A DNA stretch of 64,000 nucleotides. Origin: Deltaproteobacteria bacterium (lineage in GTDB: Bacteria; Myxococcota_A; UBA9042; PHBI01; JACKFB01). The stretch covers positions 6,231 through 70,230 of the forward strand of contig JACKFB010000014.1 in assembly GCA_020632695.1 (NCBI GenBank), written 5' to 3'. Positions 1-64,000 of the stretch are shown here, piece after piece. The translations under genes were made by a program, and so were the position numbers. The notes under the pieces were generated by a model. It was not told where the DNA came from and searched no databases. It worked only from the letters and a program-made list of their open reading frames with translations. Positions within the stretch are counted from its first letter, which is position 1. Each line of letters opens with the position of its first letter.

Positions 1-774
1 GTGGAGCGGCTGCCGGACCTGGGCGTCGCCTGGCGCGTGCTGGGCGAAGCGGCGATGGTCAGCGAGCACTGGGGACAGGCGGTCGAGGCGTTCCGCAAGG
101 CGGCCAGCCTGGGGCTGGCGGCGCAGTCGGGCAATTGGGAGCACATGGCCGACGCCCTGGACGAGCACGGCGAGCAGGCCCAGGCGGCCCTGGCGGCGCG
201 GCGCTCGCTGGAGCTGACCGGCAGCGACGTGCACGCGCGAAGGCGGCGTCTGAACCTGCTGGCCGCCATCGAGCACCACGCCGGCGACCTGGACGCCGCC
301 CAGCGCGCGGTGAAGGCCGCGCTGGCGCTGGGGCCCGAGGATCCGGCGGTGCTGCACAACGCCGGCGTGCTCGCCGAGGCCCGCGGCGATCAGGAGGAGG
401 CGCTGCGCCTGTACGAGCGCGCGCTCTCCGAGGTGCCGGTCCCCATGACCTCCTGGCGCATGGGCCACCTGCTGCTGGAGCTGGATCGTCGCCAGGACGC
501 GATGGATGCCTTCACCCAGGCCGCCGCCCACCTCGACCGCTGGACCTGGCCGCGCTCGACCCGCTGGTGGCCCGCCTACGAGGTCGGCAAGCTCTACGCC
601 CACGCCAGCCGGTTGAAGGAGTCCATCGGCTGGTTCGAGGACGCCCTGCGGGAGGCACGCTCGGTGCGCGCGATCCGCGAGGTGCAGAGCTGGCTGGCCT
701 TCGTGCGCGTGCAGACCGACGAGGACACGCCGACCGGCCAGCCTCGAGAGCTGGATCCCATCCAGGCGCCGTGA
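1..774 (+). CDS. TPR-repeat protein, 5'-truncated at the window edge
   Basis: The ORF is open from nt 1 and has GC3-biased codons. The translation shows TPR-like helical repeats (AxxAL...LG motifs). It ends 35 nt upstream of the AAA+ ATPase gene. Confidence 0.5.
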   Translation: MERLPDLGVAWRVLGEAAMVSEHWGQAVEAFRKAASLGLAAQSGNWEHMADALDEHGEQAQAALAARRSLELTGSDVHARRRRLNLLAAIEHHAGDLDAAQRAVKAALALGPEDPAVLHNAGVLAEARGDQEEALRLYERALSEVPVPMTSWRMGHLLLELDRRQDAMDAFTQAAAHLDRWTWPRSTRWWPAYEVGKLYAHASRLKESIGWFEDALREARSVRAIREVQSWLAFVRVQTDEDTPTGQPRELDPIQAP

Positions 775-811
775 GCATTATCCGTGCGCGCGGCGTGGCG
801 CCGCTGATACC

Positions 812-2931
<2,120 letters not shown>

Positions 2932-3065
2932 GAGACGCACCGGGAGGCCTCGCGCGGCGGCCCGGGTAACTCCAGCGACAATTCGACCGTAGACAGTGGG
3001 TGCGCGAGGGCGGGTTGCCTCTCGCCACGACCCCCGCTCAGTGCCTGGTGGCCTCGAGAGGACCG

Positions 3066-5387
3066 ATGACACGACCGATGAGGCGACGGATCCCGCTTCT
3101 GGGATGGATGGTGATCGCGGCGCTGGCCGGCTCGCTGGCGCAGGGCGAGGCGGCGGCGGCGGAGGGCGAGGCCCCCGCGCCGACGGCCGCAGCGCCTGCC
3201 AGGGCCGCCGGCGACGCGGCCGCGCTCGAGCAGACGCCGCGGGTCGAGGCCCGGCTCGTCAGCGACGTCGACTCGATGGTTCCCGGCGGCAGCTTCCGGG
3301 TGGGCGTCCAGTTCACCATCGCCCCCGACTGGCACATGTACTGGATCTACCCGGGGGACGTCGGGCTCCCCACCGAGGTGCACTTCGAGGGCCCCGACGG
3401 GGTCGACTTCGGAGAGCTGCGCTGGCCCACACCGCACCGGATCGAGAGCAGCAACGGCCTGGTGAGCTACGGCTACGCCGACTCGGTGCTGCCCTGGAGT
3501 ACCGTGCGGGCGCCGGCAGGGCTGCTCGAGGGCGAGAAGGTGACGCTCACCGCCCGCGTGCGCTGGCTGGTGTGCGCCGAGAACTGCATCCCCGGGCAGG
3601 CGCAGCTCGCGTTGACGCTACCGGTGGAGAGCACGGCCAGGCCCAGCGCGGCGGCCCCGAGCATCGACGCCGCGGCGACCCTGGTCCCGGGGGAGCTGCC
3701 CCCCGACGTTCGCGTGCGCAGCGAGCTCTCGACGACGGGAGTCGCGCCCGGCGAGAGCTTCGAGGCCGTCTTCCTGATCGAGAGCGCCGGCAGCCGCTCG
3801 CTGGCCGACGCCGAGTTCTTCCCCGCGCCGGCCGACGGCCTGGACACCACCAGCGTGCGCACCGAGACCTCGGGCGCCCATGTGCCCGACGGCGGCCTGC
3901 TCATCCGGGTGGCGGGCGCCGCCTCCACCGACCCCGCGCGCACGGGCGACCGCCTGGACGGCGTGCTGCGGGTAGGCCACGGGGCCAGCGCGGCCGCCTG
4001 GGAGCTGTCTCTGCCCGTGCCGCGCCTGCCGCTGGGGCAGAACGGCGCGCCGGTGACCAGCGGGCTCTTCGCCACCGCCCCGCCCGCGCCGCGGACGCCG
4101 CCCCCGCCGAAGCTCGAAGCGGCGCCGGTGACCACGCCGCCCGCGGAGGTGGGCCCGAGCCTCATGGGGATGCTGCTCTTCGCGCTCCTGGGCGGGCTGA
4201 TCCTCAACGTCATGCCCTGCGTGCTGCCGGTGCTGTCGATCAAGGTGCTGGGGCTGGTGCAGCAGGCCGACGATGACCGGCGCTCCATCTGGTATCACGG
4301 CCTGGCCTACACCGTAGGCATCCTGGCCTCCTTCGCCGTGCTGGGGATCATCCTCATCGCGGCCAAGGCCTCGGGCGAGGCCGTGGGCTGGGGCTTCCAG
4401 TTCCAGGAGCCCGCCTTCGTCGCCGCGATGGGCGCGCTGGTCTTCGCCTTCGGCCTCTCGCTCTTCGGCGTCTTCGAGGTGGAGCTTCCGGGTGCCCACC
4501 ACATCGACGCCAAGGCCGCGCGCCACCACGGCTACACCGGCTCGTTCATGAACGGCGTGCTGGCCACGCTGCTGGCCACGCCCTGCACGGCCCCCTTCCT
4601 GGCCCCGGCGCTGGGCTTCGCCCTGGCCCAACCACCCGCCATCCTGCTGGTCTTCCTGCTCACCATCGGCTTCGGGCTGGCCCTGCCCTTCCTGGTCCTC
4701 GCCGCCATGCCCGCCTGGGCCCGGCATCTCCCGAAGCCCGGCCCCTGGATGGGCACCTTCAAGAAGGCGATGGGCTTCCTGCTCATGGCGACCACCGTGT
4801 GGCTGGTGGACGTCCTCTCGGGCCAGTGGGACCGCACGGCCATGACCCACTACCTGGGCTTCCTCACCTTGCTGGCCTTCGCGGCCTGGATCTACGGCCA
4901 CTGGGGCAACCACCCCTTCGCGCGCAACACGCGGGTCGGCGCCCTCATCGTGGCGGTCGCCCTGGTGGCCGGCGGCGCCGTGGGGCTCCTGCGACCGGCC
5001 CAGGTCGAGGTGGGCGACATCGCCTGGAAGGACTTCACCCAGGTCGACGTCGAGGCCATGTCGCAGAGCGGCAAGACCGTGTTCATCGACTTCACCGCCG
5101 ACTGGTGCGTGACCTGCAAGGTCTACGAACGCACGGTGATCAACACCGACCCGGTGAAGGGAGCGCTCGCCCAGGGCTGCGTGCTGCCGGTGCGCGCCGA
5201 CTACACCAAGGAGGACCCGCGCATCACCCACTGGCTCGAGCGCTTCAAGCGGCCCGGCGTCCCCATGTACGTCATCCTCCCCGCCGGCCGCCCCCACGAG
5301 CCGCTGCTGCTGCCGGACGTCCTGACCGAGTCCTCGCTCCTGGAGGGCCTGATTCAAGCGGGGCCAGCCACCGACTGCCCCACTTGA
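3066..5387 (+). CDS. dsbD: Thiol:disulfide interchange protein DsbD
   Basis: It has a signal peptide. The DsbD-alpha region carries the VCAENC cysteine pair. A central polytopic domain contains MPCVLPV and TPCTAPF cysteines. The C-terminal thioredoxin domain has DFTADWCVTCKV (CxxC). The ORF reaches upstream to 3000; the start was chosen at MTRPMRRR. Confidence 0.9.
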   Translation: MTRPMRRRIPLLGWMVIAALAGSLAQGEAAAAEGEAPAPTAAAPARAAGDAAALEQTPRVEARLVSDVDSMVPGGSFRVGVQFTIAPDWHMYWIYPGDVGLPTEVHFEGPDGVDFGELRWPTPHRIESSNGLVSYGYADSVLPWSTVRAPAGLLEGEKVTLTARVRWLVCAENCIPGQAQLALTLPVESTARPSAAAPSIDAAATLVPGELPPDVRVRSELSTTGVAPGESFEAVFLIESAGSRSLADAEFFPAPADGLDTTSVRTETSGAHVPDGGLLIRVAGAASTDPARTGDRLDGVLRVGHGASAAAWELSLPVPRLPLGQNGAPVTSGLFATAPPAPRTPPPPKLEAAPVTTPPAEVGPSLMGMLLFALLGGLILNVMPCVLPVLSIKVLGLVQQADDDRRSIWYHGLAYTVGILASFAVLGIILIAAKASGEAVGWGFQFQEPAFVAAMGALVFAFGLSLFGVFEVELPGAHHIDAKAARHHGYTGSFMNGVLATLLATPCTAPFLAPALGFALAQPPAILLVFLLTIGFGLALPFLVLAAMPAWARHLPKPGPWMGTFKKAMGFLLMATTVWLVDVLSGQWDRTAMTHYLGFLTLLAFAAWIYGHWGNHPFARNTRVGALIVAVALVAGGAVGLLRPAQVEVGDIAWKDFTQVDVEAMSQSGKTVFIDFTADWCVTCKVYERTVINTDPVKGALAQGCVLPVRADYTKEDPRITHWLERFKRPGVPMYVILPAGRPHEPLLLPDVLTESSLLEGLIQAGPATDCPT

Positions 5388-5418
5388 GATCGGGGTCGAT
5401 GGCCGGGGCGGCCGCTAC

Positions 5419-5900
5419 GAGCCTCGCTGGCGGCGCTCCCTCGGGTCAGGCCTGCGACGGGCTGAAGCCCGACTCGGCCTGCCCTCGGTCGCGCCGCCAC
5501 CAGCGAGGCTCTCGCTGGCCGCCTCGGCCATCGCACACGGGGGCGTAGTCGGTCGGGGTTGGGGGTTTGGGTGGCGGGTCGGGATGTCGGGGCTCGGCCT
5601 TCGGCCTCGGGTTGGGGGCGGGCTGCGATCTGGGAGCTCGGCCTTCGGCCTCGGGCTGACAGACGGGGCAGTGACGGGCTTGGCTCGGGCGCGGTACCGG
5701 TCTCGGTGGCGGCGTCAGGCTCAGTGCCGGGCTCGGTGCCGGGCTCAGGCACGATCCGGTCTCGGTCCGGTGGCGGCTCCGGCCTCCGGTCTCGTGTGGC
5801 AGGCTCGGTGGCCTCAGGCTCGGCTCGGTGTCGGGCTCGGATCGGTGTCGGCTCAGGCTCGGCCTCGCTGACGATCTCGGCCTCGGTCTCGTGACTCATC
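5419..5900 (+). repeat. Intergenic repeat element, copy A: nested stem-loop core followed by a G-quadruplex-prone (GGNTCG)n tract
   Basis: The 46-nt core TCGGGTCAGGCCTGCGACGGGCTGAAGCCCGACTCGGCCTGCCCTCG (5441-5487) is identical to that in copies B and C. It is flanked by the inverted repeat GAGCCTCGCTGGCGGCGC / GCGCCGCCACCAGCGAGGCTC (5419-5436 and 5491-5511). It is followed by GGGGTTGGGGGTTTGGGTGGCGGGTCGGG and about 300 bp of GGCTCG-type hexamers. Confidence 0.7.
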
Positions 5901-8140
5901 TCGGCCCCGGCTCGGTGACGGGCTCGGTCTCAGCCCCTCCTGTCAGTCTCCAGTTCGGCCTCGGGCTCAGGTGACGGCTGATTCTGGTCTCCAGTCGACT
6001 CGGACTCAGTCGGACTCGTGGCTCGACCGGTCTGCTCGGACTCGGACCAGGCTCGGTCCCGGGCTGGACTCGTCAGCCTCGCTGGCCCTCGGCCGTTAGG
6101 ACCGCCAGCGGCTTCCTGCCAGCAGCCAGCGGCGCTCGCCGTACCAGCGTCCACAGGCAGGCGCAGGCGTCCGGTGGCTCGCTCGACCGCTCCATCGAGC
6201 TCGAGATGGCTGGCCCACGCGGCGCCGTATCACCTCTTCGCGCGACTACCGGGCAGGCCCAGCTCCCGCTCAGCCCGGTGACGATCGCCAGGCGGTACCA
6301 CCGCCTGCCTCCCGAATGCCGGTTCGCGGGTGCGCGGTCGGGCGTCATCCAGCTTCCACGAGCTCTGCACTGGCGCCTGTGACGATAGCTGACGCCTCGT
6401 ATTCCGCTCGCTCGAGCCCTCGCGGGGCCCACGCACCGTCGTCGCCGCGCCGCATCTTCGCCTCGGCAGCGTCGCCACCGGGAAGTCGGACCCGCCGATA
6501 GTCCAGCACGTGCGGGCCTGTGCCCTCGATGGACCGCAGCGACCGTCGGCCGCGTTTTGGCAGCGCAACTCCCGTTAACCGCCGCAGCTCCGCACCTCGT
6601 GGTCGGCACCACCGGCTCCAGCGTCTGCAGCTCGTCTCCGATCCTGGCGAGGCCCTCCGGGGCCACCAGCCTGACGCCCTGATGCCTCAGCCCCACCTCC
6701 CACCGGGTGAACTGCCCCGCCGCGCCGTCAGCAGCTCGATCCTCGCCTGCGCGCGAAGGGCGGCGCGCGTCCACGCCTCTCGCGCGACCTCGCCGCCACG
6801 GCGCATGCGCCCTGCCATCGCTGTCAGGTCGCGGCTCGCGAGTCAGCAGCGGTCGGTGCGCCAGCATCGCGCGCCGGTCCGACGCAGTCCACCACCTGCG
6901 CCTCGACGTCGCGCGCAGCACCACCTCCCCTGGGTCCTCCAGGTGTAGCCAGGCGCGGTCCAATTCAGCCCTACCGTCAGGCGCCAGCACCTGCAGGCCG
7001 CGCCCACGGGTCGACGCTCGTCCACCGAGAACACGAGATCCCCACCTGCATGCGATCGTCGGGTCGGTCGACGTCGGTCCATCAGAAGCCAGGGTGTCCA
7101 GCCGCCTGAGCCTTTGACCGCGAGGGACTCGAGAAGCGCGCCTGCGGCTCGGCGTCGTTCACCACGTCCACGGCGAGCGCCTCGGCGGCGTCCACCAGAT
7201 CATCGCCTCTCGGCCCCGTGAAATCTGCCAGGTCCCTCAGCGCGTCCGCCGCCGGGGCGTCCCCGCGCGCCTCGTCAACGCCAGCCGCAGCTTCTCCTGC
7301 CCGCTGCCGCAGATCCCTTCGCCGCGGGCGTCCACTGGTCCCAGCGCCACCACCCGCACGCGCGACCGGCGCCAACGCGCCCTTCAGACGCGCTGTCGGT
7401 CACACGCCGGCGCCGGCCTCGGCGCCAACAACCCCCGATCCCTACCAGCAGGGTCACCGCACCACGCGACGGCGGTCCGGCCAGCGCGTCGCCTTCGGTC
7501 GACCTTGCCGCGGCGCCTCGAACGCTGCCTCGCCTCCTCCGCTGCCCGGCTCCCGACTCCGCTCACCCGGCACCACGCCCAGCGCACGTCACCCCCTCGT
7601 CGGCGCCCGCCGCCGGTCGACCTCGACACCGCCCGCTGCCGCCGCCCGCACCCCGCCGCGCCAGCCACGCCACCGGATCCAGCCCCACGCGCCTCCTCCA
7701 CCGCCCTCGCGCCCCGCAGTGCAACTCATGCCCAGATCGCCGCCCGCCGCACCACCACCACCGCCCCTCATCATCCTGCACCGGTCCCCAACCCTCTACC
7801 GCCCCCCCCCGCCGAACCCGAAGCCCGTCCACGAAATCCAGCCACAGCCACGGCCGCGTTCGGTGACGGCTCGCCCTCGGTCTCAGTGGGACGCGCGGTC
7901 TCGGTCTCTGTCGGTCTCGGACTCGGCCTCGGCCTCGGCGACAGTCTCGGCCTCAGACTCGGCCCCGGCCCCAGCCTCAGTCTCGGCCCCTCAGCCTCAC
8001 GGTCCGGTCCAGCCTCGGTGTCGGTGACGGCCTCGGCGACAGTCTCGGTCTCAGCTTCGGCCTCGGACTCGGCCCCAGCCTCGGCCCGGCCACGGCGGCC
8101 CGGCCTCGACCCCAGCCTCGGTCCCCCTCCTCGCCTGTCC

Positions 8141-11100
8141 CTACAACTCGAGCAGACGCCACCGCGCGCAGTCGGGGATCTCCTCCAGCGTGCGGCCGAC
8201 CAGGATCACCGCCAGGTCGGAGGCGTAGATGCCGTAGGCCTCGTGGTTGTCGGCGATGGCTATCTCGGTCCAGCTCGCCGGTCGTCGGGTCGGCGTCTCG
8301 CAGCACGATCCACAGCGTGGCCTGGACGTTCCCGGTGGGTCGGGCGAGCGGCCGAAGATGAACACGTGGGTGCTGTTGGTGGCGATGCCGAAGGCCGCGG
8401 CCACGGTCGAGGCAGCCCGGGCCTTCCCAGCGACCCAGCCCGTGGTCGTGCGGCGGCGCAGCGTGCCGTTCCCCCGACGATCCAGGGCTCCGCGCCGACG
8501 TAGGCGATGTCGTGCATGTCGATGCCGATGGGCAGGTGCTCGACCTGCCAGGTCGGAGTCGCCGTCGCTGAACAGCACGCTGATCCACCGTTGTATCCCC
8601 GGCGAGCACCCGACCCGGCGACGGCTCCGGCGTCGGTACGGCCGGCGATGGCGGTGGGGTAAGAGCGCGCCAGCCACCGAGGCCTCAGGTCTGTCAGGCG
8701 CGCCGCAGGTCACCGCCACCGTGCAGCGTCGTCCTCGCGCTCGCAGCGGACGACCCGGATGCCAGCGCGTCGCGGCCGGCGATGTAGTACGCGTCGGTCG
8801 TGGTCCCGTCGTCGAGCGCCGCGCTCCAGACGCCGCTGGAGCCGATCGGCAGCACCGCCTCGAGCGCGTCGGACGTCGCTGCCGACGAGGTCGACGCTGT
8901 CGGAGCCGGGCTCGACGCGGCCGATCTCGCCGTCGACACCCACCGTGAGGTCGCGAGGAGCCCGGTGAGCGCCCAGGGGATGGGCGTGCCGGCCAGCGGC
9001 GACGCGGGGCGGCGCCTGCAGGCGATGCAGCACGCTCCAGATGCCGCCGTCGCCGACGCACTCGTCGCCGACCAGCAGGTAGCGGGTCAGGACGTATAGG
9101 ACCCGCCGAAGCGCGTAGCCTGATGGTGCCCTCCGCCGCCACCGCGCAGGTAGCGTCCCCGAGCGGGACCTGCGCCACCTGGGTGCCCGCACAGCCCACC
9201 CACGCACAGGTCAGGCGCCGTGGCGGCCGTAGCGTCGTCGCAGCTCGTGAAATCAGGGGCGCGCCTCCTGGACGCAGCCCGTCTCCGCGCTGCAGGTGCC
9301 GATGCTGCATCCGCTGCCGTCGTCGCACGCGGCGTCGTTCGGGGTGTGGGTGCAGGCGTCGCCAGTGCAGGCGTCCTGGGTGCAGGCGCCGTCGTCGCAG
9401 GGGCTCGCCGACGCCACCGCAGGTCCCGGCGTCGCAGATCGACGCGGAGGTGCACGGGTCCCCGTCGTCGCACGAGAGGCCGCCGGTGACCGGGCTGCTC
9501 TCGCAGGCGCCCGTCGCCTGGGAGCAGGCGTCGGTGGTGCACGGGTTGGCGTCGTCGCAGTCGGGGGCCACGCCGGGCGGCAGGCGCCCTCGACGCAGAG
9601 GTCTCCCACGGTGCAGAGGTCTCCGTCGTCGCACGCGCCGGCCACCGCCACGTGGCTGCAGCCCGTCCCGACCACGCAGGCGTCGGTGGTGCAGGGGGTT
9701 GCCGTCGTCAGGCCCCGTCGTCAGGCGGAGATGCACCCGCGAGCGGGTCGCACGCGTCGGCGCTGCATGCGGCGCCGTCCTCGCAGCGGCTGTCGCGCGG
9801 CTCGGACACGCACCCTCCAGCGTGCAGAGATCCTCAGTGCACTCGACGGCGTCGCTGCACAGGCGTCGTCCAGCGTCGTGCGGCAGCCCTCGAGGATCGC
9901 AGACCTCCGACGTGCAGGCGACCTCGTCCTGGCACGCCGTGTCGACCGCCGCGTGGCTGCACCTGATGTCCGGCACGCAGGCGTCGAGGTGCAGTCGATG
10001 GCGTCGTCGCAATCGGTCGGGCTCGTCGCTTTTACAGTCCGGACTGGCGGACCTCCGCGGTCGTGCACGGGTCGTTGTCGGGCACGGGGTGCCGTCGTCT
10101 ACGGCGACGGACTCGCACGCTCCGTGACGGAGCTGCAGGCCAGCACCTGGCAGGGGCTCCGTCGACGGCGGGCACACCACCGGCGGCGCCGTCTGGATCG
10201 CACTCGCCGGTCAGGTCAGGCAGCTCCACGCAGTCGAAGGTGGCCCGCAGCGTCGCCGTGCCGCGATCGGCGGCGACGGTGCACTCGCAGACGTTGTCGC
10301 CCGGCTGGCAACCTCCGCCGGAGCACAGGTCGCCGTCGGTGCATGGGAGCCGTCGTCGCACGCGGCGCCGTCGTCAGGCGTGTTCTCGCGCGGTGATCGC
10401 TCGCAGCGGTCGCTGGTGCAGGGTTCCCGTCAGCGCACGGCGAGTCGTCGAGCGTGTGGACGCAGACGCCGTCGGCGCTGCACGCGTCGATGGTGCAAGG
10501 CACGTCGTCGTTGCAGTCCGGCGGCCCGGGCACGCAGACGCCGCCATCGCACGCGTCGCCGACGGTGCACGGGTTACCGTCGTCGCAGGCCCCGACCCGA
10601 GGCGGGTTGCTGGACAGCCGGCGACGGGGTCGCAGGACTCGTCGGTGCACGGTTGCCGTCGTCACAGCTCGCCGCGTCCGGCGTGTGGACGCACTGGCCC
10701 GACTCGCAGGCGTCCATCGTGCAGGCCACCGCGTCCGGAGCAGTCCAGGGCGACGCCGGCGCAGACCCCGGTCGCGCACTGGTCGGCGGTGGTGCAGGGG
10801 TCGCCGTCGTCGCACTCGCCCGTCCACGGCTGGTGCGTGCACCCCTCGGCCTCGGTGCGCGTCGGTCGTGCAGGGTCGCCGTCGTCGCAGTCGGTGGCTT
10901 CGTGGTGCACCGCCCGCCCGCAGACGCCGTTCTCGGTGCAGGGCGAGCCGTCGTCGCAGGCCCCGCCGTCCAGCGGAGTCGCCGCGCAGGGCGCCGTCTG
11001 CGGGTCGCAGGCGTCGCTGGTGCCAGGGTTCGAGTCGTCGCAGGGCAGCACGTCCCCTGGCAGACGCCCGCTGCGCAGGCGTCGTCGATGGTGCGGGGTC

Positions 11101-12646
11101 GCCGTCGTCACAGAGCCCGCGCCGGTGTCGGGCTCGTGCGTGCAGGCCGGTCGCCGCAGCGCAGGCGTCGATGGAGCAGGGGTTCCGATCGCTGCAGTCG
11201 CGCGGCTGACCGCGGCAGGCGCCCTCGTCGTCGCAGCGGTCGTCCAACGAGCAGGCGTCGCCGTCGTCGCAGGCGGCCGCCGAGGACCGTCGCCGCGCAG
11301 AGCCCGGTCGCCGGTCGCAGGCCACCTGCGTGCAGGGGTCGTCGTCCTCGGTGCAGGTGGTGACGGTGCCGGGGTCGATCTCGCAGGCGCGCTCGCCACC
11401 GGGAAGGACACGCAGCGGTTCGCCAGCGCAGAGGTCCTCGGGCGGCGCGCAGTCCTCGTCGACCTCGCAGGGGCAGGTGCTGGCCCCGCCGCCGCAGGCG
11501 CCGGCCTCGCAGACCGTGCCCTCGGTGCAGGGGTCCGAATCGTCGCAAGCGGTCCCGTCGGCCGCCGGCCCCGAGACGCAGCCGCCGCTCACGGGTCGCA
11601 GGACGCCTGCTGACAAGGCGCGTCGGGCAGGCACACGACAGGCTCCCCAGGCGAACACACCCCGCTCCCGGTACACGCCCCACCCCCGCGCGGGGTCGCC
11701 TCCATCGCAAGCGACGCCGACCGCCACCTCGACCACGCACGCCCCCAAGCCATCGCAAGCAGCCACGCCGCACTGAGGATCCACCGCGCCCGGCAGCGGG
11801 CACGGGCTGCCCAGCTCAAGGCCTGCGGCACGCAGAACCCGCCCACACACGCGCTCGGAGCACACGGCAGTCGCCCGCCATCACGCACTATCGCGGCCCG
11901 GGCGCCGGACAATCGCCAGCCGTCGTGCAACCCGATCCCGCATCCGTCTCCACGTCCGGGCCAGTGTCGGTCTCGGTCTCGGTCTCGGTGTCGGTCTCGG
12001 CGTCGGTGTCGGCCTCGGTGTCGGTGTCGGTCTCGGTGTCGATGTCGGTGTCGGTCTCGGCCCCGGCCCCGGCGTCGGTGTCGGCGTCGGTCTCGGTGTC
12101 GGCGTCGGTCTCGGTGTCGGCGTCGGTCTCGGTGTCGGTCTCGGCCCCGGTGTCGGTCTCGGACCCGGTGTCGGTCTCGGACCCGGTGTCGGTCTCGGTC
12201 CCGGTCTCGGTCTCGGTCTCGGCCCCGGTGTCGGTCTCGGTCCCGGTGTCGGTCTCGGCCCCGGTGTCGGTCTCGGCCCCGGTGTCCGAGGCCGCGTCCG
12301 AGGCCGTATCCGCGTCCGCGTCCGAGTCCGAGGCCGCGTCCGCGTCCGAGTCCGAGGCCGTGTCCGCGTCCGCGTCCGAGTCCGCGTCCGAGTCCGTGTC
12401 CGTGTCCGTGTCCGAGTCCGCGTCCGAGACCGCGTCCGTGTCCGCGTCTGGGACCGCGTCCGCGTCTGGGACCGCGTCCGAGACCGCGTCCGAGTCCGCG
12501 TCGGGGATCGGGGAGGCGTCGGCGTCGGCCGTCGGGCCGACCTCCGCCGTGTCCGGGTTCTCCAGGTCGCCTTCCCCGGAGCCGCCCTCACATCCCAATG
12601 CGATGAGGGCCGCTACGGCCACCCACGCCAACCTCGAACCACGCAT
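8141..12646 (-). pseudogene. Lipoprotein with acidic (D/T/S)n linker and myxococcal cysteine-rich repeats, apparently broken by multiple frameshifts
   Basis: A lipobox N-terminus [19 protein letters not shown] is encoded at 12646. A TD/SD/AD-rich linker follows (12600-11890). CDDGDPCT / CDDGNPCTVGDAC-type repeats are then spread over at least three reading frames between 11900 and 8900 (ORFs 10216..11865, 10662..11411, 10032..10361, 9253..9675, 8141..10180). A C-terminal piece is also split across frames (8140-8700). The breaks could be sequencing errors instead of true decay. Confidence 0.45.
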
Positions 12647-12795
12647 CCTCGCTCCCGCATCAACCCGTCATCGCGCGACCAGTGTCTGTTACGGGTGCAG
12701 ACGAAGCAAAATGAAGCGACGCGGCGCGGGGGTGCGGTCGACTGCACCGCTGAGCCCCGGCCTGGCGGCGCCGGACGGCCGCCGCTCGGGCGCCG

Positions 12796-12813
12796 CCAGG
12801 CCGGATGGCCTGG
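12796..12813. promoter_or_regulatory. Perfect inverted repeat CCAGGCC-GGAT-GGCCTGG in a divergent promoter region
   Basis: It is a 7-bp dyad with a 4-nt spacer. It lies in the 260-bp gap between the divergently oriented lipoprotein gene and the quinone oxidoreductase gene. This is a candidate operator. Confidence 0.25.
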
Positions 12814-12905
12814 GTGGCATCTGCCGGCAGCTTCAACTCGCGGCGCGATCCGGGCTAAGCTCCCGGCGCTCCCGCGGGGGGAGCCCCCCGGGACGAGGAG
12901 CGGAC

Positions 12906-13895
12906 GTGCGAGCAGTCGTCATCACCGAACGCGGCGGGCCGGAGGTGCTGGCCCTTCGTGAGGTGGCCGAGCCTTCGCCCGGTCCCTTCGAGCTGCTGGT
13001 CGACGTGGCGGCCTCGGCGCTGAACCGGGCCGATCTGCTGCAGCGGCGCGGACTCTATCCCGCGCCCCCGGGGGCGCCGGCCGACATCCCGGGGTTGGAG
13101 TTCGCGGGCACGGTGCTCTCGGTCGGCGAGGCGGTCACCCGGTTCGCGGCCGGCGACCGCGTCATGGGCGTCGTGGGCGGCGGCGCCGCGGCCGAGCGCC
13201 TCGCCATCCACGAGCGCGAGGCGATGCGCTGCCCGGAGGGGTTGGCGCTGACCGAGTCGGCGGCCATCCCCGAGGCCTTCGCCACGGCCTTCGACGCTGC
13301 GGTGCTGCAGGGCGGGCTGGCCAGCGGCCAGTGGCTGGTGGTCAACGCCGTCGGGAGCGGCGTGGGCACGGCGGCCGTGCAGCTCGCCCGCGCGCTGGGC
13401 GCCCGGAGCGTCGGCTCGAGCCGCACCCCGACCAAGCTCGGGCTCGCCCGCGGCCTGGGCCTGGACGTGGCCGTCGAGGGCGACTCCACGGCCCTGCCTG
13501 CCGCCGTGCGCGAGGCCACCGGCGGCGCCGGCGCGGCGGTGGCGCTCGACCTGGTCGGCGGCCCCGGCCTCGCCGCGATGCTCGAGTGCCTGCGACCCAC
13601 CGGCACCCTGGTCCTGGTGGGCCTGATGGGCGGCGTGGAGGCCGACCTCTCGCTGGGACGCGTGCTGCGCCAACGCCTGCGCCTGGTGGGCACCGTGCTG
13701 CGCAGCCGCCCGCTCGAGGAGAAGATGGCCCTGGCGCGCGCCTTCGAGGACCGCGTGGTGCCGCTCTTCGAGGGCGCCGACGCGCCGCTACGCCCGGTGG
13801 TGGACCGCGTCCTGTCCTGGGAGGCGGTGGCCGACGCCCACCGCGCCCTGGAGTCCAACGACAGCTTCGGGAAGATCGTGCTGGAACATCGATGA
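12906..13895 (+). CDS. qor: NADPH:quinone oxidoreductase / zinc-type alcohol dehydrogenase family (Qor-like)
   Basis: Starts at GTG with GAGGAG 8 nt upstream. It contains the ALNRADLLQRRGLYP motif and the Rossmann motif AVGSGVGTAAVQLA. It ends with ...FGKIVLEHR. The stop overlaps the next start (ATGA). Confidence 0.8.
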   Translation: MRAVVITERGGPEVLALREVAEPSPGPFELLVDVAASALNRADLLQRRGLYPAPPGAPADIPGLEFAGTVLSVGEAVTRFAAGDRVMGVVGGGAAAERLAIHEREAMRCPEGLALTESAAIPEAFATAFDAAVLQGGLASGQWLVVNAVGSGVGTAAVQLARALGARSVGSSRTPTKLGLARGLGLDVAVEGDSTALPAAVREATGGAGAAVALDLVGGPGLAAMLECLRPTGTLVLVGLMGGVEADLSLGRVLRQRLRLVGTVLRSRPLEEKMALARAFEDRVVPLFEGADAPLRPVVDRVLSWEAVADAHRALESNDSFGKIVLEHR

Positions 13896-16057
13896 GACCC
13901 GGCCTCGCCGCCATCCGGGGCGTCGCGTCCCTGGCGCTGCTCCTGTCGCTGCCCTCGCCTCCCGTGCGCGCCGCCGAGCCGCCGCCCGGCGACCTGGCCA
14001 CCGAGCCCGAGCTGGACGACGATGAGGAGGCGACGCTCCCCGAGCCGGACGACGCCGACGACGACGCCGACGAGGACGCTCGAGCCCTCGCCCCCATCGA
14101 CGCCAGCGACCGCCACCAGCTCGCCCTCCTCGCCGACAGCCTGCCGGCCCACGGCGTCCCCCCGGTCCTGGTGCCGCCGCCCGACGCCGACGATCGCGCC
14201 TTCCACGACCTCGCGCGCCGCCTCGCCCGCGTCTTCGCCCCCCGTCGCGACCGGCACGGCGCCCGCCTCGCCGCGCTGCTCGCCACCCGCCCGCTGGCCC
14301 CGGCCATCGAGGCCCTGGTCCCGCGACATCGCCGCTACCGCGCGCTCATGGACGTGCTGGCCCGCGAGCGCAACCAGCTCCTGGCCGGCCAGCCCACCCT
14401 GCCCCGCACCACCTACCGCGTGCAGGCCGGCACCACCGCGCCGGAGGTGGCCCTGCTGCGCCAGCGCCTGCTGATGGAAGGGTACGGCGACCCCGGCGTC
14501 ACCGGCCGCCTCGCCAGCTACTTCGACGACCGCCTCAAGCGCGCGCTCTGGGGCTGGCAGCGAGACCACGATCTCCCCGTCACCATCTGGCTGGACGACC
14601 TCACCCGCGCCCGCCTCAACGCCCCGGTCGCCAGCATGGCCGAGGCGCTGCTCCTGGCGCTCAGCCGCTGGCGGGACATCGGCTTCCGTCAGGACGCCGA
14701 GCGCCAGGTCCTCGTCCACCTCAACGCCCAGCAGCTGGTCGCCGAGCGTGACGGCAAGGCCGAGCTGACGATGCCGGTCAGCGTGGGGCGCTCCGAGCCC
14801 GCCAACCAGACCCCGATGCTGTCCACCCGGCTCGTGAAGGTGACGGCGAACCCCTCGTGGCGCGTGCCCCGACGCATCGTCGACGAGGAGCTGCGGCCGT
14901 CGGTGGCCGACCAGCCGGGGCTGCTCCGGGACCGCGGCTACCTCGTGGACATCAGCCCCGCGGGGCGCTGGCGGGTGATCCTGGGTCCCGGACCCCAGAA
15001 CCCGCTCGGGCGCCTGAAGTTCAGCCTCGCCGGCACCGGCGGCGTGTACCTGCACGACACCCCGGACGCGCGCCAGTTCGACGCCCGCCGCCGCAGCCTG
15101 TCGCACGGCTGCGTGCGCGTGCAGTCGGCGCGGGAGCTGGCGAGCTGGGTGCTGGGCGACGAGGCGGAGCCGCGGCTCGACGCGGCGCTCGCCGGCACGG
15201 CGACCCGGAGCTTCCAGGCCGCCCCCTCCATCCCGGTCCATCTGGTCTACCAGACCCTCACGGTCGACGAGGACGGGCGCGTCCTGCGCTTCCCGGACAT
15301 CTACGACCTCGACCGCGAGGCGCTGGCGAGCATCGACGCCCGCAGCGTGCTCGCCGCGCGTCCGCCGCCGGTGCGGGAGGCTCCGTCGACGCAGGAGGCC
15401 GGGGGCGGGGCCGAGGCCGGGGCCGGGGGCGGGGCCGGAGCCGGGGCCGGAGCCGGAGCCGGGGCCGGGGCCGGGGCCGGAGCCGGAGCCGGGGCCGGGG
15501 CCGGAGCCGGGGCCGGAGCCGAGGCCGGGGCAGGGGCCGGGGCCGGGGGCGAGGCCGGGGCCGGGGCCGGGGCCGGGGGCGAGGCCGGGGCGGTCTACGG
15601 GCTGCGCTTCGCCGTCGTCGACGAGGCCGGGCGCACCGGCTCGCTGGATGGCCACGCCGGCCACCTGCTGGCCGTGATGTTCGCCGGGGAGACCTGCGCG
15701 CCGTGTCACGACCTGGCCCCGCGCGTCGTGACGCTCAGCCGTGAGCTGCTCGCCCGGGGTCAGACCCTCGACTTCGTGGTCATCGACGCCGAGCACCCGA
15801 ACGACGCCCCGCCGCGCCAGTGGGAGGAGGGCATGCCGGCGCCGATCCTGCGGGTCCCGGAGTCGGTGCTGCGCGGCGCGTCGTCGCTGGGCACCATCGA
15901 GGTGTTGCCCACCCTCTGGATCGTCGGGCGCACCGGGGTCCCGCTCTACCGCTACGAGGGGACCGGCGACGAGGTCGTGGCGGCGATGCGCGAGGACGTG
16001 GAGCGCTATCTGGAGGCCGAGGCCCGCTTCCGCACCCGCGCGCGTCCGCTACGCTGA
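13892..16057 (+). CDS. L,D-transpeptidase (YkuD) with peptidoglycan-binding domain, (GA)n linker and C-terminal thioredoxin-like (CAPC) domain
   Basis: It has a signal peptide and an acidic N-terminal region. The PG_binding_1-like segment is LLRQRLLMEGYGDPGVTG...LWGWQRDHDLPV. The YkuD catalytic motif is YLHDTPDARQFDARRRSLSHGCVRV. A 50-aa GAGAGA linker follows. The thioredoxin-like fold carries TCAPCHDLAP. Confidence 0.8.
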   Translation: MRPGLAAIRGVASLALLLSLPSPPVRAAEPPPGDLATEPELDDDEEATLPEPDDADDDADEDARALAPIDASDRHQLALLADSLPAHGVPPVLVPPPDADDRAFHDLARRLARVFAPRRDRHGARLAALLATRPLAPAIEALVPRHRRYRALMDVLARERNQLLAGQPTLPRTTYRVQAGTTAPEVALLRQRLLMEGYGDPGVTGRLASYFDDRLKRALWGWQRDHDLPVTIWLDDLTRARLNAPVASMAEALLLALSRWRDIGFRQDAERQVLVHLNAQQLVAERDGKAELTMPVSVGRSEPANQTPMLSTRLVKVTANPSWRVPRRIVDEELRPSVADQPGLLRDRGYLVDISPAGRWRVILGPGPQNPLGRLKFSLAGTGGVYLHDTPDARQFDARRRSLSHGCVRVQSARELASWVLGDEAEPRLDAALAGTATRSFQAAPSIPVHLVYQTLTVDEDGRVLRFPDIYDLDREALASIDARSVLAARPPPVREAPSTQEAGGGAEAGAGGGAGAGAGAGAGAGAGAGAGAGAGAGAGAGAEAGAGAGAGGEAGAGAGAGGEAGAVYGLRFAVVDEAGRTGSLDGHAGHLLAVMFAGETCAPCHDLAPRVVTLSRELLARGQTLDFVVIDAEHPNDAPPRQWEEGMPAPILRVPESVLRGASSLGTIEVLPTLWIVGRTGVPLYRYEGTGDEVVAAMREDVERYLEAEARFRTRARPLR

Positions 16058-16108
16058 CCCGGGGGCGCGCCAGAAGCTGCCGCGGGGCACCCGGCCGCGG
16101 CGCGCCGG
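16058..16108. terminator. GC-rich dyad symmetry in a convergent gap (possible bidirectional terminator)
   Basis: GGCGCGCC occurs at 16064-16071 and 16099-16106, with a nested GCCGCGG / CCGCGGC pair between them. It sits between the stop of the L,D-transpeptidase gene and the stop of the minus-strand MlaC-like gene. There is no U-tract. Confidence 0.3.
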
Positions 16109-16834
16109 TCAGGGCGACGCCGCCTCGCCCTCGGGCCGCTCGCCCAGGTCCAGCCCGTAGCGCCGGGCGGTGTCCGCCAGGTAGCGGTCCAGCTCGCTGG
16201 CGCCGCCGTCGCGGTAGATGCGGGCGAAGCGGCTGCGGTAGGTGGCCGCGAGGCTCACCCCGTCGACGCTGACGTCCCAGGCCGCCCAGCCGGTGTCACG
16301 ATGGATGAGGCGGAAGGCCAGCGCCTTGTCCGAGCGGTCCTTGACGTGGATGAGGGTCGCCACCACCGACGCGCGATCGCAGCTCAGGGCCGCGCGGCCG
16401 ACCTCGAGGCGGTGGTGACGCGGGTCCTGGAGGCGCTCGATGTAGCGGTGCTCCAGCAGGACGCGGAGGCTCTGGCGCCAGCGGTCGCGGGTGGCGTCGT
16501 CGGCCTCGGCCCACGCCTCGCCGAGCACGCCCTGGGCGAAGCCGTCCACGTCGACGACGGCGCGCGCCACCTGCTGCGCGCGCTTCTTCCGCAGCGCCTC
16601 GCCCGCTGGTCCCGGGAGGTCGATGGCGTAGGCCTCGCCCAGGCGTTGGAACAGGGTCTCGATGGCGCGCCGCGCCGACTCGGGGTCCTCGACACAGCCG
16701 CCGGCGGCAGGCTCCGCCGCCTCGGGAGAGGTCGCCTCGGCCGCCGGGGGCGCCGCGGGAGGCGCGCCGAAGCTCGCCGGGACGGTCAGGACCGCCAGCA
16801 CCGCGGCGGCGACGCTCGAGAAGGTGGGCTTCAT
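16109..16834 (-). CDS. Secreted MlaC/Ttg2D-like phospholipid-binding protein (tentative)
   Basis: It has a signal peptide MKPTFSSVAAAVLAVLTVPASFGAP. Its size and the central motif VDVDGFAQGVLGEAW...WRQSLRVLLEHRY resemble the MlaC family. Confidence 0.45.
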   Translation of the reverse strand: MKPTFSSVAAAVLAVLTVPASFGAPPAAPPAAEATSPEAAEPAAGGCVEDPESARRAIETLFQRLGEAYAIDLPGPAGEALRKKRAQQVARAVVDVDGFAQGVLGEAWAEADDATRDRWRQSLRVLLEHRYIERLQDPRHHRLEVGRAALSCDRASVVATLIHVKDRSDKALAFRLIHRDTGWAAWDVSVDGVSLAATYRSRFARIYRDGGASELDRYLADTARRYGLDLGERPEGEAASP

Positions 16835-16944
16835 TCACACCCAGGGTACGGGATCGAACACGTTCTACTCAACGGCGCGCGCGCGAAGTGCCGGCCGGCG
16901 GATAGTGTTTGCGAGTCCTGTGGCATGCGTTTAGCCTCCCGCCA

Positions 16945-19881
16945 ATGAGCCCGTCGAACCAGTGGCCGGACGACCCGCCCGAGCCCGCCTCGGCTCCGGC
17001 CGTGCTCGACCCCTCCCAGGCTGCCCCCCGACCGAGCGAAGCCGCAGTCTCCGAGGCCCTCCTCGCCGAGGCGCGGCTGCCGGCGCGCGTGCCGCCGCCC
17101 CGCCGATTCCCCGACCTCGAGGGCGGCGAGGGCGGCTCCCACCTGTCGAACCCGGGGCGCATGCTCTCCCGGCTGGGCCTGACCTGGCGAACCCTGCTGC
17201 ACCTGGTGTTTCGCCGCGTCGCCTTCGACGAGCGCTACCAGCGCATGGTGCGCGAGACGGCCCGGGACGCCGACGTGGTGTTCGTCATGAACCACCACAG
17301 CCTGCTCGACTACCTGTACTTCAACTACGCGTTCCTGCGCTTCGGCCTGCCGCTGGTCTTCTTCGTCAACGGCATCTCGCTGCGCTGGATGCGCCCGCTG
17401 TGGCGCATCGTGCTCGCCGGCCTGCGCCGCCTCATCGGCCGACGCCCCAAGGCGCTGCCCGACACCGATCTCCTCTCCTACGGCCTCGAGCGCGGCCGCC
17501 CGGCGCTGATCTTCCTCAAGCGCCGCGGGCTCTGGCCCTGGTCGCCCGACCTGCACGCGGTCGAGTACCTGGAGACGGTCATCGAGGCGCAGCTCGCCCG
17601 CCAGCGCGAGTGCGACGGCCGCCCCGAGTGCGAGCCGCGCCCGCTGGTCGTCATCCCGCAGCTCCTGGTGTGGAGCCAGAACCCCAACCGCTACCGCCGC
17701 ACGATGAGCGACCTGGTCTTCGGCAACCCGGAGGCTCCCGGGCGCGTCCGCAAGGCCTTGAGCTTCGTCATCAACCGGTCGCGCGCCTTCGTGCAGATGG
17801 GTCAGCCCATCGACCTGGGCGCCTTCATCGCCGAGCAGGCCGACGACCTCTCGGTGGCCGACCTCGCCCGCAAGCTCCGCTTCGCCTGCCTGCAGGCCCT
17901 CTCGGTGGAGGAGCGGGTCATCAAGGGCCCCATCCTCAAGGACGCCAAGCGGATCCGGCAGGAGATCCTGCGCACCCCCGAGATGCAGGCCGAGATCCGC
18001 CGCCTGGCCGCCGAGGGCGACCGCACCAACGAGGAGGTCACCAAGCAGGTGGACCGCTACCTCGACGAGATGGCCGCGGACTTCTCCATGGCCTACATCG
18101 AGGGCATGTGCCTGTTCCTGACGGTGCTCTTCGACCGCATGTACAGCGAGGTGATCGCCGACTCCGACGGCCTCGAGCGCGTGCGCGAGGCGGCCCGGAC
18201 CGCGCCGCTGATCCTGCTGCCCTGCCACCGCAGCCACGTCGACTACCTGGTCATCAGCTACCTCTTCTACGCCAACGGCCTCATCCCGCCGCACATCGCC
18301 GCAGGCGACAACCTCAAGTTCTTCCCGGTCGGCCACATCTTCCGCCGCTCGGGGGCCTTCTTCATCCGGCGCAGCTTCAAGGAGAACCCGGCCTATCGCG
18401 CCACCTTCCGTCACTACCTGCGCAAGCTCGTGCGCGAGGGCTACTGGATCGAGTTCTTCCCCGAGGGCGGGCGCTCGCGCACCGGCAAGATGCTGCCGCC
18501 CAAGTACGGCGTGCTCGCGACGATCCTGGACGCGGTCAAGGGCGGCGCCACCCACGACGTGAAGCTGGTGCCGATCTACGTCGGCTACGAGCAGGTCATC
18601 GAGGAGCGCGCCTACACCCAGGAGCTGTCGGGCGGCGAGAAGAAGAAGGAGAACATCACCGGCCTGCTGAAGACGACCAAGGTGCTGTGGTCGCGCTACG
18701 GGCGACTGTATGTGCGCTTCGGTGAGCCGCTGTCGGTGCGCGAGCAGATGGACATCGCCCAGGTCGGCGACTCGCCCAACGAGTCACCGGAGTATCAGCT
18801 CTTCGTGCGGCGCATGGGCTATCGGGTGCTCGACGGCATCCAGGACGTGGCGCTGGTCACGCCGAGCGCGGTGACCGCCATGGCGCTGCTCACCCACCCC
18901 AAGCGCGGCGTCGCCAAGGAGGTGCTGCTGCGGCGCATCGGCTTCCTGCTCGGCGTGGCCAGCCAGAAGCAGGCGGCGCTCTCCAAGTCCCTCGAGCACG
19001 CCCTGAAGATCCGGCGCCCCGACGTGGCCCAGGCCCTGGAGGAGGCCGCCGAGCAGGGGCTTCCTCCGGAGGTGCTGGCCCTGGGCGCGGCGAGCCCGGT
19101 GGCGCGCGCCCGCGGCCTGGCCGTGCAGGAGGCCGTGGAGCCCGTGCTCGAGCGCTACCTGAAGGAGAAGTACATCGAGGCGCGGACCTTCGAGGACGAC
19201 GTCGTCTACACCCTCGTCGACGACCAGCGCGTCAACCTGGACTTCTACAAGAACAACATCGTGCACCTGCTGATCCCGGAGGCGATCCTCGCCGCCGCGG
19301 TGCGGGGCACCTGGCAGGACCGGGCCACCGACGAGCACACCCTGCGCGACGTCGCGCGCTTTCTGTCGAAGACCTTCAAGTACGAGTTCATCTACGACCC
19401 CGACCGCAGCTTCGACCAGCAGTTCGATGCCACGCTCGAGTCCTTCGAGCGCGCCGGCATCCTGGTGCGCGTGCCCGGCGACGACGACGCGGTCGAGCGC
19501 CTGCTCGGGCCGGCGGAGGACGACCCCCGGCACGAGACGCTGCTCTACCTCCACCAGATCTGTGTGCCGTGGATCGAGTCGTACTGGCTGCTGGCCACCG
19601 GCATCCTCGAGACCGTCGACGAGGAGATCCCGGAGAAGGACCTGCTCAAGAAGCTGCAGCGGATGTCACGGCGCCGCTTCCACGAGGGCGACGTGCGCTG
19701 CCTGGAGGCGGCCAGCACGGTCACCTTCAAGCAGGCGCTGGAGGCCTGCGTGGAGCTCGGCTACGTGGCGCGCGTCCGCCGCGGGCGTGACAGCTTCATC
19801 CGCCGACTCGGCGGCACGGAGGGGGCGCCCGACCCGCTCCTGGAGCTCACCGCCGAGCTGCACCGCTTCATCGGGAGCTGA
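16945..19881 (+). CDS. plsB: Glycerol-3-phosphate 1-O-acyltransferase PlsB
   Basis: Acyltransferase motifs are CHRSHVDYLVISY, GAFFIRRSF and FFPEGGRSRTGK. Total length is about 980 aa with a Pro-rich N-terminal extension. An alternative start lies at 16909. Confidence 0.9.
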   Translation: MSPSNQWPDDPPEPASAPAVLDPSQAAPRPSEAAVSEALLAEARLPARVPPPRRFPDLEGGEGGSHLSNPGRMLSRLGLTWRTLLHLVFRRVAFDERYQRMVRETARDADVVFVMNHHSLLDYLYFNYAFLRFGLPLVFFVNGISLRWMRPLWRIVLAGLRRLIGRRPKALPDTDLLSYGLERGRPALIFLKRRGLWPWSPDLHAVEYLETVIEAQLARQRECDGRPECEPRPLVVIPQLLVWSQNPNRYRRTMSDLVFGNPEAPGRVRKALSFVINRSRAFVQMGQPIDLGAFIAEQADDLSVADLARKLRFACLQALSVEERVIKGPILKDAKRIRQEILRTPEMQAEIRRLAAEGDRTNEEVTKQVDRYLDEMAADFSMAYIEGMCLFLTVLFDRMYSEVIADSDGLERVREAARTAPLILLPCHRSHVDYLVISYLFYANGLIPPHIAAGDNLKFFPVGHIFRRSGAFFIRRSFKENPAYRATFRHYLRKLVREGYWIEFFPEGGRSRTGKMLPPKYGVLATILDAVKGGATHDVKLVPIYVGYEQVIEERAYTQELSGGEKKKENITGLLKTTKVLWSRYGRLYVRFGEPLSVREQMDIAQVGDSPNESPEYQLFVRRMGYRVLDGIQDVALVTPSAVTAMALLTHPKRGVAKEVLLRRIGFLLGVASQKQAALSKSLEHALKIRRPDVAQALEEAAEQGLPPEVLALGAASPVARARGLAVQEAVEPVLERYLKEKYIEARTFEDDVVYTLVDDQRVNLDFYKNNIVHLLIPEAILAAAVRGTWQDRATDEHTLRDVARFLSKTFKYEFIYDPDRSFDQQFDATLESFERAGILVRVPGDDDAVERLLGPAEDDPRHETLLYLHQICVPWIESYWLLATGILETVDEEIPEKDLLKKLQRMSRRRFHEGDVRCLEAASTVTFKQALEACVELGYVARVRRGRDSFIRRLGGTEGAPDPLLELTAELHRFIGS

Positions 19882-19893
19882 ACCGCCCGCCGG

Positions 19894-20892
19894 TCAGCGC
19901 GTGGGCGGGTGCTCGCGCAGCCACCGCGCCAGGCGCTCCATCCCCTCGTCCAGGTCGACGCGGGGCGCGTAGCCCAGGCGGTCGCGGGAGGCGGCGATCG
20001 AGTAGGTCGCCGTGCGGCACAGGTAGCGCACCGAGCTGGCGGTGAAGGGCACCGGCCCGCCCACCAGCTTGCCGCCCAGCTCGAAGGCCCGCCCCAGCGC
20101 GGTCGCCGCCGACGCCGGCAGCGAGGTCCGCGGCGGCTGGAGCCCCGCCGCCTGAGCCAGGCGCGTGAAGTACTCGCGGTAGGTGGTCGTGTCGACGCCG
20201 TCGTGGATCTGGAAGATGCCACCCTCGATCTCGGGGGTGTCCAGCGCCAGCATCAGCCCGTCGACCAGGTTGCCGATCCAGCAGTGCGCCATCAGCCCCG
20301 CGCCGCCGCCGACCAGCACGGGCACCTTCTTGCGCATCATCGCCAGCGGGCGCTCCACCCAGGGCTTGCACCGGGGCCCGTACACGTCGCCCGGCCGGAC
20401 GATGACCGTCGGCAGCCGCCCGTTGGCCATGGCGTGCCGCACCAGCTCCTCGCTGGCCGCCTTCGTGTCGAAGTACGGCGCCCCGGTGTCGGGACAGAGC
20501 GGCGTGCCCTCGCCCGCGCCGACGCCCGGGTCCAGCCCCAGCGCCGCGATCGAGGAGACCTGCACGAAGCGCTGCACGCCCACCGCCGCCGCCGCGTCGA
20601 GCATGTTCTGGGTGCCGGCGACGTTGACCTCCTGGAAGCGCGCGTACTCGCCGCGGTCGTCGACCAGCGCCGCCGCGTGGACCACGCGACGCGGCTCCAG
20701 CCGGCGCAGCAGCTCCAGCACCGCCGAGCCGTCGGTGACGTCCAGACGCAGCGTCGGGACCTCCCCCGCAGCGACGTCGACGCCCTGCACCGACACGCCC
20801 TCCTCGAGCAGCCGCTGCACCAGCGCCTGGCCGATGAAGCCAGCCGCCCCGGTGACCAGGACGTCCACCGGTCCCTTGGGGTCAACCGGCAT
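19894..20892 (-). CDS. NAD-dependent epimerase/dehydratase (extended SDR)
   Basis: N-terminus is VLVTGAAGFIGQALVQRL. The catalytic YxxxK context is PYFDTKAASE. Length is about 332 aa. Confidence 0.8.
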   Translation of the reverse strand: MPVDPKGPVDVLVTGAAGFIGQALVQRLLEEGVSVQGVDVAAGEVPTLRLDVTDGSAVLELLRRLEPRRVVHAAALVDDRGEYARFQEVNVAGTQNMLDAAAAVGVQRFVQVSSIAALGLDPGVGAGEGTPLCPDTGAPYFDTKAASEELVRHAMANGRLPTVIVRPGDVYGPRCKPWVERPLAMMRKKVPVLVGGGAGLMAHCWIGNLVDGLMLALDTPEIEGGIFQIHDGVDTTTYREYFTRLAQAAGLQPPRTSLPASAATALGRAFELGGKLVGGPVPFTASSVRYLCRTATYSIAASRDRLGYAPRVDLDEGMERLARWLREHPPTR

Positions 20893-21023
20893 GCGCGGCC
20901 TCTTCGGCGAGTCGGATCATGCCCTCACCATGCCCCCTCCCGCGGGCGGCGCCAAGGTCGGATCGCCACGCCGGGCACGCGGGCGCCCGGGATGAGGCGG
21001 CGGCTCGTCGTTGTTCACCGGCG

Positions 21024-23522
21024 ATGGAGCGCGTAACCTCCCCCTCCGTGACAGCCTCCCCCTCCGCGCCGCGCGTCCGCGTGCATCCGCGTCGCCCCGG
21101 CGGCGTGCTCGGCGTCCTGCTCCGCGCCGTGGTCGCGCTCGGCCTGTGGCTGGGTCTGCTCGGCGCCGCCGCCGTGGTCGCCGTGTACGCCTGGTACGCC
21201 CGCGACCTGCCGCGCCTGGACGGGTTCGACGACCTGAGCAGCGCTGGCGTCACCAGCTTCACCTCCGCCGACGGGCAGGTGGTGGGCGAGTGGTACCAGG
21301 AACGCCGCATCCTCATCCGGTGGGACCAGCTCCCGCGCCAGCTCGTGCTGGCGGTGCTGGCCGCCGAGGACGCTCGCTACTTCAGCCACAGCGGCGTCGA
21401 CTTCAAGGGTGTGCTGCGCGCCATGATCACCAACCTGCGCGCCGGCGACGTCCGCGAGGGCGCCAGCACCATCACCCAGCAGCTCGCCAAGACCCTGGTC
21501 GGCGCCGACCGCAGCTACGTGCGCAAGATCCGCGAGGCCATCCTGGCGCGGCGCATGGAGGACCTCTACAGCAAGCACCAGATCCTGACCTGGTACTTGA
21601 ACGCCGGCTTCCTGGGGCACGGGAGCTACGGCGTACAGGCCGCCGCGCAGAACTACTTCCGCAAGGATCTCTGGGACCTGGACCTGGCCGAGCTGGCGAC
21701 GATCGCCGGCTCCTTCCAGTCCCCCGGGCGGGTGAACCCGGCCGTGAACATGCCGGGGTCGCACGAACGCCTGGCGCACGTGCTGGCGCAGATGCAGCGC
21801 CGGGGATGGATCAGCGGCGAGGAGGCGCGGGCCGCGCTCCAGAAGGAGCTGGTCGTCTACCCGATGCGCGACCCGCTGGGCGACCACGTGCCCGAGTACA
21901 CCGAGGCGGTCCGGCGCGACATCGCCGCTCGCTATGACAAGGATGGGCGCTCCTGGCTGGACCTGGGGCTGAAGGTCTCGCTGGCGGTCGAGCCGGCCAT
22001 CCAGCGGGAGGCCTCGGCGGCGCTGCGCTCGGGCCTGGAGGAGGTCGCGCGCAAGCAGGGCTATCCGGGCCCGCTGGCGCGGCTGGGGCGTGACGCCTTC
22101 TTCGAGCGGGTGGCCGGGCAGCTCCCCGCCGAGGGTCCCCGCGAGGGCCAGCGCTACCTGGGCCGCGTGTCCAAGGCCAGCGCCAAGGAGGCCACCGTCG
22201 AGCTCGGTCCGAAGAGCGCCGGCACCCTCACCCTCGAGCGCACCCGCTGGGCGGTCCCCTACACCGAGCTCCCCGTCGACCCCAAGGGCGGCCGCGACCG
22301 CTCGAAGTCCGTCTCCTTCGAAGGCAAGCTGGGCGCCCTCGACAAGGCGCTGGCGCCGGGCGACGTGGTCTGGGTCGAGGCCTTGGCCGCCGAGGGCCAG
22401 GGGCAGCCGCTGGCCCTGGTCCCCATCCCGATGATGGAAGGTGCGCTCATCAGCTACCGCAACGTCTCCGGCGGCGTGGACGCCATGGTGGGCGCCTGGG
22501 ACTTCGACCGCAGCCAGGTCGACCGCACCCGGGCGCTGCGCCAGACGGGCTCGACGATGAAGCCCATCGCCTACTCCAAGGCCTACGACTCGGGCCTGCC
22601 GCCCTCGGCGCTCTTCTCGGGCGCGCCCTTCCGCGAGGGCACCTACAACCCGACCGGCGCTCGCTCCAAGGACGACATGCTGGTCTGGAACGCGCTGGTC
22701 AAGTCGGAGAACTCGGTGAGCCTGAGGGTGCTTCAGGACGTGCTGCGCCGTGCCGGCCTCCCCGCCTGGCAGGCCTGGGGACGCACCCTGGGGCTGAGCC
22801 GCCCGCTCGACGGGCACACCTCCGAGGTGCTGGGCGCCGACCAGACCCCCTTCGACATGGCCCACGCCTTCGGCGTCTTCGCCCTGCGGGGCATGGCGCC
22901 GGCGATGAACACCGTCCGCAAGGTGGTGGACGCCGAGGGCCACGTCCTCGAGCGCCACATCGGGCCGCTGGACCCATGGAGCGGCACGGCCGACGCCATC
23001 ACGGCGCTGTGGGAGTCGGTGCTGGTGCCGCGTGACCGCCTCATCGAGGCCAGCACCGCCTACCTCATCACCGCCAACCTGAACGAGGCGGTGAAGCGTG
23101 GCACCGGCAAGCGCGCCAAGATGGACGGCTACGAGGTCGCCGGCAAGACGGGGACGCTGCCCTACGACGTCTGGTTCGACGGCTACAACCACGACCGCAC
23201 GGCGGTGGTCTGGATCGGCGCCGACCGGCGCGAGCGGCCGGTGGGGCGCTCGGAGCGCTCGAACAAGATCTACGGCGGCGACGCCGCGGCGCCCATCTGG
23301 AAGGAGTTCATGGACTCGGTGCAGCCCTCGCGGGGCGTGGGCTCGCTGGTCGAGAAGCCCCCCGCCGACGTGACCTGGCTGCTGGTGGACCCGGACACCG
23401 GCCTGCTCGGCTGCGACGGCAAGGGCCAGCGCATCCCCCACAAGAAGGGCACCGAGCCCACCGAATGCGCCCTGCAGCCCGAGTCGCCGCAGAACGTCAT
23501 GGACGCCGAAACCAAATTCTGA
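21024..23522 (+). CDS. mrcA: Class A penicillin-binding protein (PBP1A-type, transglycosylase plus transpeptidase)
   Basis: GT51 motifs are AEDARYFSHSGVD, GASTITQQ and RKIREAILARRME. Transpeptidase motifs are STMKP (SxxK), SEN and KTGT. It has an N-terminal TM helix. The start was chosen at MERVTSPS; the upstream ATG at 20919 is also possible. Confidence 0.9.
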   Translation: MERVTSPSVTASPSAPRVRVHPRRPGGVLGVLLRAVVALGLWLGLLGAAAVVAVYAWYARDLPRLDGFDDLSSAGVTSFTSADGQVVGEWYQERRILIRWDQLPRQLVLAVLAAEDARYFSHSGVDFKGVLRAMITNLRAGDVREGASTITQQLAKTLVGADRSYVRKIREAILARRMEDLYSKHQILTWYLNAGFLGHGSYGVQAAAQNYFRKDLWDLDLAELATIAGSFQSPGRVNPAVNMPGSHERLAHVLAQMQRRGWISGEEARAALQKELVVYPMRDPLGDHVPEYTEAVRRDIAARYDKDGRSWLDLGLKVSLAVEPAIQREASAALRSGLEEVARKQGYPGPLARLGRDAFFERVAGQLPAEGPREGQRYLGRVSKASAKEATVELGPKSAGTLTLERTRWAVPYTELPVDPKGGRDRSKSVSFEGKLGALDKALAPGDVVWVEALAAEGQGQPLALVPIPMMEGALISYRNVSGGVDAMVGAWDFDRSQVDRTRALRQTGSTMKPIAYSKAYDSGLPPSALFSGAPFREGTYNPTGARSKDDMLVWNALVKSENSVSLRVLQDVLRRAGLPAWQAWGRTLGLSRPLDGHTSEVLGADQTPFDMAHAFGVFALRGMAPAMNTVRKVVDAEGHVLERHIGPLDPWSGTADAITALWESVLVPRDRLIEASTAYLITANLNEAVKRGTGKRAKMDGYEVAGKTGTLPYDVWFDGYNHDRTAVVWIGADRRERPVGRSERSNKIYGGDAAAPIWKEFMDSVQPSRGVGSLVEKPPADVTWLLVDPDTGLLGCDGKGQRIPHKKGTEPTECALQPESPQNVMDAETKF

Positions 23523-23540
23523 TCGAGGCGCCGCGCGGGA

Positions 23541-24010
<470 letters not shown>

Positions 24011-24175
24011 CGCCATGGGTTCGGTCTCTTGCCGGGGGTTCGGGCTCTCGTTTCGGCGTTGACAACCTGCCACCGGCATTCGAATTTGGGCGGTGATGCG
24101 CGCTCTCGGACCTGCCGCGACGCGTTCGAGACGCTGTGTCGGCTCCTTTGTCGGGCCGAGACACCCCGAGACGCG

Positions 24176-27100
24176 ATGAGGTTTGGGATGGCCGGGCGCG
24201 CGACACGATGGTTCTCGTTGGCTCTGGCGCTCGCGTGGGCGCACCCCGCGTTCGCGGGCGACCCGGGATGGGAGAGCGATCCCTTCGCGGCCGCGCCGGC
24301 GGAGCTGCTCGCCGCCGCCGAGGGACCCAGCCCCGCGGGCGCCGACGTGGAGGTGCTGCTGGAGCACGGCGCCTACGCCTACGACGCCGAGGGCCGCCAG
24401 AGCCTGCGCACCGTCCGGGTGTTCCGCATCCTCACCCCGGCCGGCATCTCGGGCTGGCAGAGCTTCGGGACCTCGTGGCTGCCTTCGACCGACGACGCCC
24501 CCACGCTGCGGGCGCGGGTCGTGACGCCGGCGGGGCAAGCGTACGATCTGGACCCGGCGACCATCGCCGACTCCGGTGCCGACGTCCGCTCGAGCGAGCA
24601 GTTCGACGACAGCCGCGTCATGCGCGCCCCGCTGCCGGCGCTCCAGGTGGGCGCGGTCGTGGTCGAGGAGCGCGCCGTCCGCGAGCACACGCCCTTCTTC
24701 CGCGGTGGCCGCGGGTCGGGCTGGAGCTTCCAGCTCTCCGTGCCGGTGCGCCACACCCGGCTCGAGCTGCGCTCTCCGAAATCCCACCCGCTGCGCTGGC
24801 GAGCCCAGCGCCTGGAGATCACGCCCACCACGACCAAGGACGGCGACGAGGTGGTGCTCACCTTCGACGGCGGCCCCACCCCGGCGCTCGAGGACCTGCC
24901 GCCGGCGCTGCCCCACGACGCCGAGGGCTGGCCCGGCGTGACCTGGACCACCGGGACGACCTGGCGCGACGCCGCGCGCTCCTATGCCGAGATGATCGCG
25001 CCCGTGCTCGCGAGCACGGTGTCCCAGGCGGACTTCGCGGCGGCGGTGGGCGACGCCAAGGGCCGGGACGCGATCATCGCGCGCGCAGCGGCCTACGTTC
25101 AGGGGAACGTGCGCTACACGGCGCTCAACTTCGGTGAAGGCGCGATCGTGCCGCGTACGCCCGAGCAGACGCTGGCGCGCGGCTACGGCGACTGCAAGGA
25201 CAAGGCCACGCTGCTGGTCGCGCTCCTGTCGCGGGCCGGCATCCGCGCGCACCTGGCGCTGCTGCAGCCCGGCGAAGGACCCGATCTGCGCCCGGACCTC
25301 CCCTCGCTCAGCCCCTTCAGCCACGCCATCGTGTACATCCCGGGCAAGCCCGAGCTGTGGATCGACGGCACCGCGCGCGACGTGCCGGTGGGCGCGCTGC
25401 CCTCCGGCGACCAGGAGCGCCTGGCGCTCATCATCGCGCCCGACACCAAGGGGCTGGTCCTGACGCCCGGCTCGTCGGTGGGTGAGCACTGGAAGCGCTC
25501 GCGACGGGTGATCCGCCTCTCCCGCAGCGCCCCGCCCGAGCTGAGCTTCGAGACGACCTACGGCGGCTCGGCGGCCGGGTCCACCTTGCGTGCCTGGTGC
25601 CGCGAGCGCGACCCCGAGGAGGACCGCGCCCAGATCTCGCGCCATCTGGACTCGGACTTCTTCGGTGCCCGGCTGGTGTCCGGCCCCGAGTGCGAGGCCC
25701 CGCCGGCGCTGGACGAGCCCGTGCGCCGCGCATACACGGCGACCGCCCCGGGCATCGTCGCCACCGACGCCAGCGAGGACATGGAGGTCACCCTGGTGCT
25801 GACCAGCCTGACCTCGTGGCTGCCGGACGCGTGGACCCAGCCTCCAGCCGCCGGGCCCAGCGGCGACGAGGCGCGGCAGCGGGACGCCGCGTGGCTGGAG
25901 CGCCCCGAGGACGTCGAGCTGGACGTACCCCACCGCGTCGAGGTGCAGTACCGGATCGAGCCGCCCATCGGCATGGTCGCCAAGGACCTGCCCCCCTCGC
26001 GCACGCTGCCGCTGGGTGGCGGCTCGCTGCGCGAGCGCTTCGAGGTGACGGCGGATGGCGCGCTGGAGGCGTCCTTCGCCCTCGAGACCGGGCCGCGGCG
26101 CATGAGCACGGCCGCTGCGCGCGAGGCCATCGAGGGCGTGCGCGCCTGGCTGGCCGAGCCCATGGTGAGGGTGACCTTCGCCTACGCGCCGCTCGAGCTG
26201 GAGCGCGCCGGCAGGATCGCCGACGCGTTGGCGGCCTTGCGGTCTCTGGCCGAGCGCGACACGGCCACGCAGCTCCACACCGATCACCTGGTGCGCATCC
26301 TCGGGGAGGTCGGGCTGCCGAGCATCGCCCGGGAGGAGGCCGAGAAGGGGACGCGGCTGCGACCCGACGACCCGGCGGCGCACTTCCTGCTGGGGCTCGC
26401 CCGCTCCAACGGCGCGTATGGCTCGGAGAAGATCCGGGGGATGGACCTGGAGGGCGCGACGAAGGCCTATCGCCGGGCGCTGGAGCTGGACCCGACCCTG
26501 TCGGGCGTGCGCCTCAACCTGGGGCTGCTGCTGGCGCTCGGCACCGACGGCGTCACGTTCAGCCCGCTCGCCGACCTGGACGGGGCCGCCGAGGTGTTGC
26601 GCGGGGCGACCGACGACGCCGGGCGCCTGCAGGTCGCCGCCGCCCTGATGGCCGTGCTCATCTCGGCCGGGCGCAGCGCCGAGGCCGTCAAGGTGGCCGA
26701 GGGGCTCGAGCTGCCGGCGAGCGCGCGCCAGACCCGCCTCGCGGCGCTCGCGGCTACCCAGGGACTCGAGGCGGCGCGTCAGCAAGCCGCGCGCTGGTAT
26801 CCGGACGCGGACCAGCGGCGCGCGGCGCTGGACGGGGCGGCGGACTTCGCCGTCGCCGCTCGCGACTACCCGCTGGCCGCCGCCCTCGTCGCGAGCAGCC
26901 CCAGCTCCAGCGCGGAGGCCAGCGCGCGCTCCACCCGGGTCAGCACCCTCCAGAAGACGCGCCGAGTGGATCCGACCACCCTCGACCCGAGCGAGCCCTG
27001 CACGCCGCTGTGGAGGGCCCTGGCGGAGCTGATGGGCCCCGCATCCGAGGCGAGCGACGAGGCCATCCTGGCGCAGTTCGCCACGCCGACGAGGTCCTGG

Positions 27101-28351
27101 TACGACGGCGAGCGCCCGGACGGCTGGTTCGATCGCAGCACCTTCGCGGCGCTTCGCCACAAGGGAATCAGCACTCCTACGAACCTGGATCTCACGTTGA
27201 GCCTCGGCCGCTGCGAGGTCCTGGAGACGGTCGGGGACGCCGCTCAGTTGGAGTTGAGCATCAGCGTGGGTGGCCAGGGGCCGAGCCGCCCGTGGGTGGT
27301 GCGCGAGAAGGACGGCTATCGCCTGGTCGGGGACCTGCAGATGCGGCCCTTCGCGTTGATGCTGCGCGACCGGCTGCAGGCGGGCGATCTGACGGCGGCG
27401 CGCGCCTGGGCGGCGCGGGCTCGCGAGCGGCTGCCGCGGGCGACGCCCGAGGTCTTCGAGGCCATCCTGAGCGGCGCCTGGCCCACGGGCGACCCGCTCT
27501 CGGAGCAGGAGCTGCGCCTGGTCGACGGGTTGGCGAACATCGGCGACGAGACGGCGACCGAGGTGGTCGGGCGCGTCGAAGAGGCCGCGACGCAAGAGAG
27601 CGATCCGGCACGACGCGACGCCCTCACCGCCTGGCGGGTCGTGGTGCTCGGCGGCGCCGAGCGCTACGACCTGGCGCTTCCGCTCATCGAGGCGCTCCGG
27701 GCGGCGCACCCCGACGATCTCTCGGTCATCGCCTACCAGGCCGAGCACCTCTTCGACGCCGGCCGGACCGACGACGCGGCTGCGCTCGCCCGCGAGGCGC
27801 TCGCCCGCCGCGATTCGGATCCGTACGCGTCGCGGATGAGCACGCTCATCGCCCTGGCCCTGAAGAAGGGAGGCGACGAGCCGGGCTACTGGTCCACGTT
27901 GCGCCAGGCGTGCGAGCGCCCGAGCGGCAGCAGCTCGCTCTGCAACGACCTCGCCTGGAGGCTGACCGCCGTGCCGGGTCAGGGCGCCGAGGCGGCTCGC
28001 CTGGCGCTGGTGGCCAACGAGAAGAGCAGGTTCGCCAGCGCGGCGACCCTGGACACGCTCATGGTGGCGCTGGCCGAGCACGGGGACCTGGCTCAGGCGG
28101 TCGCCTATGGGCGCAGCATCGCCGAGAACGGCAAGCGGGCGTCGCCACCGAGCGACGAGTTCGTGACGGCGCGGCTGGCCGAGACCTACGGCTACCCGGA
28201 CCGCGCCGAGGCGGGCTACCGGCGCCTGCTGGACGCGAAGGGCAGCGGGACCATCCTGCAGGCCCTCGCCGAGCGCCACCTCGCGGCCCTCACCGCGGGA
28301 GGTCGGGCGACGGAGGGCCGCGCAGGCCCGCCCGCCACTGCGCCGCGCTGA
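24176..28351 (+). CDS. Large secreted transglutaminase-like (DUF3857 plus TGc core) protein with a long C-terminal TPR/helical region
   Basis: It has a signal peptide [16 protein letters not shown] and the transglutaminase-core motif [27 protein letters not shown]. About 900 aa of Ala/Leu-rich helical-repeat sequence follow. The ORF in the track starts at 23465 but upstream residues are repeat-derived; ATG 24176 was chosen. Confidence 0.75.
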
Positions 28352-28504
28352 GGCTTCGCCGAACGGGCGCCCATCGGAACCGTGGCTTGCTGGGGCACGC
28401 GTCGCGCCGTATGATTCGCCGCCGCTTCCGCCGCGAGGATGAAGGCCATCCGGACGCGTGGGTCGGAGGCGGCATGTCCGGGGCCGTGCCCCGGGAGAAA
28501 GACG

Positions 28505-28858
28505 ATGTTCGGCCTGGGAACCTGGGAGTTGGCGCTCATCCTCGTGGCGGCCCTCATCTTCATCGGACCGAACAAGCTGCCCGATCTGGCGCGAAACCTG
28601 GGCAAGGGCGTGCGCGAGATGCGTCGCGCGATGGCCGGGTTCGAGCGCGAGGTGCAGGAGGCGTCGCGGCTGGAGGACGAACCGTCCCCGCCCGCGAAGG
28701 CTGACAAGGCCGCGGCGAGCGCCGGCGGCGCGCCCGGCGGCACCGGGGCGGCCTCGGGCGAACCCGGGCCCGATGGTCGCGTCGGTCGTGCGGCTCCGCA
28801 CGCGCCCGTGGCGCCGACGGCCAACGCCGCCCCCGACGCGGAGTCCAAGGACGCGTGA
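28505..28858 (+). CDS. tatB: Sec-independent translocase TatA/TatB family protein
   Basis: N-terminus is MFGLGTWELALILVAALIFIGPNKLPDLARNLGKGVREMRRA (TM helix plus amphipathic helix) with a Pro/Ala-rich tail. Its TGA is overlapped by the GTG of tatC. Confidence 0.8.
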   Translation: MFGLGTWELALILVAALIFIGPNKLPDLARNLGKGVREMRRAMAGFEREVQEASRLEDEPSPPAKADKAAASAGGAPGGTGAASGEPGPDGRVGRAAPHAPVAPTANAAPDAESKDA

Positions 28859-30657
28859 GCGACACCGCGGTCATGTCCTTCCGCGAGCACCTCGCGGAGC
28901 TCAGGACCCGGCTCATCCGCGTCGCGGCCATCCTGGCCGTCGGCTTCTTCGTCTGCTGGTCCTGGCGGATCGAGCTCTTCGGCCTGCTCTCGGGCCCGAT
29001 CGCCCGCGCCCTGGCCGACAACGGCGTCTACCACTTCCAGGCGATCGAGATCACCGAGAGCATCATGGTCTACATCAAGACCTCGCTCGTCGCCGCCGCC
29101 GTCCTCACCAGCCCGCTGACCTTCTGGCAGCTCTGGTCCTTCATCAGCCCGGGGCTGCTGGACAACGAACGCCGCTTCATCGTCCCGGTGACCTTCTTCA
29201 CGGTCATCTTCTTCCTCATCGGCTGCGCCTTCGCCTACGAGGTCATCCTCCCCTTCATCACCGACTGGCTGGTCAAGCTCACCCTCGAGGGCGGCCAGGC
29301 CGATGTCGTGGTGACGCTGCAGAACGCCTACTCCACGTCCATCGTGTTCCTGCTGATCTTCGGGCTCACCTTCGAGCTGCCCCTGGTCATCTTCTTCCTG
29401 GCGCTGTTCGGCATCGTCAACTACCGCAGCCTCCTCCGCTTCTTCCGCTACTTCGTCGTGCTCTCCTTCGTCATCGGCGCGATCCTCACCCCGCCCGACC
29501 CGATGAGCCAGGTGCTGATGGCGGTCCCGCTGAACGTGCTCTACGCGTTCGGCATCCTCGTCGCCTGGGGCGTGGACCGCTCGCGCGGCGAGGACGGGCG
29601 CGCCACGGCGGTCGGCGCCACGGTCACCCGCATCTTCGGCGCCTCCTTGTTGCTGGTCGGCCTCGCGGCAGCGCTGGTGGTGGTGTTCATCCGCAGCCTG
29701 CCCGAGAAGGAGCTCAGCAGCCTGCTGCCGGCGGAGATCACCTGGTTCGTCGGGGCCAACCCCGCGATCATCGAAGAGAACCGCTTGCTGCTGCCCGATC
29801 TTCGCGACCAGCTCGGCGGCTCCCCGTGGCTGGCCGCCCTCGGCGCGGCGGGTCTGAGCGTCGCCGACGTCCATGACGCGGCCCTCGCCGGCACCAGCAC
29901 CGGCAGCCGGGTCCTGCTGGTGCGCGCCGACGGTCTGGGTTTGCGCGTCGCCACCCTGGGCCAGGGCCTGCCCGAGGGCAGCCTGGCGACCCGCGTCGAC
30001 GAGGACACGGTCGCCATCGGCGACGCAGCGCTCGCGGAGTCGGTCGCGGCGGTGGCCCGTGGCGACGTCGACGGTGAGCGGCCCGACGACGACGAGGCGC
30101 GCCTGCTGGTGGCGCTGCGCGGCAGCGGCCCGGTGTGGGCGTGGCTGCCCGAGCCGGGCGCCCACGCCAGCGCGCTGCTGGCCGGCGGCATCGGCAGCGA
30201 GATCACCGCGGCGGGCGGCTGGCTGCGAGGCGGAGAGAACGCCCGGATCTCCCTGGTCTTCCACGCGCCGGACCGCGCCCTGGCCGACGAGCTGGAGACC
30301 CACCTGGACGTGCTGCGCAGCCAGGGCCCCGCCACCGCCGAGAGCCCCCGCGAGGCCGCGCTCGCCCAAGCGCTCGCCGCGCTGGCCCGCGAGGTGAAGC
30401 CCCTGGTCGCCCCCGAGCGCCGCGCCGGCGTCGAGGCCCTCGAGGCCCAGGTCACCGCCCTGCACCCGAAGCAGCCCACCTTCCAGCTCCCGGGCCTCAC
30501 CGCCCTGGGCACCCGCGCCACCGGGTGGGCCTTGCGGCGCCAGGACCTCCGCGTCTCGCTGACCGCCGACCTCGACCAGGAGAGCCTGCGCAGCCTCCTC
30601 CAGCCGCTGGGCCGCGCGCTCACCTCGGGTGCCCTCGCCCCGAGCGACGCCCCGTGA
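28855..30657 (+). CDS. tatC: TatC with a ~350-aa C-terminal extension (extra TM helix plus soluble domain)
   Basis: TatC signatures are HLAELRTRLIR, FWQLWSFISPGL and TPPDPMSQVLMAVPLNVLYAF, within the first ~250 aa. The same frame stays open with strongly GC3-biased codons to 30657. It includes the TM helix IFGASLLLVGLAAALVVVFI. The ORF ends in a GTGA overlap with cstA. Confidence 0.75.
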   Translation: MSDTAVMSFREHLAELRTRLIRVAAILAVGFFVCWSWRIELFGLLSGPIARALADNGVYHFQAIEITESIMVYIKTSLVAAAVLTSPLTFWQLWSFISPGLLDNERRFIVPVTFFTVIFFLIGCAFAYEVILPFITDWLVKLTLEGGQADVVVTLQNAYSTSIVFLLIFGLTFELPLVIFFLALFGIVNYRSLLRFFRYFVVLSFVIGAILTPPDPMSQVLMAVPLNVLYAFGILVAWGVDRSRGEDGRATAVGATVTRIFGASLLLVGLAAALVVVFIRSLPEKELSSLLPAEITWFVGANPAIIEENRLLLPDLRDQLGGSPWLAALGAAGLSVADVHDAALAGTSTGSRVLLVRADGLGLRVATLGQGLPEGSLATRVDEDTVAIGDAALAESVAAVARGDVDGERPDDDEARLLVALRGSGPVWAWLPEPGAHASALLAGGIGSEITAAGGWLRGGENARISLVFHAPDRALADELETHLDVLRSQGPATAESPREAALAQALAALAREVKPLVAPERRAGVEALEAQVTALHPKQPTFQLPGLTALGTRATGWALRRQDLRVSLTADLDQESLRSLLQPLGRALTSGALAPSDAP

Positions 30658-32396
30658 ACGCCGCCCACGCCGCCGCCGCCGCCCTCGCCGCCTACCTCGT
30701 CGGCTACTTCGTCTACAGCCGCTTCCTCGCGAACCGCGTCTTCGGCCTGCGCCCCGACGCCGTCACGCCCGCCCACGCGCTCGAGGACGGCGTCGACTTC
30801 GTCCCCACCCGCCGCGGCGTCCTCTTCGGCCACCACTACGCCTCCATCGCCGGGCTCTCCCCCGTGTTGGGGCCGGCCGTCGCCGTCATCTGGGGGTGGC
30901 TCCCGGCGCTCACCTGGGTGGTGCTCGGCGCGCTGCTCATCGGCTGCGTCCACGACTTCGGCGCGCTGGTCCTGAGCGTCCGCGCCCGCGGCGTCAGCAT
31001 CGGCAAGGTCGCCGAGGGCATCATCGGCAAGCGCGCCAAGACGCTGTTCCACCTCATCATCTTCTTCCTGGTCGCCCTGGGCATGGGCGTCTTCGTGTAC
31101 GTCATCGCCTTCCTCTTCCGCCCGGCCACCGGCGCCGAGGACCCGGCGATCCACTTCCCCCAGGCCGTGCTCCCGTCGGCGGGGCTGATGCTCATCGCCG
31201 CGGCCGTCGGCTGGCTCGGCTACCGGCGCGGGCTGTCGTGGCGCATCCTCACGCCGCTCGGCTTCGGCCTGCTCCTGGCGCTGGTGTGGCTCGGCGTCGA
31301 CCAGGACCTGCTCGCCACCCTCGGCACCGCCGACCCGGCCCGGGCCCCCGGCCAGCTCGGCTGGAGCCTCATCCTCCTGGCCTACGCCTTCGCCGCCGCC
31401 GTGCTGCCGGTGTGGAGCCTCCTCCAGCCGCGCGACTTCCTGAACAGCCTCCTGCTCTACGTCGGCCTCGGCGGGCTGTTCGCCGGCATCTTCGTCCTCC
31501 AGCCCGCCTTCGTCGCCCCGGCCCTGCGCCCCCACCCCGAGGGCGCCCCCAGCCTCTTCCCCTTCGTGTTCATCGTCATCGCCTGCGGCGCCGCGTCCGG
31601 CTTCCACAGCCTGGTCTCCAGCGGCACCACGGCCAAGCAGCTCGACCGCGAGACCGACGCCCGGCTCATCGGGTACGGAGGCATGATCGGCGAGTCCCTC
31701 CTCGGCCTCATCGCGGTGCTCGCCACCACCGCCGGCCTGCTCAGCGCCGACGAGTGGTCGACCCAGTACGCCACCTGGGACAGCGTCAAGGGGCTCGGCG
31801 CCCAGGTCGGCGCCTTCATCCACGGCTCCTCGACCTTCCTCGCGGCGCTGGGCATCGAACGCTACGCGGCCGCCTCCTTCATCAGCCTCATCGTCGTCAG
31901 CTACGCCCTCACCTCGCTCGACTCGGCCACCCGCCTGCTCCGCTACAACCTGGAGGAGATGGGCGAGACCATGGGCATCGGCCTGCTGCGCAACCGCTAC
32001 GTCTCGGCGGCGCTCGCCGTGGGCGCCATCGCCGTGTTCGCCTTCCTGCGCCTGGACGGCAAGCCCGCCGGCCTGGCGCTCTGGGCGCTCTTCGGCACCA
32101 CCAACCAGCTCCTCGCCGGCCTGGCCTTGCTGGCCATCACCCTCTACCTCCTGCGCCGCGGCCGCCTCTGGGTGGTGACCGCCATCCCCATGGTGCTGCT
32201 CCTGAGCGTCACCCTGTGGGCGATGGCCGTGAACATCGTCCAGTTCTACCAGGACCAGGCCTGGCTCCTCCTCGCCGTCGGAAGCCTCCTCCTGGTGCTA
32301 GGCGTCTGGCTGGTCATCGAAGCCGCCCTCTCCGTCCTCCGCTTCCGCCGCTCCGGAGCCCGCATCGAAGGCCTCGACATAGCGCTACCCGGCTGA
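30654..32396 (+). CDS. cstA: Carbon starvation protein CstA family transporter
   Basis: The segment GVLFGHHYASIAGLSPVLGPAVAVIWGWLPALTWVVLGALLIGCVHDFGALVLSVRARGVSIGKVAE aligns with the E. coli CstA N-terminal region. It is polytopic. The GTG start overlaps the tatC stop. It is shorter (~580 aa) than E. coli CstA and lacks the first TM helix. Confidence 0.8.
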   Translation: MNAAHAAAAALAAYLVGYFVYSRFLANRVFGLRPDAVTPAHALEDGVDFVPTRRGVLFGHHYASIAGLSPVLGPAVAVIWGWLPALTWVVLGALLIGCVHDFGALVLSVRARGVSIGKVAEGIIGKRAKTLFHLIIFFLVALGMGVFVYVIAFLFRPATGAEDPAIHFPQAVLPSAGLMLIAAAVGWLGYRRGLSWRILTPLGFGLLLALVWLGVDQDLLATLGTADPARAPGQLGWSLILLAYAFAAAVLPVWSLLQPRDFLNSLLLYVGLGGLFAGIFVLQPAFVAPALRPHPEGAPSLFPFVFIVIACGAASGFHSLVSSGTTAKQLDRETDARLIGYGGMIGESLLGLIAVLATTAGLLSADEWSTQYATWDSVKGLGAQVGAFIHGSSTFLAALGIERYAAASFISLIVVSYALTSLDSATRLLRYNLEEMGETMGIGLLRNRYVSAALAVGAIAVFAFLRLDGKPAGLALWALFGTTNQLLAGLALLAITLYLLRRGRLWVVTAIPMVLLLSVTLWAMAVNIVQFYQDQAWLLLAVGSLLLVLGVWLVIEAALSVLRFRRSGARIEGLDIALPG

Positions 32397-32399
32397 AAG

Positions 32400-32800
32400 G
32401 AACCGAGCCCGGAACCGAGACCGAGACCGAGACCGACCCCGAAACCGAGACCGAGTCCGAGCCCGAGCCCGAGCCCGAGCCCGAGACCGACACCGACACC
32501 GACACCGACACCGAGCCCGAGCCCGAATCGGAGACCGCCACCGAGCCCGCGCCCGAGCCCGCCACAGAAACCGAGCCGACCGAGCCGACCGAGCCCACCG
32601 CCCCCGACCCCGCCCGAGCCCCCACGCCGAGCCCTGAAGGCGCCCGTTCCGAGGCGCCGGCAGCGGCTGCTGCGGGCGTCGTGGGCAAGGAGCGAGCGAG
32701 GGCGCACCGAGTCGGGCTTCAGCCCGTCGCAGGCCTGACCCGAGCGAGCGACGCCGGCCACGGCGCCCGCAGCAGTCGCTGACGGTGCCTCGATCTATAT
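32400..32800 (-). repeat. Intergenic repeat element copy C (inverted relative to copies A and B)
   Basis: The reverse-complemented core is at 32698-32744. Outer stems are at 32658-32678 and 32765-32786. A (GAGACC/GAGCCC)n tract lies at 32405-32640. The element sits between the convergent cstA and mutase genes. Confidence 0.8.
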
Positions 32801-34456
32801 CACCAGGGTTTCTCGATATACCCCAAAGACTCGCCGCATCGTGCCGGCGATCTCGCCCAGGGTGCAGCGGGCTCGGACGGCCGTGACGATGAGCGGCATC
32901 AGGTTGGCGTCGGTCCTGGCCGCCGCCTCGAGCGCCGTCAGGGCGCCCTCGGCCGCTGCCTTGTCGCGTTTCGCGCGCAGCGCCTTCACGCGGGCGCGCT
33001 GCTGCCGCTCGCCCTCGGGGTCGATGCGCTGGATCTCGGGCCGGACGCCCTCGCCGCCGGCGTGCACGTTGACGCCGACCACCTCGATGGCGCCCGAGTC
33101 GATGCCCTGCTGGTAGCGGTAGGCCGTGTCGAGGATCTGCTTCTGGATCCAGCCGGCCTCGATGGCCCGCACGACGCCGCCCATGGCGTCCACCCGCTCG
33201 ATGAGCTCGCGCGCCGAGCGCTCGATGTGGTCGGTCAGGGCCTCGATGGCGTAGCTGCCGGCGAGCGGATCGATGAAGTCGGCCACGCCCGACTCGCTGG
33301 CGATGACCTGCTGCGTGCGGAGCGCTATCTGCGCGGCGTGCTCGCTGGGCAGCCCCAGGGCCTCGTCCAGGCTGTTGGTGTGCAACGACTGGGTGCCCCC
33401 CAGCACCGCCGCCAGCGCCTGGATGGTCACCCGCGCCACGTTGTTGTCGGGCTGCTGGGCCGTCAGGGCCGAGCCCGCCGTCTGCGTGTGGAAGCGCAGG
33501 CGCCGGTTCTCGTCGGTGCAGGCCGGGTGACGCTCGCCCAGCAGCCGCGCCCACAGGCGCCTGGCCGCGCGGAACTTGGCGATCTCCTCGAGGAAGCCGT
33601 TGTGCACGTTGAAGAAGAAGGCCAGGCGGCCGGCGAAGTCGTTGATGTCCAGGCCCGCGTCGATGGCCGCCTGCACGTAGGTCAGCCCGTTGGCCAGGGT
33701 GAAGGCCACCTCCTGGACCGCGTCGCAGCCCGCCTCGCGGATGTGGTAGCCGCTGATGGAGATCGTGTTCCACCGGGGCAGCGCGTCCTTGCAGTAGGCG
33801 AACACGTCGGTGATGAGCCGCAGGCTGGGCCCGGCCGGGTAGATGTAGGTGCCGCGGGCGATGTACTCCTTGAGCACGTCGTTCTGGATGGTGCCGCGCA
33901 GCTTCGCGCCCGACACGCCCTGCTCCTCGGCGCAGACCTGGTAGAGCGCCAGCAGGATGGGCGCCGTGGCGTTGATGGTCATCGAGGTGGACACGCGGTC
34001 CAGCGGGATGCCGTCGAAGAGGACGTGCATGTCCTCGATCGAGTCGATGGCCACCCCGACCTTGCCGACCTCCCCGGCCGACAGGGGGTCGGTGGAGTCG
34101 AGGCCCATCTGGGTGGGCAGGTCGAAGGCGACGCTCAGCCCCTTGCCGCCCGCCGCCAGCAGCATGCGGTAGCGCTCGTTGGACTCGGCGGCCGTCCCGA
34201 ACCCGGCGTACTGGCGCATCGTCCACAGCCGGCCGCGGTACATGGTGGGCTGCACCCCGCGCGCGAAGGGCGGCTCGCCCGGAAAGCCCAGGTCGCCCTC
34301 GAGGCGCGCGCTCTGCTCACCGGCGTCGCCGGGCAGGTAGAGCGGCTTGATCTCCGTGCCGTCGGACAGCACGAAGCGCTCCTTGCGCAGCCCGCTGCTG
34401 GCCGCCTGCGCCTCGTACTGCTCCTCGAGCCACGCCTCTTCACGCCTGTCCGGCAT
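32795..34456 (-). CDS. Methylmalonyl-CoA mutase family large (catalytic) subunit lacking a B12-binding domain (MCM N-terminal-domain or IcmA-like)
   Basis: Its ~555 aa are homologous to the MCM alpha TIM-barrel, including the [29 protein letters not shown] signature region. There is no C-terminal cobalamin-binding (DxHxxG) domain. The ATG overlaps the end of the BCCP gene by 14 nt. An alternative start lies at 34498. Confidence 0.8.
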
Positions 34457-34976
34457 CACCGATCTCCATGAGCACCGCGTCGGCCTCCACCGAGCCACCG
34501 GCGGTGACGTGCACCGCGGTCACCACGCCCGCGCGGCCCGCCTTCACCTCGTTCTCCATCTTCATGGCCTCGATGATCAGCACGGGCTGGCCCGGCTCGA
34601 CCACGGTGCCCAGGGGCGCCAGGATCTTCACCACCAGCCCGGGCATCGACACCGTCACCCGCCCGTCGTCGTGCTCGTCGGCCCCCGCGCCCAGCCAGGC
34701 GTCGCGCTCGGACACCGCCACCACGTCGACCCGGTGCTCGCCGATGACCGCCGTCACCGCCCCGTGGCTGGCGGGCACCATCCGCACCGGGAGGCCGCGC
34801 CCGTCCTCCAGCAGCAGGTGCGCCGCCCCCGCCTCGCCCGTGGCCCGTTGGAAACGCAGCTCCCGCGCCGGCTGCCCCTCCTGCTCGATGCGCGCCCGCA
34901 CGCTCCCGGCGTCGGCCTCCAGGATCTCCACCAGGGCCTCGACCCCGTCGATCCACGTCACGTAACGTCCCGACAT
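34440..34976 (-). CDS. Biotin carboxyl carrier / biotinyl-domain protein
   Basis: The C-terminal biotinyl domain carries the EAMKMENEV attachment motif. The start ATG overlaps the accC stop (TGATG). Confidence 0.8.
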
Positions 34977-36574
34977 CAGAGCCCCCCGCCGAGCTGGCGC
35001 CGCAACCCGTCGAGCGCCCACGGCGTCCACTGTCCCCCGCCGGCGACGCCCCCCTCGACCTGTCTGGGCGCCCGCGCGTCCACAGCCAGCGCCGCCAGCA
35101 CCCGCGCCAGGTCCTCGGTCGCCTCGTCGGCCACCGGCGGCGTCACCCGCGGCAGCTCGGCGAGCAGCCCCGTCGTGTAGCGACCCGCGCGAAAGGGCGC
35201 GCTCTCGAGCACGTGGTGCAGCAGCGGCAGGTTGGTGTGGATGCCCTCGATGGCGTACTCCCGCAGCGCCGCCAGCCCGCGCGCGATCGCCGCGTCGCGC
35301 GTCCCGGCCGACACGATGAGCTTGGCCACCATCGGATCGTAGAGGCTGGACACCTCCGAGCCGTCCTCGACCCCGTCGTCCACGCGCACGCCGGGCCCGC
35401 GCGGCGGCCGGTACGCCGTCAGCACGCCGGGCGAGGGCATGTCGTTCTGGTAGGGGTCCTCGGCGTACACCCGCAGCTCGATGGCGTGGCGCCTGGCCAC
35501 CAGCGAGGCCTGGTCGAAGGGCAGCGGCAGCCCCGCCGCGACCTGGAGCTGGGCGTCGACCAGGTCCACGCCGAAGGCCTCCTCGGTCGCGCAGTGCTCG
35601 ACCTGCAGCCGCGTGTTCATCTCCAGGAAGTAGAAGGACTCCGACTGGTCCACCAGGCACTCCACGGTGCCGGCGCCCTCGTAGCCGACCGCCCGCGCCG
35701 CCTGGACCGCCATCTCGCCCATCTGGCGCCGGGTCTCCTCCGACAGGTTCGGCGCCGGCGACTCCTCGATGACCTTCTGGTGGCGGCGCTGCACCGAGCA
35801 CTCCCGGTCCCCGACCCACACCACGTTCCCGTGGCGGTCGGCCAGGAGCTGCACCTCGATGTGCCGCGGACCGACGATGGCCTTCTCCACGTAGACCGCG
35901 TCGTCGCCGAAGGACGAGCGGGCCTCGCGCCGGGCGCCCTCGAAGGCGCTGGCGAGCTGCTGGGGGTCGGCGACGATGCGCATGCCCTTGCCGCCGCCGC
36001 CCGCCGCCGCCTTCAACATGATGGGGTACCCCACCTCGGCGGCCACCCGGGTGAGCTCCGCCAGGTCCGCCAGGGGCTGGGCGGTGCCCGGGACCACCGG
36101 CACGCCTGCGGCGATCATCGTCTGGCGGGCCAGGGTCTTCTCGCCCATCAGCTCCATCGCCTTGGCCGGCGGGCCGATGAACACCACGCCGGCCTCCTCG
36201 CACTGGCGCCGGAAGCCGGCGTTCTCACTGAGGAACCCGTACCCCGGGTGGATGGCCTGGGCGCCGCTGCGCCGCGCCACGTCGAGGATCCTGTCGCCCC
36301 GGAGATAGCTCTCGCGCGAGGGCGGCGGCCCGATGCACCACGCCTCGTCGGCCATGCGCACGTGCAGCGCGCGCCGGTCGGCCTCGGAGAACACCGCCAC
36401 CGTGCGGATGCCCCGCGCCCGGCACGCCCGGATCACCCGACAGGCGATCTCCCCGCGGTTGGCGACGAGCACCTTGTCGAAGAGCGGGTTCCCGTCCTGC
36501 GTCAACGCCACACCCTCACCTCCCGACGGGTACGCCCGCGGGTCTAACTCGCGAGCGGCGCGCCGCGCAAGCAC
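34976..36574 (-). CDS. accC: Biotin carboxylase subunit of an acyl-CoA carboxylase
   Basis: Motifs are FDKVLVANRGEIACRVIRA, GGGGKGMRIV and EMNTRLQVEH. The C-terminal ~80 aa resemble a BT/linker region. The true start may be the internal GTG near 36510. Confidence 0.85.
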   Translation of the reverse strand: MLARRAARELDPRAYPSGGEGVALTQDGNPLFDKVLVANRGEIACRVIRACRARGIRTVAVFSEADRRALHVRMADEAWCIGPPPSRESYLRGDRILDVARRSGAQAIHPGYGFLSENAGFRRQCEEAGVVFIGPPAKAMELMGEKTLARQTMIAAGVPVVPGTAQPLADLAELTRVAAEVGYPIMLKAAAGGGGKGMRIVADPQQLASAFEGARREARSSFGDDAVYVEKAIVGPRHIEVQLLADRHGNVVWVGDRECSVQRRHQKVIEESPAPNLSEETRRQMGEMAVQAARAVGYEGAGTVECLVDQSESFYFLEMNTRLQVEHCATEEAFGVDLVDAQLQVAAGLPLPFDQASLVARRHAIELRVYAEDPYQNDMPSPGVLTAYRPPRGPGVRVDDGVEDGSEVSSLYDPMVAKLIVSAGTRDAAIARGLAALREYAIEGIHTNLPLLHHVLESAPFRAGRYTTGLLAELPRVTPPVADEATEDLARVLAALAVDARAPRQVEGGVAGGGQWTPWALDGLRRQLGGGL

Positions 36575-36720
36575 CGCCGCCCCCGCGGCGCCTCGCCTGG
36601 ACCCTGGCGCCCCCCAACGCGCTCCGGGCTGTGCATCGGCGCGGGCGCGGTGCTACGGTCCGCGCCCCGGCCCTCCCCGACGGTGCCCCCGTGACCCAGC
36701 CAAGCGCCCCACGAGAGCCC

Positions 36721-38133
36721 ATGCCCGATCCCAGCGCACCCGCCGGGCGCCCGCCCGCGGCGACCCGCGACGCCCTGACGCGCACCGAGCACCTGCTGGT
36801 ACACCTCGCCGGCGAGCTCTACACCAAGAGCGCCCGTACCCGCCGACGCTTTCGCGGGCTGCTGATCGCCAACCTGCGCGCGGCGCTGGCCGCCCGCGGG
36901 GTGGCGGCGACCGTGCTCAGCGATGGCACGCGGATGCACGTGCTCAGCGACGAGCTCGACGCCGCGGCGGCCGTGGCCGCCGACGTGTTCGGCGTGCACC
37001 GGGTCGAGCGGGTGGTCCCGCTGCCCTACGACAGCCTCGACGCGCTGGCGACCGCCGTCGCCGAACGCGCGCGCCCCCGCGTGGCCGGCCGCACCTTCGC
37101 CGTCCGCGTCCACCGGCGCGGCACCCAGGCCTGGACCTCCATCGACGCCAACCGCGCCATCGGCAGCCAGCTCATCGCCGCCAGCCGGGGCGTGGACCTT
37201 CGCCAGCCGGAGGTCGAGGTGCGCGTCGACGTGCCCGACGAGGTCGCCTATCTGGTGGACGAGGCCCGCCCGGGGGCCGTGGGCCTGCCCATCGGCGCTC
37301 AGGAGCGCAGCCTCGTGTTGCTCTCGGGCGGCTACGACTCGGCCGTCGCCGCCTGGCAGCTCCTGCGCCGCGGCAGCCCGGTCGAGTTCGTCCACTTCCG
37401 CCTGGAGTGCTCCGCCAGCGAGCACGCCGCGCTGGTCGCCCAGACCCTGACCGAGCGCTGGGGCGCCGGCTACGACCCGCTCCTGTGGATGGTGGACTTC
37501 CAGCCGGTCAAGGAGGCGCTGCTCGCCAAGGTCAGCTCGCGCAATCGCCAGGTGGTGCTCAAGCAGCTCATGGTGGCGGCCGCCGACGCGCTCGCCGACC
37601 GCCTGGGCATCCACGCGCTGGTCACCGGGGACGCCGTCGGCCAGGTCTCGAGCCAGACGGTGAGCCACCTCGCCGCCATCGACGCCTGCGCTCACCGGGC
37701 GGTGCTGCGTCCGCTCTGCGGCGCCCTGAAGGACGAGATCATCACCCGCGCCCGCGCCATCGGCACCGCCGATATCTCGGCCCGCGCCCAGGAGGTGTGC
37801 GACCTGTCGAGCGGGCCGGTCTCGGTGTCGGCGCGCTGGACCCAGCTCGAGCGCGCCCACCGCGAGCTGCCCGCCTCCCTGGTCGCCGATGCCCTCGCCG
37901 GCGCCCAGGTCGCGAGCCTGGCCGACTGGTTCCCGGGCGCCGACATGGTCCCCGTCGTCGAGGAGCCGCCCCCCGGCATCCCGCTGGCGATGGCCAGCGG
38001 CCCCCTCCCCGACGAGGGCCCCGTCGCGCTCCACGGCGCCCGCGCCGCGTCGACCGCCTGCCGCCTCGCTCGCGAGGGCCGCCGCGTCTGGGTGGTCCTG
38101 CGCCCGGGCGGCCCCCCCGAACCCCGCCCCTGA
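36721..38133 (+). CDS. thiI: tRNA sulfurtransferase ThiI-like (THUMP plus PP-loop ATPase) with C-terminal extension
   Basis: The PP-loop motif is LLSGGYDSAVAAW. The N-terminal THUMP-like region is LVHLAGELYTKSARTRRRF. It is divergent from accC. Confidence 0.75.
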   Translation: MPDPSAPAGRPPAATRDALTRTEHLLVHLAGELYTKSARTRRRFRGLLIANLRAALAARGVAATVLSDGTRMHVLSDELDAAAAVAADVFGVHRVERVVPLPYDSLDALATAVAERARPRVAGRTFAVRVHRRGTQAWTSIDANRAIGSQLIAASRGVDLRQPEVEVRVDVPDEVAYLVDEARPGAVGLPIGAQERSLVLLSGGYDSAVAAWQLLRRGSPVEFVHFRLECSASEHAALVAQTLTERWGAGYDPLLWMVDFQPVKEALLAKVSSRNRQVVLKQLMVAAADALADRLGIHALVTGDAVGQVSSQTVSHLAAIDACAHRAVLRPLCGALKDEIITRARAIGTADISARAQEVCDLSSGPVSVSARWTQLERAHRELPASLVADALAGAQVASLADWFPGADMVPVVEEPPPGIPLAMASGPLPDEGPVALHGARAASTACRLAREGRRVWVVLRPGGPPEPRP

Positions 38134-38141
38134 GGCCACCG

Positions 38142-40160
38142 ATGGCTCCGATCACCGTTCTCACTGGTCGTCTCCCCGCTCGCGCGCTGCTCGGCACCGC
38201 CGCGCTGGCCGCCCTGCTCTCGGTCACCGCGTGCCGCGACACCAGCGCGCCCCCGGTGACCCGCTCGACGACGGCGCTCCCCAAGGACGGCCTCGAGGGC
38301 GCCCTCGCCTTGCCCCCGCCGGCGCTGGGGGCCAAGGCCCCGCTCGTGGTCGTCACCCTCTTCACCGACTTCCAGTGCCCCTACTGCCGCGAGATGGCGC
38401 CGGCCATGCACCGCGTCGTCGAGACCTGGCCCGACGCGGTGCAGGTGCAGTTCCGGCACCTCCCCCTCTCCTTCCACCCCCTGGCGGAGGCCGCGGCGCG
38501 CGCCTCGGTGGCCGCGCAGCTCCAGGGTCGCTTCCAGGCGGTCCACGACCTGCTCTTCCACCGGCAGGCCGAGTGGTCCGAGCTGCCCGACGTGGCGGCC
38601 TTCGAGGGCTGGGTCGTCGGCGAGGCGACGCGCGTGGGGTTGGACGCCGCCCGCTTCACCGCCGACCTGCGCGCGCCCGCCACCGCCGCCCGCGTGGCCG
38701 CCGACGACGCGAAGGCGCAGGGGCTGGGGCTGCCCGGCACGCCGGCGGTCTTCGTCGGCGGCAGGCTCGCCGAGGCCAGCGGGGGGGTCTCGGGCATCCT
38801 CACCCTGGTGCGGCAGGCGGTGGCCCGAGGCCAGAGGGACCTGGCCCAGGGCGTGCCGCGCGCCGAGATCCCGCGGCGCAGCGCCGCCACCGAGGCCACC
38901 GATCCCCGGCTGGCCGGGTGGCTCATCGACGACCGGCCGGCCGACGGCCCGGACGGCGCCGACGGGCCGGACGAGGGCGAGCGGCCGCAGCCCTTGCCCA
39001 GGAGCGGCGACGCGGGCCGGGCCGTGCCCCAGGAGCGCTGGGAGGTGCCGGTGCGCGCCGACGACCCCGCCCGCGGGCCGGCGCGGGCCCCGGTGACCCT
39101 GGTGCTCTTCGAGGACATCCAGTGCCCCTTCTGCGCGGACCTCTTCCCCACCCTCGAGCGCCTGCTCGAGCGCTACCCCGACACCGCCCGGCTGGTGGTC
39201 AAGTCGCTGCCCCTGCCCTTTCACGCCCAGGCGCGCCCCGCCGCGCTCGCCCTCGAGTGCGCCCGCCAGCGAGGGCAGTTCTGGCCGCTGCGCCAGCGCC
39301 TGGTCGAACAGCGCGACGCGCTCTCGCCCGAGCTCATCGACGCGCAGGCTGCGGCCGTCGGCCTCGACGCCGACGCCTTCGCCGCCTGCCTCCAGGCGCC
39401 CGCCACGGCCCAACGGGTGGACCAGGACATCGCCCTGGCCGAGCGGGTCGGCGCGCGAGGCACCCCGGTCCTCTACGTCAACGGCCGGAAGGTCGCCGGG
39501 AGCCGCCCGCTGCCCGAGCTCGTCGCGCTGGTCGACGCCGAGCTGGAGCACGCCCGCGCGGTCGCCCGCGACACCCTGGACCCCTATCCGGCCATCCTCG
39601 CTGGCGCCGCCGCCCTGGACCCGCTCTCGCCGGACACCGCCGCGCTGGACCTGGCCGACGCGCCGCGCCGCGGCCCCACCGACGCGCCGGTGCGGCTGGT
39701 GCTCTGGAACGACCTGGCCTGCGAGCCCTGCCGCCAGGTGGGCCGCGCGGTCGCCGGGCTGGCTACCGCCGCTCCCGCTCCCGGAGAGCCTGCGGTCGCG
39801 GTGCACGTGCGTCCCTTCGTGCCGGCGGGGGACGCCGCCGCCGAGCTGGCCGCCCGGGGCCTCCTCTGCGGTGGCAGGCTCGCGGTGTTCTGGGCCCTGC
39901 ACGATCTGCTGAGCCGCCGCGGCCCCGGCTCGCGCCAGGACCTGATCGACGCTGCCGGAGCCGTCGGCGCTGCCCCCGACGCCATGGCCGCCTGCCTCGA
40001 CGACGAGACCACCAGCGCCGCCGTCGCCCGAGCCGCCGCCGAGGCCCGCCGCCTGGGCGTCGATCGCGCGCCCACCCTCTTCGTCGATGGGCACCGCTAC
40101 GACGGATCCCTGGGCTTCGGCCCGCGCTCGTTGCGCCGCCTCATCCGCACCGCACCGTAG
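38142..40160 (+). CDS. Lipoprotein with three tandem DsbA-like thioredoxin domains
   Basis: The lipobox is LLSVTAC. Three CxxC motifs occur in similar contexts: DFQCPYCREM, DIQCPFCADL and DLACEPCRQV. Each is followed by a DsbA-like helical insertion and a VGGR/VNGR-type motif. Confidence 0.75.
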   Translation: MAPITVLTGRLPARALLGTAALAALLSVTACRDTSAPPVTRSTTALPKDGLEGALALPPPALGAKAPLVVVTLFTDFQCPYCREMAPAMHRVVETWPDAVQVQFRHLPLSFHPLAEAAARASVAAQLQGRFQAVHDLLFHRQAEWSELPDVAAFEGWVVGEATRVGLDAARFTADLRAPATAARVAADDAKAQGLGLPGTPAVFVGGRLAEASGGVSGILTLVRQAVARGQRDLAQGVPRAEIPRRSAATEATDPRLAGWLIDDRPADGPDGADGPDEGERPQPLPRSGDAGRAVPQERWEVPVRADDPARGPARAPVTLVLFEDIQCPFCADLFPTLERLLERYPDTARLVVKSLPLPFHAQARPAALALECARQRGQFWPLRQRLVEQRDALSPELIDAQAAAVGLDADAFAACLQAPATAQRVDQDIALAERVGARGTPVLYVNGRKVAGSRPLPELVALVDAELEHARAVARDTLDPYPAILAGAAALDPLSPDTAALDLADAPRRGPTDAPVRLVLWNDLACEPCRQVGRAVAGLATAAPAPGEPAVAVHVRPFVPAGDAAAELAARGLLCGGRLAVFWALHDLLSRRGPGSRQDLIDAAGAVGAAPDAMAACLDDETTSAAVARAAAEARRLGVDRAPTLFVDGHRYDGSLGFGPRSLRRLIRTAP

Positions 40161-40454
40161 CCGATACCGCGCTGAACTCGGTGCTTCAGACTTGATCTTC
40201 CGGGGCCGATGCTCCATGGTACGCGGTGCCGTGGGCGCTCGGAGACGAGCCCTCGCGGGCGGACCTTCCGCCAGGTCGCGCATCCACAGGGATCGCGCGG
40301 CGATACGAAGATCGTTCAGGAGTCTTTGCGAGATGGTCGACGGCGATACAGGCGCCTACCCGCCGAGTATCAAGCCGTAGCAGCCCTGGGCACCTCACCT
40401 GTCCGGTGAGTCCTCAGTAGGCCGCTACGGTCAACTCAGGACGCACAGATGAGC

Positions 40455-40467
40455 AGGAGGTGGTCCC
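40455..40467 (+). promoter_or_regulatory. Shine-Dalgarno AGGAGG 7 nt upstream of ATG 40468
   Basis: A canonical RBS. It sits at the end of a lower-GC ~300 bp leader (40160-40467). Confidence 0.4.
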
Positions 40468-40812
40468 ATGACCATCCAGGCGACGCGAGCGCTGCTGCTT
40501 CGCAATCTTCTCCGCTCGGGCGATTCGGTTCGCCTGGCGCGGCTCATGGATCGGCTGGCTGCCGATGATCTCTCACGCCTCGTAGACGGCCTCGAGCCGC
40601 ACGAGCGACGCCGTGTGGCCACCGTGCTGCTCGACGGCGAACGCGTGGAGCGCACGCTGAGCGCGCTCCCCAAGCGTACGCTGGACGGGCTGCTCGCGGC
40701 GGCCACCCCGGAGGCGCGCGAGCGCGTGGCGGCGCTGCAGCAGCCGGAGGCGCCGCCCGCGCGTGAGCGGGGGCTCTTCTCGGCGCTGCGGCTGCGTCGC
40801 CTCTTCGCCTGA
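40468..40812 (+). CDS. Hypothetical small protein (114 aa)
   Basis: It has a strong RBS and GC3-biased codons. The sequence is Arg/Leu-rich and helical with no recognisable motif. Confidence 0.5.
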   Translation: MTIQATRALLLRNLLRSGDSVRLARLMDRLAADDLSRLVDGLEPHERRRVATVLLDGERVERTLSALPKRTLDGLLAAATPEARERVAALQQPEAPPARERGLFSALRLRRLFA

Positions 40813-40856
40813 CCGAGGGCGGACGGGCACCCGCCGGGCGCGGCGTTCAGAGGCTG

Positions 40857-40920
40857 ATCCGGACGTCCGGACGTCCGGATGTCCGGATGTCCGGATGTTC
40901 GGACGTCCGGACGTTCCGAC
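40857..40920. repeat. Tandem octamer array (TCCGGAYG)x8
   Basis: Read directly: atccggacgtccggacgtccggatgtccggatgtccggatgttcggacgtccggacgttccgac. The unit contains the palindrome TCCGGA. Confidence 0.85.
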
Positions 40921-41054
40921 CGGGCGAGGCGTCAGCGTCGTCTTTTCAGGGCCTTGCGCGCCGAGGGCGCTCGCCGCGCGCAAGGCACCGAGGCGCGCGG
41001 GTCCGTGGAGAGACATCATCCAGCCGCGCGCCGGCAGCGTGTGGGAACCCCCTC

Positions 41055-41657
41055 TCAGCCGGGGCCGAGGGGATCGACGCCGAGGCGGCGGAGCAGCGCC
41101 AGCAGCTTCAGCATCGGCAGGCCGATGATGGCCGTGTCGTCGGCGTTGTCCGGGTCGGCCTCCACCCGCTCGAAGAGCGCGACGCCGGTGCGCTCCAGGG
41201 CGTAGGAGCCGGCACAATCGAGCGGCGCGTCCAGCGCCACGTAGCGCGCGATCTGCTCCTCGCTGAGCCGGCGCATGGTCATCCGGTGGACATCCAGGGC
41301 GCTGCTGAGCGCCCCGGTGGCCGTGTCGTACACCGAGACCGCGGTCAGCAGCCGGTGGGTGCGCCCGCTGAGCCGGCCGAGCTGCGCCCGCGCCCGCTCG
41401 GCGGTGCCCGGCTTGCCGAGCACCTCGCCGTCCAGGTCCAGGGCCTGATCCGAGCCGATCACCAGCGCGTCCGCGGCCTCGACCGCGCGGGCCTTGGCCG
41501 TCGCGAGCGCGCGCACCATCGCCTCGGGCGCGAGGTGGCGGAGGGCCTCCTCGTCGACGCCGGGCGAGGCCACCTCGAAGTCCAGGCCCACGCGCTCGAG
41601 CAGGGCGCGGCGGTAGGGGCTGCTGCTGGCCAGCACCAGGCGGCGGTGAGAGGACAT
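41055..41657 (-). CDS. maf: Maf-like nucleoside triphosphate pyrophosphatase
   Basis: The N-terminal motif is LVLASSSPYRRALLERVGL. Length is 200 aa. The conserved C-terminal motif is PLDCAGSYALE. Confidence 0.85.
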   Translation of the reverse strand: MSSHRRLVLASSSPYRRALLERVGLDFEVASPGVDEEALRHLAPEAMVRALATAKARAVEAADALVIGSDQALDLDGEVLGKPGTAERARAQLGRLSGRTHRLLTAVSVYDTATGALSSALDVHRMTMRRLSEEQIARYVALDAPLDCAGSYALERTGVALFERVEADPDNADDTAIIGLPMLKLLALLRRLGVDPLGPG

Positions 41658-41797
41658 CGGCCGATGCTACCCGAGCCGGCGCGCGCCGCAACAGCGCCGC
41701 CCGGCCGGCGAGGAGGCCAGCGAGGGGCGGGCGCTTGCGTCGCCGCGGCGCCCCGCTACCATGGACCGGCAGTCCCCCCGACTTCGACGAGGCCACG

Positions 41798-42315
41798 ATG
41801 GGCAACGAGACGCCGCGCTACGATCTGATCATGGTGCCCGCGGTGCGAGACACCAACGTCGGCGAGGGGGCCGCCGACTCGCTGATCCGCGTGCTGGCGA
41901 CGCCGAAGCTCGTGGTGCCGGTGGCGGAGTCCCTGGCCGAGACCTGGTGCGAGGTGTACCTGGCGCCCGGCCCGGCCTCGCACCAGCTCTTCGTGCGGGG
42001 CGGCTACGACGGCGAGGAGCCGGTGTTCCTCGACGGCGTCGTGCGGTGGGGATCGAGCACCGAGTCCCTCGAGTACGCCGCCGGTGACGTGCCGGTGCAC
42101 TTCTTCTTCGAGCTGCGCGGCTGCCTGTACGACCACTTCGCCGCGTCCTTCCTCGCACGGATGAAGGACATCCTCTTCGTGCCCGTGCACACCTTCGCCC
42201 GCCCCCACGCCGGGCCGCGCCCGCGCCGCGAGGTGCCGCCGGGCGAGGAGCGCACCGACAAGCGCAGAAAGCGCGGCGGCACCGGCGCCCTCGCCGGGAC
42301 CCGCGTCGAAGAGCT

Positions 42316-42319
<4 letters not shown>
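41798..42319 (+). CDS. Hypothetical protein, translationally coupled to the downstream Ser/Thr kinase
   Basis: It has GC3-biased codons. Its stop overlaps the kinase start (GTGA). No motif was recognised. Confidence 0.45.
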
Positions 42320-44256
<1,937 letters not shown>

Positions 44257-44412
44257 CGTCAGAAGCCGCCCATGCGCCTTCACCGCTTCCCGAGGCATGA
44301 TCGTTGTCTCGGGCGCGTGGGCGGCTACGCGGCCCGCGTCGGCGGGCCGCCTCGGGGGGAGGGGCCCTGCGGGCTCTGCCCGCGGGGAGGGGGGCGCGAG
44401 GCGTCCCCCTGC

Positions 44413-47400
44413 CTAATAGATCGGCGGGCACTCCCCGGGCGAGGGGGTCTCGGAGATGATCCAGACATCGACTCCCGTGCGCAGCAGCGAGCTGTTCGAC
44501 TGGGCGTCGTCCACGTGGGGGGTGGCGTAAGGGAGGCCGTCGGGGCCCTTGAACTTGTCGGTGTTGGCGCCGCCGTAGACGACCGCGTCGACCGGCAGCG
44601 TCGCCGACGTGATGGCGGAGGCCTTCACGTGGAAGAGGCCGATGGCGTCGGCGGTGGCCCCGGAGTTCTGGAGGTCGGGGTCGAAGTTCAGCTCCTGGTC
44701 GTAGACGGCCTGACCGTTGGCGACGCTGCTCTTGGGACCGCCGACCACGAAGCAGGCACCCGGGGGCACGACGCCCGCGAGCTGGTAGGTCTGCGTCGCG
44801 TAGCTCCCGCCGCCGGCGCCCAGCGACCACTCGGAGAGGTCCACCGGAGCGGTGGAGCCGTTGTAGAGCCGAACCCACTCGAAGCCGTCGTCGTCGCCGC
44901 TGACGTTGTAGAGCACCTCGGCCAGGAGCAACCCGACGGGCGGCACGTCGATCACCTCCACCGGGAACAGGAAGGGGTCGCCCCCCGCCGTCGCCTTCAG
45001 GGTGCCGGTGCCGGCGGTGGAGCCCGCGACCAGCACGAACTCCGCGGAGAACGCGCCGGCTGGCACCGGCACCGAGGCCGGCAGGTCGAGGAGGCCGCCG
45101 CTGAACTCGAGCGCCACCTCCAACCCCGCCGGGGGGGCTGGGGCGTCGAGGAAGAGCTCGACGGTGACGGCGGTGCCGATGAGCAGCTTCAAGGGATCGG
45201 GCTGGATCTCGACCACGGCGGGCAGATCCGACGGGCTGCGCACCTCGACGGCGGCGGAGACGCTCACGTCATCGAGCGTCGCGGTCAGGGCGACCGGCGA
45301 CTCAGCCGTCGCCGGGGCGTCGAAGCGCAGCTCGGCGAAGGACTCGCCGGCCAGCACGGTGACGCCGCCGCCCACGACGGAGAGCGCCCCCGGCGTCCCG
45401 CTGGTGACGCCGACGAAGGTGTCGGTCAGGGCCGGCCCGGTCAGGCGCACGCGCAGCGGCGGCGCCGTCGGCTGGCCGGTGACCCCCTGATAGATCGTCG
45501 CGAACCCGGGCTCGATCGCGTAGAGCCTGGGCGCCCCGAACACCACGTCGGCCGCGTCGCGGGGCAGCAGCTTGTTGCGGCTCCACGCGAAGCGCAGCAC
45601 GCCAGTGACGCTGGCGAAGCCCTGACCAGCCTGCGGCGCAGGGCTCACGGCGAAGATCGCGTCGTCCACCGGCAGGCCGGGTGCGGTCGGCTGGGGCACG
45701 GCCTGCTCGAGCACCTCGAACTCCCCGATGACGGTCTCGCCCGGCTGACCGGCCGGCGAGGCGTCGACGACGACCAGATCGCTGACGGTGACGAGCACGC
45801 CCTCGTAGGCCAGGGCGTCGCCCCCTCCGGTCTGCACATCGGACGTCTTCACCGGGACCGGCGCCGGCAGGGTCACCCCGGTGTCCACCACCGTGAAGTC
45901 CGCCGACTCCAGCTCGAGCGCGCCGTGGAAGAGCGCGACGGTGCCGCTCAGGTTCACGCGCGCGCCTCGCGGCGGCGTGGTTCCCGACGGCTCGTAGACG
46001 AAGAGCCCCGAGTTCTCGGCGCCCGTCCACCCGTCGCCGGCCGGGTCCATGGACACGAAGTAGCCGCCGGCGCCGACGGCGGTGACCAGCACACCTGAGA
46101 GCGACACCTTCGCACCGACCGCCGCCACGCCGGACTTCACGTCGTAGATCGTGCTCGGGCACGGCGCGCCGTCCGGGTTCGAGTCCAGCGGGCAGGCGTC
46201 GCAGGCGTCGCCGACCTGGTCCTTGTCGCCGTCCTCCTGCTCCGGATTGTAGAGGTTCGGGCAGTTGTCGAGGGCGTTGGCGATGCCGTCGGCGTCCAGG
46301 TCCTTGGGGTCGACCGACGAGCAGGCGGTGGTGTTGGCGTCGAAGGGGCAGGGATCGCAGGCGTCGCCGTCGCCGTCGCCGTCCACGTCGGGCTGGGAGA
46401 GGCCGTCGAGGGGGCGCGGCGGGTTGAACACGTCCGGGCAGTTGTCGACCGCGTCGGCGAACCCGTCGCCGTCGGCGTCACCGGCCGTGGGCACGCCGTC
46501 GAACTCGCCGGGGCGCAGCGGCGTGCAGGTGGGCTCGTCGGGCGGGGCGCCGCAGAAGAAGAGGTCGTAGGTGTTGCTGCCCAGCTCGGTCTTCAGGGTC
46601 GCGGCGCTCTTGCCGAGCTCGCGGGTGGCGCAGATCCGCTTGCCGCGGCCGCACACGTCCATCGTCTCGCAGTCGCCGGGCTCGGTCAGGGCCTCCACGG
46701 TCGCCGCGTCGCCGTAGAGCGCCAGGCCCCCTCGCATCACCAGGGTGACGTCGTCGACGTCGGCCTCCAGCACGGCGCGGTACCCGGCGTGGCTCGTCGC
46801 GTCGAAGATCGCGATGTCGGCGACCTTTCCGACCGACAGGCTGCCGAGCACGTCGCCGAAGCCCAGCAGCTCGGCCGCCGACGACGTGGCCATCGCCACG
46901 AGCTGCGCGTCCGAGAAGTAGCCGTCCCAGTACACCTCGTTCCACGAGCGCGCGCAGGCCAGCTCACGCAGCATGTTCACCGAGCCCGAGGCGGTCCAGT
47001 CGGTGCCCAGCGCCACCAGCGCGCCCAGCCGATCGTACATCGGCGCGTCCGCCGTGAAGCCGTAGAGGGAGGTGTTGGTGCGAGGCGACCACACCAGCCC
47101 GGCGCCCTCGCCGGCCACCATGGCGATGTCGGCCGCGGTCAGGCCGATGCCGTGGATGAGGGCGGTGGTCGGGAAGATGAGGTCGACGCCGCCGGTCTTG
47201 GTGCCCGACGCGCAGAGCACCTCGTTCTGCGCGGAGCTCTCGATGCCCTCCGCCATGTGGGGGACGTAGGCCACCTGGGCGGCGGCCGTCTCGGGATCGT
47301 CGAACGAGTAGGGGGCGCAGGTCTGGGTCAGGGACTTGAAGCTGGCGTCGCCCAGCGGGAAGGTGCTGTAGTCGGCGGCCGCGTGGTCGAGGCCCTCGAG

Positions 47401-48300
47401 GCGGTTGTCCCGGTCCAGGTTGCGCTGGAAGCCGACCTCGGCGCCCGAGCCGAAGAGGCTGGTCGAGCCACCCATCACCTGGCGCATCTCGCCCCAGCCG
47501 TCGCCCAGGGCGTGGCTGTTCTGGACCGTCGGCAGCGCCTTGAAGCCGTTGAGCCCCTTGCGCCACTCGTTGCGGTGGGAGTAGCGGATGGTGCCGTGAT
47601 CGACCGGCTTCATCTGGGTGAAGGTGATGTGGTCGTGGGCGTTGATGAGGCCGGGAGAGACCACCGAGGCGGGGCAGGTCAGCACCGTCGCGCCCGGCGC
47701 CTGGTCGGCGCAGTCGCAGCCCACGCAGGTGATGGTGCCGTCCACGACCAGGACCTGACCGCCCGGCTGGATGCCCGTCGGCAGGAGCAGGTCGCCGCGG
47801 ATGAGGAGCGAGGCGTTGCCCGGGGTCACCGTGCAGGTGCCCGGGGTGCCCGGGAGCGAGGCGCCGCAGGGATCGGGGGCGGTGTCGGTGTCGGTGTCGG
47901 TGTCGGTGGCCGTGTCGGTGGCCGTGTCGGTCGCCGTGTCGGAGGCCGTGTCGGAGACCGTGTCCGGGGCCGTGTCCGAGGCCGCGTCCGAGGCCGTGTC
48001 CGAGGCCGTGTCCGAGGCCGTGTCCGAGGCCGTGTCCGAGGCCGTGTCCGGGGCCGTGTCGGACGTCGTGTCCGGGGCCGTGTCGGACGTCGTGTCCGAG
48101 GCCGCGTCGGACGTCGTGTCCGAGGCTGTGTCGGAGGTCAGGTCGCCCTGGGCGTCGGTGTCCGTCGCGATGATGTCCGCGAGGCTTCCATCGTCGCCGT
48201 CGGCGCGGCAAGCTGTCAGGATCGAACCCAACGCGAGCAGCACCACCGCGCCTGTCACCGTCGCGCCCGTCGAGCGGGCGTGCCGAAGCGTGCACTTCAT
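44413..48300 (-). CDS. Large lipoprotein with acidic TSD linker, amidohydrolase-like domain, thrombospondin type-3 repeats and C-terminal lamin-tail domain
   Basis: The lipobox is LGSILTAC. The (TSD/ASD)n linker spans about 110 aa. The metal-binding-like motif is [14 protein letters not shown]3 calcium-binding repeats are [20 protein letters not shown] and [28 protein letters not shown]. The LTD signature is [37 protein letters not shown]. Confidence 0.8.
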
Positions 48301-48410
48301 GTCTTCGTCCCCACAGCTACACCGACGACCGGTCGCCGGGATCGCGGGTTCTAGCAGATGCCCGCATTCGCTCCCAGGAGATACCGCGCCGGAAGGCCAC
48401 CGGGCCGCCG

Positions 48411-50435
48411 GTGGCTGACCTCTTCGACCACCGCCCTCGGCTGGCCGACGAGGTCCATGTGCGCGAGTCGTCCGAGGGGCCCCTGCTCTTCCGCACGGGC
48501 AGCCGCCGCACCTTCCTGCTCTCCCAGACCGAGATGGCGGCCGTCGCGTGCATGGACGGATCGCTCACCCTGGAGTCGATCGCCGCCAAGGTGCTGGTCC
48601 GTCACGGCCGCACCAGCTACGCCGGGCTGATCCAGCTCTACCAGTCGCTGGCCGCCGCCGGCTTCCTCTCCGAGCCCGTGCCCCGCCTGGGGGTGCTGGG
48701 CGCGCGCCACCGCACCGGCTGGATCTTCGACCTCCCGCTGGTCGTGGTCCCGGGCTTCGGCCGCCACTCTCCACCCCTGCCAGCCCGGGCCACCGCGCTG
48801 GGCGTGCTCGCCACCACCTCGGCGGTCGCCGCGCTGCTCTCCCTCCCCGCCCTGGTGGCGCTGGTGCAGGCTCCCGCGGCCAGCGCCGCCATCGCCGGCG
48901 TCTGGGAGGCCGCCGTCGTCGCGCTCTACGCCGCCGCGCTCTTCGCCAGCCTCTGCCGCGCCTTGTGCCGGGCCGCCTGGCTCCGCGCCCACGAGGGCAT
49001 CCACACCGACCGCCGCGGCGGACTGCGCCTGCGCAACGGCCTGCTGGCCTTCGACACGGCCGACCCCGACGAGCACCTCCGCCCACCCGGCGAGCGCGCA
49101 TCCCTCGGCCGCGCCGGGCTGCTCGGCCTGGTCGCCGCCGCCGGCATCCTCGGCGCCGCGTCCCTGGCCCTCCCCCCTGACTACGCCAGCGCCGCCCCCT
49201 ACGCGCTGGTGCCCTGGCTGCTCGTCTTCATCGAGCTCTGCCCCTTCGTCCCCGGCTCCGACGGCGCGCGCCTCGCCGCCCCCTCCTCGTCGACCCCCGC
49301 CGCCCGCGCCCGCCTGGTCGCGGCCCTGGTCCAACCGCGCCTCTCCGCCATGGCCGCCGCGCTGCTCCGAGGCGACCGCGCCTCGCTCCGCTCCCTGGCG
49401 TGGCTGGCCACCGCCGTGCTCCTGCCCCTGGGCGCCCCCGGCCCCACCACCGCGGCGTGGGCGGCCAGCCTCAGCGCCTCCGACAACCTGGCCCTCCGCA
49501 TCGCCGGCGCCGTCCCCTTCGTCGCCTGGGGCGCCGTGGGCGTCGTCGGGGTCATCGGCGGCATCATCTCGGTCGCGCGCCGCATCCTGCTCACCGTCGA
49601 GCTGCGCACCGGCGGCTCGCTCCGCCCCCGCACCACCGTCCCGGACGAAGAGGCCGACCGCGTCCTCCTCTCGATGCCCCCGCTCGGCGTGCTCCCCCAG
49701 ACCCGCCGCCGCGGCGAGGCCGAGCGCCTGGTCACCCGCGTGGTCCGACAGGGCGAACGCCTCGGCGGCGACTCCGCGCGCGCGCTCTTCGCGGTCGCCG
49801 TCGGTGCCTTCCGCCTCGAGTGCCCCGACGCGCCCCCCATCGAGTTCGGCCCCGGCGACGTGTTCCTGGGGCGGATGGCGGCGCTGGGCTCCTCCGCCGA
49901 GGCCGACGTGCTCGCCCGCTCCGCCGGCCGCCTGCGCGCGCTCGGCGCCGACGCGGTGGACCGCCTCCTCGGCGAGATCCCCGAAGCTCGCGGCGCCCTC
50001 ACCGAGACCCTGCTCTCGCGGGCCGCGTTGCGCTCCTGCGCCGCCTTCGCCGCCCTGCCCGCCCACGCGCTCGAGGTCCTGCTGACCCACAGCGAGTCGA
50101 TGGTGGTCGCCCCCGGCGCCACCATCGGCGTCGACAGCCACGCCTCCGCCGCGATCTTCCTCATCCGCCGCGGCCGGGCCCGAGCGGCCGGGGACGGAGC
50201 CCTCGCGCGCACAGCCGGCCCCAGCGAGCTGCTGGGCCTCGACCCGCTCTTCCACGGCCACGCGGTCCCGCGCACCTGGGTCGCCATCACCCGCTGCCAC
50301 CTGCTCCGCCTGCCGGTGCGCGGCCTGGCCGACATCCTGCACCGGGCCGCCGGCGTCGGGCTCGCCCTCGAGAGCCACAACCTGGCCGACGCGCGCGCGC
50401 GCCGTCGCCCGCTGGCCGGCGCCGACACCGCATAG
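48411..50435 (+). CDS. Polytopic membrane protein with N-terminal PqqD-like (RRE-like) domain, candidate M50/site-2-protease-like motifs and C-terminal cNMP-binding-like domain
   Basis: The N-terminus [51 protein letters not shown]...[11 protein letters not shown] resembles PqqD. HEGIH (an HExxH) lies in a hydrophobic stretch about 85 aa before [14 protein letters not shown] (LDG-like motif). The C-terminal [13 protein letters not shown]...PGATIG...[14 protein letters not shown]...ELLGL pattern resembles a cNMP-binding fold. Family assignment is tentative. Confidence 0.65.
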
Positions 50436-50570
50436 CGAGTGGTCCGGAGCGATTGTTGTTGATTCGATCCGCGGAGCGGCCGCAGCTTGAAGCTCCCCGC
50501 CGCGACCCTCCCAGGTCGCGCACCGGGCATCGCGGAGGGCGCCTCGAGGGGCCCTCTCGGAGGTGCCTCC

Positions 50571-52106
<1,536 letters not shown>

Positions 52107-52133
52107 TCCGCCGCGGATCCTCGCTCGCCCGGG

Positions 52134-52982
52134 TCAACCCCGGTCGGCGCTCTCGTCGCGGCGCACCGTCAGCCGCGCGCCGATCTCCAGCTCGAGCTGG
52201 CGCGCCGCGTGCCCGTCGCGCACCGCCACCTCCAGCCACCCCTCGCTGCCGATCACCGCGACCAGGTGCCCCGCCACGACCTGCGCGTAGGTCTCGGCCA
52301 CCACGGCGCTGCGCCCGGCGATCTCGACACGCAGCCCGGCGGGCTCGCCGATCTCCTCGAGCTCGGCGAGCCCGATGTTGCTGATCAGGTTGCCGAAGTG
52401 ATCGATCGAGACGATCTCACCCACCAGGCGCCCGTCCTCGAGCCGGCGCGCCGCGGGCACGTCCAACCCCTGCGGCTCCAGCGAGGGTCCCACCACCTCG
52501 GGCCGCAGGAGCCCCGCCGCCATCGCCGCCGCGGTGGGCGCGAAGATGTCGCGTCCGTGGAAGGTCCGGGCCGTCCGGTCCGGCAGCCACGGGTGCCGCT
52601 GGATGCGCCACGCCGCCTCGATGCCCCCCAGCGCGGCGGCCACCAGGTCGAAGAGCCCATTGTCCGGGCCGACGAAGGCGTGTCCGCCCGCCAGCATCAC
52701 CAGCGGGGCGCGCTCGGTACCGACGCCGGGGTCGATCACGCCCAGGTGCACGGTGCCCGGCGGAAACAACGGCGCCGCAGCCCTCAGCGCGACCGCCCCG
52801 GCGCGGATGTCCTGCGCCGGGATGCCGTGGGCCAGGTCGACGAGCCGCAGGTCGCGGCCGATCGACATCATCACGCCCTTCATCGCGCCCAGATAGCCGT
52901 CGCGCGTCCCGAAGTCGGTGGTGAGGGTCAACACGCCCGAGGCCGCGAAGGCCGGCGTCTCTCGCGTTCCGGGGCTACCCAT
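52134..52982 (-). CDS. SAM hydroxide adenosyltransferase family (DUF62; related to fluorinase/chlorinase)
   Basis: The N-terminal signature is LTLTTDFGTRDGYLGAMKGVMMSI. Length is 282 aa. It overlaps the upstream nupC by 8 nt. Confidence 0.75.
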   Translation of the reverse strand: MGSPGTRETPAFAASGVLTLTTDFGTRDGYLGAMKGVMMSIGRDLRLVDLAHGIPAQDIRAGAVALRAAAPLFPPGTVHLGVIDPGVGTERAPLVMLAGGHAFVGPDNGLFDLVAAALGGIEAAWRIQRHPWLPDRTARTFHGRDIFAPTAAAMAAGLLRPEVVGPSLEPQGLDVPAARRLEDGRLVGEIVSIDHFGNLISNIGLAELEEIGEPAGLRVEIAGRSAVVAETYAQVVAGHLVAVIGSEGWLEVAVRDGHAARQLELEIGARLTVRRDESADRG

Positions 52983-54279
52983 CGACGAACATCAACCCGG
53001 CGACCGCGCCGGTCATCATGGCTGCCAAGGTGCCTCCTATCATCGCTCGCAGTCCCAGGCGGGCGAGGTCGTGGCGGCGCTCGGGGGCGATGCCGCCGAT
53101 GCCGCCGATCTGGATGCCGATGCTGGCGAAGTTGGCGAACCCGCACAGCGCATACGAGGTGATGACGGCCGAGCGCGGGCTCAGGGCCGCGGCGCTGGAC
53201 TGGAGCTCGCCCAGGTGCAGGAAGGCGATGAGCTCGGTCAGGACGATCTTCTCGCCCAGCAGCGTGCCCACGACGCGGGCCTCCGACCAGGGGATGCCCA
53301 TCAGCAGGGCCAGCGGCGAGAAGAGCCAGCCGAAGAGCGCCTGCAGCGTCAGGTCCAGGCCCACCAACGAACCGAGGAAGCCCAGCATCGCGTTGACCAT
53401 CGCGATGACGGCCACGAAGACCAGCAGCATGGCGCCGATGTTCAGGGCGAGCTGGAGGCCCTCCAGGGTGCCGCGGGACAGGGCGTCGATGCCGTTGACG
53501 TCCGGGCGCTCCAGGCGCATCTCGGTGCGGCCCATGGTCGCCGGCACGCCGGTCTCCGGCACCATCACCTTGGCGACGGCCAGGGCCGCGGGCGCGCTCA
53601 TGATGCTGGCGATGACCAGGTGCCCGGCGATGCCGGGGATGTGGCCGAGCACACCCACGTAGATGGCCATGACGCCGCCGGCGATGGTCGCGAAGCCACC
53701 GACCATGACCGCGTTCAGCTCGGAGCGGGTCATGGCACCCACGAAGGGGCGGATGACCAGGGGGGCCTCGGTCTGGCCGACGAAGATGTTCGCCGCCGCC
53801 GACAGGCTCTCGGCGCCGCTGGTGCCCATGGTGCGCTGCATGATGCGGCCGAAGATGGCGACCACCCACTGCATCAGGCCGTAGTGGTACAGCACGGCCA
53901 TCAGCGCCGAGAAGAAGACCACGGTGGGCAGCACCCAGAAGGCGAGCGTCTTGAGCGGCGGTGAGATGTGGCCGATGTAGGTCGCGGTCTCCCGGCCGCC
54001 GTCGCGCAGCACGGTGATCTCGTGCGGCTCGATGGTCTGGAAGAGGAAGTCGCTGCCGGCCTCGGAGAACGAGAGCAGCCGGTGCACGCCGGTGTCGACG
54101 CCCTGGAAGAGGAGCTGGCCGGCGTCGGGCAGGAGGATGACGACGCCGAGCATGAGCTGGAGCGCGACCCCCCAGAGCACCGGGCGCCAGCGAACCGCCC
54201 GCCGATCGGTGGACAGCAGCCACGCGACGAGCACCAGCCCGACCAGCCCGAGGGCGGAGAAGAGTCGTTCCACGAACAC
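52975..54279 (-). CDS. nupC: Concentrative nucleoside transporter (NupC/CNT family)
   Basis: It is 434 aa and polytopic. The GFATIAGGVMA and GGIGGIAPERR regions are typical of the CNT family. Confidence 0.8.
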   Translation of the reverse strand: MFVERLFSALGLVGLVLVAWLLSTDRRAVRWRPVLWGVALQLMLGVVILLPDAGQLLFQGVDTGVHRLLSFSEAGSDFLFQTIEPHEITVLRDGGRETATYIGHISPPLKTLAFWVLPTVVFFSALMAVLYHYGLMQWVVAIFGRIMQRTMGTSGAESLSAAANIFVGQTEAPLVIRPFVGAMTRSELNAVMVGGFATIAGGVMAIYVGVLGHIPGIAGHLVIASIMSAPAALAVAKVMVPETGVPATMGRTEMRLERPDVNGIDALSRGTLEGLQLALNIGAMLLVFVAVIAMVNAMLGFLGSLVGLDLTLQALFGWLFSPLALLMGIPWSEARVVGTLLGEKIVLTELIAFLHLGELQSSAAALSPRSAVITSYALCGFANFASIGIQIGGIGGIAPERRHDLARLGLRAMIGGTLAAMMTGAVAGLMFVDG

Positions 54280-54339
54280 GCTGATAGCATGGGGCTCGCG
54301 CGCTGCCTACGCCCGCCCGCGCGCGAGGCCGCGGGGGCG

Positions 54340-56214
54340 TCACACGGCGAAGGCCTCGCGCCACAGCTCGACCAGGACCAGGGCGAAGACCTGGCGGCCG
54401 GCGAGGAAGGGCTCGCGGTCGGCGCGGTCCAGGAGGCGGGCGACGGCCTCGGGGCGGAACACCCCCTGGCGGCGGACGCGCTCGGGGCTGAGCAGGTCGC
54501 GGGCCATGGCCGGCCAGCGGGGCCCGAAGAGCGCCAGCGGCACCCGCACCGGGCCCTTCGGGCGGCGAGCCAGACGGGGCGGGAGGCGCCGGGAGGCCAG
54601 GCGGCGCAGGAGGCGCTTCTCGACGGGGGGCAGCAGGCCCACCTTGAACGCGCGGGCCAGGGGCAGGATGGCCGCGACCACCGCGTCGTCGAGGAAGGGG
54701 TAGCGGGCCTCGACACCCCAGGCCATGGCGATGCGGTTCTCGCGGCCCAGGTGGTAGCCCGGCAGCCAGTCGGTCAGGTCACGGTCGATGAGGCGGTCCA
54801 GCAGCGCGGCGGGAGCCGGCTCGGGGGCCCGCGGGGCGCGCGGCGGCGAGTCGAGGGTCTCGGCGAAGTCCGGGGTGTAGAGCGCCGCGCGGCCGGCGGG
54901 GTCGAAGAGCGAGGTCAAGGCCTCGACGCGCGCGTTCAGCGAGGGCGAGGTGAGCGCGGTGGCCAGGCGCGCCCGTCCGGCGGGGTCGGCCAGGGCCCCC
55001 GGGTAGGGGCCGAGGCGGCGCATCAGCTCGGCAGGGACGAGGCGCAGCGCCAGGGCGGCGGCGCTGGCCCAGCGCGGGTGGCGGGCCGCGCGGTCGAGGA
55101 GCTGCTGGTGCGGGTAGCTGCCGAAGAGCTCGTCGGCGCCCTCGCCGCACAGCACCGCCTTCACCTCACGCGAGGCCTCGCGGGCCAGGGCCCACAGGCC
55201 GATGACGTCGGGATTGGCGACGGGCTCCTCCATCGCCGCGGCGATGGCCGGCAGGGCGTCCAGGTCCTCGGGCCCCAGGCGCACCGGGCGCCACGGGCCG
55301 CCGCTGAGCGCCGCGGCCTGCTCGGCGTAGGCCAGCTCGTCCTCGCTGGGGTCGTAGCCGTGAGAGAAGGCCACCGCGCCGGGGCGCGCCCGCCCCGCGG
55401 CCGAGGCGATCATCGAGGAGTCCAACCCGCCCGAGACGTAGAGCCCCACCGGCGCCTCGCCGTGGCACAGGCGCAGCGCGGTGGCCTCGTCCAGCGCGCG
55501 CTCGAGCGCCCCCACCGCCTCGTCGAGCCCGCCGGCGGGCGCGGCGCCGCTGCCCGAGGCGACCGGGCGATACCAGCGCTCCACCTGACCGCCGCCTCGG
55601 GCGTCCATCAGCAGGCGCCCACCCGGCGGCAAGGGCTCCAGCCCGGCGAAGAGGCTGCGCGCGGAGCCCACGTGGCGCTGGTCCAGGTAGTGGTCCAGGG
55701 CGGCCGGGTCCATGCGCCGGCCGAGCGCGGGCAAGGCCAGCAGCCCCTTGGCCTCGGACGCGAAGGCCGCCCCCTGGGCGCCGCGCCAGAGCATCAGCGG
55801 CGCGATGCCGAAGCGGTCGCGCGCCACCAGCATCCGCTTCTCGCCGCCGTCCCAGAGCGCGAAGGCGAAGAAGCCGCGCAGCCGGTGCACCAGGTCGGGC
55901 CCCCAGGCGCGGTAGCCGTGCAGGATGACCTCGACGTCGCAACCGGTGGTGAAGCGCGCGCCCCCGGCCCGCAGCTCGTCGCGCAGCGCGTCGTGGTTGT
56001 AGATCTCGGCGTTGGCGACCAGCGCCAGCTCCCCGTCCAGCATCGGCTGCGCCCCGTCGCCGGGCGCCACGATCGCCAGCCGCGCCGCCCCCAACGCCAC
56101 CCCGGGGGCGCGATACACGCCGCGCCCGTCGGGGCCGCGGTGGCGCAGCGCCTCCACCATCGGCTCGATGGCCTCGGCGGCGGCAGGGCCCAGCACGCCC
56201 GCGATGCCACACAT
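54340..56214 (-). CDS. asnB: Asparagine synthetase (glutamine-hydrolysing) family amidotransferase
   Basis: MCGIAGVL carries the N-terminal Cys nucleophile. The PP-loop motif is SGGLDSS. Length is 624 aa. It begins 4 nt downstream of the epimerase gene stop. Confidence 0.85.
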   Translation of the reverse strand: MCGIAGVLGPAAAEAIEPMVEALRHRGPDGRGVYRAPGVALGAARLAIVAPGDGAQPMLDGELALVANAEIYNHDALRDELRAGGARFTTGCDVEVILHGYRAWGPDLVHRLRGFFAFALWDGGEKRMLVARDRFGIAPLMLWRGAQGAAFASEAKGLLALPALGRRMDPAALDHYLDQRHVGSARSLFAGLEPLPPGGRLLMDARGGGQVERWYRPVASGSGAAPAGGLDEAVGALERALDEATALRLCHGEAPVGLYVSGGLDSSMIASAAGRARPGAVAFSHGYDPSEDELAYAEQAAALSGGPWRPVRLGPEDLDALPAIAAAMEEPVANPDVIGLWALAREASREVKAVLCGEGADELFGSYPHQQLLDRAARHPRWASAAALALRLVPAELMRRLGPYPGALADPAGRARLATALTSPSLNARVEALTSLFDPAGRAALYTPDFAETLDSPPRAPRAPEPAPAALLDRLIDRDLTDWLPGYHLGRENRIAMAWGVEARYPFLDDAVVAAILPLARAFKVGLLPPVEKRLLRRLASRRLPPRLARRPKGPVRVPLALFGPRWPAMARDLLSPERVRRQGVFRPEAVARLLDRADREPFLAGRQVFALVLVELWREAFAV

Positions 56215-56217
56215 GGG

Positions 56218-57243
56218 CTAGCCCGACCGGCGCTGGAGCGCGTTCTGGTGCCTGGGTCGCCACCAGCGCACCAGCGAACGCCAGGCGGCCTCGTCCCGAT
56301 GCTCGCGCCACCAGCGCCACGCGTCCACGACGCCGTCGATGTTGGCGCGCTCGGCGACGAAGTCCAGCTCGGCTCGGGCCCGGCTGGTGTCCAGCACGAA
56401 CTGGCGCGAGGCCACCCGGTACTGCTCGGGGACCAGCGGCCCCACCCCCAGCCGGTGCAGCAGCGCGAAGGCGGCCGTGGCCGCGCCGGCCGGCACGGGC
56501 ACCACGAAGGAGCGGCTCCCTGCCCTGCGGAAGAGCTCGGCCAGGTCCTCGCGCAGGGTGCGCTCGACGGCCGAGCCGACGTTGTAGATGCGCCCGGGCC
56601 GACCCCGCTCGGCCACCCGCTCCAGGGCGCGCACCAGGTCGTCGACCGCGGTGAACTGGAAGCGGAAGTCCCCGCCCGCGGGCAGCGGCAGGGGCAGCCC
56701 CAGCTCCATCATCGCGAAGAAGGTCGCGAAGATCCCGGCGCGACCGGCCCCGACCACGACCCGGGGGCGGATGATGCTGACGTCGTAGCCGTCGTCGGCC
56801 TGGCGCAGGCACAGCTCCTCGGCCGCGGCCTTGCTGCGGCTGTACGCGCAGGCCGGGCTCAGCGGGTGATCCTCGGGGATGCTGGGGATCTCCGGGCGCC
56901 CGTACACCGTGCTCGAGGACAGGTGCACCACCTTGCGGGCGCCGGCGCGGCGGGCCAGGCGCAGGACCCGCTCGGTGCCCTCCACGTTGGTCGCGGCGTA
57001 GGTGGCGTCGGGCGCGCGGGCGATGGCCGGCAGGGCCGCCAGGTGGAACACGACCTCGGCGCCCTCGAAGGCGCGCGCCAGGGCGTGGCCGTCGCCCAGG
57101 TCGGCGGTCACGAACGCGCGCACCGGCAGCGGCGTCGCCGGGGCGTACCGGTCGGTGCCGACCACCTCGTCGCCGCGCTCGGCGAGCGCCTGCACCAGGG
57201 CGGTGCCGATGAAGCCGCTGGCGCCGGTGACCGCTACCCGCAT
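56218..57243 (-). CDS. NAD-dependent epimerase/dehydratase (SDR)
   Basis: N-terminus is MRVAVTGASGFIGTALVQAL. The YxxxK motif is YSRSKAAAE. The ORF extends upstream to 57333. Confidence 0.8.
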   Translation of the reverse strand: MRVAVTGASGFIGTALVQALAERGDEVVGTDRYAPATPLPVRAFVTADLGDGHALARAFEGAEVVFHLAALPAIARAPDATYAATNVEGTERVLRLARRAGARKVVHLSSSTVYGRPEIPSIPEDHPLSPACAYSRSKAAAEELCLRQADDGYDVSIIRPRVVVGAGRAGIFATFFAMMELGLPLPLPAGGDFRFQFTAVDDLVRALERVAERGRPGRIYNVGSAVERTLREDLAELFRRAGSRSFVVPVPAGAATAAFALLHRLGVGPLVPEQYRVASRQFVLDTSRARAELDFVAERANIDGVVDAWRWWREHRDEAAWRSLVRWWRPRHQNALQRRSG

Positions 57244-57293
57244 CGTCGCCTCCGACCCGCCCGGGGAGCGCGGGCGCCGAACCGCATCGCGGC

Positions 57294-58328
57294 CTACTCG
57301 CCCCTCGGGAAGGTGTGGCCCTGGGCCCGGCACCAGGCGACCGAGCGGCTCATGCCCTCCTCCAGGCTCACCCAGGGCTCGTAGCCCAGCTCGTCGCGCG
57401 CCTTGTCGATGGTGCAGGCGATGTCCTCCGCCATCTCACCGGCCACGTGGACCTCGGTCCAGTAGACACCGACCCGCTGCAGCACCCCGTCGGCCACCGC
57501 GCAGAGCCGGCTGACCAGGGCGGGCAGCTTGCGCGGCCTGGGCCTCGGCACGCCCAGCGCGTCGGCGATGGCGTCGTAGATGTGCACGGTCGGATACGGC
57601 CTGGCGTCAGCGATCCAATACGTGCGTCCGTTGGCCTCGGGGACCGTGGCCGCCAGCATGAGCGCAGAGACCAGGTGGTCCACGTAGGTGAGGCTGCGGA
57701 GGTTCTGGCCCTCGCCGAACATCACCGGGTTGCCGCGGGCGATCATCCCGAAGAAGCGCGTCTGGCGGGCGGCCTGGTGGGGGCCGTAGTACCAGCAGCC
57801 GCGCAGGCTCACGCCCTCGATGCGCCCGGCCGCGACGGCCTGGGCGACCAGGTCCTCGGCGGCGGCCTTGCTGCGCCCGTAGGCCATGTAGGGCGCGACG
57901 CCGTCGTCCTCGCGGAAGGGGCGCCCCAACTCGGTCGAGGTGCCGGCCACGCTGTTGGAGCTCATCAGGACGAAGCGCTTGCAGCCCGCGGCGATCGCCG
58001 CCTCCAGCACCGTGCGCGTCCCGCCGGTGTTGATGTCCATCAGCTCGTCGATGCCGCGCCAGGTCGGGTGGATGATCGCCGCCAGGTGCAGCACCACGTC
58101 CGCGCCCTCGACGGCCTTCTGTACCGCCCGGGCGTCGCGCACGTCGCCGTAGACGACGCGGGTGTGTGCCGGTCGCACCGCCGGCGGCTCGAGGCCCGGC
58201 TGCACCAACAGCGTCAGCGCCTCGACAGACGGCAATTCCGGCGCTCTCGGGTCGCCGAAGCCTTCCGCGAGCACCTCAACCAGCCGGCTGCCCAACCAGC
58301 CGGGAGCCCCCGTGACACACAGCTTCAT
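57294..58328 (-). CDS. NAD-dependent epimerase/dehydratase (SDR)
   Basis: N-terminus is MKLCVTGAPGWLGSRLVEVL. The YxxxK motif is YGRSKAAAE. Confidence 0.8.
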   Translation of the reverse strand: MKLCVTGAPGWLGSRLVEVLAEGFGDPRAPELPSVEALTLLVQPGLEPPAVRPAHTRVVYGDVRDARAVQKAVEGADVVLHLAAIIHPTWRGIDELMDINTGGTRTVLEAAIAAGCKRFVLMSSNSVAGTSTELGRPFREDDGVAPYMAYGRSKAAAEDLVAQAVAAGRIEGVSLRGCWYYGPHQAARQTRFFGMIARGNPVMFGEGQNLRSLTYVDHLVSALMLAATVPEANGRTYWIADARPYPTVHIYDAIADALGVPRPRPRKLPALVSRLCAVADGVLQRVGVYWTEVHVAGEMAEDIACTIDKARDELGYEPWVSLEEGMSRSVAWCRAQGHTFPRGE

Positions 58329-58399
58329 CGTGGGCAGAGATGACACGCTCGCCCCCGCGGCGTCAATGACGGTCGCGCGCCGAACCGGATCGCGCCGGC

Positions 58400-59752
58400 T
58401 CAGAGCGCATCCAGCACCTCCTGGGCGGCGCGCTCGCCCGACTCCAGCGCGCCGTCCATGAAGCCGGCCCAGCGCGTGGCCGTCTCGGTCCCGGCGAAGT
58501 GGATCCGCCCCACCGGCGCGCGCACGGCGTCCCCGCAGGTGGTGAGCGCGCCAGCGGTCCCGATGCCCACCGAGCAGCCGCGCGCCCAGGGATCCGCCAT
58601 CCAGTCGTGCTCGATGACCGCCTCGGGGGCGCCGGCCGGCGGCCCGAAGAGCCCCTCCAGAGCCCGCACCACCGCCGCCTCCCGGGCCGCGGGGCCGCGA
58701 TCGGTCATCGCCCGCGCCGCGTCACCCAGCATGAAGCTCATCAGCAGCCCGGGACCGCCCTCGGCCCGCCCCACGTCGAAGACCAGGCTCACCGGCCCGC
58801 GGTTGCACACCGCCTCGCCCGAGTAGCCGGCGTCCCGCCAGAAGGGGCGCTGGTAGGCGGTGATGACCTTGATCGACGCGCCGATCGGCATGCGCTGGCA
58901 GAGCTGGTCGCGCACCGCGGGCATGGCCGGCTGCCAGTCGATGCGCGCGCACAGGTGCGGCGGCACGGCGACGATGAGCCGGCGCCCCTCGAAGGTGCCG
59001 GCCTCGGTGTGCACGCGCACGCCCGCGTCGTCCTGGCTGATGGCGCGCACCGGCCGTCCCAGCGCCAGGCGCTCGTCCAGCCCCTCGGCCAGGCGCTCGG
59101 AGAGCTGCTGCGCCCCGCCGCGCAGCCGCCGCTCCTGCGCGCCGCCCTCGACCTCGCACAGCGGCATGATCCCGCCGGCGCAGCGCACGTACCATAGGAA
59201 GTAGAGCAGCGAGACCTCGCGCGGCTCCGAGCTGAAGATCGCCCGCACCGCCCCCGCGATCGTGTCCCGCGCGCCGCGGGTGCGCACCTCGGCGTCGACG
59301 TAGGCACCCACGGTCAGGGAGTCCCAGGCCCGCGCCCGCGGCGCGCTCTGCGGGCTGTGCGCCGGCACCTGGCGCGCCATGCGATCGATGCGCCCGATCG
59401 CCCGCTGCAGCTCGATGAGCGCGATCACGTTCAGCGCCGGGATGGTCCCCCGGTAGGCCCGCATCCGCTCGCCCACCTGCATCAGGCTCTTGCCCTCGGC
59501 GCGCTGGGGGTCGGTCGCGATGCCCAGCTCCTGGGCCAGCGCCAGCACGCGGGTCTGCGTCGGCCCGACCCAGGTGCCCCCCACGTCGACCACGTCGCCG
59601 GCGAAGGGGCGCGTGAAGGTGCGGCCGCCCACCCGATCGCGGGCCTCGACCACCTGCACGCTGCGGCCCGCGCGCCGGAGCACGCGCGCCGCCATCAGCC
59701 CGGCCAGCCCTGCCCCGACCACCACCACGTCGCTCTGGCTATGCGCTCCCAT
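58400..59752 (-). CDS. Flavin-containing amine oxidase family protein
   Basis: The FAD Rossmann motif is DVVVVGAGLAGLMAARVL...VVEARDRVGGR. The C-terminal HFAGTETA motif is typical of amine oxidases. The ORF extends upstream to 59839. Confidence 0.8.
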   Translation of the reverse strand: MGAHSQSDVVVVGAGLAGLMAARVLRRAGRSVQVVEARDRVGGRTFTRPFAGDVVDVGGTWVGPTQTRVLALAQELGIATDPQRAEGKSLMQVGERMRAYRGTIPALNVIALIELQRAIGRIDRMARQVPAHSPQSAPRARAWDSLTVGAYVDAEVRTRGARDTIAGAVRAIFSSEPREVSLLYFLWYVRCAGGIMPLCEVEGGAQERRLRGGAQQLSERLAEGLDERLALGRPVRAISQDDAGVRVHTEAGTFEGRRLIVAVPPHLCARIDWQPAMPAVRDQLCQRMPIGASIKVITAYQRPFWRDAGYSGEAVCNRGPVSLVFDVGRAEGGPGLLMSFMLGDAARAMTDRGPAAREAAVVRALEGLFGPPAGAPEAVIEHDWMADPWARGCSVGIGTAGALTTCGDAVRAPVGRIHFAGTETATRWAGFMDGALESGERAAQEVLDAL

Positions 59753-59859
59753 GGGCTGCCCATAGCATGGTGGCCACCGCGCCGACGAGACGCGGTGGCG
59801 GTGGCGACGCGTTCGTCGCAGAGTGCGGCCACCGCGCACCCCCCAGGAGGCCGTATCCC

Positions 59860-60690
59860 ATGGCGCGCCGCTTCATCCTGCCCGCCATCGCCCTGCTCGC
59901 CGCCTGCGTCCCGCTGATCGGCTGCGGGCGGGTGAGCCGCGAGGACGCCGAGGCCGCGATCGATCAGGCGGCGCTGGCCAGCCAGGCCGAGGCGCTCATG
60001 GCGCAGATCGTCGAGCTGGGCGGCGAGATCCCCGCCGAGGGCTCGGTCGAGCAGGCCGCCGAGAGCCTGGCCACCACCATCCGCCGCCGCATCGAGTGCG
60101 TGGACGCCACGGTCAGCGCGGACACCGTCCAGCTCGACTTCGGCGCCCCGGACAGGCCGTGCGCGTGGGCGGGGCGCACGCTCTCGGGCTGCGCCTGGCT
60201 CCGCGTGCTGCAGAACACCGCGGACACCGTGGTGGTGGACCACTATTGGGTGACCGGCTCCGAGCGCGACTGTCACGGCGACGACTTCAGCGACGGCGCG
60301 ATGACCGTCGACGGCACCGCCACGGTGACCTGGACCACGGCCACCGGCGCACGCCAGGTGGCGCAGCACGACATCGTGTGGCGCCAGAACGGCGCGACGC
60401 GCACCGCCTCGGCCAGCGGCGATCTCATCGAGCACGCCCTGAGCGATCCGGCCGGCGTGCGCTTCGACGGGAGCCAGGAGTGGACCAGCGACGGCGCCGC
60501 CTGGCGCGTCACCAGCGGCGACATCGCCCTGGCCTGGGACGACTTCCTGCCCCGCTCCGGCACCCACCGGGTCATCGACCCCGCGGGCGACGAGCTCATC
60601 ATCACCTACGAGCGTGACGCGGACGGCCGCACCCAGGTGCGCGTCGAGGGCGACGGCGACTCCTTCGCCTTCGAGGTCTTCGAGCGCTGA
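59860..60690 (+). CDS. Hypothetical lipoprotein
   Basis: The lipobox is LLAACVPLIGC. It has GC3-biased codons and no recognised domain. Confidence 0.5.
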   Translation: MARRFILPAIALLAACVPLIGCGRVSREDAEAAIDQAALASQAEALMAQIVELGGEIPAEGSVEQAAESLATTIRRRIECVDATVSADTVQLDFGAPDRPCAWAGRTLSGCAWLRVLQNTADTVVVDHYWVTGSERDCHGDDFSDGAMTVDGTATVTWTTATGARQVAQHDIVWRQNGATRTASASGDLIEHALSDPAGVRFDGSQEWTSDGAAWRVTSGDIALAWDDFLPRSGTHRVIDPAGDELIITYERDADGRTQVRVEGDGDSFAFEVFER

Positions 60691-60706
60691 GCGTCTCGGC
60701 CCCCGC

Positions 60707-63010
60707 TCAGAGGTCGCTGAGGTTCAGCCCGGCCGTGTAGCCGTACGAGACGTCCTTGTCGTAGCCGTAGGCGACCACGCCCACCGGCATCGTGGACGAG
60801 AGCCGGTGCACACCGTCGGGCACCTTCATCCGTGCGACCCGGAAGCCCGTCGCCCCGATGGCCTCGAAGTTGCCGCCCGGGATGGTGGTCCCGTCCAAGA
60901 CGACGCTCGCGCCGTCGGGCGCCACCACGTTGATGTAGTCGTCCTGGTACTTGTCCGGCGACAGGAACACGTAGTCCTTGCGGAACTGCTCGGTCGGCGC
61001 GATCGAGATGAGGGCCGGGTCGCCGATGGCCTGGCAGTAGCACTGCTGCGGCGAGAAGCAGGTGCAGGTGTGGCCGCCGGGGCAGCCCGTCGCCTTGCCA
61101 GCCTCCGGGCACTCCGGGGAGAGGCAGACGCGCTGGGTGAAGCTCACCTGGACGCAGCCGTAGCCCGGGTGGCAGTCCTGGTCGACCGTGCAGGGCGATC
61201 CCTCCCGGGTGGTGAGGATCTCCTGGGAGCTGGCCAGGTACTGGGCCGTGGCGAAGGGCTTGTCCGAGCTGACCAGGAAGTCGCTCTTGGTGGCGATCTC
61301 CACCCACTCGCCGCGGTCGAGGGTGCGCGGCGCGGAGACCGAGGCCGGCTCGAAGGTCAGCACGGTCCCGCTCTCGGCCGCGATGAAGCGCCAGTAGTCC
61401 TTCTCGACGCCGCGGGCGAAGGACTTGGTGGCCAGGTAGCTCTTGCCCCAGGTCTTGGTCGGGAACATCTGCTGCTCGAGGTGGTCGGCGCAGCACTCGG
61501 TCGACGAGACGGCCGCCTCGTGGCCGGAGAAGACCCCCACCGGCTTGTCCGACGCGATCACCGTGCCCGTGAGGTCGGAGCCGTCCTGATCGCTCTTGAT
61601 GTTGAGCGCCTCGTAGGGCTCCAGCGTGTACTGGTAGGCGGCGCCGGCGTTCATGACCGCCATCCCGTTGCCCGCCAGGGTGCGGCCGCTGGGGGTCACC
61701 GTGACCGTGGTCCCGGCCTGCGGGGCCACCACGGTGATCTCGCCGCGGTAGGGGGCGGTGCAGATCGTGTCGGTGCCGTCGCTCAGGCAGGACCCGCCGG
61801 GGATCCCGCCGCAGTAGCTCGAGCAGGTCTTGCCCGGCGGCACGTCCAGGCCGCCCACGAACTGGCGCCGGCTGATGGCCAGGTACTCGGTCCCGTAGGT
61901 GTTGGCCGGGATGAGCAGCGACGCGTCGTTGGAGAAGACGTCCACGTTGTCGAGCGGGTTGAACTGGTAGGCGATGATCGGCGCCGTCGACTGGATCCGG
62001 AAGGCGTTCCAGCCCAGGCGCGGCCCGTCGGGCTCGCGTCGCGGGAGCTGGAAGATCTGCAGATCGCCCGGCGCGACCTCCTCCTTGCCGACCTGGTAGG
62101 GACTCGACGCCGGGTCGTCCTTCACCGTGATGGTCACGATCGACTTGGTCGTGGACAGGTTGGACACGATGACCGCGAAGGGGCTGTCCTGGGCCTGCAC
62201 GTGGTTGTCCATGTCGATGGCCCAGTAGTCGCAGCCGCTGTTGGACTTGAACTTGATGTCGCCCGAGCAGGGCGAGACACAGGTGCCGGCCGCGCAGCTC
62301 TCGCCGGCGACGCTGCAGTCCTCGGCGAACGCCCAGGCGCCCTGGTCGCTGCAGGCCTCCGCGACCTCGCCCACGCAGCGCCGCTGGCCCGGGAAGCAGC
62401 TCGTGCACGCGCCCTGGGTGCAGACCTGGTCGCCGCCGCAGACCTGGAGCTGGTCATAGGTGCTGCCGTCGGGTCGGCACTGCATGACGGTGGTCGTGCC
62501 CTTGCAGAGCTTCTGGTTGGGGGTGCACCCCTGGCAGGCGCCGCCCACGCACTGCCCGCCGACGCAGAAGAAGGGGTCCCACCCGGTGCCGGCCGCGTTG
62601 CAGGTGAGCTGGGTCTGCCCGTTGCAGCTCGTCTGCCCCGGGGTGCAGCTCGCCGGGACGCACACGCCATTGGTGCACACCGAGCCCGCGTCGCAGTGCG
62701 TCGCGTCGAGGCACTCGAAGCAGAGCTTGGTCACGCCGCAGTACGGCGCGCCGACGGGGCAGTCGACATCGGTGGTGCAGCCGGGCGGCCCGCCGACGTC
62801 GGGGCCCGGGCCCAGGTCGCCCTGCCCGTCGCCTCCGATGGGCGTCCCGTCCAGCGTGGTGAAGGTGCCGTTGTCGGCGATGATGACCGGCGGCTTGCCC
62901 GTGTCCCCATCGGAGCTGCCGGCGCTGGAGCAGGCGGCGAGCGACGCGCCGGCTGCCACGAGGGCGATCGAGGCGAGGCAAAGGCACGAGCGGATCTGGG
63001 CAGGCTTCAT
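60707..63010 (-). CDS. Lipoprotein with N-terminal cysteine-rich modules and C-terminal IgGFc-binding-protein-N-terminal-like domain
   Basis: The lipobox is LVAAGASLAAC. Multiple CxxGxC modules are present (CTPGQTSCNGQ..., CTPNQKLCKG...). The PVGVFSGHE motif is typical of the IgGFc_binding-like beta-domain. The ORF in the track extends upstream to 63325 with junk-like residues. Confidence 0.7.
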   Translation of the reverse strand: MKPAQIRSCLCLASIALVAAGASLAACSSAGSSDGDTGKPPVIIADNGTFTTLDGTPIGGDGQGDLGPGPDVGGPPGCTTDVDCPVGAPYCGVTKLCFECLDATHCDAGSVCTNGVCVPASCTPGQTSCNGQTQLTCNAAGTGWDPFFCVGGQCVGGACQGCTPNQKLCKGTTTVMQCRPDGSTYDQLQVCGGDQVCTQGACTSCFPGQRRCVGEVAEACSDQGAWAFAEDCSVAGESCAAGTCVSPCSGDIKFKSNSGCDYWAIDMDNHVQAQDSPFAVIVSNLSTTKSIVTITVKDDPASSPYQVGKEEVAPGDLQIFQLPRREPDGPRLGWNAFRIQSTAPIIAYQFNPLDNVDVFSNDASLLIPANTYGTEYLAISRRQFVGGLDVPPGKTCSSYCGGIPGGSCLSDGTDTICTAPYRGEITVVAPQAGTTVTVTPSGRTLAGNGMAVMNAGAAYQYTLEPYEALNIKSDQDGSDLTGTVIASDKPVGVFSGHEAAVSSTECCADHLEQQMFPTKTWGKSYLATKSFARGVEKDYWRFIAAESGTVLTFEPASVSAPRTLDRGEWVEIATKSDFLVSSDKPFATAQYLASSQEILTTREGSPCTVDQDCHPGYGCVQVSFTQRVCLSPECPEAGKATGCPGGHTCTCFSPQQCYCQAIGDPALISIAPTEQFRKDYVFLSPDKYQDDYINVVAPDGASVVLDGTTIPGGNFEAIGATGFRVARMKVPDGVHRLSSTMPVGVVAYGYDKDVSYGYTAGLNLSDL

Positions 63011-63126
63011 GGCGACCGTCCGGGAGCGCGGGCTCGGCGGTAAACCCCGCGAACTCCCTTGATTAGCACCGCTGCGCGGCTCGGAACAAGTTCGTGTTCG
63101 CCAACCGCGCCGTCCGGGGCTCCCGT

Positions 63127-64000
63127 TCACCGGGCGTCCTCGACGCAGCGGTCGGCGATGACGTGGCAGCGCCCGTCCTGGCAGGCCTCGGCGGTGCAGT
63201 CGACCCCGTCGTCGCAGGGGCGCGGCGCGTGCTCGCACGCCCCGGCGACGCAGGCGTCGTCGGTGCACGGGTCGCCGTCGTCGCAGCCGCCGGCCAGGGC
63301 ACAGGGCACGCCGCAGCCCGCCCACTCGGCGCCCCAGAGCTGGATCGCGTGCAGCACCGGCCCGGCCCCGAGGCCCGCATCACCGTCGGCCTGGAACACC
63401 ACCGACAGCGTGCCGACGCCGGGGCCGCCGAGGGCGATGTCGACCGTGACCGGCGCGTCGCCCTGCCCCAGGTCGGCGTCGGCGTCCCACAGCAGCGTAC
63501 CGTCGCGGAACACCGACAGGTGGTCGGCGAAGGGGTCGGCCGGGTCCAGCTCCAGGCTCAGGGTGAGGCGCAGCGTGGCCTCGGGCGGCAGCGTCGCCGA
63601 GCCCCAGCGCAGGATCGCCAGGACCGGCGCCGAGCCGTAGTCGGCGGCGAGGCCCGTGGCATCCCCGAGGCGCAGGTGGCCCGCGTCCTCGACCCAGCCG
63701 AGCCCGCCGTTCGGGGCGAGGAGCTCGACGTCGGGAGGCAGCGCGGCCAGGTCCAGCTCGCGCGCGAGGGCCGGCGTGGCCACGAGGGGGGTGAAGCTGC
63801 AGTCGGCCGGGTCGTTGCCCGCGGCGCCTGGGGGCGCGGCGCAGGCGTCGACCGTGCAGGGGTCGCCGTCGTCGCACTCGGCCTGCTCCAGCGTGCACAG
63901 GGACTCGGCGTCGCAGGGAGCGTCGGCGCAGGGCGCGCCGGGCAGGCAGACCACGGGCACGGACTGGCAGGCGCCCGACTGGCAGCGCTCGGCGTCGCAG
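63127..64000 (-). CDS. Myxococcal cysteine-rich-repeat protein (N-terminus beyond the window edge)
   Basis: CDDGDPCTVDAC and CDDGDPCTDDACVAGACEH repeats flank a ~200 aa beta-rich middle domain. Cys-rich coding continues to nt 64000. Confidence 0.65.
   Translation of the reverse strand, partial: CDAERCQSGACQSVPVVCLPGAPCADAPCDAESLCTLEQAECDDGDPCTVDACAAPPGAAGNDPADCSFTPLVATPALARELDLAALPPDVELLAPNGGLGWVEDAGHLRLGDATGLAADYGSAPVLAILRWGSATLPPEATLRLTLSLELDPADPFADHLSVFRDGTLLWDADADLGQGDAPVTVDIALGGPGVGTLSVVFQADGDAGLGAGPVLHAIQLWGAEWAGCGVPCALAGGCDDGDPCTDDACVAGACEHAPRPCDDGVDCTAEACQDGRCHVIADRCVEDAR

Follow-up and report, generated by a model that had tools for sequence, protein, structure and literature searches.

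A ~140-nt hairpin joined to a codon-phased hexamer tract forms a candidate interspersed repeat family in a high-G+C myxobacterial genome

Introduction

When a short sequence recurs within one bacterial genome, nearly unchanged at its centre and flanked by arms that differ from copy to copy while remaining self-complementary, it may be asked whether the host keeps it as a structured RNA, whether DNA is recombined at it, or whether it is mainly DNA that gets itself copied. This question is raised by a 64,000-nt stretch of a contig of a Deltaproteobacteria bacterium (JACKFB010000014.1, hereafter the window; G+C 73.8%), in which an earlier note, made from the letters alone, had described a repeated hairpin core and had proposed either a structured RNA or a cruciform or recombination site. 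As detailed below, the part of this proposal that concerns a conserved structure holds, but the placement of the copies, among them a tandem pair of half copies, speaks for an interspersed repeat rather than for an RNA gene proper or a site of recombination, and the most likely identity of the element is ordinary selfish repeat DNA from a new family.

Copies of the Repeat

The 47-nt core is found on the plus strand with 0 mismatches at 5441-5487 (copy A) and at 23595-23641 (copy B), and on the minus strand with 3 mismatches at 32697-32743 (copy C), when the number of matches expected in the shuffled window is 0.00. A more diverged copy, D (43723-43865), was detected by a repeat scan and by profile searches. 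The repeat that the earlier note had described in three identical copies is thus real, and its core is indeed unaltered in A and B, but the window holds four copies, the third carries mismatches, the cores of B and C had been placed one nucleotide off, and the cores do not all lie on one strand, copy C being on the minus strand.

The same genomic region is also represented in the MAG GCA_020632735.1 (“Deltaproteobacteria bacterium”), which encodes a protein 100% identical to the DsbD of the window and of which two contigs reach ~7 kb and ~9 kb past the window ends. Two further copies lie on these contigs, outside the window: a full copy E in the upstream extension (L012 618-759) and a copy F in the downstream extension (L013 5730-5922), the latter consisting of two tandem half copies. 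The four copies of the window included, this amounts to five full copies and one pair of half copies within ~81 kb of one genome. No further diverged copy beyond A-F was found by the covariance model described below or by nhmmer in the window, in the loci L002-L004 or in the two extensions. The contig JACKEZ010000035.1 of the same MAG stops in the first arm of hairpin A, 30 nt past the DsbD stop codon (L012 12311-12340 corresponds to 5388-5417 of the window), and this end is a short-read assembly break at the repeat.

Among the full copies, B and C are the closest, their hairpins being ~96% identical, and their identity falls sharply beyond the hairpin. Because of this drop, it is conceivable that the hairpin alone is the unit that was recently copied, with a preference for tract ends as targets.

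A Long Hairpin with a Nearly Invariant Core

Read on the strand that we call R, which is the reverse complement of the core as first quoted, every copy presents its parts in an identical order: a conserved left end, GGRRCCGAGNCC, common to the modules, then a (GAN-NCC)n tract, then a C-rich spacer of ~50-70 nt, and finally a hairpin of ~140 nt. The GGGC-TGAA-GCCC hairpin noticed at first is present within the core, and the core does sit within a longer stem, as had been stated: hairpins A-D are the four longest inverted repeats of the window, and the whole hairpin extends over ~140 nt rather than 46 nt. Against a covariance model derived from copies A-D, hairpin A (5396-5534, R sense minus, listed as inverted repeat I2) scores 116 bits, hairpin B (23547-23687, minus) 147.7 bits, hairpin C (32651-32791, plus), in which three adjacent core bases are altered, 138.7 bits, and hairpin D (on the plus strand) 135.2 bits. 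Folding, which the earlier note had proposed as a check, yields a single ~140-nt hairpin at each window copy, and the full copies A-E reach RNA minimum free energies (MFE) of -95 to -130 kcal/mol, with z-scores, for those of the window, down to -8 relative to dinucleotide shuffles. Copy F, of which one arm remains, accordingly does not fold.

Conservation peaks over the central 48-70 nt, which are nearly invariant, and reaches its trough in the mid-arms: A and B have the same base at 48/48 core positions, when their arms have substantially diverged. It had been observed that the outer stems of A differ from those of B and C while each remains self-complementary, and this is borne out once the five full copies are aligned with the covariance model. 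Gapped pairwise identity is uninformative for the arms, G+C-rich regions giving ~70% regardless, and structure-guided pair counts were used instead. Counted in this manner, 97.6% of the cells form standard pairs, 15 of the 50 pairs are changed on both sides and none of 500 shuffles reaches any of these measures, statistics which are nevertheless weak in that they come from four independent lineages (B and C, ~96% identical, counting as one) and from an alignment fitted to the structure. When the partner columns are slid by 1-3 positions, pairing falls to 32-47% and the compensatory pairs to 0-2. The covariation-like pattern described from the letters alone is therefore confirmed. Across A, D, E and B/C, the arms are mosaic homologues that differ in a compensatory manner position by position, and the insertion of one core into unrelated hairpins is ruled out, since the outer stems are such diverged homologues. 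However, compensatory change alone does not prove an RNA that is functional for the host, because selfish hairpin repeats (REPINs) covary too.

A Strand Asymmetry in Favour of R

The strand on which the core had been quoted turns out to be the less favourable of the two, its reverse complement folding 5-26 kcal/mol better. Under RNA parameters, R is the more stable strand in 5/5 full copies, with MFEs for R and for the other strand of, respectively, -118 and -113 kcal/mol in A, -130 and -104 in B, -110 and -95 in C, -128 and -104 in D, and -125 and -103 in E. Under DNA parameters, with which A, B, D and E were folded, R comes out clearly ahead in B, D and E, and the two strands of A are equal. 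The advantage of R is due to its G·U pairs and to tandem G·A internal loops. Indeed, at least 8 column-by-lineage positions carry a G·U pair on R against a single A·C (binomial p ~0.02), and two to three symmetric GA/GA internal loops, which are pyrimidine-pyrimidine mismatches on the other strand, lie beside the core in every copy.

This asymmetry points to single-stranded R, be it RNA or ssDNA, as the form that is selected, or else as the form preferentially exposed to deamination, and the bias towards G·U, added to the G·A loops and to the invariance of the core, suggests that a single-stranded R form is recognised or selected. The conservation of the core and the G·A loops would also fit an RNA selected by the host, a reading to which we return with the placement of the copies at gene ends.

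The Hexamer Tract and the G-Quadruplex Motif

The (GGNTCG)n hexamers reported beside the cores are genuine and flank every copy on the same side, but they are no separate downstream feature: they are the reverse complement of the (GAN-NCC)n tract of the module, which encodes an acidic Glu/Asp-Pro/Thr linker. Since this tract, whose length goes from 110 to ~500 nt, is found on the same side of the hairpin in every copy and starts with the common left-end motif GGRRCCGAGNCC, it belongs to the hairpin module. In copy A, the C-rich spacer and a decayed hexamer tract occupy 5535-6060 (minus), as delimited by reading the sequence and by a regular-expression search for G-quadruplex (G4) motifs, and GC3 exceeds 0.9 in no frame. 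In copy B, the spacer and the tract (23721-24011) occupy 23688-24012 (minus), outside any convincing gene; in copy C, the tract (32404-32595) and the spacer occupy 32404-32650 (plus), the tract starting 8 nt past the CstA stop codon (32394-32396); and in copy D, a tract translated as (Gly/Glu-Thr)n and the spacer occupy 43578-43722 (plus), within the Ser/Thr kinase ORF 42316-44256.

The window contains ~10 hexamer tracts, several of which are found inside ordinary genes as low-complexity linkers. One of them, a (Gly-Ala)n tract at 15305-15700, lies inside an L,D-transpeptidase (YkuD) gene and illustrates how generally this genome carries hexamer microsatellites in codon phase.

The G4 motif had been presented as a constant part of the repeat. 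Canonical motifs adjoin only copies A (5555-5578, plus) and C (32601-32623, minus), when copy B has such motifs only deep inside its hexamer tract (23892-23961) and copy D has no adjoining canonical motif, and no (G3+N1-7)x4 motif is conserved at a fixed position in every copy. A regulatory element composed of a hairpin and a G-quadruplex, as first imagined, could invoke the canonical motifs situated less than 70 nt from the hairpin in A and C as well as the G-runs that the spacer of all copies carries on the same strand. It is nonetheless scarcely credible to us, given that B and D lack an adjoining canonical motif, that the 22 motifs of the window fall within the range of 6-25 (mean 15) obtained in dinucleotide shuffles, and that Pro codons and the CCC units of the tract, read on the other strand, account for the G-runs. 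Because canonical motifs occur only near A and C, at a window density within the shuffle range, the G4 is a by-product of G-runs complementary to the C-rich spacer and CCC units, and not a component of the element.

Copies at Gene Ends

The full copies A, B, C and E are intergenic and abut gene ends. The foot of hairpin A lies 9 nt from the stop codon of DsbD (5385-5387) and that of hairpin B 25 nt from the stop codon of PBP1A (23520-23522), and hairpin C ends 3 nt from the stop codon of a methylmalonyl-CoA mutase (32795-32797, minus). The modules of C and E fill the entire space between convergent genes, stop to stop, their tracts starting 8-12 nt past the stop codon of CstA in C and of a Cys-rich protein gene in E. 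The other convergent spacers of the window measure 13-52 nt, and it is because such spacers are tiny that the inserted modules touch both stop codons. In the case of E, the convergent cation-efflux (CDF) gene lacks its own stop codon and continues for 28 codons within the hairpin, until the TGA in the apical loop terminates it (L012 686-770). The public annotation also places a 145-residue ORF over the tract and hairpin of E, which is probably spurious.

As for hairpin A, it closes a 2.75-kb stretch (5388-8140) between convergent genes, in which no frame has coding-type GC3 and no long ORF has a Pfam match. A decayed hexamer tract starting with GGGACCGAGGC is found at 7875-8120 (minus), ~20 nt past the stop codon of a Cys-rich gene (8141, minus strand), and is probably the far left end of a repeat-filled spacer of 2.75 kb that ends in hairpin A. 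Two decayed hexamer tracts are seen in this stretch, along with a GCTCGGCCTTCGGCCTCGGG unit present twice (5592-5612 and 5636-5656). The Cys-rich gene itself (8141-12667, minus) is very large, encodes a repeat protein with CDDG..C units and weak Dicty_CTDC matches, and bears a 600-nt (Asp/Glu-Thr)n tract near its start; it appears split over several frames (8141-10180, 10662-11588 and 11888-12667), which could reflect frameshifts, a pseudogene or assembly errors. Elsewhere in the window, two convergent genes, whose ends are at 40160 and 41055, are separated by a ~900-nt spacer that harbours a palindromic tandem repeat, (TCCGGACG)n, at 40857-40920.

With a hairpin base located 0-25 nt from the stop codon of the gene on the first-quoted strand in A, B, C and E, and with a convergent gene that, in C and E, stops 8-12 nt short of the opposite module end, one may envision a cis-acting RNA selected by the host, namely a bidirectional, U-tract-independent terminator that would also stabilise the 3' ends of the abutting genes. 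The very strong folding energies, the invariance of the core when the arms covary, and the G·U and G·A asymmetry, which would then designate R as the transcribed strand, are in line with this reading, and a simple scan found no classical terminator in three regions, a weak site inside the tract of C excepted. Promoter and terminator consensus scans are uninformative in this G+C-rich DNA. We nevertheless deem it unlikely that the element is such an RNA, and just as unlikely that the latter was recruited repeatedly because this 74% G+C genome is devoid of classical T-rich terminators. A terminator would be harmful in D and F, which lie within coding sequence; a 60-bp stem far exceeds what termination needs; the microsatellite tract would have no role; most of the other gene ends of the window are without the element; and relatives lack it at the same loci. 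If, as we favour, the copies are those of an interspersed repeat, their hairpin probably also acts as a terminator, with termination or stabilisation of transcripts from both sides being likely a side effect.

Copies Translated in Frame

Copy D sits in the Ser/Thr kinase ORF between a transmembrane helix and a conserved C-terminal domain, with the reading frame preserved. The segment provides ~60 additional in-frame residues, which none of six kinase orthologues possesses, and leaves the C-terminal domain intact. Copy F shares its frame of translation with D, and the two peptides are alike (PPID[GV]EAP ... GPSQAR.E.ATSS...SGGASANP). Around F (L013 5700-6320), the half copies F1 and F2 and the spacer are each tandemly duplicated, and the surrounding R-sense frame is interrupted by an irregular tract unit of 4 nt and, a second time, by the loss of 1 nt, which introduces a TGA, so that this copy may lie in a pseudogene or in a misassembled gene.

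The common frame and similar peptides of D and F, the codon-like composition of the tracts (GC3 of 0.96-0.99, GC1 higher than GC2 on the R strand) and the R-sense ORFs that stay open through A, B and E could evoke a protein-coding linker cassette, made of an acidic repeat, a Pro-rich part and an Ala/Ser-rich part, that would be shuffled between genes, the hairpin being incidental and the intergenic copies pseudogene remnants. This seems to us very improbable. Indeed, the core is read in different frames in B/C, D and E, with nucleotides and pairing conserved, and the frame used by D and F contains an in-frame TGA in the intergenic copies. Moreover, the R-frame peptide of B has no match among 5.8 billion proteins, copy C has no available start codon, and a coding constraint does not predict a 60-bp palindrome. 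What is conserved is the nucleotide sequence and its pairing, not a protein. A programmed frameshift leading from the upstream gene into the tract was also considered and is ruled out, the frame offsets of C and E being different.

Related Genomes and the Insertion Past PBP1A

The closest other genomes are uncultured Myxococcota MAGs, with a PBP1A identity of 80-82%, and the covariance model finds no copy of the repeat in the relatives' loci. In three related MAGs, tatA comes directly after PBP1A, whereas the window has, inserted exactly past the PBP1A stop codon, hairpin B with its tract and a DUF3857-transglutaminase-TPR gene of 4.2 kb. Relative to these three MAGs, the insertion measures 4.85 kb (23523-28351) and spans from the PBP1A stop codon to the tatA leader; the product of the inserted gene has 1391 residues (DUF3857/transglutaminase/TPR), and the 9-mer GCGCCGCGC plus TGA is present at both junctions. 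In one relative (L003, JAWKRR01), the spacer between CstA and the mutase is occupied by another repeat, in which CACGGAG units form inverted arrays: at 16520-16910 of this locus, CACGGAG/CTCCGTG inverted arrays in at least three blocks form long hairpins around a T8 run.

The position of hairpin B exactly at the left junction of the 4.85-kb insertion, the persistence of the strand asymmetry under DNA parameters and the conserved mismatches in an otherwise paired stem would be consistent with an ssDNA recombination or transposition site that marks insertion junctions such as this one, in the manner of REP/RAYT, of IS200/IS605 ends or of integron attC. We consider such a site improbable, since the copies carry neither the attC core sites (RYYYAAC and GTTRRRY) nor a GTAG or CGTC tag in the REP position (PMC3733652), no tyrosine recombinase or HUH gene is found in the window, and only one of the five copies borders an inserted gene. 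Besides, R corresponds to the minus strand in copies A and B and to the plus strand in C and D, and GC skew does not switch between them, a distribution that argues against such a site and also leaves an orientation bias relative to replication unsupported. Integron attC sites were rejected on three grounds, the absence of their core sites in all copies, the conservation of the centre rather than the ends, and the lack of an integrase in the window. A retron msr-msd was rejected as well, no reverse transcriptase domain adjoining any copy and the stretch 5388-8140 being without a Pfam match, and membership in a diversity-generating retroelement (DGR) was considered and rejected.

Searches Elsewhere

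The core pattern has 0 matches in a set with one genome per GTDB species and 0 matches in viral contigs, and a blastn search of copy B against plasmids returned no match. The Rfam search that had been put forward as a check gives 0 matches at gathering thresholds over the whole window, no family being reached at the score that defines membership, and around copy B the hits with E<10 are noise only. No match to the repeat was found in the literature. The repeat family is real and, in the light of this absence of Rfam, plasmid, viral and literature matches, previously undescribed.

In JGI metagenomes, the core pattern has a single match (L001), when ~0.1-0.2 would be expected by chance. The matching site (2257-2343) has in common with the repeat only the 29-nt apical hairpin, closed by a different loop (ACCA), and lies ~45 nt past the stop codon of zwf (glucose-6-phosphate dehydrogenase); the contig itself is an unrelated metagenome contig of lower G+C than the window. 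We regard this match as doubtful: either a terminator hairpin has converged by chance, or the kinship is remote.

Discussion

Taken together, these observations lead us to regard the element, with moderate confidence, as an interspersed repeat module that is lineage-specific and non-autonomous, comparable in its general nature to REP/REPIN, ERIC, RPE and BOX. We favour this selfish-repeat reading because the module is present in multiple copies in one genome and absent from relatives at the same loci, because the copies occupy the least harmful sites, namely convergent spacers, gene ends and disordered linkers, and because they have decayed, truncated and tandemly duplicated derivatives and coincide with a short-read assembly break. 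Against a mobile repeat, it can be objected that the ~35 ORFs of the window, which are housekeeping genes, include no transposase, reverse transcriptase, integrase, recombinase or HUH enzyme, and that no target-site duplication is definable.

On this basis, we infer a mobile module that would be copied to new places at the DNA level by an enzyme not encoded nearby, and whose copies would survive where their insertion harms little: in convergent spacers, where they touch both stop codons, just past a stop codon, or in disordered linkers. In the latter, the module would be translated in frame as an acidic Pro/Thr-rich sequence. The maintenance of the hairpin and of its core may mean that single-stranded R, as DNA or RNA, matters for the propagation of the element or for its tolerance by the host, and a 60-bp G+C-rich hairpin would, as a side effect, stop or stabilise the transcripts that arrive from either side.

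A bolder possibility, which we see as quite unlikely, is that the module represents a new type of mobile element, with a replicative single strand (DNA or RNA) that would carry a recognition hairpin marked by G·A and G·U and a codon-phased microsatellite generated by slippage, the latter being loosely analogous to the simple-repeat tail of SINEs. Being open in two frames and encoding an acidic, Pro-rich disordered sequence, such an element could be inserted in frame. If this were true, it would provide proteins with ready-made linkers and gene ends with stop codons or terminators.

Returning to the interspersed repeat that we favour, two lessons can be drawn from it. First, covariation in a multi-copy hairpin is not in itself proof of a functional RNA. 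Second, and on a more practical level, such a repeat breaks short-read assemblies and yields spurious ORF calls, as with the 145-residue “gene” on copy E.

How does the module compare with known palindromic repeats? ERIC/IRU elements are imperfect palindromes of ~127 nt with a conserved central inverted repeat, found in transcribed intergenic regions of enterobacteria, where they can affect mRNA stability. The repeat described here is likewise an imperfect palindrome with a highly conserved centre, but it belongs to another phylum and has another sequence, and ERIC/IRU elements have no microsatellite module and, to our knowledge, have not been reported in frame within genes. The BOX elements of Streptococcus pneumoniae join a variable number of tandem sub-units to end modules with a stable secondary structure, and are thus, as here, modular interspersed repeats with a tandem sub-unit and a structured part; however, their sub-unit is of 45 nt rather than a codon-like 6 nt, and their sequence is unrelated and A+T-rich.

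The Rickettsia palindromic elements (RPEs) are 100-150 nt long and occur either in intergenic regions or in frame within genes, to which they add a tolerated peptide. The palindromic repeat analysed here likewise occurs in both settings: four of its copies (A, B, C and E) lie between genes, and D is in frame within an ORF and absent from six orthologues. It can therefore be placed in an RPE-like functional class, which is not a sequence family, since sequence and host are unrelated and RPEs come without an attached tandem-repeat tract. RPEs are mentioned in PMC3733652, together with the criterion by which REPs are recognised, a GTAG or CGTC tag left unpaired at one stem end. At the stem feet of our copies, GTAG is absent, and CGTC is found only inside the core stem. 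With regard to the terminal features by which miniature inverted-repeat elements (MITEs) are recognised, the outermost stem GAGGCGCCG/CGGTGCCTC is common to B, C, D and E and is not found in A, and no target-site duplication was recognised at any junction.

REPINs, which are REP doublets mobilised by RAYT transposases, offer a further parallel. They are long (~100 nt), hairpin-forming, extragenic, lineage-specific and non-autonomous repeats, in which compensatory changes that preserve the hairpin are common and whose structure is predicted to form in ssDNA or mRNA (PMC3116915). The module resembles them in these general traits, but in REPINs the ends (REP 16-25-mers) are conserved and the centre varies, when the centre is the most conserved part here; and unlike REPINs, it has an attached microsatellite and in-frame intragenic copies. 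An assignment to the REP/REPIN-RAYT system proper was accordingly rejected: instead of two inverted 20-40-nt units with conserved ends, the copies have a conserved centre, and none of the ~35 ORFs of the window is a RAYT (Y1/HUH) gene. If the reading of the module as an interspersed repeat is correct, it would thus add a high-G+C myxobacterial example to the palindromic repeats represented by REP/REPIN, ERIC, RPE and BOX, with two noteworthy traits, a codon-phased microsatellite as a fixed part of the module, and the tolerance of one and the same module as an intergenic filler, as a donor of stop codons and as a translated protein linker.

Follow-up and report, generated by a model that had tools for sequence, protein, structure and literature searches.

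Three overlapping genes on the minus strand in a MAG of an uncultured myxobacterium (Myxococcota) very likely form a conserved operon for two enzymes of the methylmalonyl-CoA pathway, which leads from propionyl-CoA to succinyl-CoA, with the partners of these proteins encoded at unlinked sites; this assignment is based on sequence comparison. The gene order is biotin carboxylase (34976..36511, 511 aa from the GTG at 36511), biotin carrier (34440..34976, 178 aa) and catalytic (large) subunit of a mutase without B12-binding domain (32795..34456, 553 aa). All positions refer to the window, the whole stretch of 64,000 nucleotides (64 kb) that was analysed. The three gene identities had been proposed in the initial annotation and were confirmed by matches to Pfam and NCBIfam/TIGR models.

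The carboxylase and carrier genes meet in the sequence TGATG, where the stop codon TGA (34978-34976) and the start codon ATG (34976-34974) share one A. The mutase gene starts with the ATG at 34456, 14 nt before the stop codon of the carrier gene, and the overlap amounts to 17 nt with the stop codon included. Both overlaps, which had been noticed before, are read directly from the sequence and suggest that translation of the three genes is coupled. Upstream, a 209-bp spacer (36512..36720) separates the carboxylase gene from the divergent gene thiI (36721-38133, plus strand, Pfam ThiI match); from gene map and sequence, the promoter of the operon is presumed to lie in this spacer, in which no sigma-70 consensus was found. 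The same divergent thiI neighbour is present at two related loci (L003 and L085). At the 3′ boundary of the operon, a 398-bp spacer (32397..32794) extends from the mutase stop codon to the convergent gene cstA (30654-32396, Pfam scan). A tandem repeat search located a hexanucleotide array, (ACCGAG)n with approximately 30 copies, inside this spacer (32402-32586); the downstream side had been described earlier as closed by a repeat element and cstA. A terminator was not detected, and the single weak hairpin there (32590-32574, minus strand) is not above chance expectation.

The GTG start of the carboxylase is preceded by a Shine-Dalgarno sequence (GGGAGG) 7 nt upstream. An alternative start at TTG 36505, as called in a sibling MAG, yields 509 aa, and the longest possible open reading frame comprises 532 aa from 36574. 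The protein matches the Pfam families Biotin_carb_N, CPSase_L_D2 and Biotin_carb_C and scores 605.5 bits against NCBIfam NF006367 (cutoff 597). Among solved structures, it is most similar to alpha subunits of propionyl-CoA carboxylase (6ybp_G, residues 1-472, 499 bits, and 3n6r_A). Alignment to 6ybp_G showed that the motifs GGGGKGM, RRHQKVIEE, EMNTRLQVEH and ELRVYAEDP are intact; GGGGKGM is the glycine-rich loop, and the roles of this loop, of HQK and of the other motifs are those in the E. coli biotin carboxylase. The scores against propionyl-CoA (499 bits), methylcrotonyl-CoA (491 bits) and acetyl-CoA carboxylases (478 bits) are hardly separable.

The second protein is named hypothetical protein in GenBank (MCB9729932.1). 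It contains a Biotin_lipoyl domain (PF00364, residues 107-172, 55 bits) with the biotinylation motif EAMKMEN, which is invariant in all 17 orthologues compared. A profile built from these 17 orthologues aligns over positions 3-167 of 169 with residues 513-681 of 3n6r_A (E 1.2e-29) and also with residues 562-728 of human PCCA. The family PF18140 (PCC_BT) was matched in five of the 17 orthologues (best E 1e-4), the carrier of the window itself staying below the threshold. Carboxylase and carrier are thus predicted to be the two parts of one PccA-type propionyl-CoA carboxylase alpha subunit that is split just before the BT domain: the first gene encodes the biotin carboxylase part and the second the C-terminal part with BT domain and biotin carboxyl carrier. 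The predicted domain order carboxylase, BT, carrier is that of the PccA/PCCA alpha subunits (3n6r, 6ybp, 7ybu). Unlike in these, the alpha subunit would consist of two polypeptides, cut just before the BT barrel, and the beta gene is not adjacent.

The third protein, identical to MCB9729931.1, matches PF01642 with 712 bits (cutoff 22.1) over profile positions 4-512 of 512 and TIGR00641 with 752 bits (cutoff 303.8). Its 120 best homologues are 520-613 aa long and have the same end point, and in 119 of them PF01642 is the sole Pfam domain; the exception, P0081, contains PF05833 besides PF01642. This end point is that of hundreds of stand-alone large subunits, to which the protein is 55-87% identical across several phyla, including members of many phyla that NCBI names 'acyl-CoA mutase large subunit family protein' (62-65% identity). 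In length (approximately 550-560 aa), in having PF01642 only and in its end it resembles the stand-alone large subunits of Kosmotoga, Keratinibaculum and the HcmA/HcmB enzyme (4r3u). Two possibilities that the initial annotation had raised against its own reading could be rejected. A B12-binding domain fused through a missed frame is ruled out by the end points of the homologues and by tblastn, which found no B12-domain coding in the 398-bp downstream spacer or in any frame of the window. A pseudo-enzyme is ruled out as well, since the catalytic and substrate-binding residues are intact: Tyr83, Gln191 (within GTIQND), Arg201, Tyr237 and His238 correspond to Tyr89, Gln197, Arg207, Tyr243 and His244 of the Propionibacterium shermanii enzyme (1req_A). 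The third gene is therefore predicted to encode the large subunit of a two-subunit adenosylcobalamin-dependent methylmalonyl-CoA mutase.

To place the triad in a wider context, 80 species-representative loci with a related mutase gene were compared. Of these 80 loci, 13 have the triad in identical order, with gene boundaries that overlap or abut. The genomes that bear them form one clade, mostly Myxococcota, in which mutase identity ranges from 87% down to approximately 62%. This recurrence in many related genomes shows that the arrangement is not due to chance. Six further loci have carboxyltransferase, carboxylase and carrier genes linked to the mutase gene, and at another six a carboxyltransferase gene adjoins it, versus 15 at which the mutase gene stands beside genes for the B12 subunit, MeaB or the epimerase. 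The coupling of a carboxylase to a mutase, which had been regarded as unusual, is therefore common among these loci; the parts of the operon are conventional and their linkage is ordinary.

Among the closest counterparts are the pccB-accC-accB-mcmA clusters in MAGs of Thermodesulfobacteriota, 'Deltaproteobacteria' and Gemmatimonadota (L017, L022, L045, L060, L077), in which carboxylase, carrier and mutase genes have the same order and often overlap; in the Gemmatimonadota clusters an rRNA methyltransferase gene is inserted. Such clusters begin with a PccB/MmdA-family carboxyltransferase gene, whereas the clade of the window has none at this place. At these loci, which represent sister lineages, the carboxyltransferase encoded directly upstream of the carboxylase gene belongs to the methylmalonyl-CoA-specific subfamily TIGR01117 (780-837 bits). 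In Dehalococcoidia, Kofleriaceae and other lineages the orthologous mutase gene is followed by genes for epimerase (TIGR03081), B12 small subunit (TIGR00640) and MeaB (TIGR00750); in contrast to the Dehalococcoidia, Kofleriaceae and bacterium 3DAC loci, the triad has neither a small-subunit gene nor a MeaB gene nearby. The mutase orthologues that adjoin epimerase, MeaB and methylmalonyl-CoA-subfamily carboxyltransferase genes are 55-65% identical to the mutase of the window.

These data also bear on the substrate. The triad might instead serve another branched-chain or hydroxy-acid route, with a mutase for 2-hydroxyisobutyryl-, isobutyryl-, pivalyl- or ethylmalonyl-CoA and a carboxylase for methylcrotonyl-CoA or acetyl-CoA. 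The best match of the mutase among solved structures is indeed the 2-hydroxyisobutyryl-CoA mutase HcmA (4r3u_A, 520 bits versus 496 bits for human methylmalonyl-CoA mutase), HcmA and IcmA are likewise large subunits of approximately 560 aa without B12 domain, and the carboxylase scores do not tell propionyl-CoA from methylcrotonyl-CoA carboxylase. However, the mutase of the window agrees with all three solved methylmalonyl-CoA mutases (human, Mycobacterium tuberculosis and P. shermanii), which share Tyr and Arg where the carboxylate is bound and the catalytic pair Tyr-His; in HcmA, Ile and Gln take the places of Tyr89 and Arg207. Tyr89 and Arg207 bind the substrate carboxylate and separate methylmalonyl-CoA from isobutyryl- and 2-hydroxyisobutyryl-CoA mutases. 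Together with the methylmalonyl-CoA-related neighbours of the orthologues, this makes a different substrate improbable. An ethylmalonyl-CoA mutase would be compatible with the specificity residues taken alone; to our knowledge, the known ethylmalonyl-CoA mutases are fused proteins. The earlier proposal of a propionyl/ethylmalonyl-CoA module thus stands in its first part, from propionyl-CoA to succinyl-CoA, while the reading specific for ethylmalonyl-CoA was not borne out, because residues and orthologue contexts point to methylmalonyl-CoA.

The absence of partner genes, reported at first for the operon, holds for the whole window, in which neither carboxyltransferase nor B12 subunit, MeaB or epimerase genes were found. 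Pfam scans of approximately 42 predicted genes and of the open reading frames in the gene-poor stretch 5400-11900 gave no match to Carboxyl_trans, B12-binding or MeaB domains. Six-frame tblastn searches of the window, for which related loci supplied the query sequences (carboxyltransferase, B12 small subunit, MeaB and epimerase), yielded a best hit of 27 bits (E 0.016). In the other members of the clade, too, the 10 kb around the triad contain none of the four partners. The missing subunits are probably encoded elsewhere in the genome.

In the methylmalonyl-CoA pathway as we propose it, the 511-aa protein would act as ATP-dependent biotin carboxylase and the 178-aa protein would contribute the BT barrel followed by the biotinyl carrier domain. 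In known holoenzymes the BT barrel docks the alpha subunit onto the hexamer of beta (carboxyltransferase) subunits. The split alpha subunit and an unlinked PccB-type carboxyltransferase would convert propionyl-CoA to (S)-methylmalonyl-CoA, and an unlinked epimerase would convert this to the (R) form. The product of the third gene would be the substrate-binding barrel subunit, paired with an unlinked B12-binding small subunit of approximately 135 aa that is loaded by the G-protein MeaB, and this mutase would form succinyl-CoA from (R)-methylmalonyl-CoA. We infer that the flux serves the catabolism of propionate, odd-chain fatty acids, valine and isoleucine. One reason for an unlinked carboxyltransferase gene might be that several beta subunits share the alpha subunit.

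A flux in the opposite, fermentative direction, from succinyl-CoA to propionyl-CoA, with the carrier belonging to a methylmalonyl-CoA decarboxylase or transcarboxylase, is very improbable. The mutase reaction is reversible, and a related locus such as L036, where carboxyltransferase and carrier genes accompany those for mutase, B12 subunit, MeaB and epimerase and a biotin carboxylase gene is lacking, shows the layout of a decarboxylase or transcarboxylase system. The triad, however, is headed by an intact, translationally coupled ATP-grasp biotin carboxylase gene, the predicted BT domain of the carrier is typical of carboxylase alpha subunits, and Pfam scans found no decarboxylase membrane subunits nearby.

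The conserved overlaps, and the carboxylase-mutase gene linkage that is repeated in several phyla, would also fit a supercomplex (metabolon) of the two enzymes that channels methylmalonyl-CoA. Such a complex is highly unlikely, since consecutive pathway steps can be linked without physical contact, the epimerase step lies between them and has no gene in the operon, and an unusual domain or docking extension was not found in the triad proteins. There is very little chance that either holds, a physical carboxylase-mutase complex in the Myxococcota clade or a split alpha subunit shared by several unlinked carboxyltransferases; if one did, carboxylation and rearrangement of propionyl-CoA would be co-regulated or channelled in a manner undescribed for the canonical separate enzymes. 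That the triad is an orphan remnant, with partners absent from the genome and three proteins that are non-functional or recruited to an unrelated role, is extremely unlikely: the partners were found neither within 10 kb in the clade loci nor in the window and the carrier is called hypothetical, but the three genes are intact and keep their order and overlaps in at least 13 species-level genomes across the whole range of mutase identity, and the catalytic residues and the biotinylation motif are retained as well, which indicates that the known activities are under purifying selection.

Dispersed subunit genes are also described for Metallosphaera sedula (Han et al. 2012, as cited in PMC7078158 and PMC6759758). 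According to table 1 of PMC7078158, the carboxylase and carrier genes Msed_0147 (AccC) and Msed_0148 (AccB) are adjacent and the carboxyltransferase gene Msed_1375 (PccB) is unlinked, as is the gene for the catalytic mutase subunit (Msed_0638) from that for the B12-binding subunit (Msed_2055). The triad resembles this system, as listed there, in its separate and adjacent carboxylase and carrier genes and in the non-adjacent carboxyltransferase and B12 subunit. It differs in that the Metallosphaera mutase gene adjoins an epimerase gene, which the triad lacks, and in that the archaeal pathway is part of an autotrophic cycle, whereas that of the bacterial triad is probably catabolic. Furthermore, the mutase gene of M. 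sedula does not share an operon with the carboxylase/carrier pair, whereas the three genes overlap in the myxobacterial MAG.

Because the G+C content of the window is about 74% and many of its long open reading frames are spurious, genes were predicted from a model of codon usage that had been trained on the window itself. Three adjacent genes on the minus strand encode a biotin carboxylase of 511 amino acids (34976-36511; GTG start, with GGGAGG before it), a 178-amino-acid biotinyl (BT-carrier) protein (34440-34976) and an acyl-CoA mutase large subunit of 553 amino acids (32795-34456). All three proteins contain the expected Pfam and NCBIfam domains with very high scores. The carboxylase stop and the carrier start are joined as TGATG, and the mutase ATG lies 14 nt ahead of the carrier stop codon. 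Reading the sequence thus bears out the genes, domains and boundaries described in the initial annotation. Upstream of the carboxylase gene, a 209-nt spacer is common to the triad operon and the divergent thiI gene; downstream of the mutase gene, the convergent cstA gene follows after a 398-nt spacer that includes an (ACCGAG)n array. A promoter and terminator scan revealed nothing above chance. The neighbourhood has a content typical of Myxococcota, with Ser/Thr kinases, TPR proteins, DsbA-like lipoproteins and low-complexity hexamer repeats. Mutase and carrier are identical to MCB9729931.1 and MCB9729932.1, respectively, from the MAG labelled 'Deltaproteobacteria bacterium'. The same triad locus is present in the sibling MAG GCA_020632735.1, in which the carboxylase (509 amino acids) is called from a TTG start two codons further in.

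The best matches of the 511-amino-acid carboxylase are propionyl-CoA carboxylase (PCC) alpha subunits (6ybp_G residues 1-472, 499 bits), with methylcrotonyl-CoA and acetyl-CoA carboxylases close behind in score, and its ATP-grasp motifs are intact. The 178-amino-acid protein has a biotinyl domain with an EAMKMEN motif at its C-terminus; its approximately 100 N-terminal residues have no Pfam match of their own. A profile built from an alignment of 17 carrier orthologues from related loci matches, along its full length, residues 513-681 of the Ruegeria PCC alpha subunit (E 1.2e-29), as well as residues 562-728 of human PCCA and 502-665 of Methylorubrum PCC alpha. Pfam reports PF18140 (PCC_BT) in five of these orthologues, BT_MCC_alpha in four and ACCA_BT in two. 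Since the carboxylase matches PCC alpha residues 1-472 and the carrier profile residues 513-681, the two proteins are together predicted to be one PccA-type alpha subunit, cut just ahead of the BT barrel. In published holoenzyme structures, the BT domain keeps the alpha subunit attached to the beta hexamer, and the pair should therefore need a PccB-type carboxyltransferase. In GenBank, MCB9729932.1 (34440-34976, minus strand) is labelled 'hypothetical protein H6744_16950', which the match to PCC alpha 513-681 shows to be a probable under-annotation; the label can be corrected to a putative BT-domain biotin carrier, half of a split PccA.

Compared with solved structures, the mutase scores 520 bits against HcmA (2-hydroxyisobutyryl-CoA mutase large subunit, 4r3u), 496 against human methylmalonyl-CoA mutase, 492 against the M. 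tuberculosis enzyme and 467 against that of P. shermanii. The top score of HcmA would favour a mutase with a different substrate specificity, but the residues make this doubtful. In a residue-level alignment, Tyr83 and Arg201 correspond to P. shermanii Tyr89 and Arg207, the pair that holds the substrate carboxylate; HcmA has Ile and Gln there. Likewise, Gln191 corresponds to Gln197 and Tyr237-His238 to Tyr243-His244. Each of the three methylmalonyl-CoA mutases with a solved structure shares these residues. The alignment settles the predicted type of the enzyme as methylmalonyl-CoA mutase; a 2-hydroxyisobutyryl-CoA mutase was rejected on the specificity residues and the gene contexts of the orthologues. 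A pseudo-enzyme lacking catalytic residues, considered in the initial annotation, is ruled out by the key mutase residues, among them Gln191 and Tyr237-His238, together with the carboxylase motifs and the alignment of the carrier orthologues.

The mutase ends in GVYRETLVI, at precisely the same point as HcmA and its own 120 best homologues in the database. These homologues are 520-613 amino acids long, and PF01642 is the sole Pfam domain in all but one. The common end point indicates that the gene model is right and that the gene encodes a stand-alone large subunit, a type listed at NCBI as 'acyl-CoA mutase large subunit family protein'. A B12-binding domain missed beyond the mutase stop codon, which would have made this a fused enzyme, is ruled out by the ends of the homologues, the downstream sequence and a tblastn search of the window.

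The absence of a carboxyltransferase, a B12 subunit and MeaB near the operon holds across the 64 kb. Neither these partners nor a methylmalonyl-CoA epimerase were found by Pfam in any predicted gene or in the ORFs of the gene-poor region 5400-11900. Six-frame tblastn of the window with examples of each partner from related loci gave a best match of 27 bits (E 0.016). A Kofleriaceae B12 small subunit used as query gave only very conserved matches (78-93% identical), none of which could be placed in the MAG of the window or on contigs from its relatives because the protein is too conserved.

The triad occurs with shared or overlapping gene boundaries in other Myxococcota MAGs, on the contigs of homologues with 79%, 75% and 67% identity. 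At one of these loci the neighbours thiI, cstA, tatC and tatA are kept; the flanks differ at the others. We surveyed 80 loci carrying a related mutase gene, one genome per species, by mapping the window carboxylase and carrier onto them, calling and clustering ORFs, naming the recurrent clusters with NCBIfam and re-checking by tblastn. Carboxylase, carrier and mutase genes are directly adjacent at 13 loci, mostly from Myxococcota; one (L024) belongs to a MAG labelled only 'Proteobacteria bacterium'. At six loci a PccB/MmdA-family carboxyltransferase gene (TIGR01117 subfamily, 780-837 bits) lies directly upstream of the same genes, which are tight against the mutase gene in four: L017 (Thermodesulfobacteriota), L022, L060 and L077 (the latter two Gemmatimonadota). 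In the remaining two, L045 and L061, roughly 4 kb separates the carboxylase genes from the mutase gene. A gene for an RlmD-type 23S rRNA methyltransferase is located between the carboxylase and the carrier/mutase genes in L060 (8161-9507) and L077 (8150-9457). In L061, the carboxyltransferase that precedes the carboxylase and carrier genes (2874-3871) matches as three consecutive pieces instead of one ORF, reflecting either a frameshifted pseudogene or MAG assembly errors.

A carboxyltransferase gene is next to the mutase gene at six loci (Methylomirabilota, Rokubacteria, Binatia). The mutase gene is linked with genes for the B12 small subunit (TIGR00640), MeaB (TIGR00750) and often the epimerase (TIGR03081) at 15 loci, from Dehalococcoidia, Kofleriaceae, Haliangium and bacterium 3DAC. 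A carboxyltransferase is combined with B12 subunit and MeaB at two loci (L032, L036), and a biotin carboxylase together with both at none of the 80. With 13, six and six loci against 15, carboxylase genes are linked to the mutase large-subunit gene at least as often as the latter is to its own B12 subunit, so that the coupling, initially deemed unusual, is a recurrent layout found in several phyla. No description of this triad turned up in a literature search. In a neighbour-joining tree of the mutases, calculated without bootstrap and indicative only, the directly adjacent triad loci including the window form one clade and the carboxyltransferase-containing versions fall into separate clades. 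The triad of the window looks like a vertically inherited operon with an unlinked carboxyltransferase gene. At the Firmicute locus L004 (GCA_900198705.1), a short B12 small-subunit remnant (93 bits) and then a DDE transposase fragment (11818-11976 and 12193-12588) come after a stand-alone mutase gene, which suggests that the small-subunit gene was disrupted by insertion.

The three proteins are known enzyme kinds, and the placement in the propionyl-CoA to succinyl-CoA pathway already proposed for them is supported by domains, key residues and conservation. In the best-supported reading, carboxylase and BT-carrier would carboxylate propionyl-CoA with an unlinked PccB, an unlinked epimerase would invert the product, and the large subunit would form succinyl-CoA together with a small subunit that is likewise unlinked and is loaded by MeaB. 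We infer that the partners exist elsewhere and that flux would run in this direction. The carboxyltransferase gene is possibly unlinked here because one alpha subunit serves several beta subunits, as in actinobacteria and archaea.

A published precedent for exactly such scattering is Metallosphaera sedula. According to table 1 of PMC7078158, carboxylase (Msed_0147) and carrier (Msed_0148) genes are adjacent there, as in the window, with the carboxyltransferase (Msed_1375) elsewhere; the mutase consists of Msed_0638 and the distant Msed_2055 (same table; Han et al., 2012, as cited in PMC6759758). That the module runs in the fermentative direction, that the triad is an orphan remnant, or that carboxylase and mutase form a physical supercomplex all appear improbable. 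Under the propionyl-CoA to succinyl-CoA reading, the apparently incomplete operon would be an ordinary and conserved part of the methylmalonyl-CoA pathway, of little importance beyond annotation. If the partner genes are found, reconstructions of these uncultured Myxococcota would include a B12-dependent propionyl-CoA route, which implies that cobalamin must be supplied.

At least eight G+C-rich repeat arrays with a 6-, 12- or 18-nt period and units related to CCGAGA, ACCGAG or TCGGTC are distributed across the window (7911-8121, 11967-12520, 15397-15591, 23729-24012, 32402-32586, 43577-43692, 47900-48137 and 50704-50941). The array at 32402-32586 is the one in the cstA-mutase spacer. Most are located within predicted genes (L,D-transpeptidase, Ser/Thr kinase, amidohydrolase/LTD protein and the gene at 11888-12622), where they would encode low-complexity linkers. 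The 6.5-kb region 5400-11900 has almost no confident genes under the codon-usage model and a GC skew that is strongly negative at 6001-8000; long ORFs on both of its strands have no Pfam match except a weak Dictyostelium-repeat match (8141-10180, minus strand). The TatC homologue encoded at 28855-30657 (plus strand) is 600 amino acids long, with the TatC domain confined to residues 11-225 and a C-terminal extension of about 370 amino acids. TatC genes at the same position in relatives are similarly long (579-610 amino acids).

Follow-up and report, generated by a model that had tools for sequence, protein, structure and literature searches.

A rare bacterial membrane protein uniting an RRE-like domain, a probable pseudoprotease of the site-2-protease lineage, and tandem CNB-like domains

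The window analyzed here, a 64,000-nucleotide stretch of a deltaproteobacterial contig with 74% GC, encodes a 674-amino-acid membrane protein comprising four modules: a PqqD-like RiPP-recognition element (RRE), a six-helix site-2-protease (S2P) core, and two CNB-like domains (Table 1). The open reading frame (ORF) described in the first-pass annotation of this DNA is real and conserved, and displayed a GTG start codon and a GC3 of 0.93 that is typical for real genes. The start at 48411 was supported because residues 4-11 (LFDxRPxL) were conserved in the alignment of orthologues. The frame was intact and full length in all orthologues (38-68% identity), among which about 150 columns were invariant including the Arg pair, hairpin, and ELCP..DG motif described below. 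The family is very rare, being carried by three Myxococcota MAGs among 185,579 species genomes in a collection scan using the close alignment as query.

Table 1. Coordinates of the gene, its domains and motifs, and the neighboring genes within the window.
Feature	Coordinates	Strand	Details
Whole gene, RRE-like/pseudo-S2P/tandem CNB-like membrane protein	48411..50435	+	674 aa
RiPP-recognition-element (PqqD-like) winged-helix domain, residues ~9-88	48435..48674	+	three strands, then three helices
S2P-like transmembrane core, residues ~125-403	48783..49619	+	helices 130-153, 165-195, 226-251, 256-275, 323-340, 360-403
R183-A-L-C-R187 at the HExxH-homologous position	48957..48971	+	both His to Arg, Glu to Ala; MAFFT, hhalign
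HEGIH, residues 194-198, lineage-specific look-alike at cytoplasmic helix end	48990..49004	+	alignment
Beta-hairpin immediately following the motif helix, residues 202-217	49014..49061	+	strands 202-208 and 211-217 (AF2)
Homologue of S2P NxxPxxxxDG, residues 275-288	49233..49274	+	aligned with NL[VI]P[LM]LELDG of 100+ intact relatives
First CNB-like domain, residues ~416-521	49656..49973	+	PDB profile search to PKA-R CNB
Second CNB-like domain, residues ~527-658	49989..50384	+	Pfam cNMP_binding
Giant lipoprotein (amidohydrolase, thrombospondin-3 repeats, lamin-tail domain), divergent	44413..48300	-	Pfam
SAM hydroxide adenosyltransferase, convergent	52134-52982	-	Pfam SAM_HAT_N/C
NupC-type nucleoside transporter, convergent	52975-54279	-	Nucleos_tra2; pair with preceding gene spans 52134..54279

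The surroundings of the gene were largely as first described, with the giant lipoprotein gene divergent from it and a downstream ORF that proved to be a weak DLH-like alpha/beta-hydrolase. The lipoprotein gene was found in the same orientation in 3/3 orthologous loci with an identifiable upstream gene (L001, L002, and L010/L011/L012; 38-68% identity), the upstream gene of L008/L009 being cut at the contig end. The SAM hydroxide adenosyltransferase (SAM_HAT) was identified downstream in all orthologous loci and was followed by Nucleos_tra2 wherever the contig was long enough (L001, L002, and L008/L009); among L010-L012, SAM_HAT was located in L010 and the next or convergent genes were truncated at contig ends. 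Other neighbors in the window included a kinase, AsnB, and epimerases. The vicinity of the gene contained neither RiPP genes nor a cyclase or small precursor ORF, and a search of the flanking spacers (110 and 51 bp) for the candidate substrate peptides suggested earlier revealed no independent ORF, none fitting in spacers of this size. The downstream spacer was also too short for a Cys-rich ORF such as that of the Actinomycetota relatives discussed below, and tblastn with the GspG-like partner of a more distant clade returned nothing credible in the window. A RiPP or lasso-peptide cluster was rejected: the Asn-synthase homologue at 54340-56214 was not treated as a lasso cyclase since its N-terminal glutamine amidotransferase domain is intact and its neighbors are ordinary. 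A role in anti-phage defense as a Pycsar/CBASS-type CNB effector was likewise rejected, as PADLOC effector models had no match in the window protein or its neighbors, and the relatives were matched through the CNB domain only.

When the full-length protein and each of its thirds were scanned against Pfam and NCBIfam, cNMP_binding was the only match, and a PDB sequence search with the window protein returned CNB domains only. As the M50, PqqD, and daptide-protease models of Pfam and NCBIfam had no match to the window protein, the M50 and PqqD parts were assigned by profile-profile and structure comparison via relatives, and by this route the three-part architecture originally proposed (RRE-like, M50-like, and CNB-like) was right. 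The N-terminal domain has the RiPP-recognition/PqqD fold, with the three-strand, three-helix winged helix present. The earlier claim of a PqqD-like N-terminus therefore stood for the fold but not for the sequence: Pfam PqqD (PF05402) matched 0/58 superfamily members at E up to 1, so that membership by sequence was rejected, and the isolated N-terminal 100 residues of the window protein matched nothing in Pfam at E up to 10.

The membrane core is an S2P fold, and its homologues include intact M50 proteins with the same domain arrangement. It contains approximately six hydrophobic helices within residues 125-400, and the M50 homology claimed in the first-pass annotation holds, with an hhalign probability of 97.9% to the intact M50-CNB clade (E 4e-13, 304 columns). 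Pfam Peptidase_M50 (PF02163) did not match the window protein even at E values as high as 10 and matched 44/58 superfamily members, mainly of the intact clade. An AF2 model covering residues 1-405, built on 27 aligned sequences drawn from all clades, reached a pLDDT of 90.6 and replaced an earlier model from eight close sequences that was dropped as poor outside the CNB region (pLDDT 63).

Alignment of this core with its intact relatives revealed the loss of the zinc site. In the hhalign register, with which the MAFFT alignment to the HELGH of intact relatives agreed, the first His corresponds to R183, the Glu to A184, and the second His to R187. Both zinc ligands and the catalytic Glu are gone, because the residues aligned with H-E-x-x-H are R183-A-L-C-R187. 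An R-[AGT]-x-x-R motif was found at this position in the window protein and 35 relatives; the Arg pair occurred in 22/22 sequences of the window clade and a second, more distant clade that cover the site, plus 13 further relatives. HExxH was found at the site in 0/36 sequences of the two Arg-Arg clades, and HE[LMTS][GAS]H in 111/111 actinobacterial relatives among the matches listed. The second motif lies 92 residues from R183, the same distance as in the intact clade, and retains the third-ligand Asp (D284) while its Asn is replaced by Glu (E275). E275, L276, C277, P278, D284, G285, and L288 are invariant in the clade, P278, D284, and G285 matching the NxxPxxxxDG pattern; the aspartate first noted as part of an SDG sequence is thus conserved, within a motif that aligns with NLxPLLELDG. 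In Arg-Arg members where positions 275 and 284 were both readable, the pair was E/D, D/D, N/D, or D/N and never N/N, such that every readable member had at least one acidic residue. The hairpin following the first motif helix is invariant in the clade at G204, L205, R206, L207, R208, G210, L211, and L212, with G204 and G210 nearly invariant across the whole superfamily, and is presumably equivalent to the RseP MRE beta-loop or S2P membrane-reentrant substrate-binding hairpin.

A cNMP-binding-like domain had been predicted at the C-terminus, where in fact two tandem CNB-like domains were identified by PDB profile search, having a PKA-R-type tandem CNB fold without the conserved cNMP contacts. 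Pfam cNMP_binding (PF00027) was matched with an E of 6.4e-11 (42.5 bits against a cutoff of 27.5), Foldseek aligned 250-285 columns with the tandem CNB-A/B of PKA and PKG regulatory subunits (E 1e-10), and the best sequence matches of the window protein alone, although weak, were KCNH CNB-homology domains. In canonical cassettes, Gly-Glu contacts the ribose 2'-OH and Arg-Thr/Ser-Ala the phosphate. The 17-residue CNB-A cassette is degenerate compared with FGELGLL..PRAATV in the intact clade and has none of these contacts, while the 17-residue CNB-B cassette keeps the Gly, has Leu for Glu, and carries a two-residue insertion; its Arg is present in the window protein and is Gln in P0002 and Leu in P0008. 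The cNMP-pocket residues, when checked in the clade alignment, were accordingly not conserved, and the CNB ligand, if any, is probably neither cAMP nor cGMP.

The first-pass annotation had tentatively read the gene as an intramembrane zinc metalloprotease whose metal site would be formed by HEGIH and D284, and which would be gated by the RRE-like and CNB-like domains. This reading draws on the conserved Asp motif, the existence of intact relatives with the same architecture, and the HExxH string itself, a motif type that arises in approximately 1.3-1.5% of composition-matched sequences by composition alone. However, HEGIH was confined to the window protein and a 100%-identical cluster (P0001) and occurred in no orthologue, even at 65-68% identity, the corresponding residues being AHDVHP, RHEAPL, GRTSEP, ARGLPP, and TIGSPR; its absence from orthologues had been named beforehand as a result that would refute the claim. 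The string also lies 11 residues C-terminal of the true HExxH-aligned site, three helical turns past it at the cytoplasmic helix end, where it aligned with an HYGRR segment following HExxH in the intact relatives, and the homologous site itself is Arg-Ala-x-x-Arg in all clade members. Judged from the alignments, HEGIH is not the protease motif. With zinc ligands and catalytic Glu replaced, the gated metalloprotease reading is unsupported and an active protease very improbable, which serves as a lesson for annotation in that an HExxH string may mislead even in a true M50 homologue.

It is equally hard to credit that a former protease gene is decaying here and has lost all function. Degeneration of both the catalytic motif and the cNMP contacts speaks for such decay; against it, every orthologue, at identities of 38-68%, has an uninterrupted, full-length frame, the invariant columns are numerous, the codon bias is like that of real genes, and the Arg-Arg state is kept in the second, more distant clade. 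A further alternative is that the S2P-like core forms a ligand-gated channel or transporter, with the buried Arg and acidic residues lining a polar path and the CNB tandem gating it, possibly by a nucleoside rather than cAMP, in connection with the neighboring nucleoside transporter, SAM-to-adenosine hydrolase, and deaminase-like surface amidohydrolase. CNB domains often gate such proteins, HCN, KCNH, and MloK1 being among the profile matches and SOS1 among the structural ones, the structural matches also included nucleoside-binding trypanosomatid PKA-R tandem CNBs, and SAM_HAT, NupC, and the amidohydrolase lipoprotein gene remain syntenic in the orthologous loci. Against this, we know of no S2P-fold transporter, no transporter fold scored above chance in the structure matches, the synteny in related MAGs may reflect inherited gene order, and the ribose-contacting cassette Glu is also missing, making a channel or transporter quite unlikely.

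The gene is instead probably a non-catalytic descendant, or pseudoprotease, of an RRE-fused S2P lineage. The window protein would neither bind the catalytic zinc nor activate water and therefore would perform no cleavage. R183 and R187, one helical turn apart, would form pairs with E275 and D284 in the space that the metal once occupied, a pairing suggested by homology with the zinc site, and these Arg-acid pairs would preserve the packing of the two motif helices. Both the hairpin and the RRE-like domain on the cytoplasmic side may still recognize a partner through strand addition, binding either an extended peptide or a transmembrane segment of it, although for the RRE-like domain such peptide binding is conjectural because neither RiPP genes nor small ORFs were found in the vicinity. 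The pseudoprotease would thereby bind, hold, or regulate its partner from within the membrane, in the manner of iRhoms and plant EGY3, with the CNB-homology pair as a cytoplasmic regulatory or assembly module. Repurposing of the membrane core for a non-binding role such as transport is a less likely possibility. A more elaborate version of the pseudoprotease interpretation, which we consider unlikely, envisages an S2P pseudoenzyme family with the zinc site rebuilt as a buried Arg-Arg/Glu-Asp ion-pair cluster, functioning as a membrane receptor that recognizes a peptide or transmembrane partner under the control of a ligand; the degenerate CNB tandem of such a receptor may sense a nucleoside rather than cAMP, and the receptor may control the neighboring nucleoside-scavenging set (deaminase-like lipoprotein, NupC, and SAM-to-adenosine hydrolase).

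Pseudoenzyme intramembrane proteases such as iRhoms and EGY3 are important eukaryotic regulators, and no described example of a bacterial S2P pseudoprotease was found in the literature searched. The same four-module architecture occurs with an intact zinc site in Actinomycetota and with the Arg-for-His replacement in Myxococcota and marine deltaproteobacterial MAGs, so that the two versions allow direct tests of the non-catalytic S2P parts, i.e., the RRE, the substrate-binding hairpin, and the regulatory domain.

The window protein shares the tandem CNB-A/B fold with PKA and PKG regulatory subunits; these are kinase regulators, whereas the CNBs of the window protein are fused to a membrane protein, and its clade has neither the cassette Glu nor a conserved Arg. 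Non-cNMP variants of the fold include KCNH channel CNB-homology domains and trypanosomatid PKA-R, whose tandem CNBs have altered cassettes and take guanosine or inosine as ligands. S2Ps of the SpoIVFB and MjS2P type (8vjl, 3b4r) carry a C-terminal cytoplasmic CBS nucleotide-binding domain in place of the tandem CNB and, unlike the window protein, are catalytically intact and without an RRE. Among pseudoproteases, iRhoms are rhomboid homologues that are conserved and functional without the catalytic motif, and EGY3 of the Arabidopsis chloroplast is an accepted S2P pseudoprotease without HExxH (PMC10978774). The likeness, compared by description only, is that of intramembrane-protease homologues that lost the catalytic motif while remaining conserved and functional; EGY3 and iRhoms are eukaryotic, have no RRE or CNB, and were not reported to have Arg for His.

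The architecture, which the first-pass annotation had not recognized as characterized, is not unique. The same N-terminal domain, an intact M50 core, and two CNBs were found in more than 100 database clusters (P0024-P0134) of approximately 720 aa, mostly from Actinomycetota MAGs and automatically annotated as "CRP-like cAMP-binding protein/Zn-dependent protease." Their domain order is the same as in the window protein and the alignment is colinear but, in contrast to the window clade, they keep HExxH, NLxPLLELDG, and the canonical FGE...PR[AT]AT in both CNBs. The intact Actinomycetota genes adjoin a conserved Cys-rich ORF of approximately 70 aa and a CRP regulator, and from their sequences these proteins look like cyclic-nucleotide-gated, peptide-recognizing intramembrane proteases. 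Searches for literature on them, or on S2Ps with CNB, cNMP-binding, or cAMP-binding domains, found nothing relevant, a cyclic-nucleotide-gated S2P signaling link being absent from the literature searchable here.

The closest characterized relative of the window protein is MpaP, an RRE-dependent intramembrane S2P that cleaves off the leader peptide as daptides are made (bioRxiv 10.1101/2023.03.08.531785). MpaP/DapP (NF041824) shares the N-terminal RRE fused to an S2P membrane core. The intact relatives matched nearly the whole NF041824 model with E values of 1e-44 to 1e-48, at 151-166 bits against its cutoff of 300 bits, and the N-terminal domain of the pseudo-clade member P0018 also matched (E 1e-7), while the window protein itself had no match. 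In contrast to MpaP/DapP, the window protein lacks HExxH, has two CNB-like domains, and lies outside a RiPP gene cluster. The RRE-S2P fusion is already known from MpaP.

The target gene, which begins with a GTG codon, encodes a protein of 674 aa and has a third-position G+C of 0.93, as in other credible genes of this window of ~74% G+C. The GTG start was favored over the shorter start of the identical database cluster P0001 because residues 4-11 were conserved across orthologues. Hydropathy and the structure model placed approximately six membrane helices in residues 125-400. The sole Pfam match of the target sequence was cNMP_binding (E 6.4e-11, two stretches) and the NCBIfam scan of the protein gave no match. 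Profile search of the PDB resolved two tandem cyclic-nucleotide-binding (CNB)-like domains (residues ~416-521 and 527-658) where the first-pass annotation had described one at the C-terminus, and the RiPP-recognition element (RRE) fold and site-2 protease (S2P) homology of its proposed architecture were recovered along with the CNB fold.

Relatives of the target were few. Only eight, each full length at 40-100% identity, emerged when 5.8 billion proteins were searched by word index, and those with names were from Myxococcota MAGs; a scan of 185,579 species, each represented by a single genome, placed this window clade in three loci, all in Myxococcota MAGs. Exhaustive HMMER search with the N-terminal 412 residues against 1.84 billion cluster representatives gave only 18 matches in three groups: the window clade, a distant clade (P0010-P0018, P0022, and P0023) equal to it in length and architecture, and two short proteins (P0020 and P0021) with intact HEISH/HELGH and NL[NI]PLLELDG motifs, of which P0021 met the Pfam Peptidase_M50 threshold. 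A second profile search including these added 111 further clusters of ~720 aa, mainly from Actinomycetota MAGs, with precomputed Pfam M50 and cNMP_binding matches and the automatic annotation 'CRP-like cAMP-binding protein/Zn-dependent protease'. The metagenomic P0022 (798 aa) carried an extra N-terminal zinc-ribbon domain and a more degraded second motif, NLCVFFKSDL (Pro to Val, Gly to Leu), suggesting ongoing drift from a protease ancestor.

A motif census found HE[LMTS][GAS]H in 111 of the 111 actinobacterial proteins, followed in nearly all by NL[VI]P[LM]LELDG beginning exactly 92 residues later. The same spacing of exactly 92 residues separated R183 of the target from E275 of [16 protein letters not shown]. 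Alignments and hhalign of the window clade against the intact clade (97.9%, E 4e-13, 304 columns) concurred on a register in which the first His is R183, the catalytic Glu A184, and the second His R187. From this register and spacing, the target's second motif, noted earlier as SDG, is therefore truly homologous to S2P NxxPxxxxDG, with D284 and G285 kept and Asn replaced by Glu. R-[GAT]-x-x-R without HExxH occupied the first site in all 22 window- and distant-clade sequences covering it, and likewise in 13 distant-clade members found later.

The prior reading of the target as an intramembrane protease using HEGIH (residues 194-198) came with the right checks, and these overturned it. HEGIH was out of register, aligning with the 'HYGRR' segment C-terminal to HExxH of intact relatives, and in the eight-sequence alignment its position was AHDVHP, RHEAPL, GRTSEP, or ARGLPP in orthologues. 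As such a string is expected in just ~1.3-1.5% of composition-matched sequences, it understandably drew attention; judged from sequence, it is a lineage-specific coincidence, and an active protease is improbable. Both zinc-binding His and the catalytic Glu are lost in a protein under strong purifying conservation, and a decaying gene is similarly given little weight. The membrane helices could also be those of a channel or transporter repurposed from the S2P core, for which the likelihood is low. As S2P homology and the RRE and CNB folds accompany the loss of catalytic residues and the strong conservation, we infer that the target is an S2P pseudoprotease, and a rare bacterial pseudoenzyme replaces the protease reading.

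A first structure model, built on eight close sequences, was poor except in the CNB region; its C-terminal half matched the tandem CNB-A/B of PKA/PKG regulatory subunits (E 1e-10, 250-285 columns). A model of residues 1-405 built on a 27-sequence alignment covering all clades reached a mean pLDDT of 90.6 and a pTM of 0.89; in Foldseek its best match was MjS2P, with RRE probabilities of 0.97-1.0 but E-values >0.1. A beta-hairpin (residues 202-217), invariant within the window clade, immediately followed the motif helix and presumably corresponds to the membrane-reentrant hairpin that binds substrate in the RseP and SpoIVFB structures. The positive-inside pattern and even helix count place the RRE-like domain, former active site, and CNB-like domains probably all in the cytoplasm.

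In the proposed mechanism of the pseudoprotease, two Arg one helical turn apart would fill the former metal site, pairing with E275 and D284. In agreement with such pairing, at least one acidic residue was kept at 275/284 in every Arg-Arg member with both positions readable, and a small residue (Gly or Ala) replaced the catalytic Glu. Conservation of the hairpin and of the RRE-like domain suggests that the protein may still bind a transmembrane segment or an extended peptide, which would make it a binder or regulator.

The CNB fold is sound, and cAMP or cGMP binding is doubtful on the pocket residues. Canonical cassettes were present in both CNB domains of the intact actinobacterial clade (FGELGLL..PRAATV and FGEVALL..PRTATV), in the second only of the distant Arg-Arg clade, and in neither of the window clade. 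The target CNB-B cassette, [17 protein letters not shown], had Glu replaced by Leu and a two-residue insertion, and its Arg was Gln or Leu in some orthologues.

Features of the target locus and of related loci
Feature	Locus	Position	Strand	Placement
Target, RRE-like/S2P-like/tandem CNB-like	window	48411-50435	+	
Lipoprotein, 1295 aa	window	44413-48300	-	divergent, 110 bp upstream of target
Weak DLH-like lipoprotein	window	50487-52106	+	downstream of target
SAM hydroxide adenosyltransferase (SAM_HAT)	window	52134-52982	-	downstream, opposite strand
NupC-type nucleoside transporter	window	52975-54279	-	downstream, opposite strand
Asparagine-synthase homologue	window	54340-56214	-	4 kb from RRE-like domain
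Cys-rich ORF, ~70 aa	L016	8335-8553		20-35 bp 3' of intact gene
Cys-rich ORF, ~70 aa	L017	8148-8357		20-35 bp 3' of intact gene
Cys-rich ORF, ~70 aa	L018	7191-7406		20-35 bp 3' of intact gene
GspG-like ORF, ~124 aa	L003	4457-4837		4-bp overlap with pseudo-S2P stop
GspG-like ORF, ~124 aa	L004	9085-9456		4-bp overlap with pseudo-S2P stop
GspG-like ORF, ~124 aa	L007	9082-9456		2-bp gap after pseudo-S2P stop

The flanking lipoprotein genes had been described correctly. The upstream one combines a deaminase-type (nucleobase/nucleoside) amidohydrolase with thrombospondin-3 repeats and a lamin-tail domain, and was the divergent neighbor in all three orthologous loci with an identifiable upstream gene (in L008 and L009, outside this count, it was truncated at the contig end). 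Every locus had SAM_HAT downstream, and the NupC-type transporter came next where the contig was long enough; the gene directly 3' of the orthologues varied (DLH-like, TonB_C, or none) and genes farther away were ordinary. This neighborhood hints at a nucleoside-scavenging theme, and its conservation may reflect a functional link or merely inherited gene order. The target's neighbors were found to include no RiPP enzyme, cyclase, defense gene, or CRP regulator, and the flanking spacers, where a search for candidate substrate peptides had been proposed, held no independent small ORF. Long low-complexity acidic repeats directly follow the signal peptide in both lipoprotein-like ORFs (TSDTASD upstream, ETETGAE downstream). 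The asparagine-synthase homologue has an intact N-terminal glutamine amidotransferase domain with an MCGI start; a lasso-cyclase reading was set aside, as no B2 protease, precursor, or transporter accompanied it.

Small ORFs adjoined related genes elsewhere. The Cys-rich ORF, with the conserved consensus MDCWHCRxTAVGxCRFCGRxxCEDH...EDALxCGAC, was present downstream of the intact RRE-M50-2xCNB gene in all three Actinomycetota loci examined, each with a CRP-family regulator within ~2 kb and L017 also with a class III cyclase-AAA-TPR protein. These loci look like an uncharacterized cyclic-nucleotide-gated intramembrane protease module with the Cys-rich ORF as candidate substrate or partner. In three of three distant Arg-Arg loci (marine MAGs), the conserved ~124-aa ORF began with a short hydrophobic stretch and ended in a weak GspG-like (T2SSG) domain, with a Pfam E-value of 4.5e-5 in L003; a search of the window turned up no counterpart.

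The significance of the target is moderate, and would rise if Arg proved to have replaced the zinc and the ligand proved not to be a cNMP. The RRE-S2P fusion is already known from leader peptidases of daptide clusters (bioRxiv 10.1101/2023.03.08.531785). Intact relatives matched nearly the whole NCBIfam NF041824 model ('daptide biosynthesis intramembrane metalloprotease'; E 1e-44 to 1e-48) at 151-166 bits, under its 300-bit cutoff, and also the YydH/LiaK epipeptide protease model, while the N-domain of one pseudo-clade member likewise matched NF041824. No paper describing a fusion of S2P with CNB domains emerged from the literature search. Arabidopsis EGY3, which lacks HExxH, is accepted as a pseudoprotease of the S2P type (PMC10978774). 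The CNB-homology domains of KCNH channels, weak best PDB sequence matches of the target alone, are a precedent for a CNB fold without cyclic-nucleotide binding, and trypanosomatid PKA-R, which binds nucleosides and is among the target's structural matches, is another.
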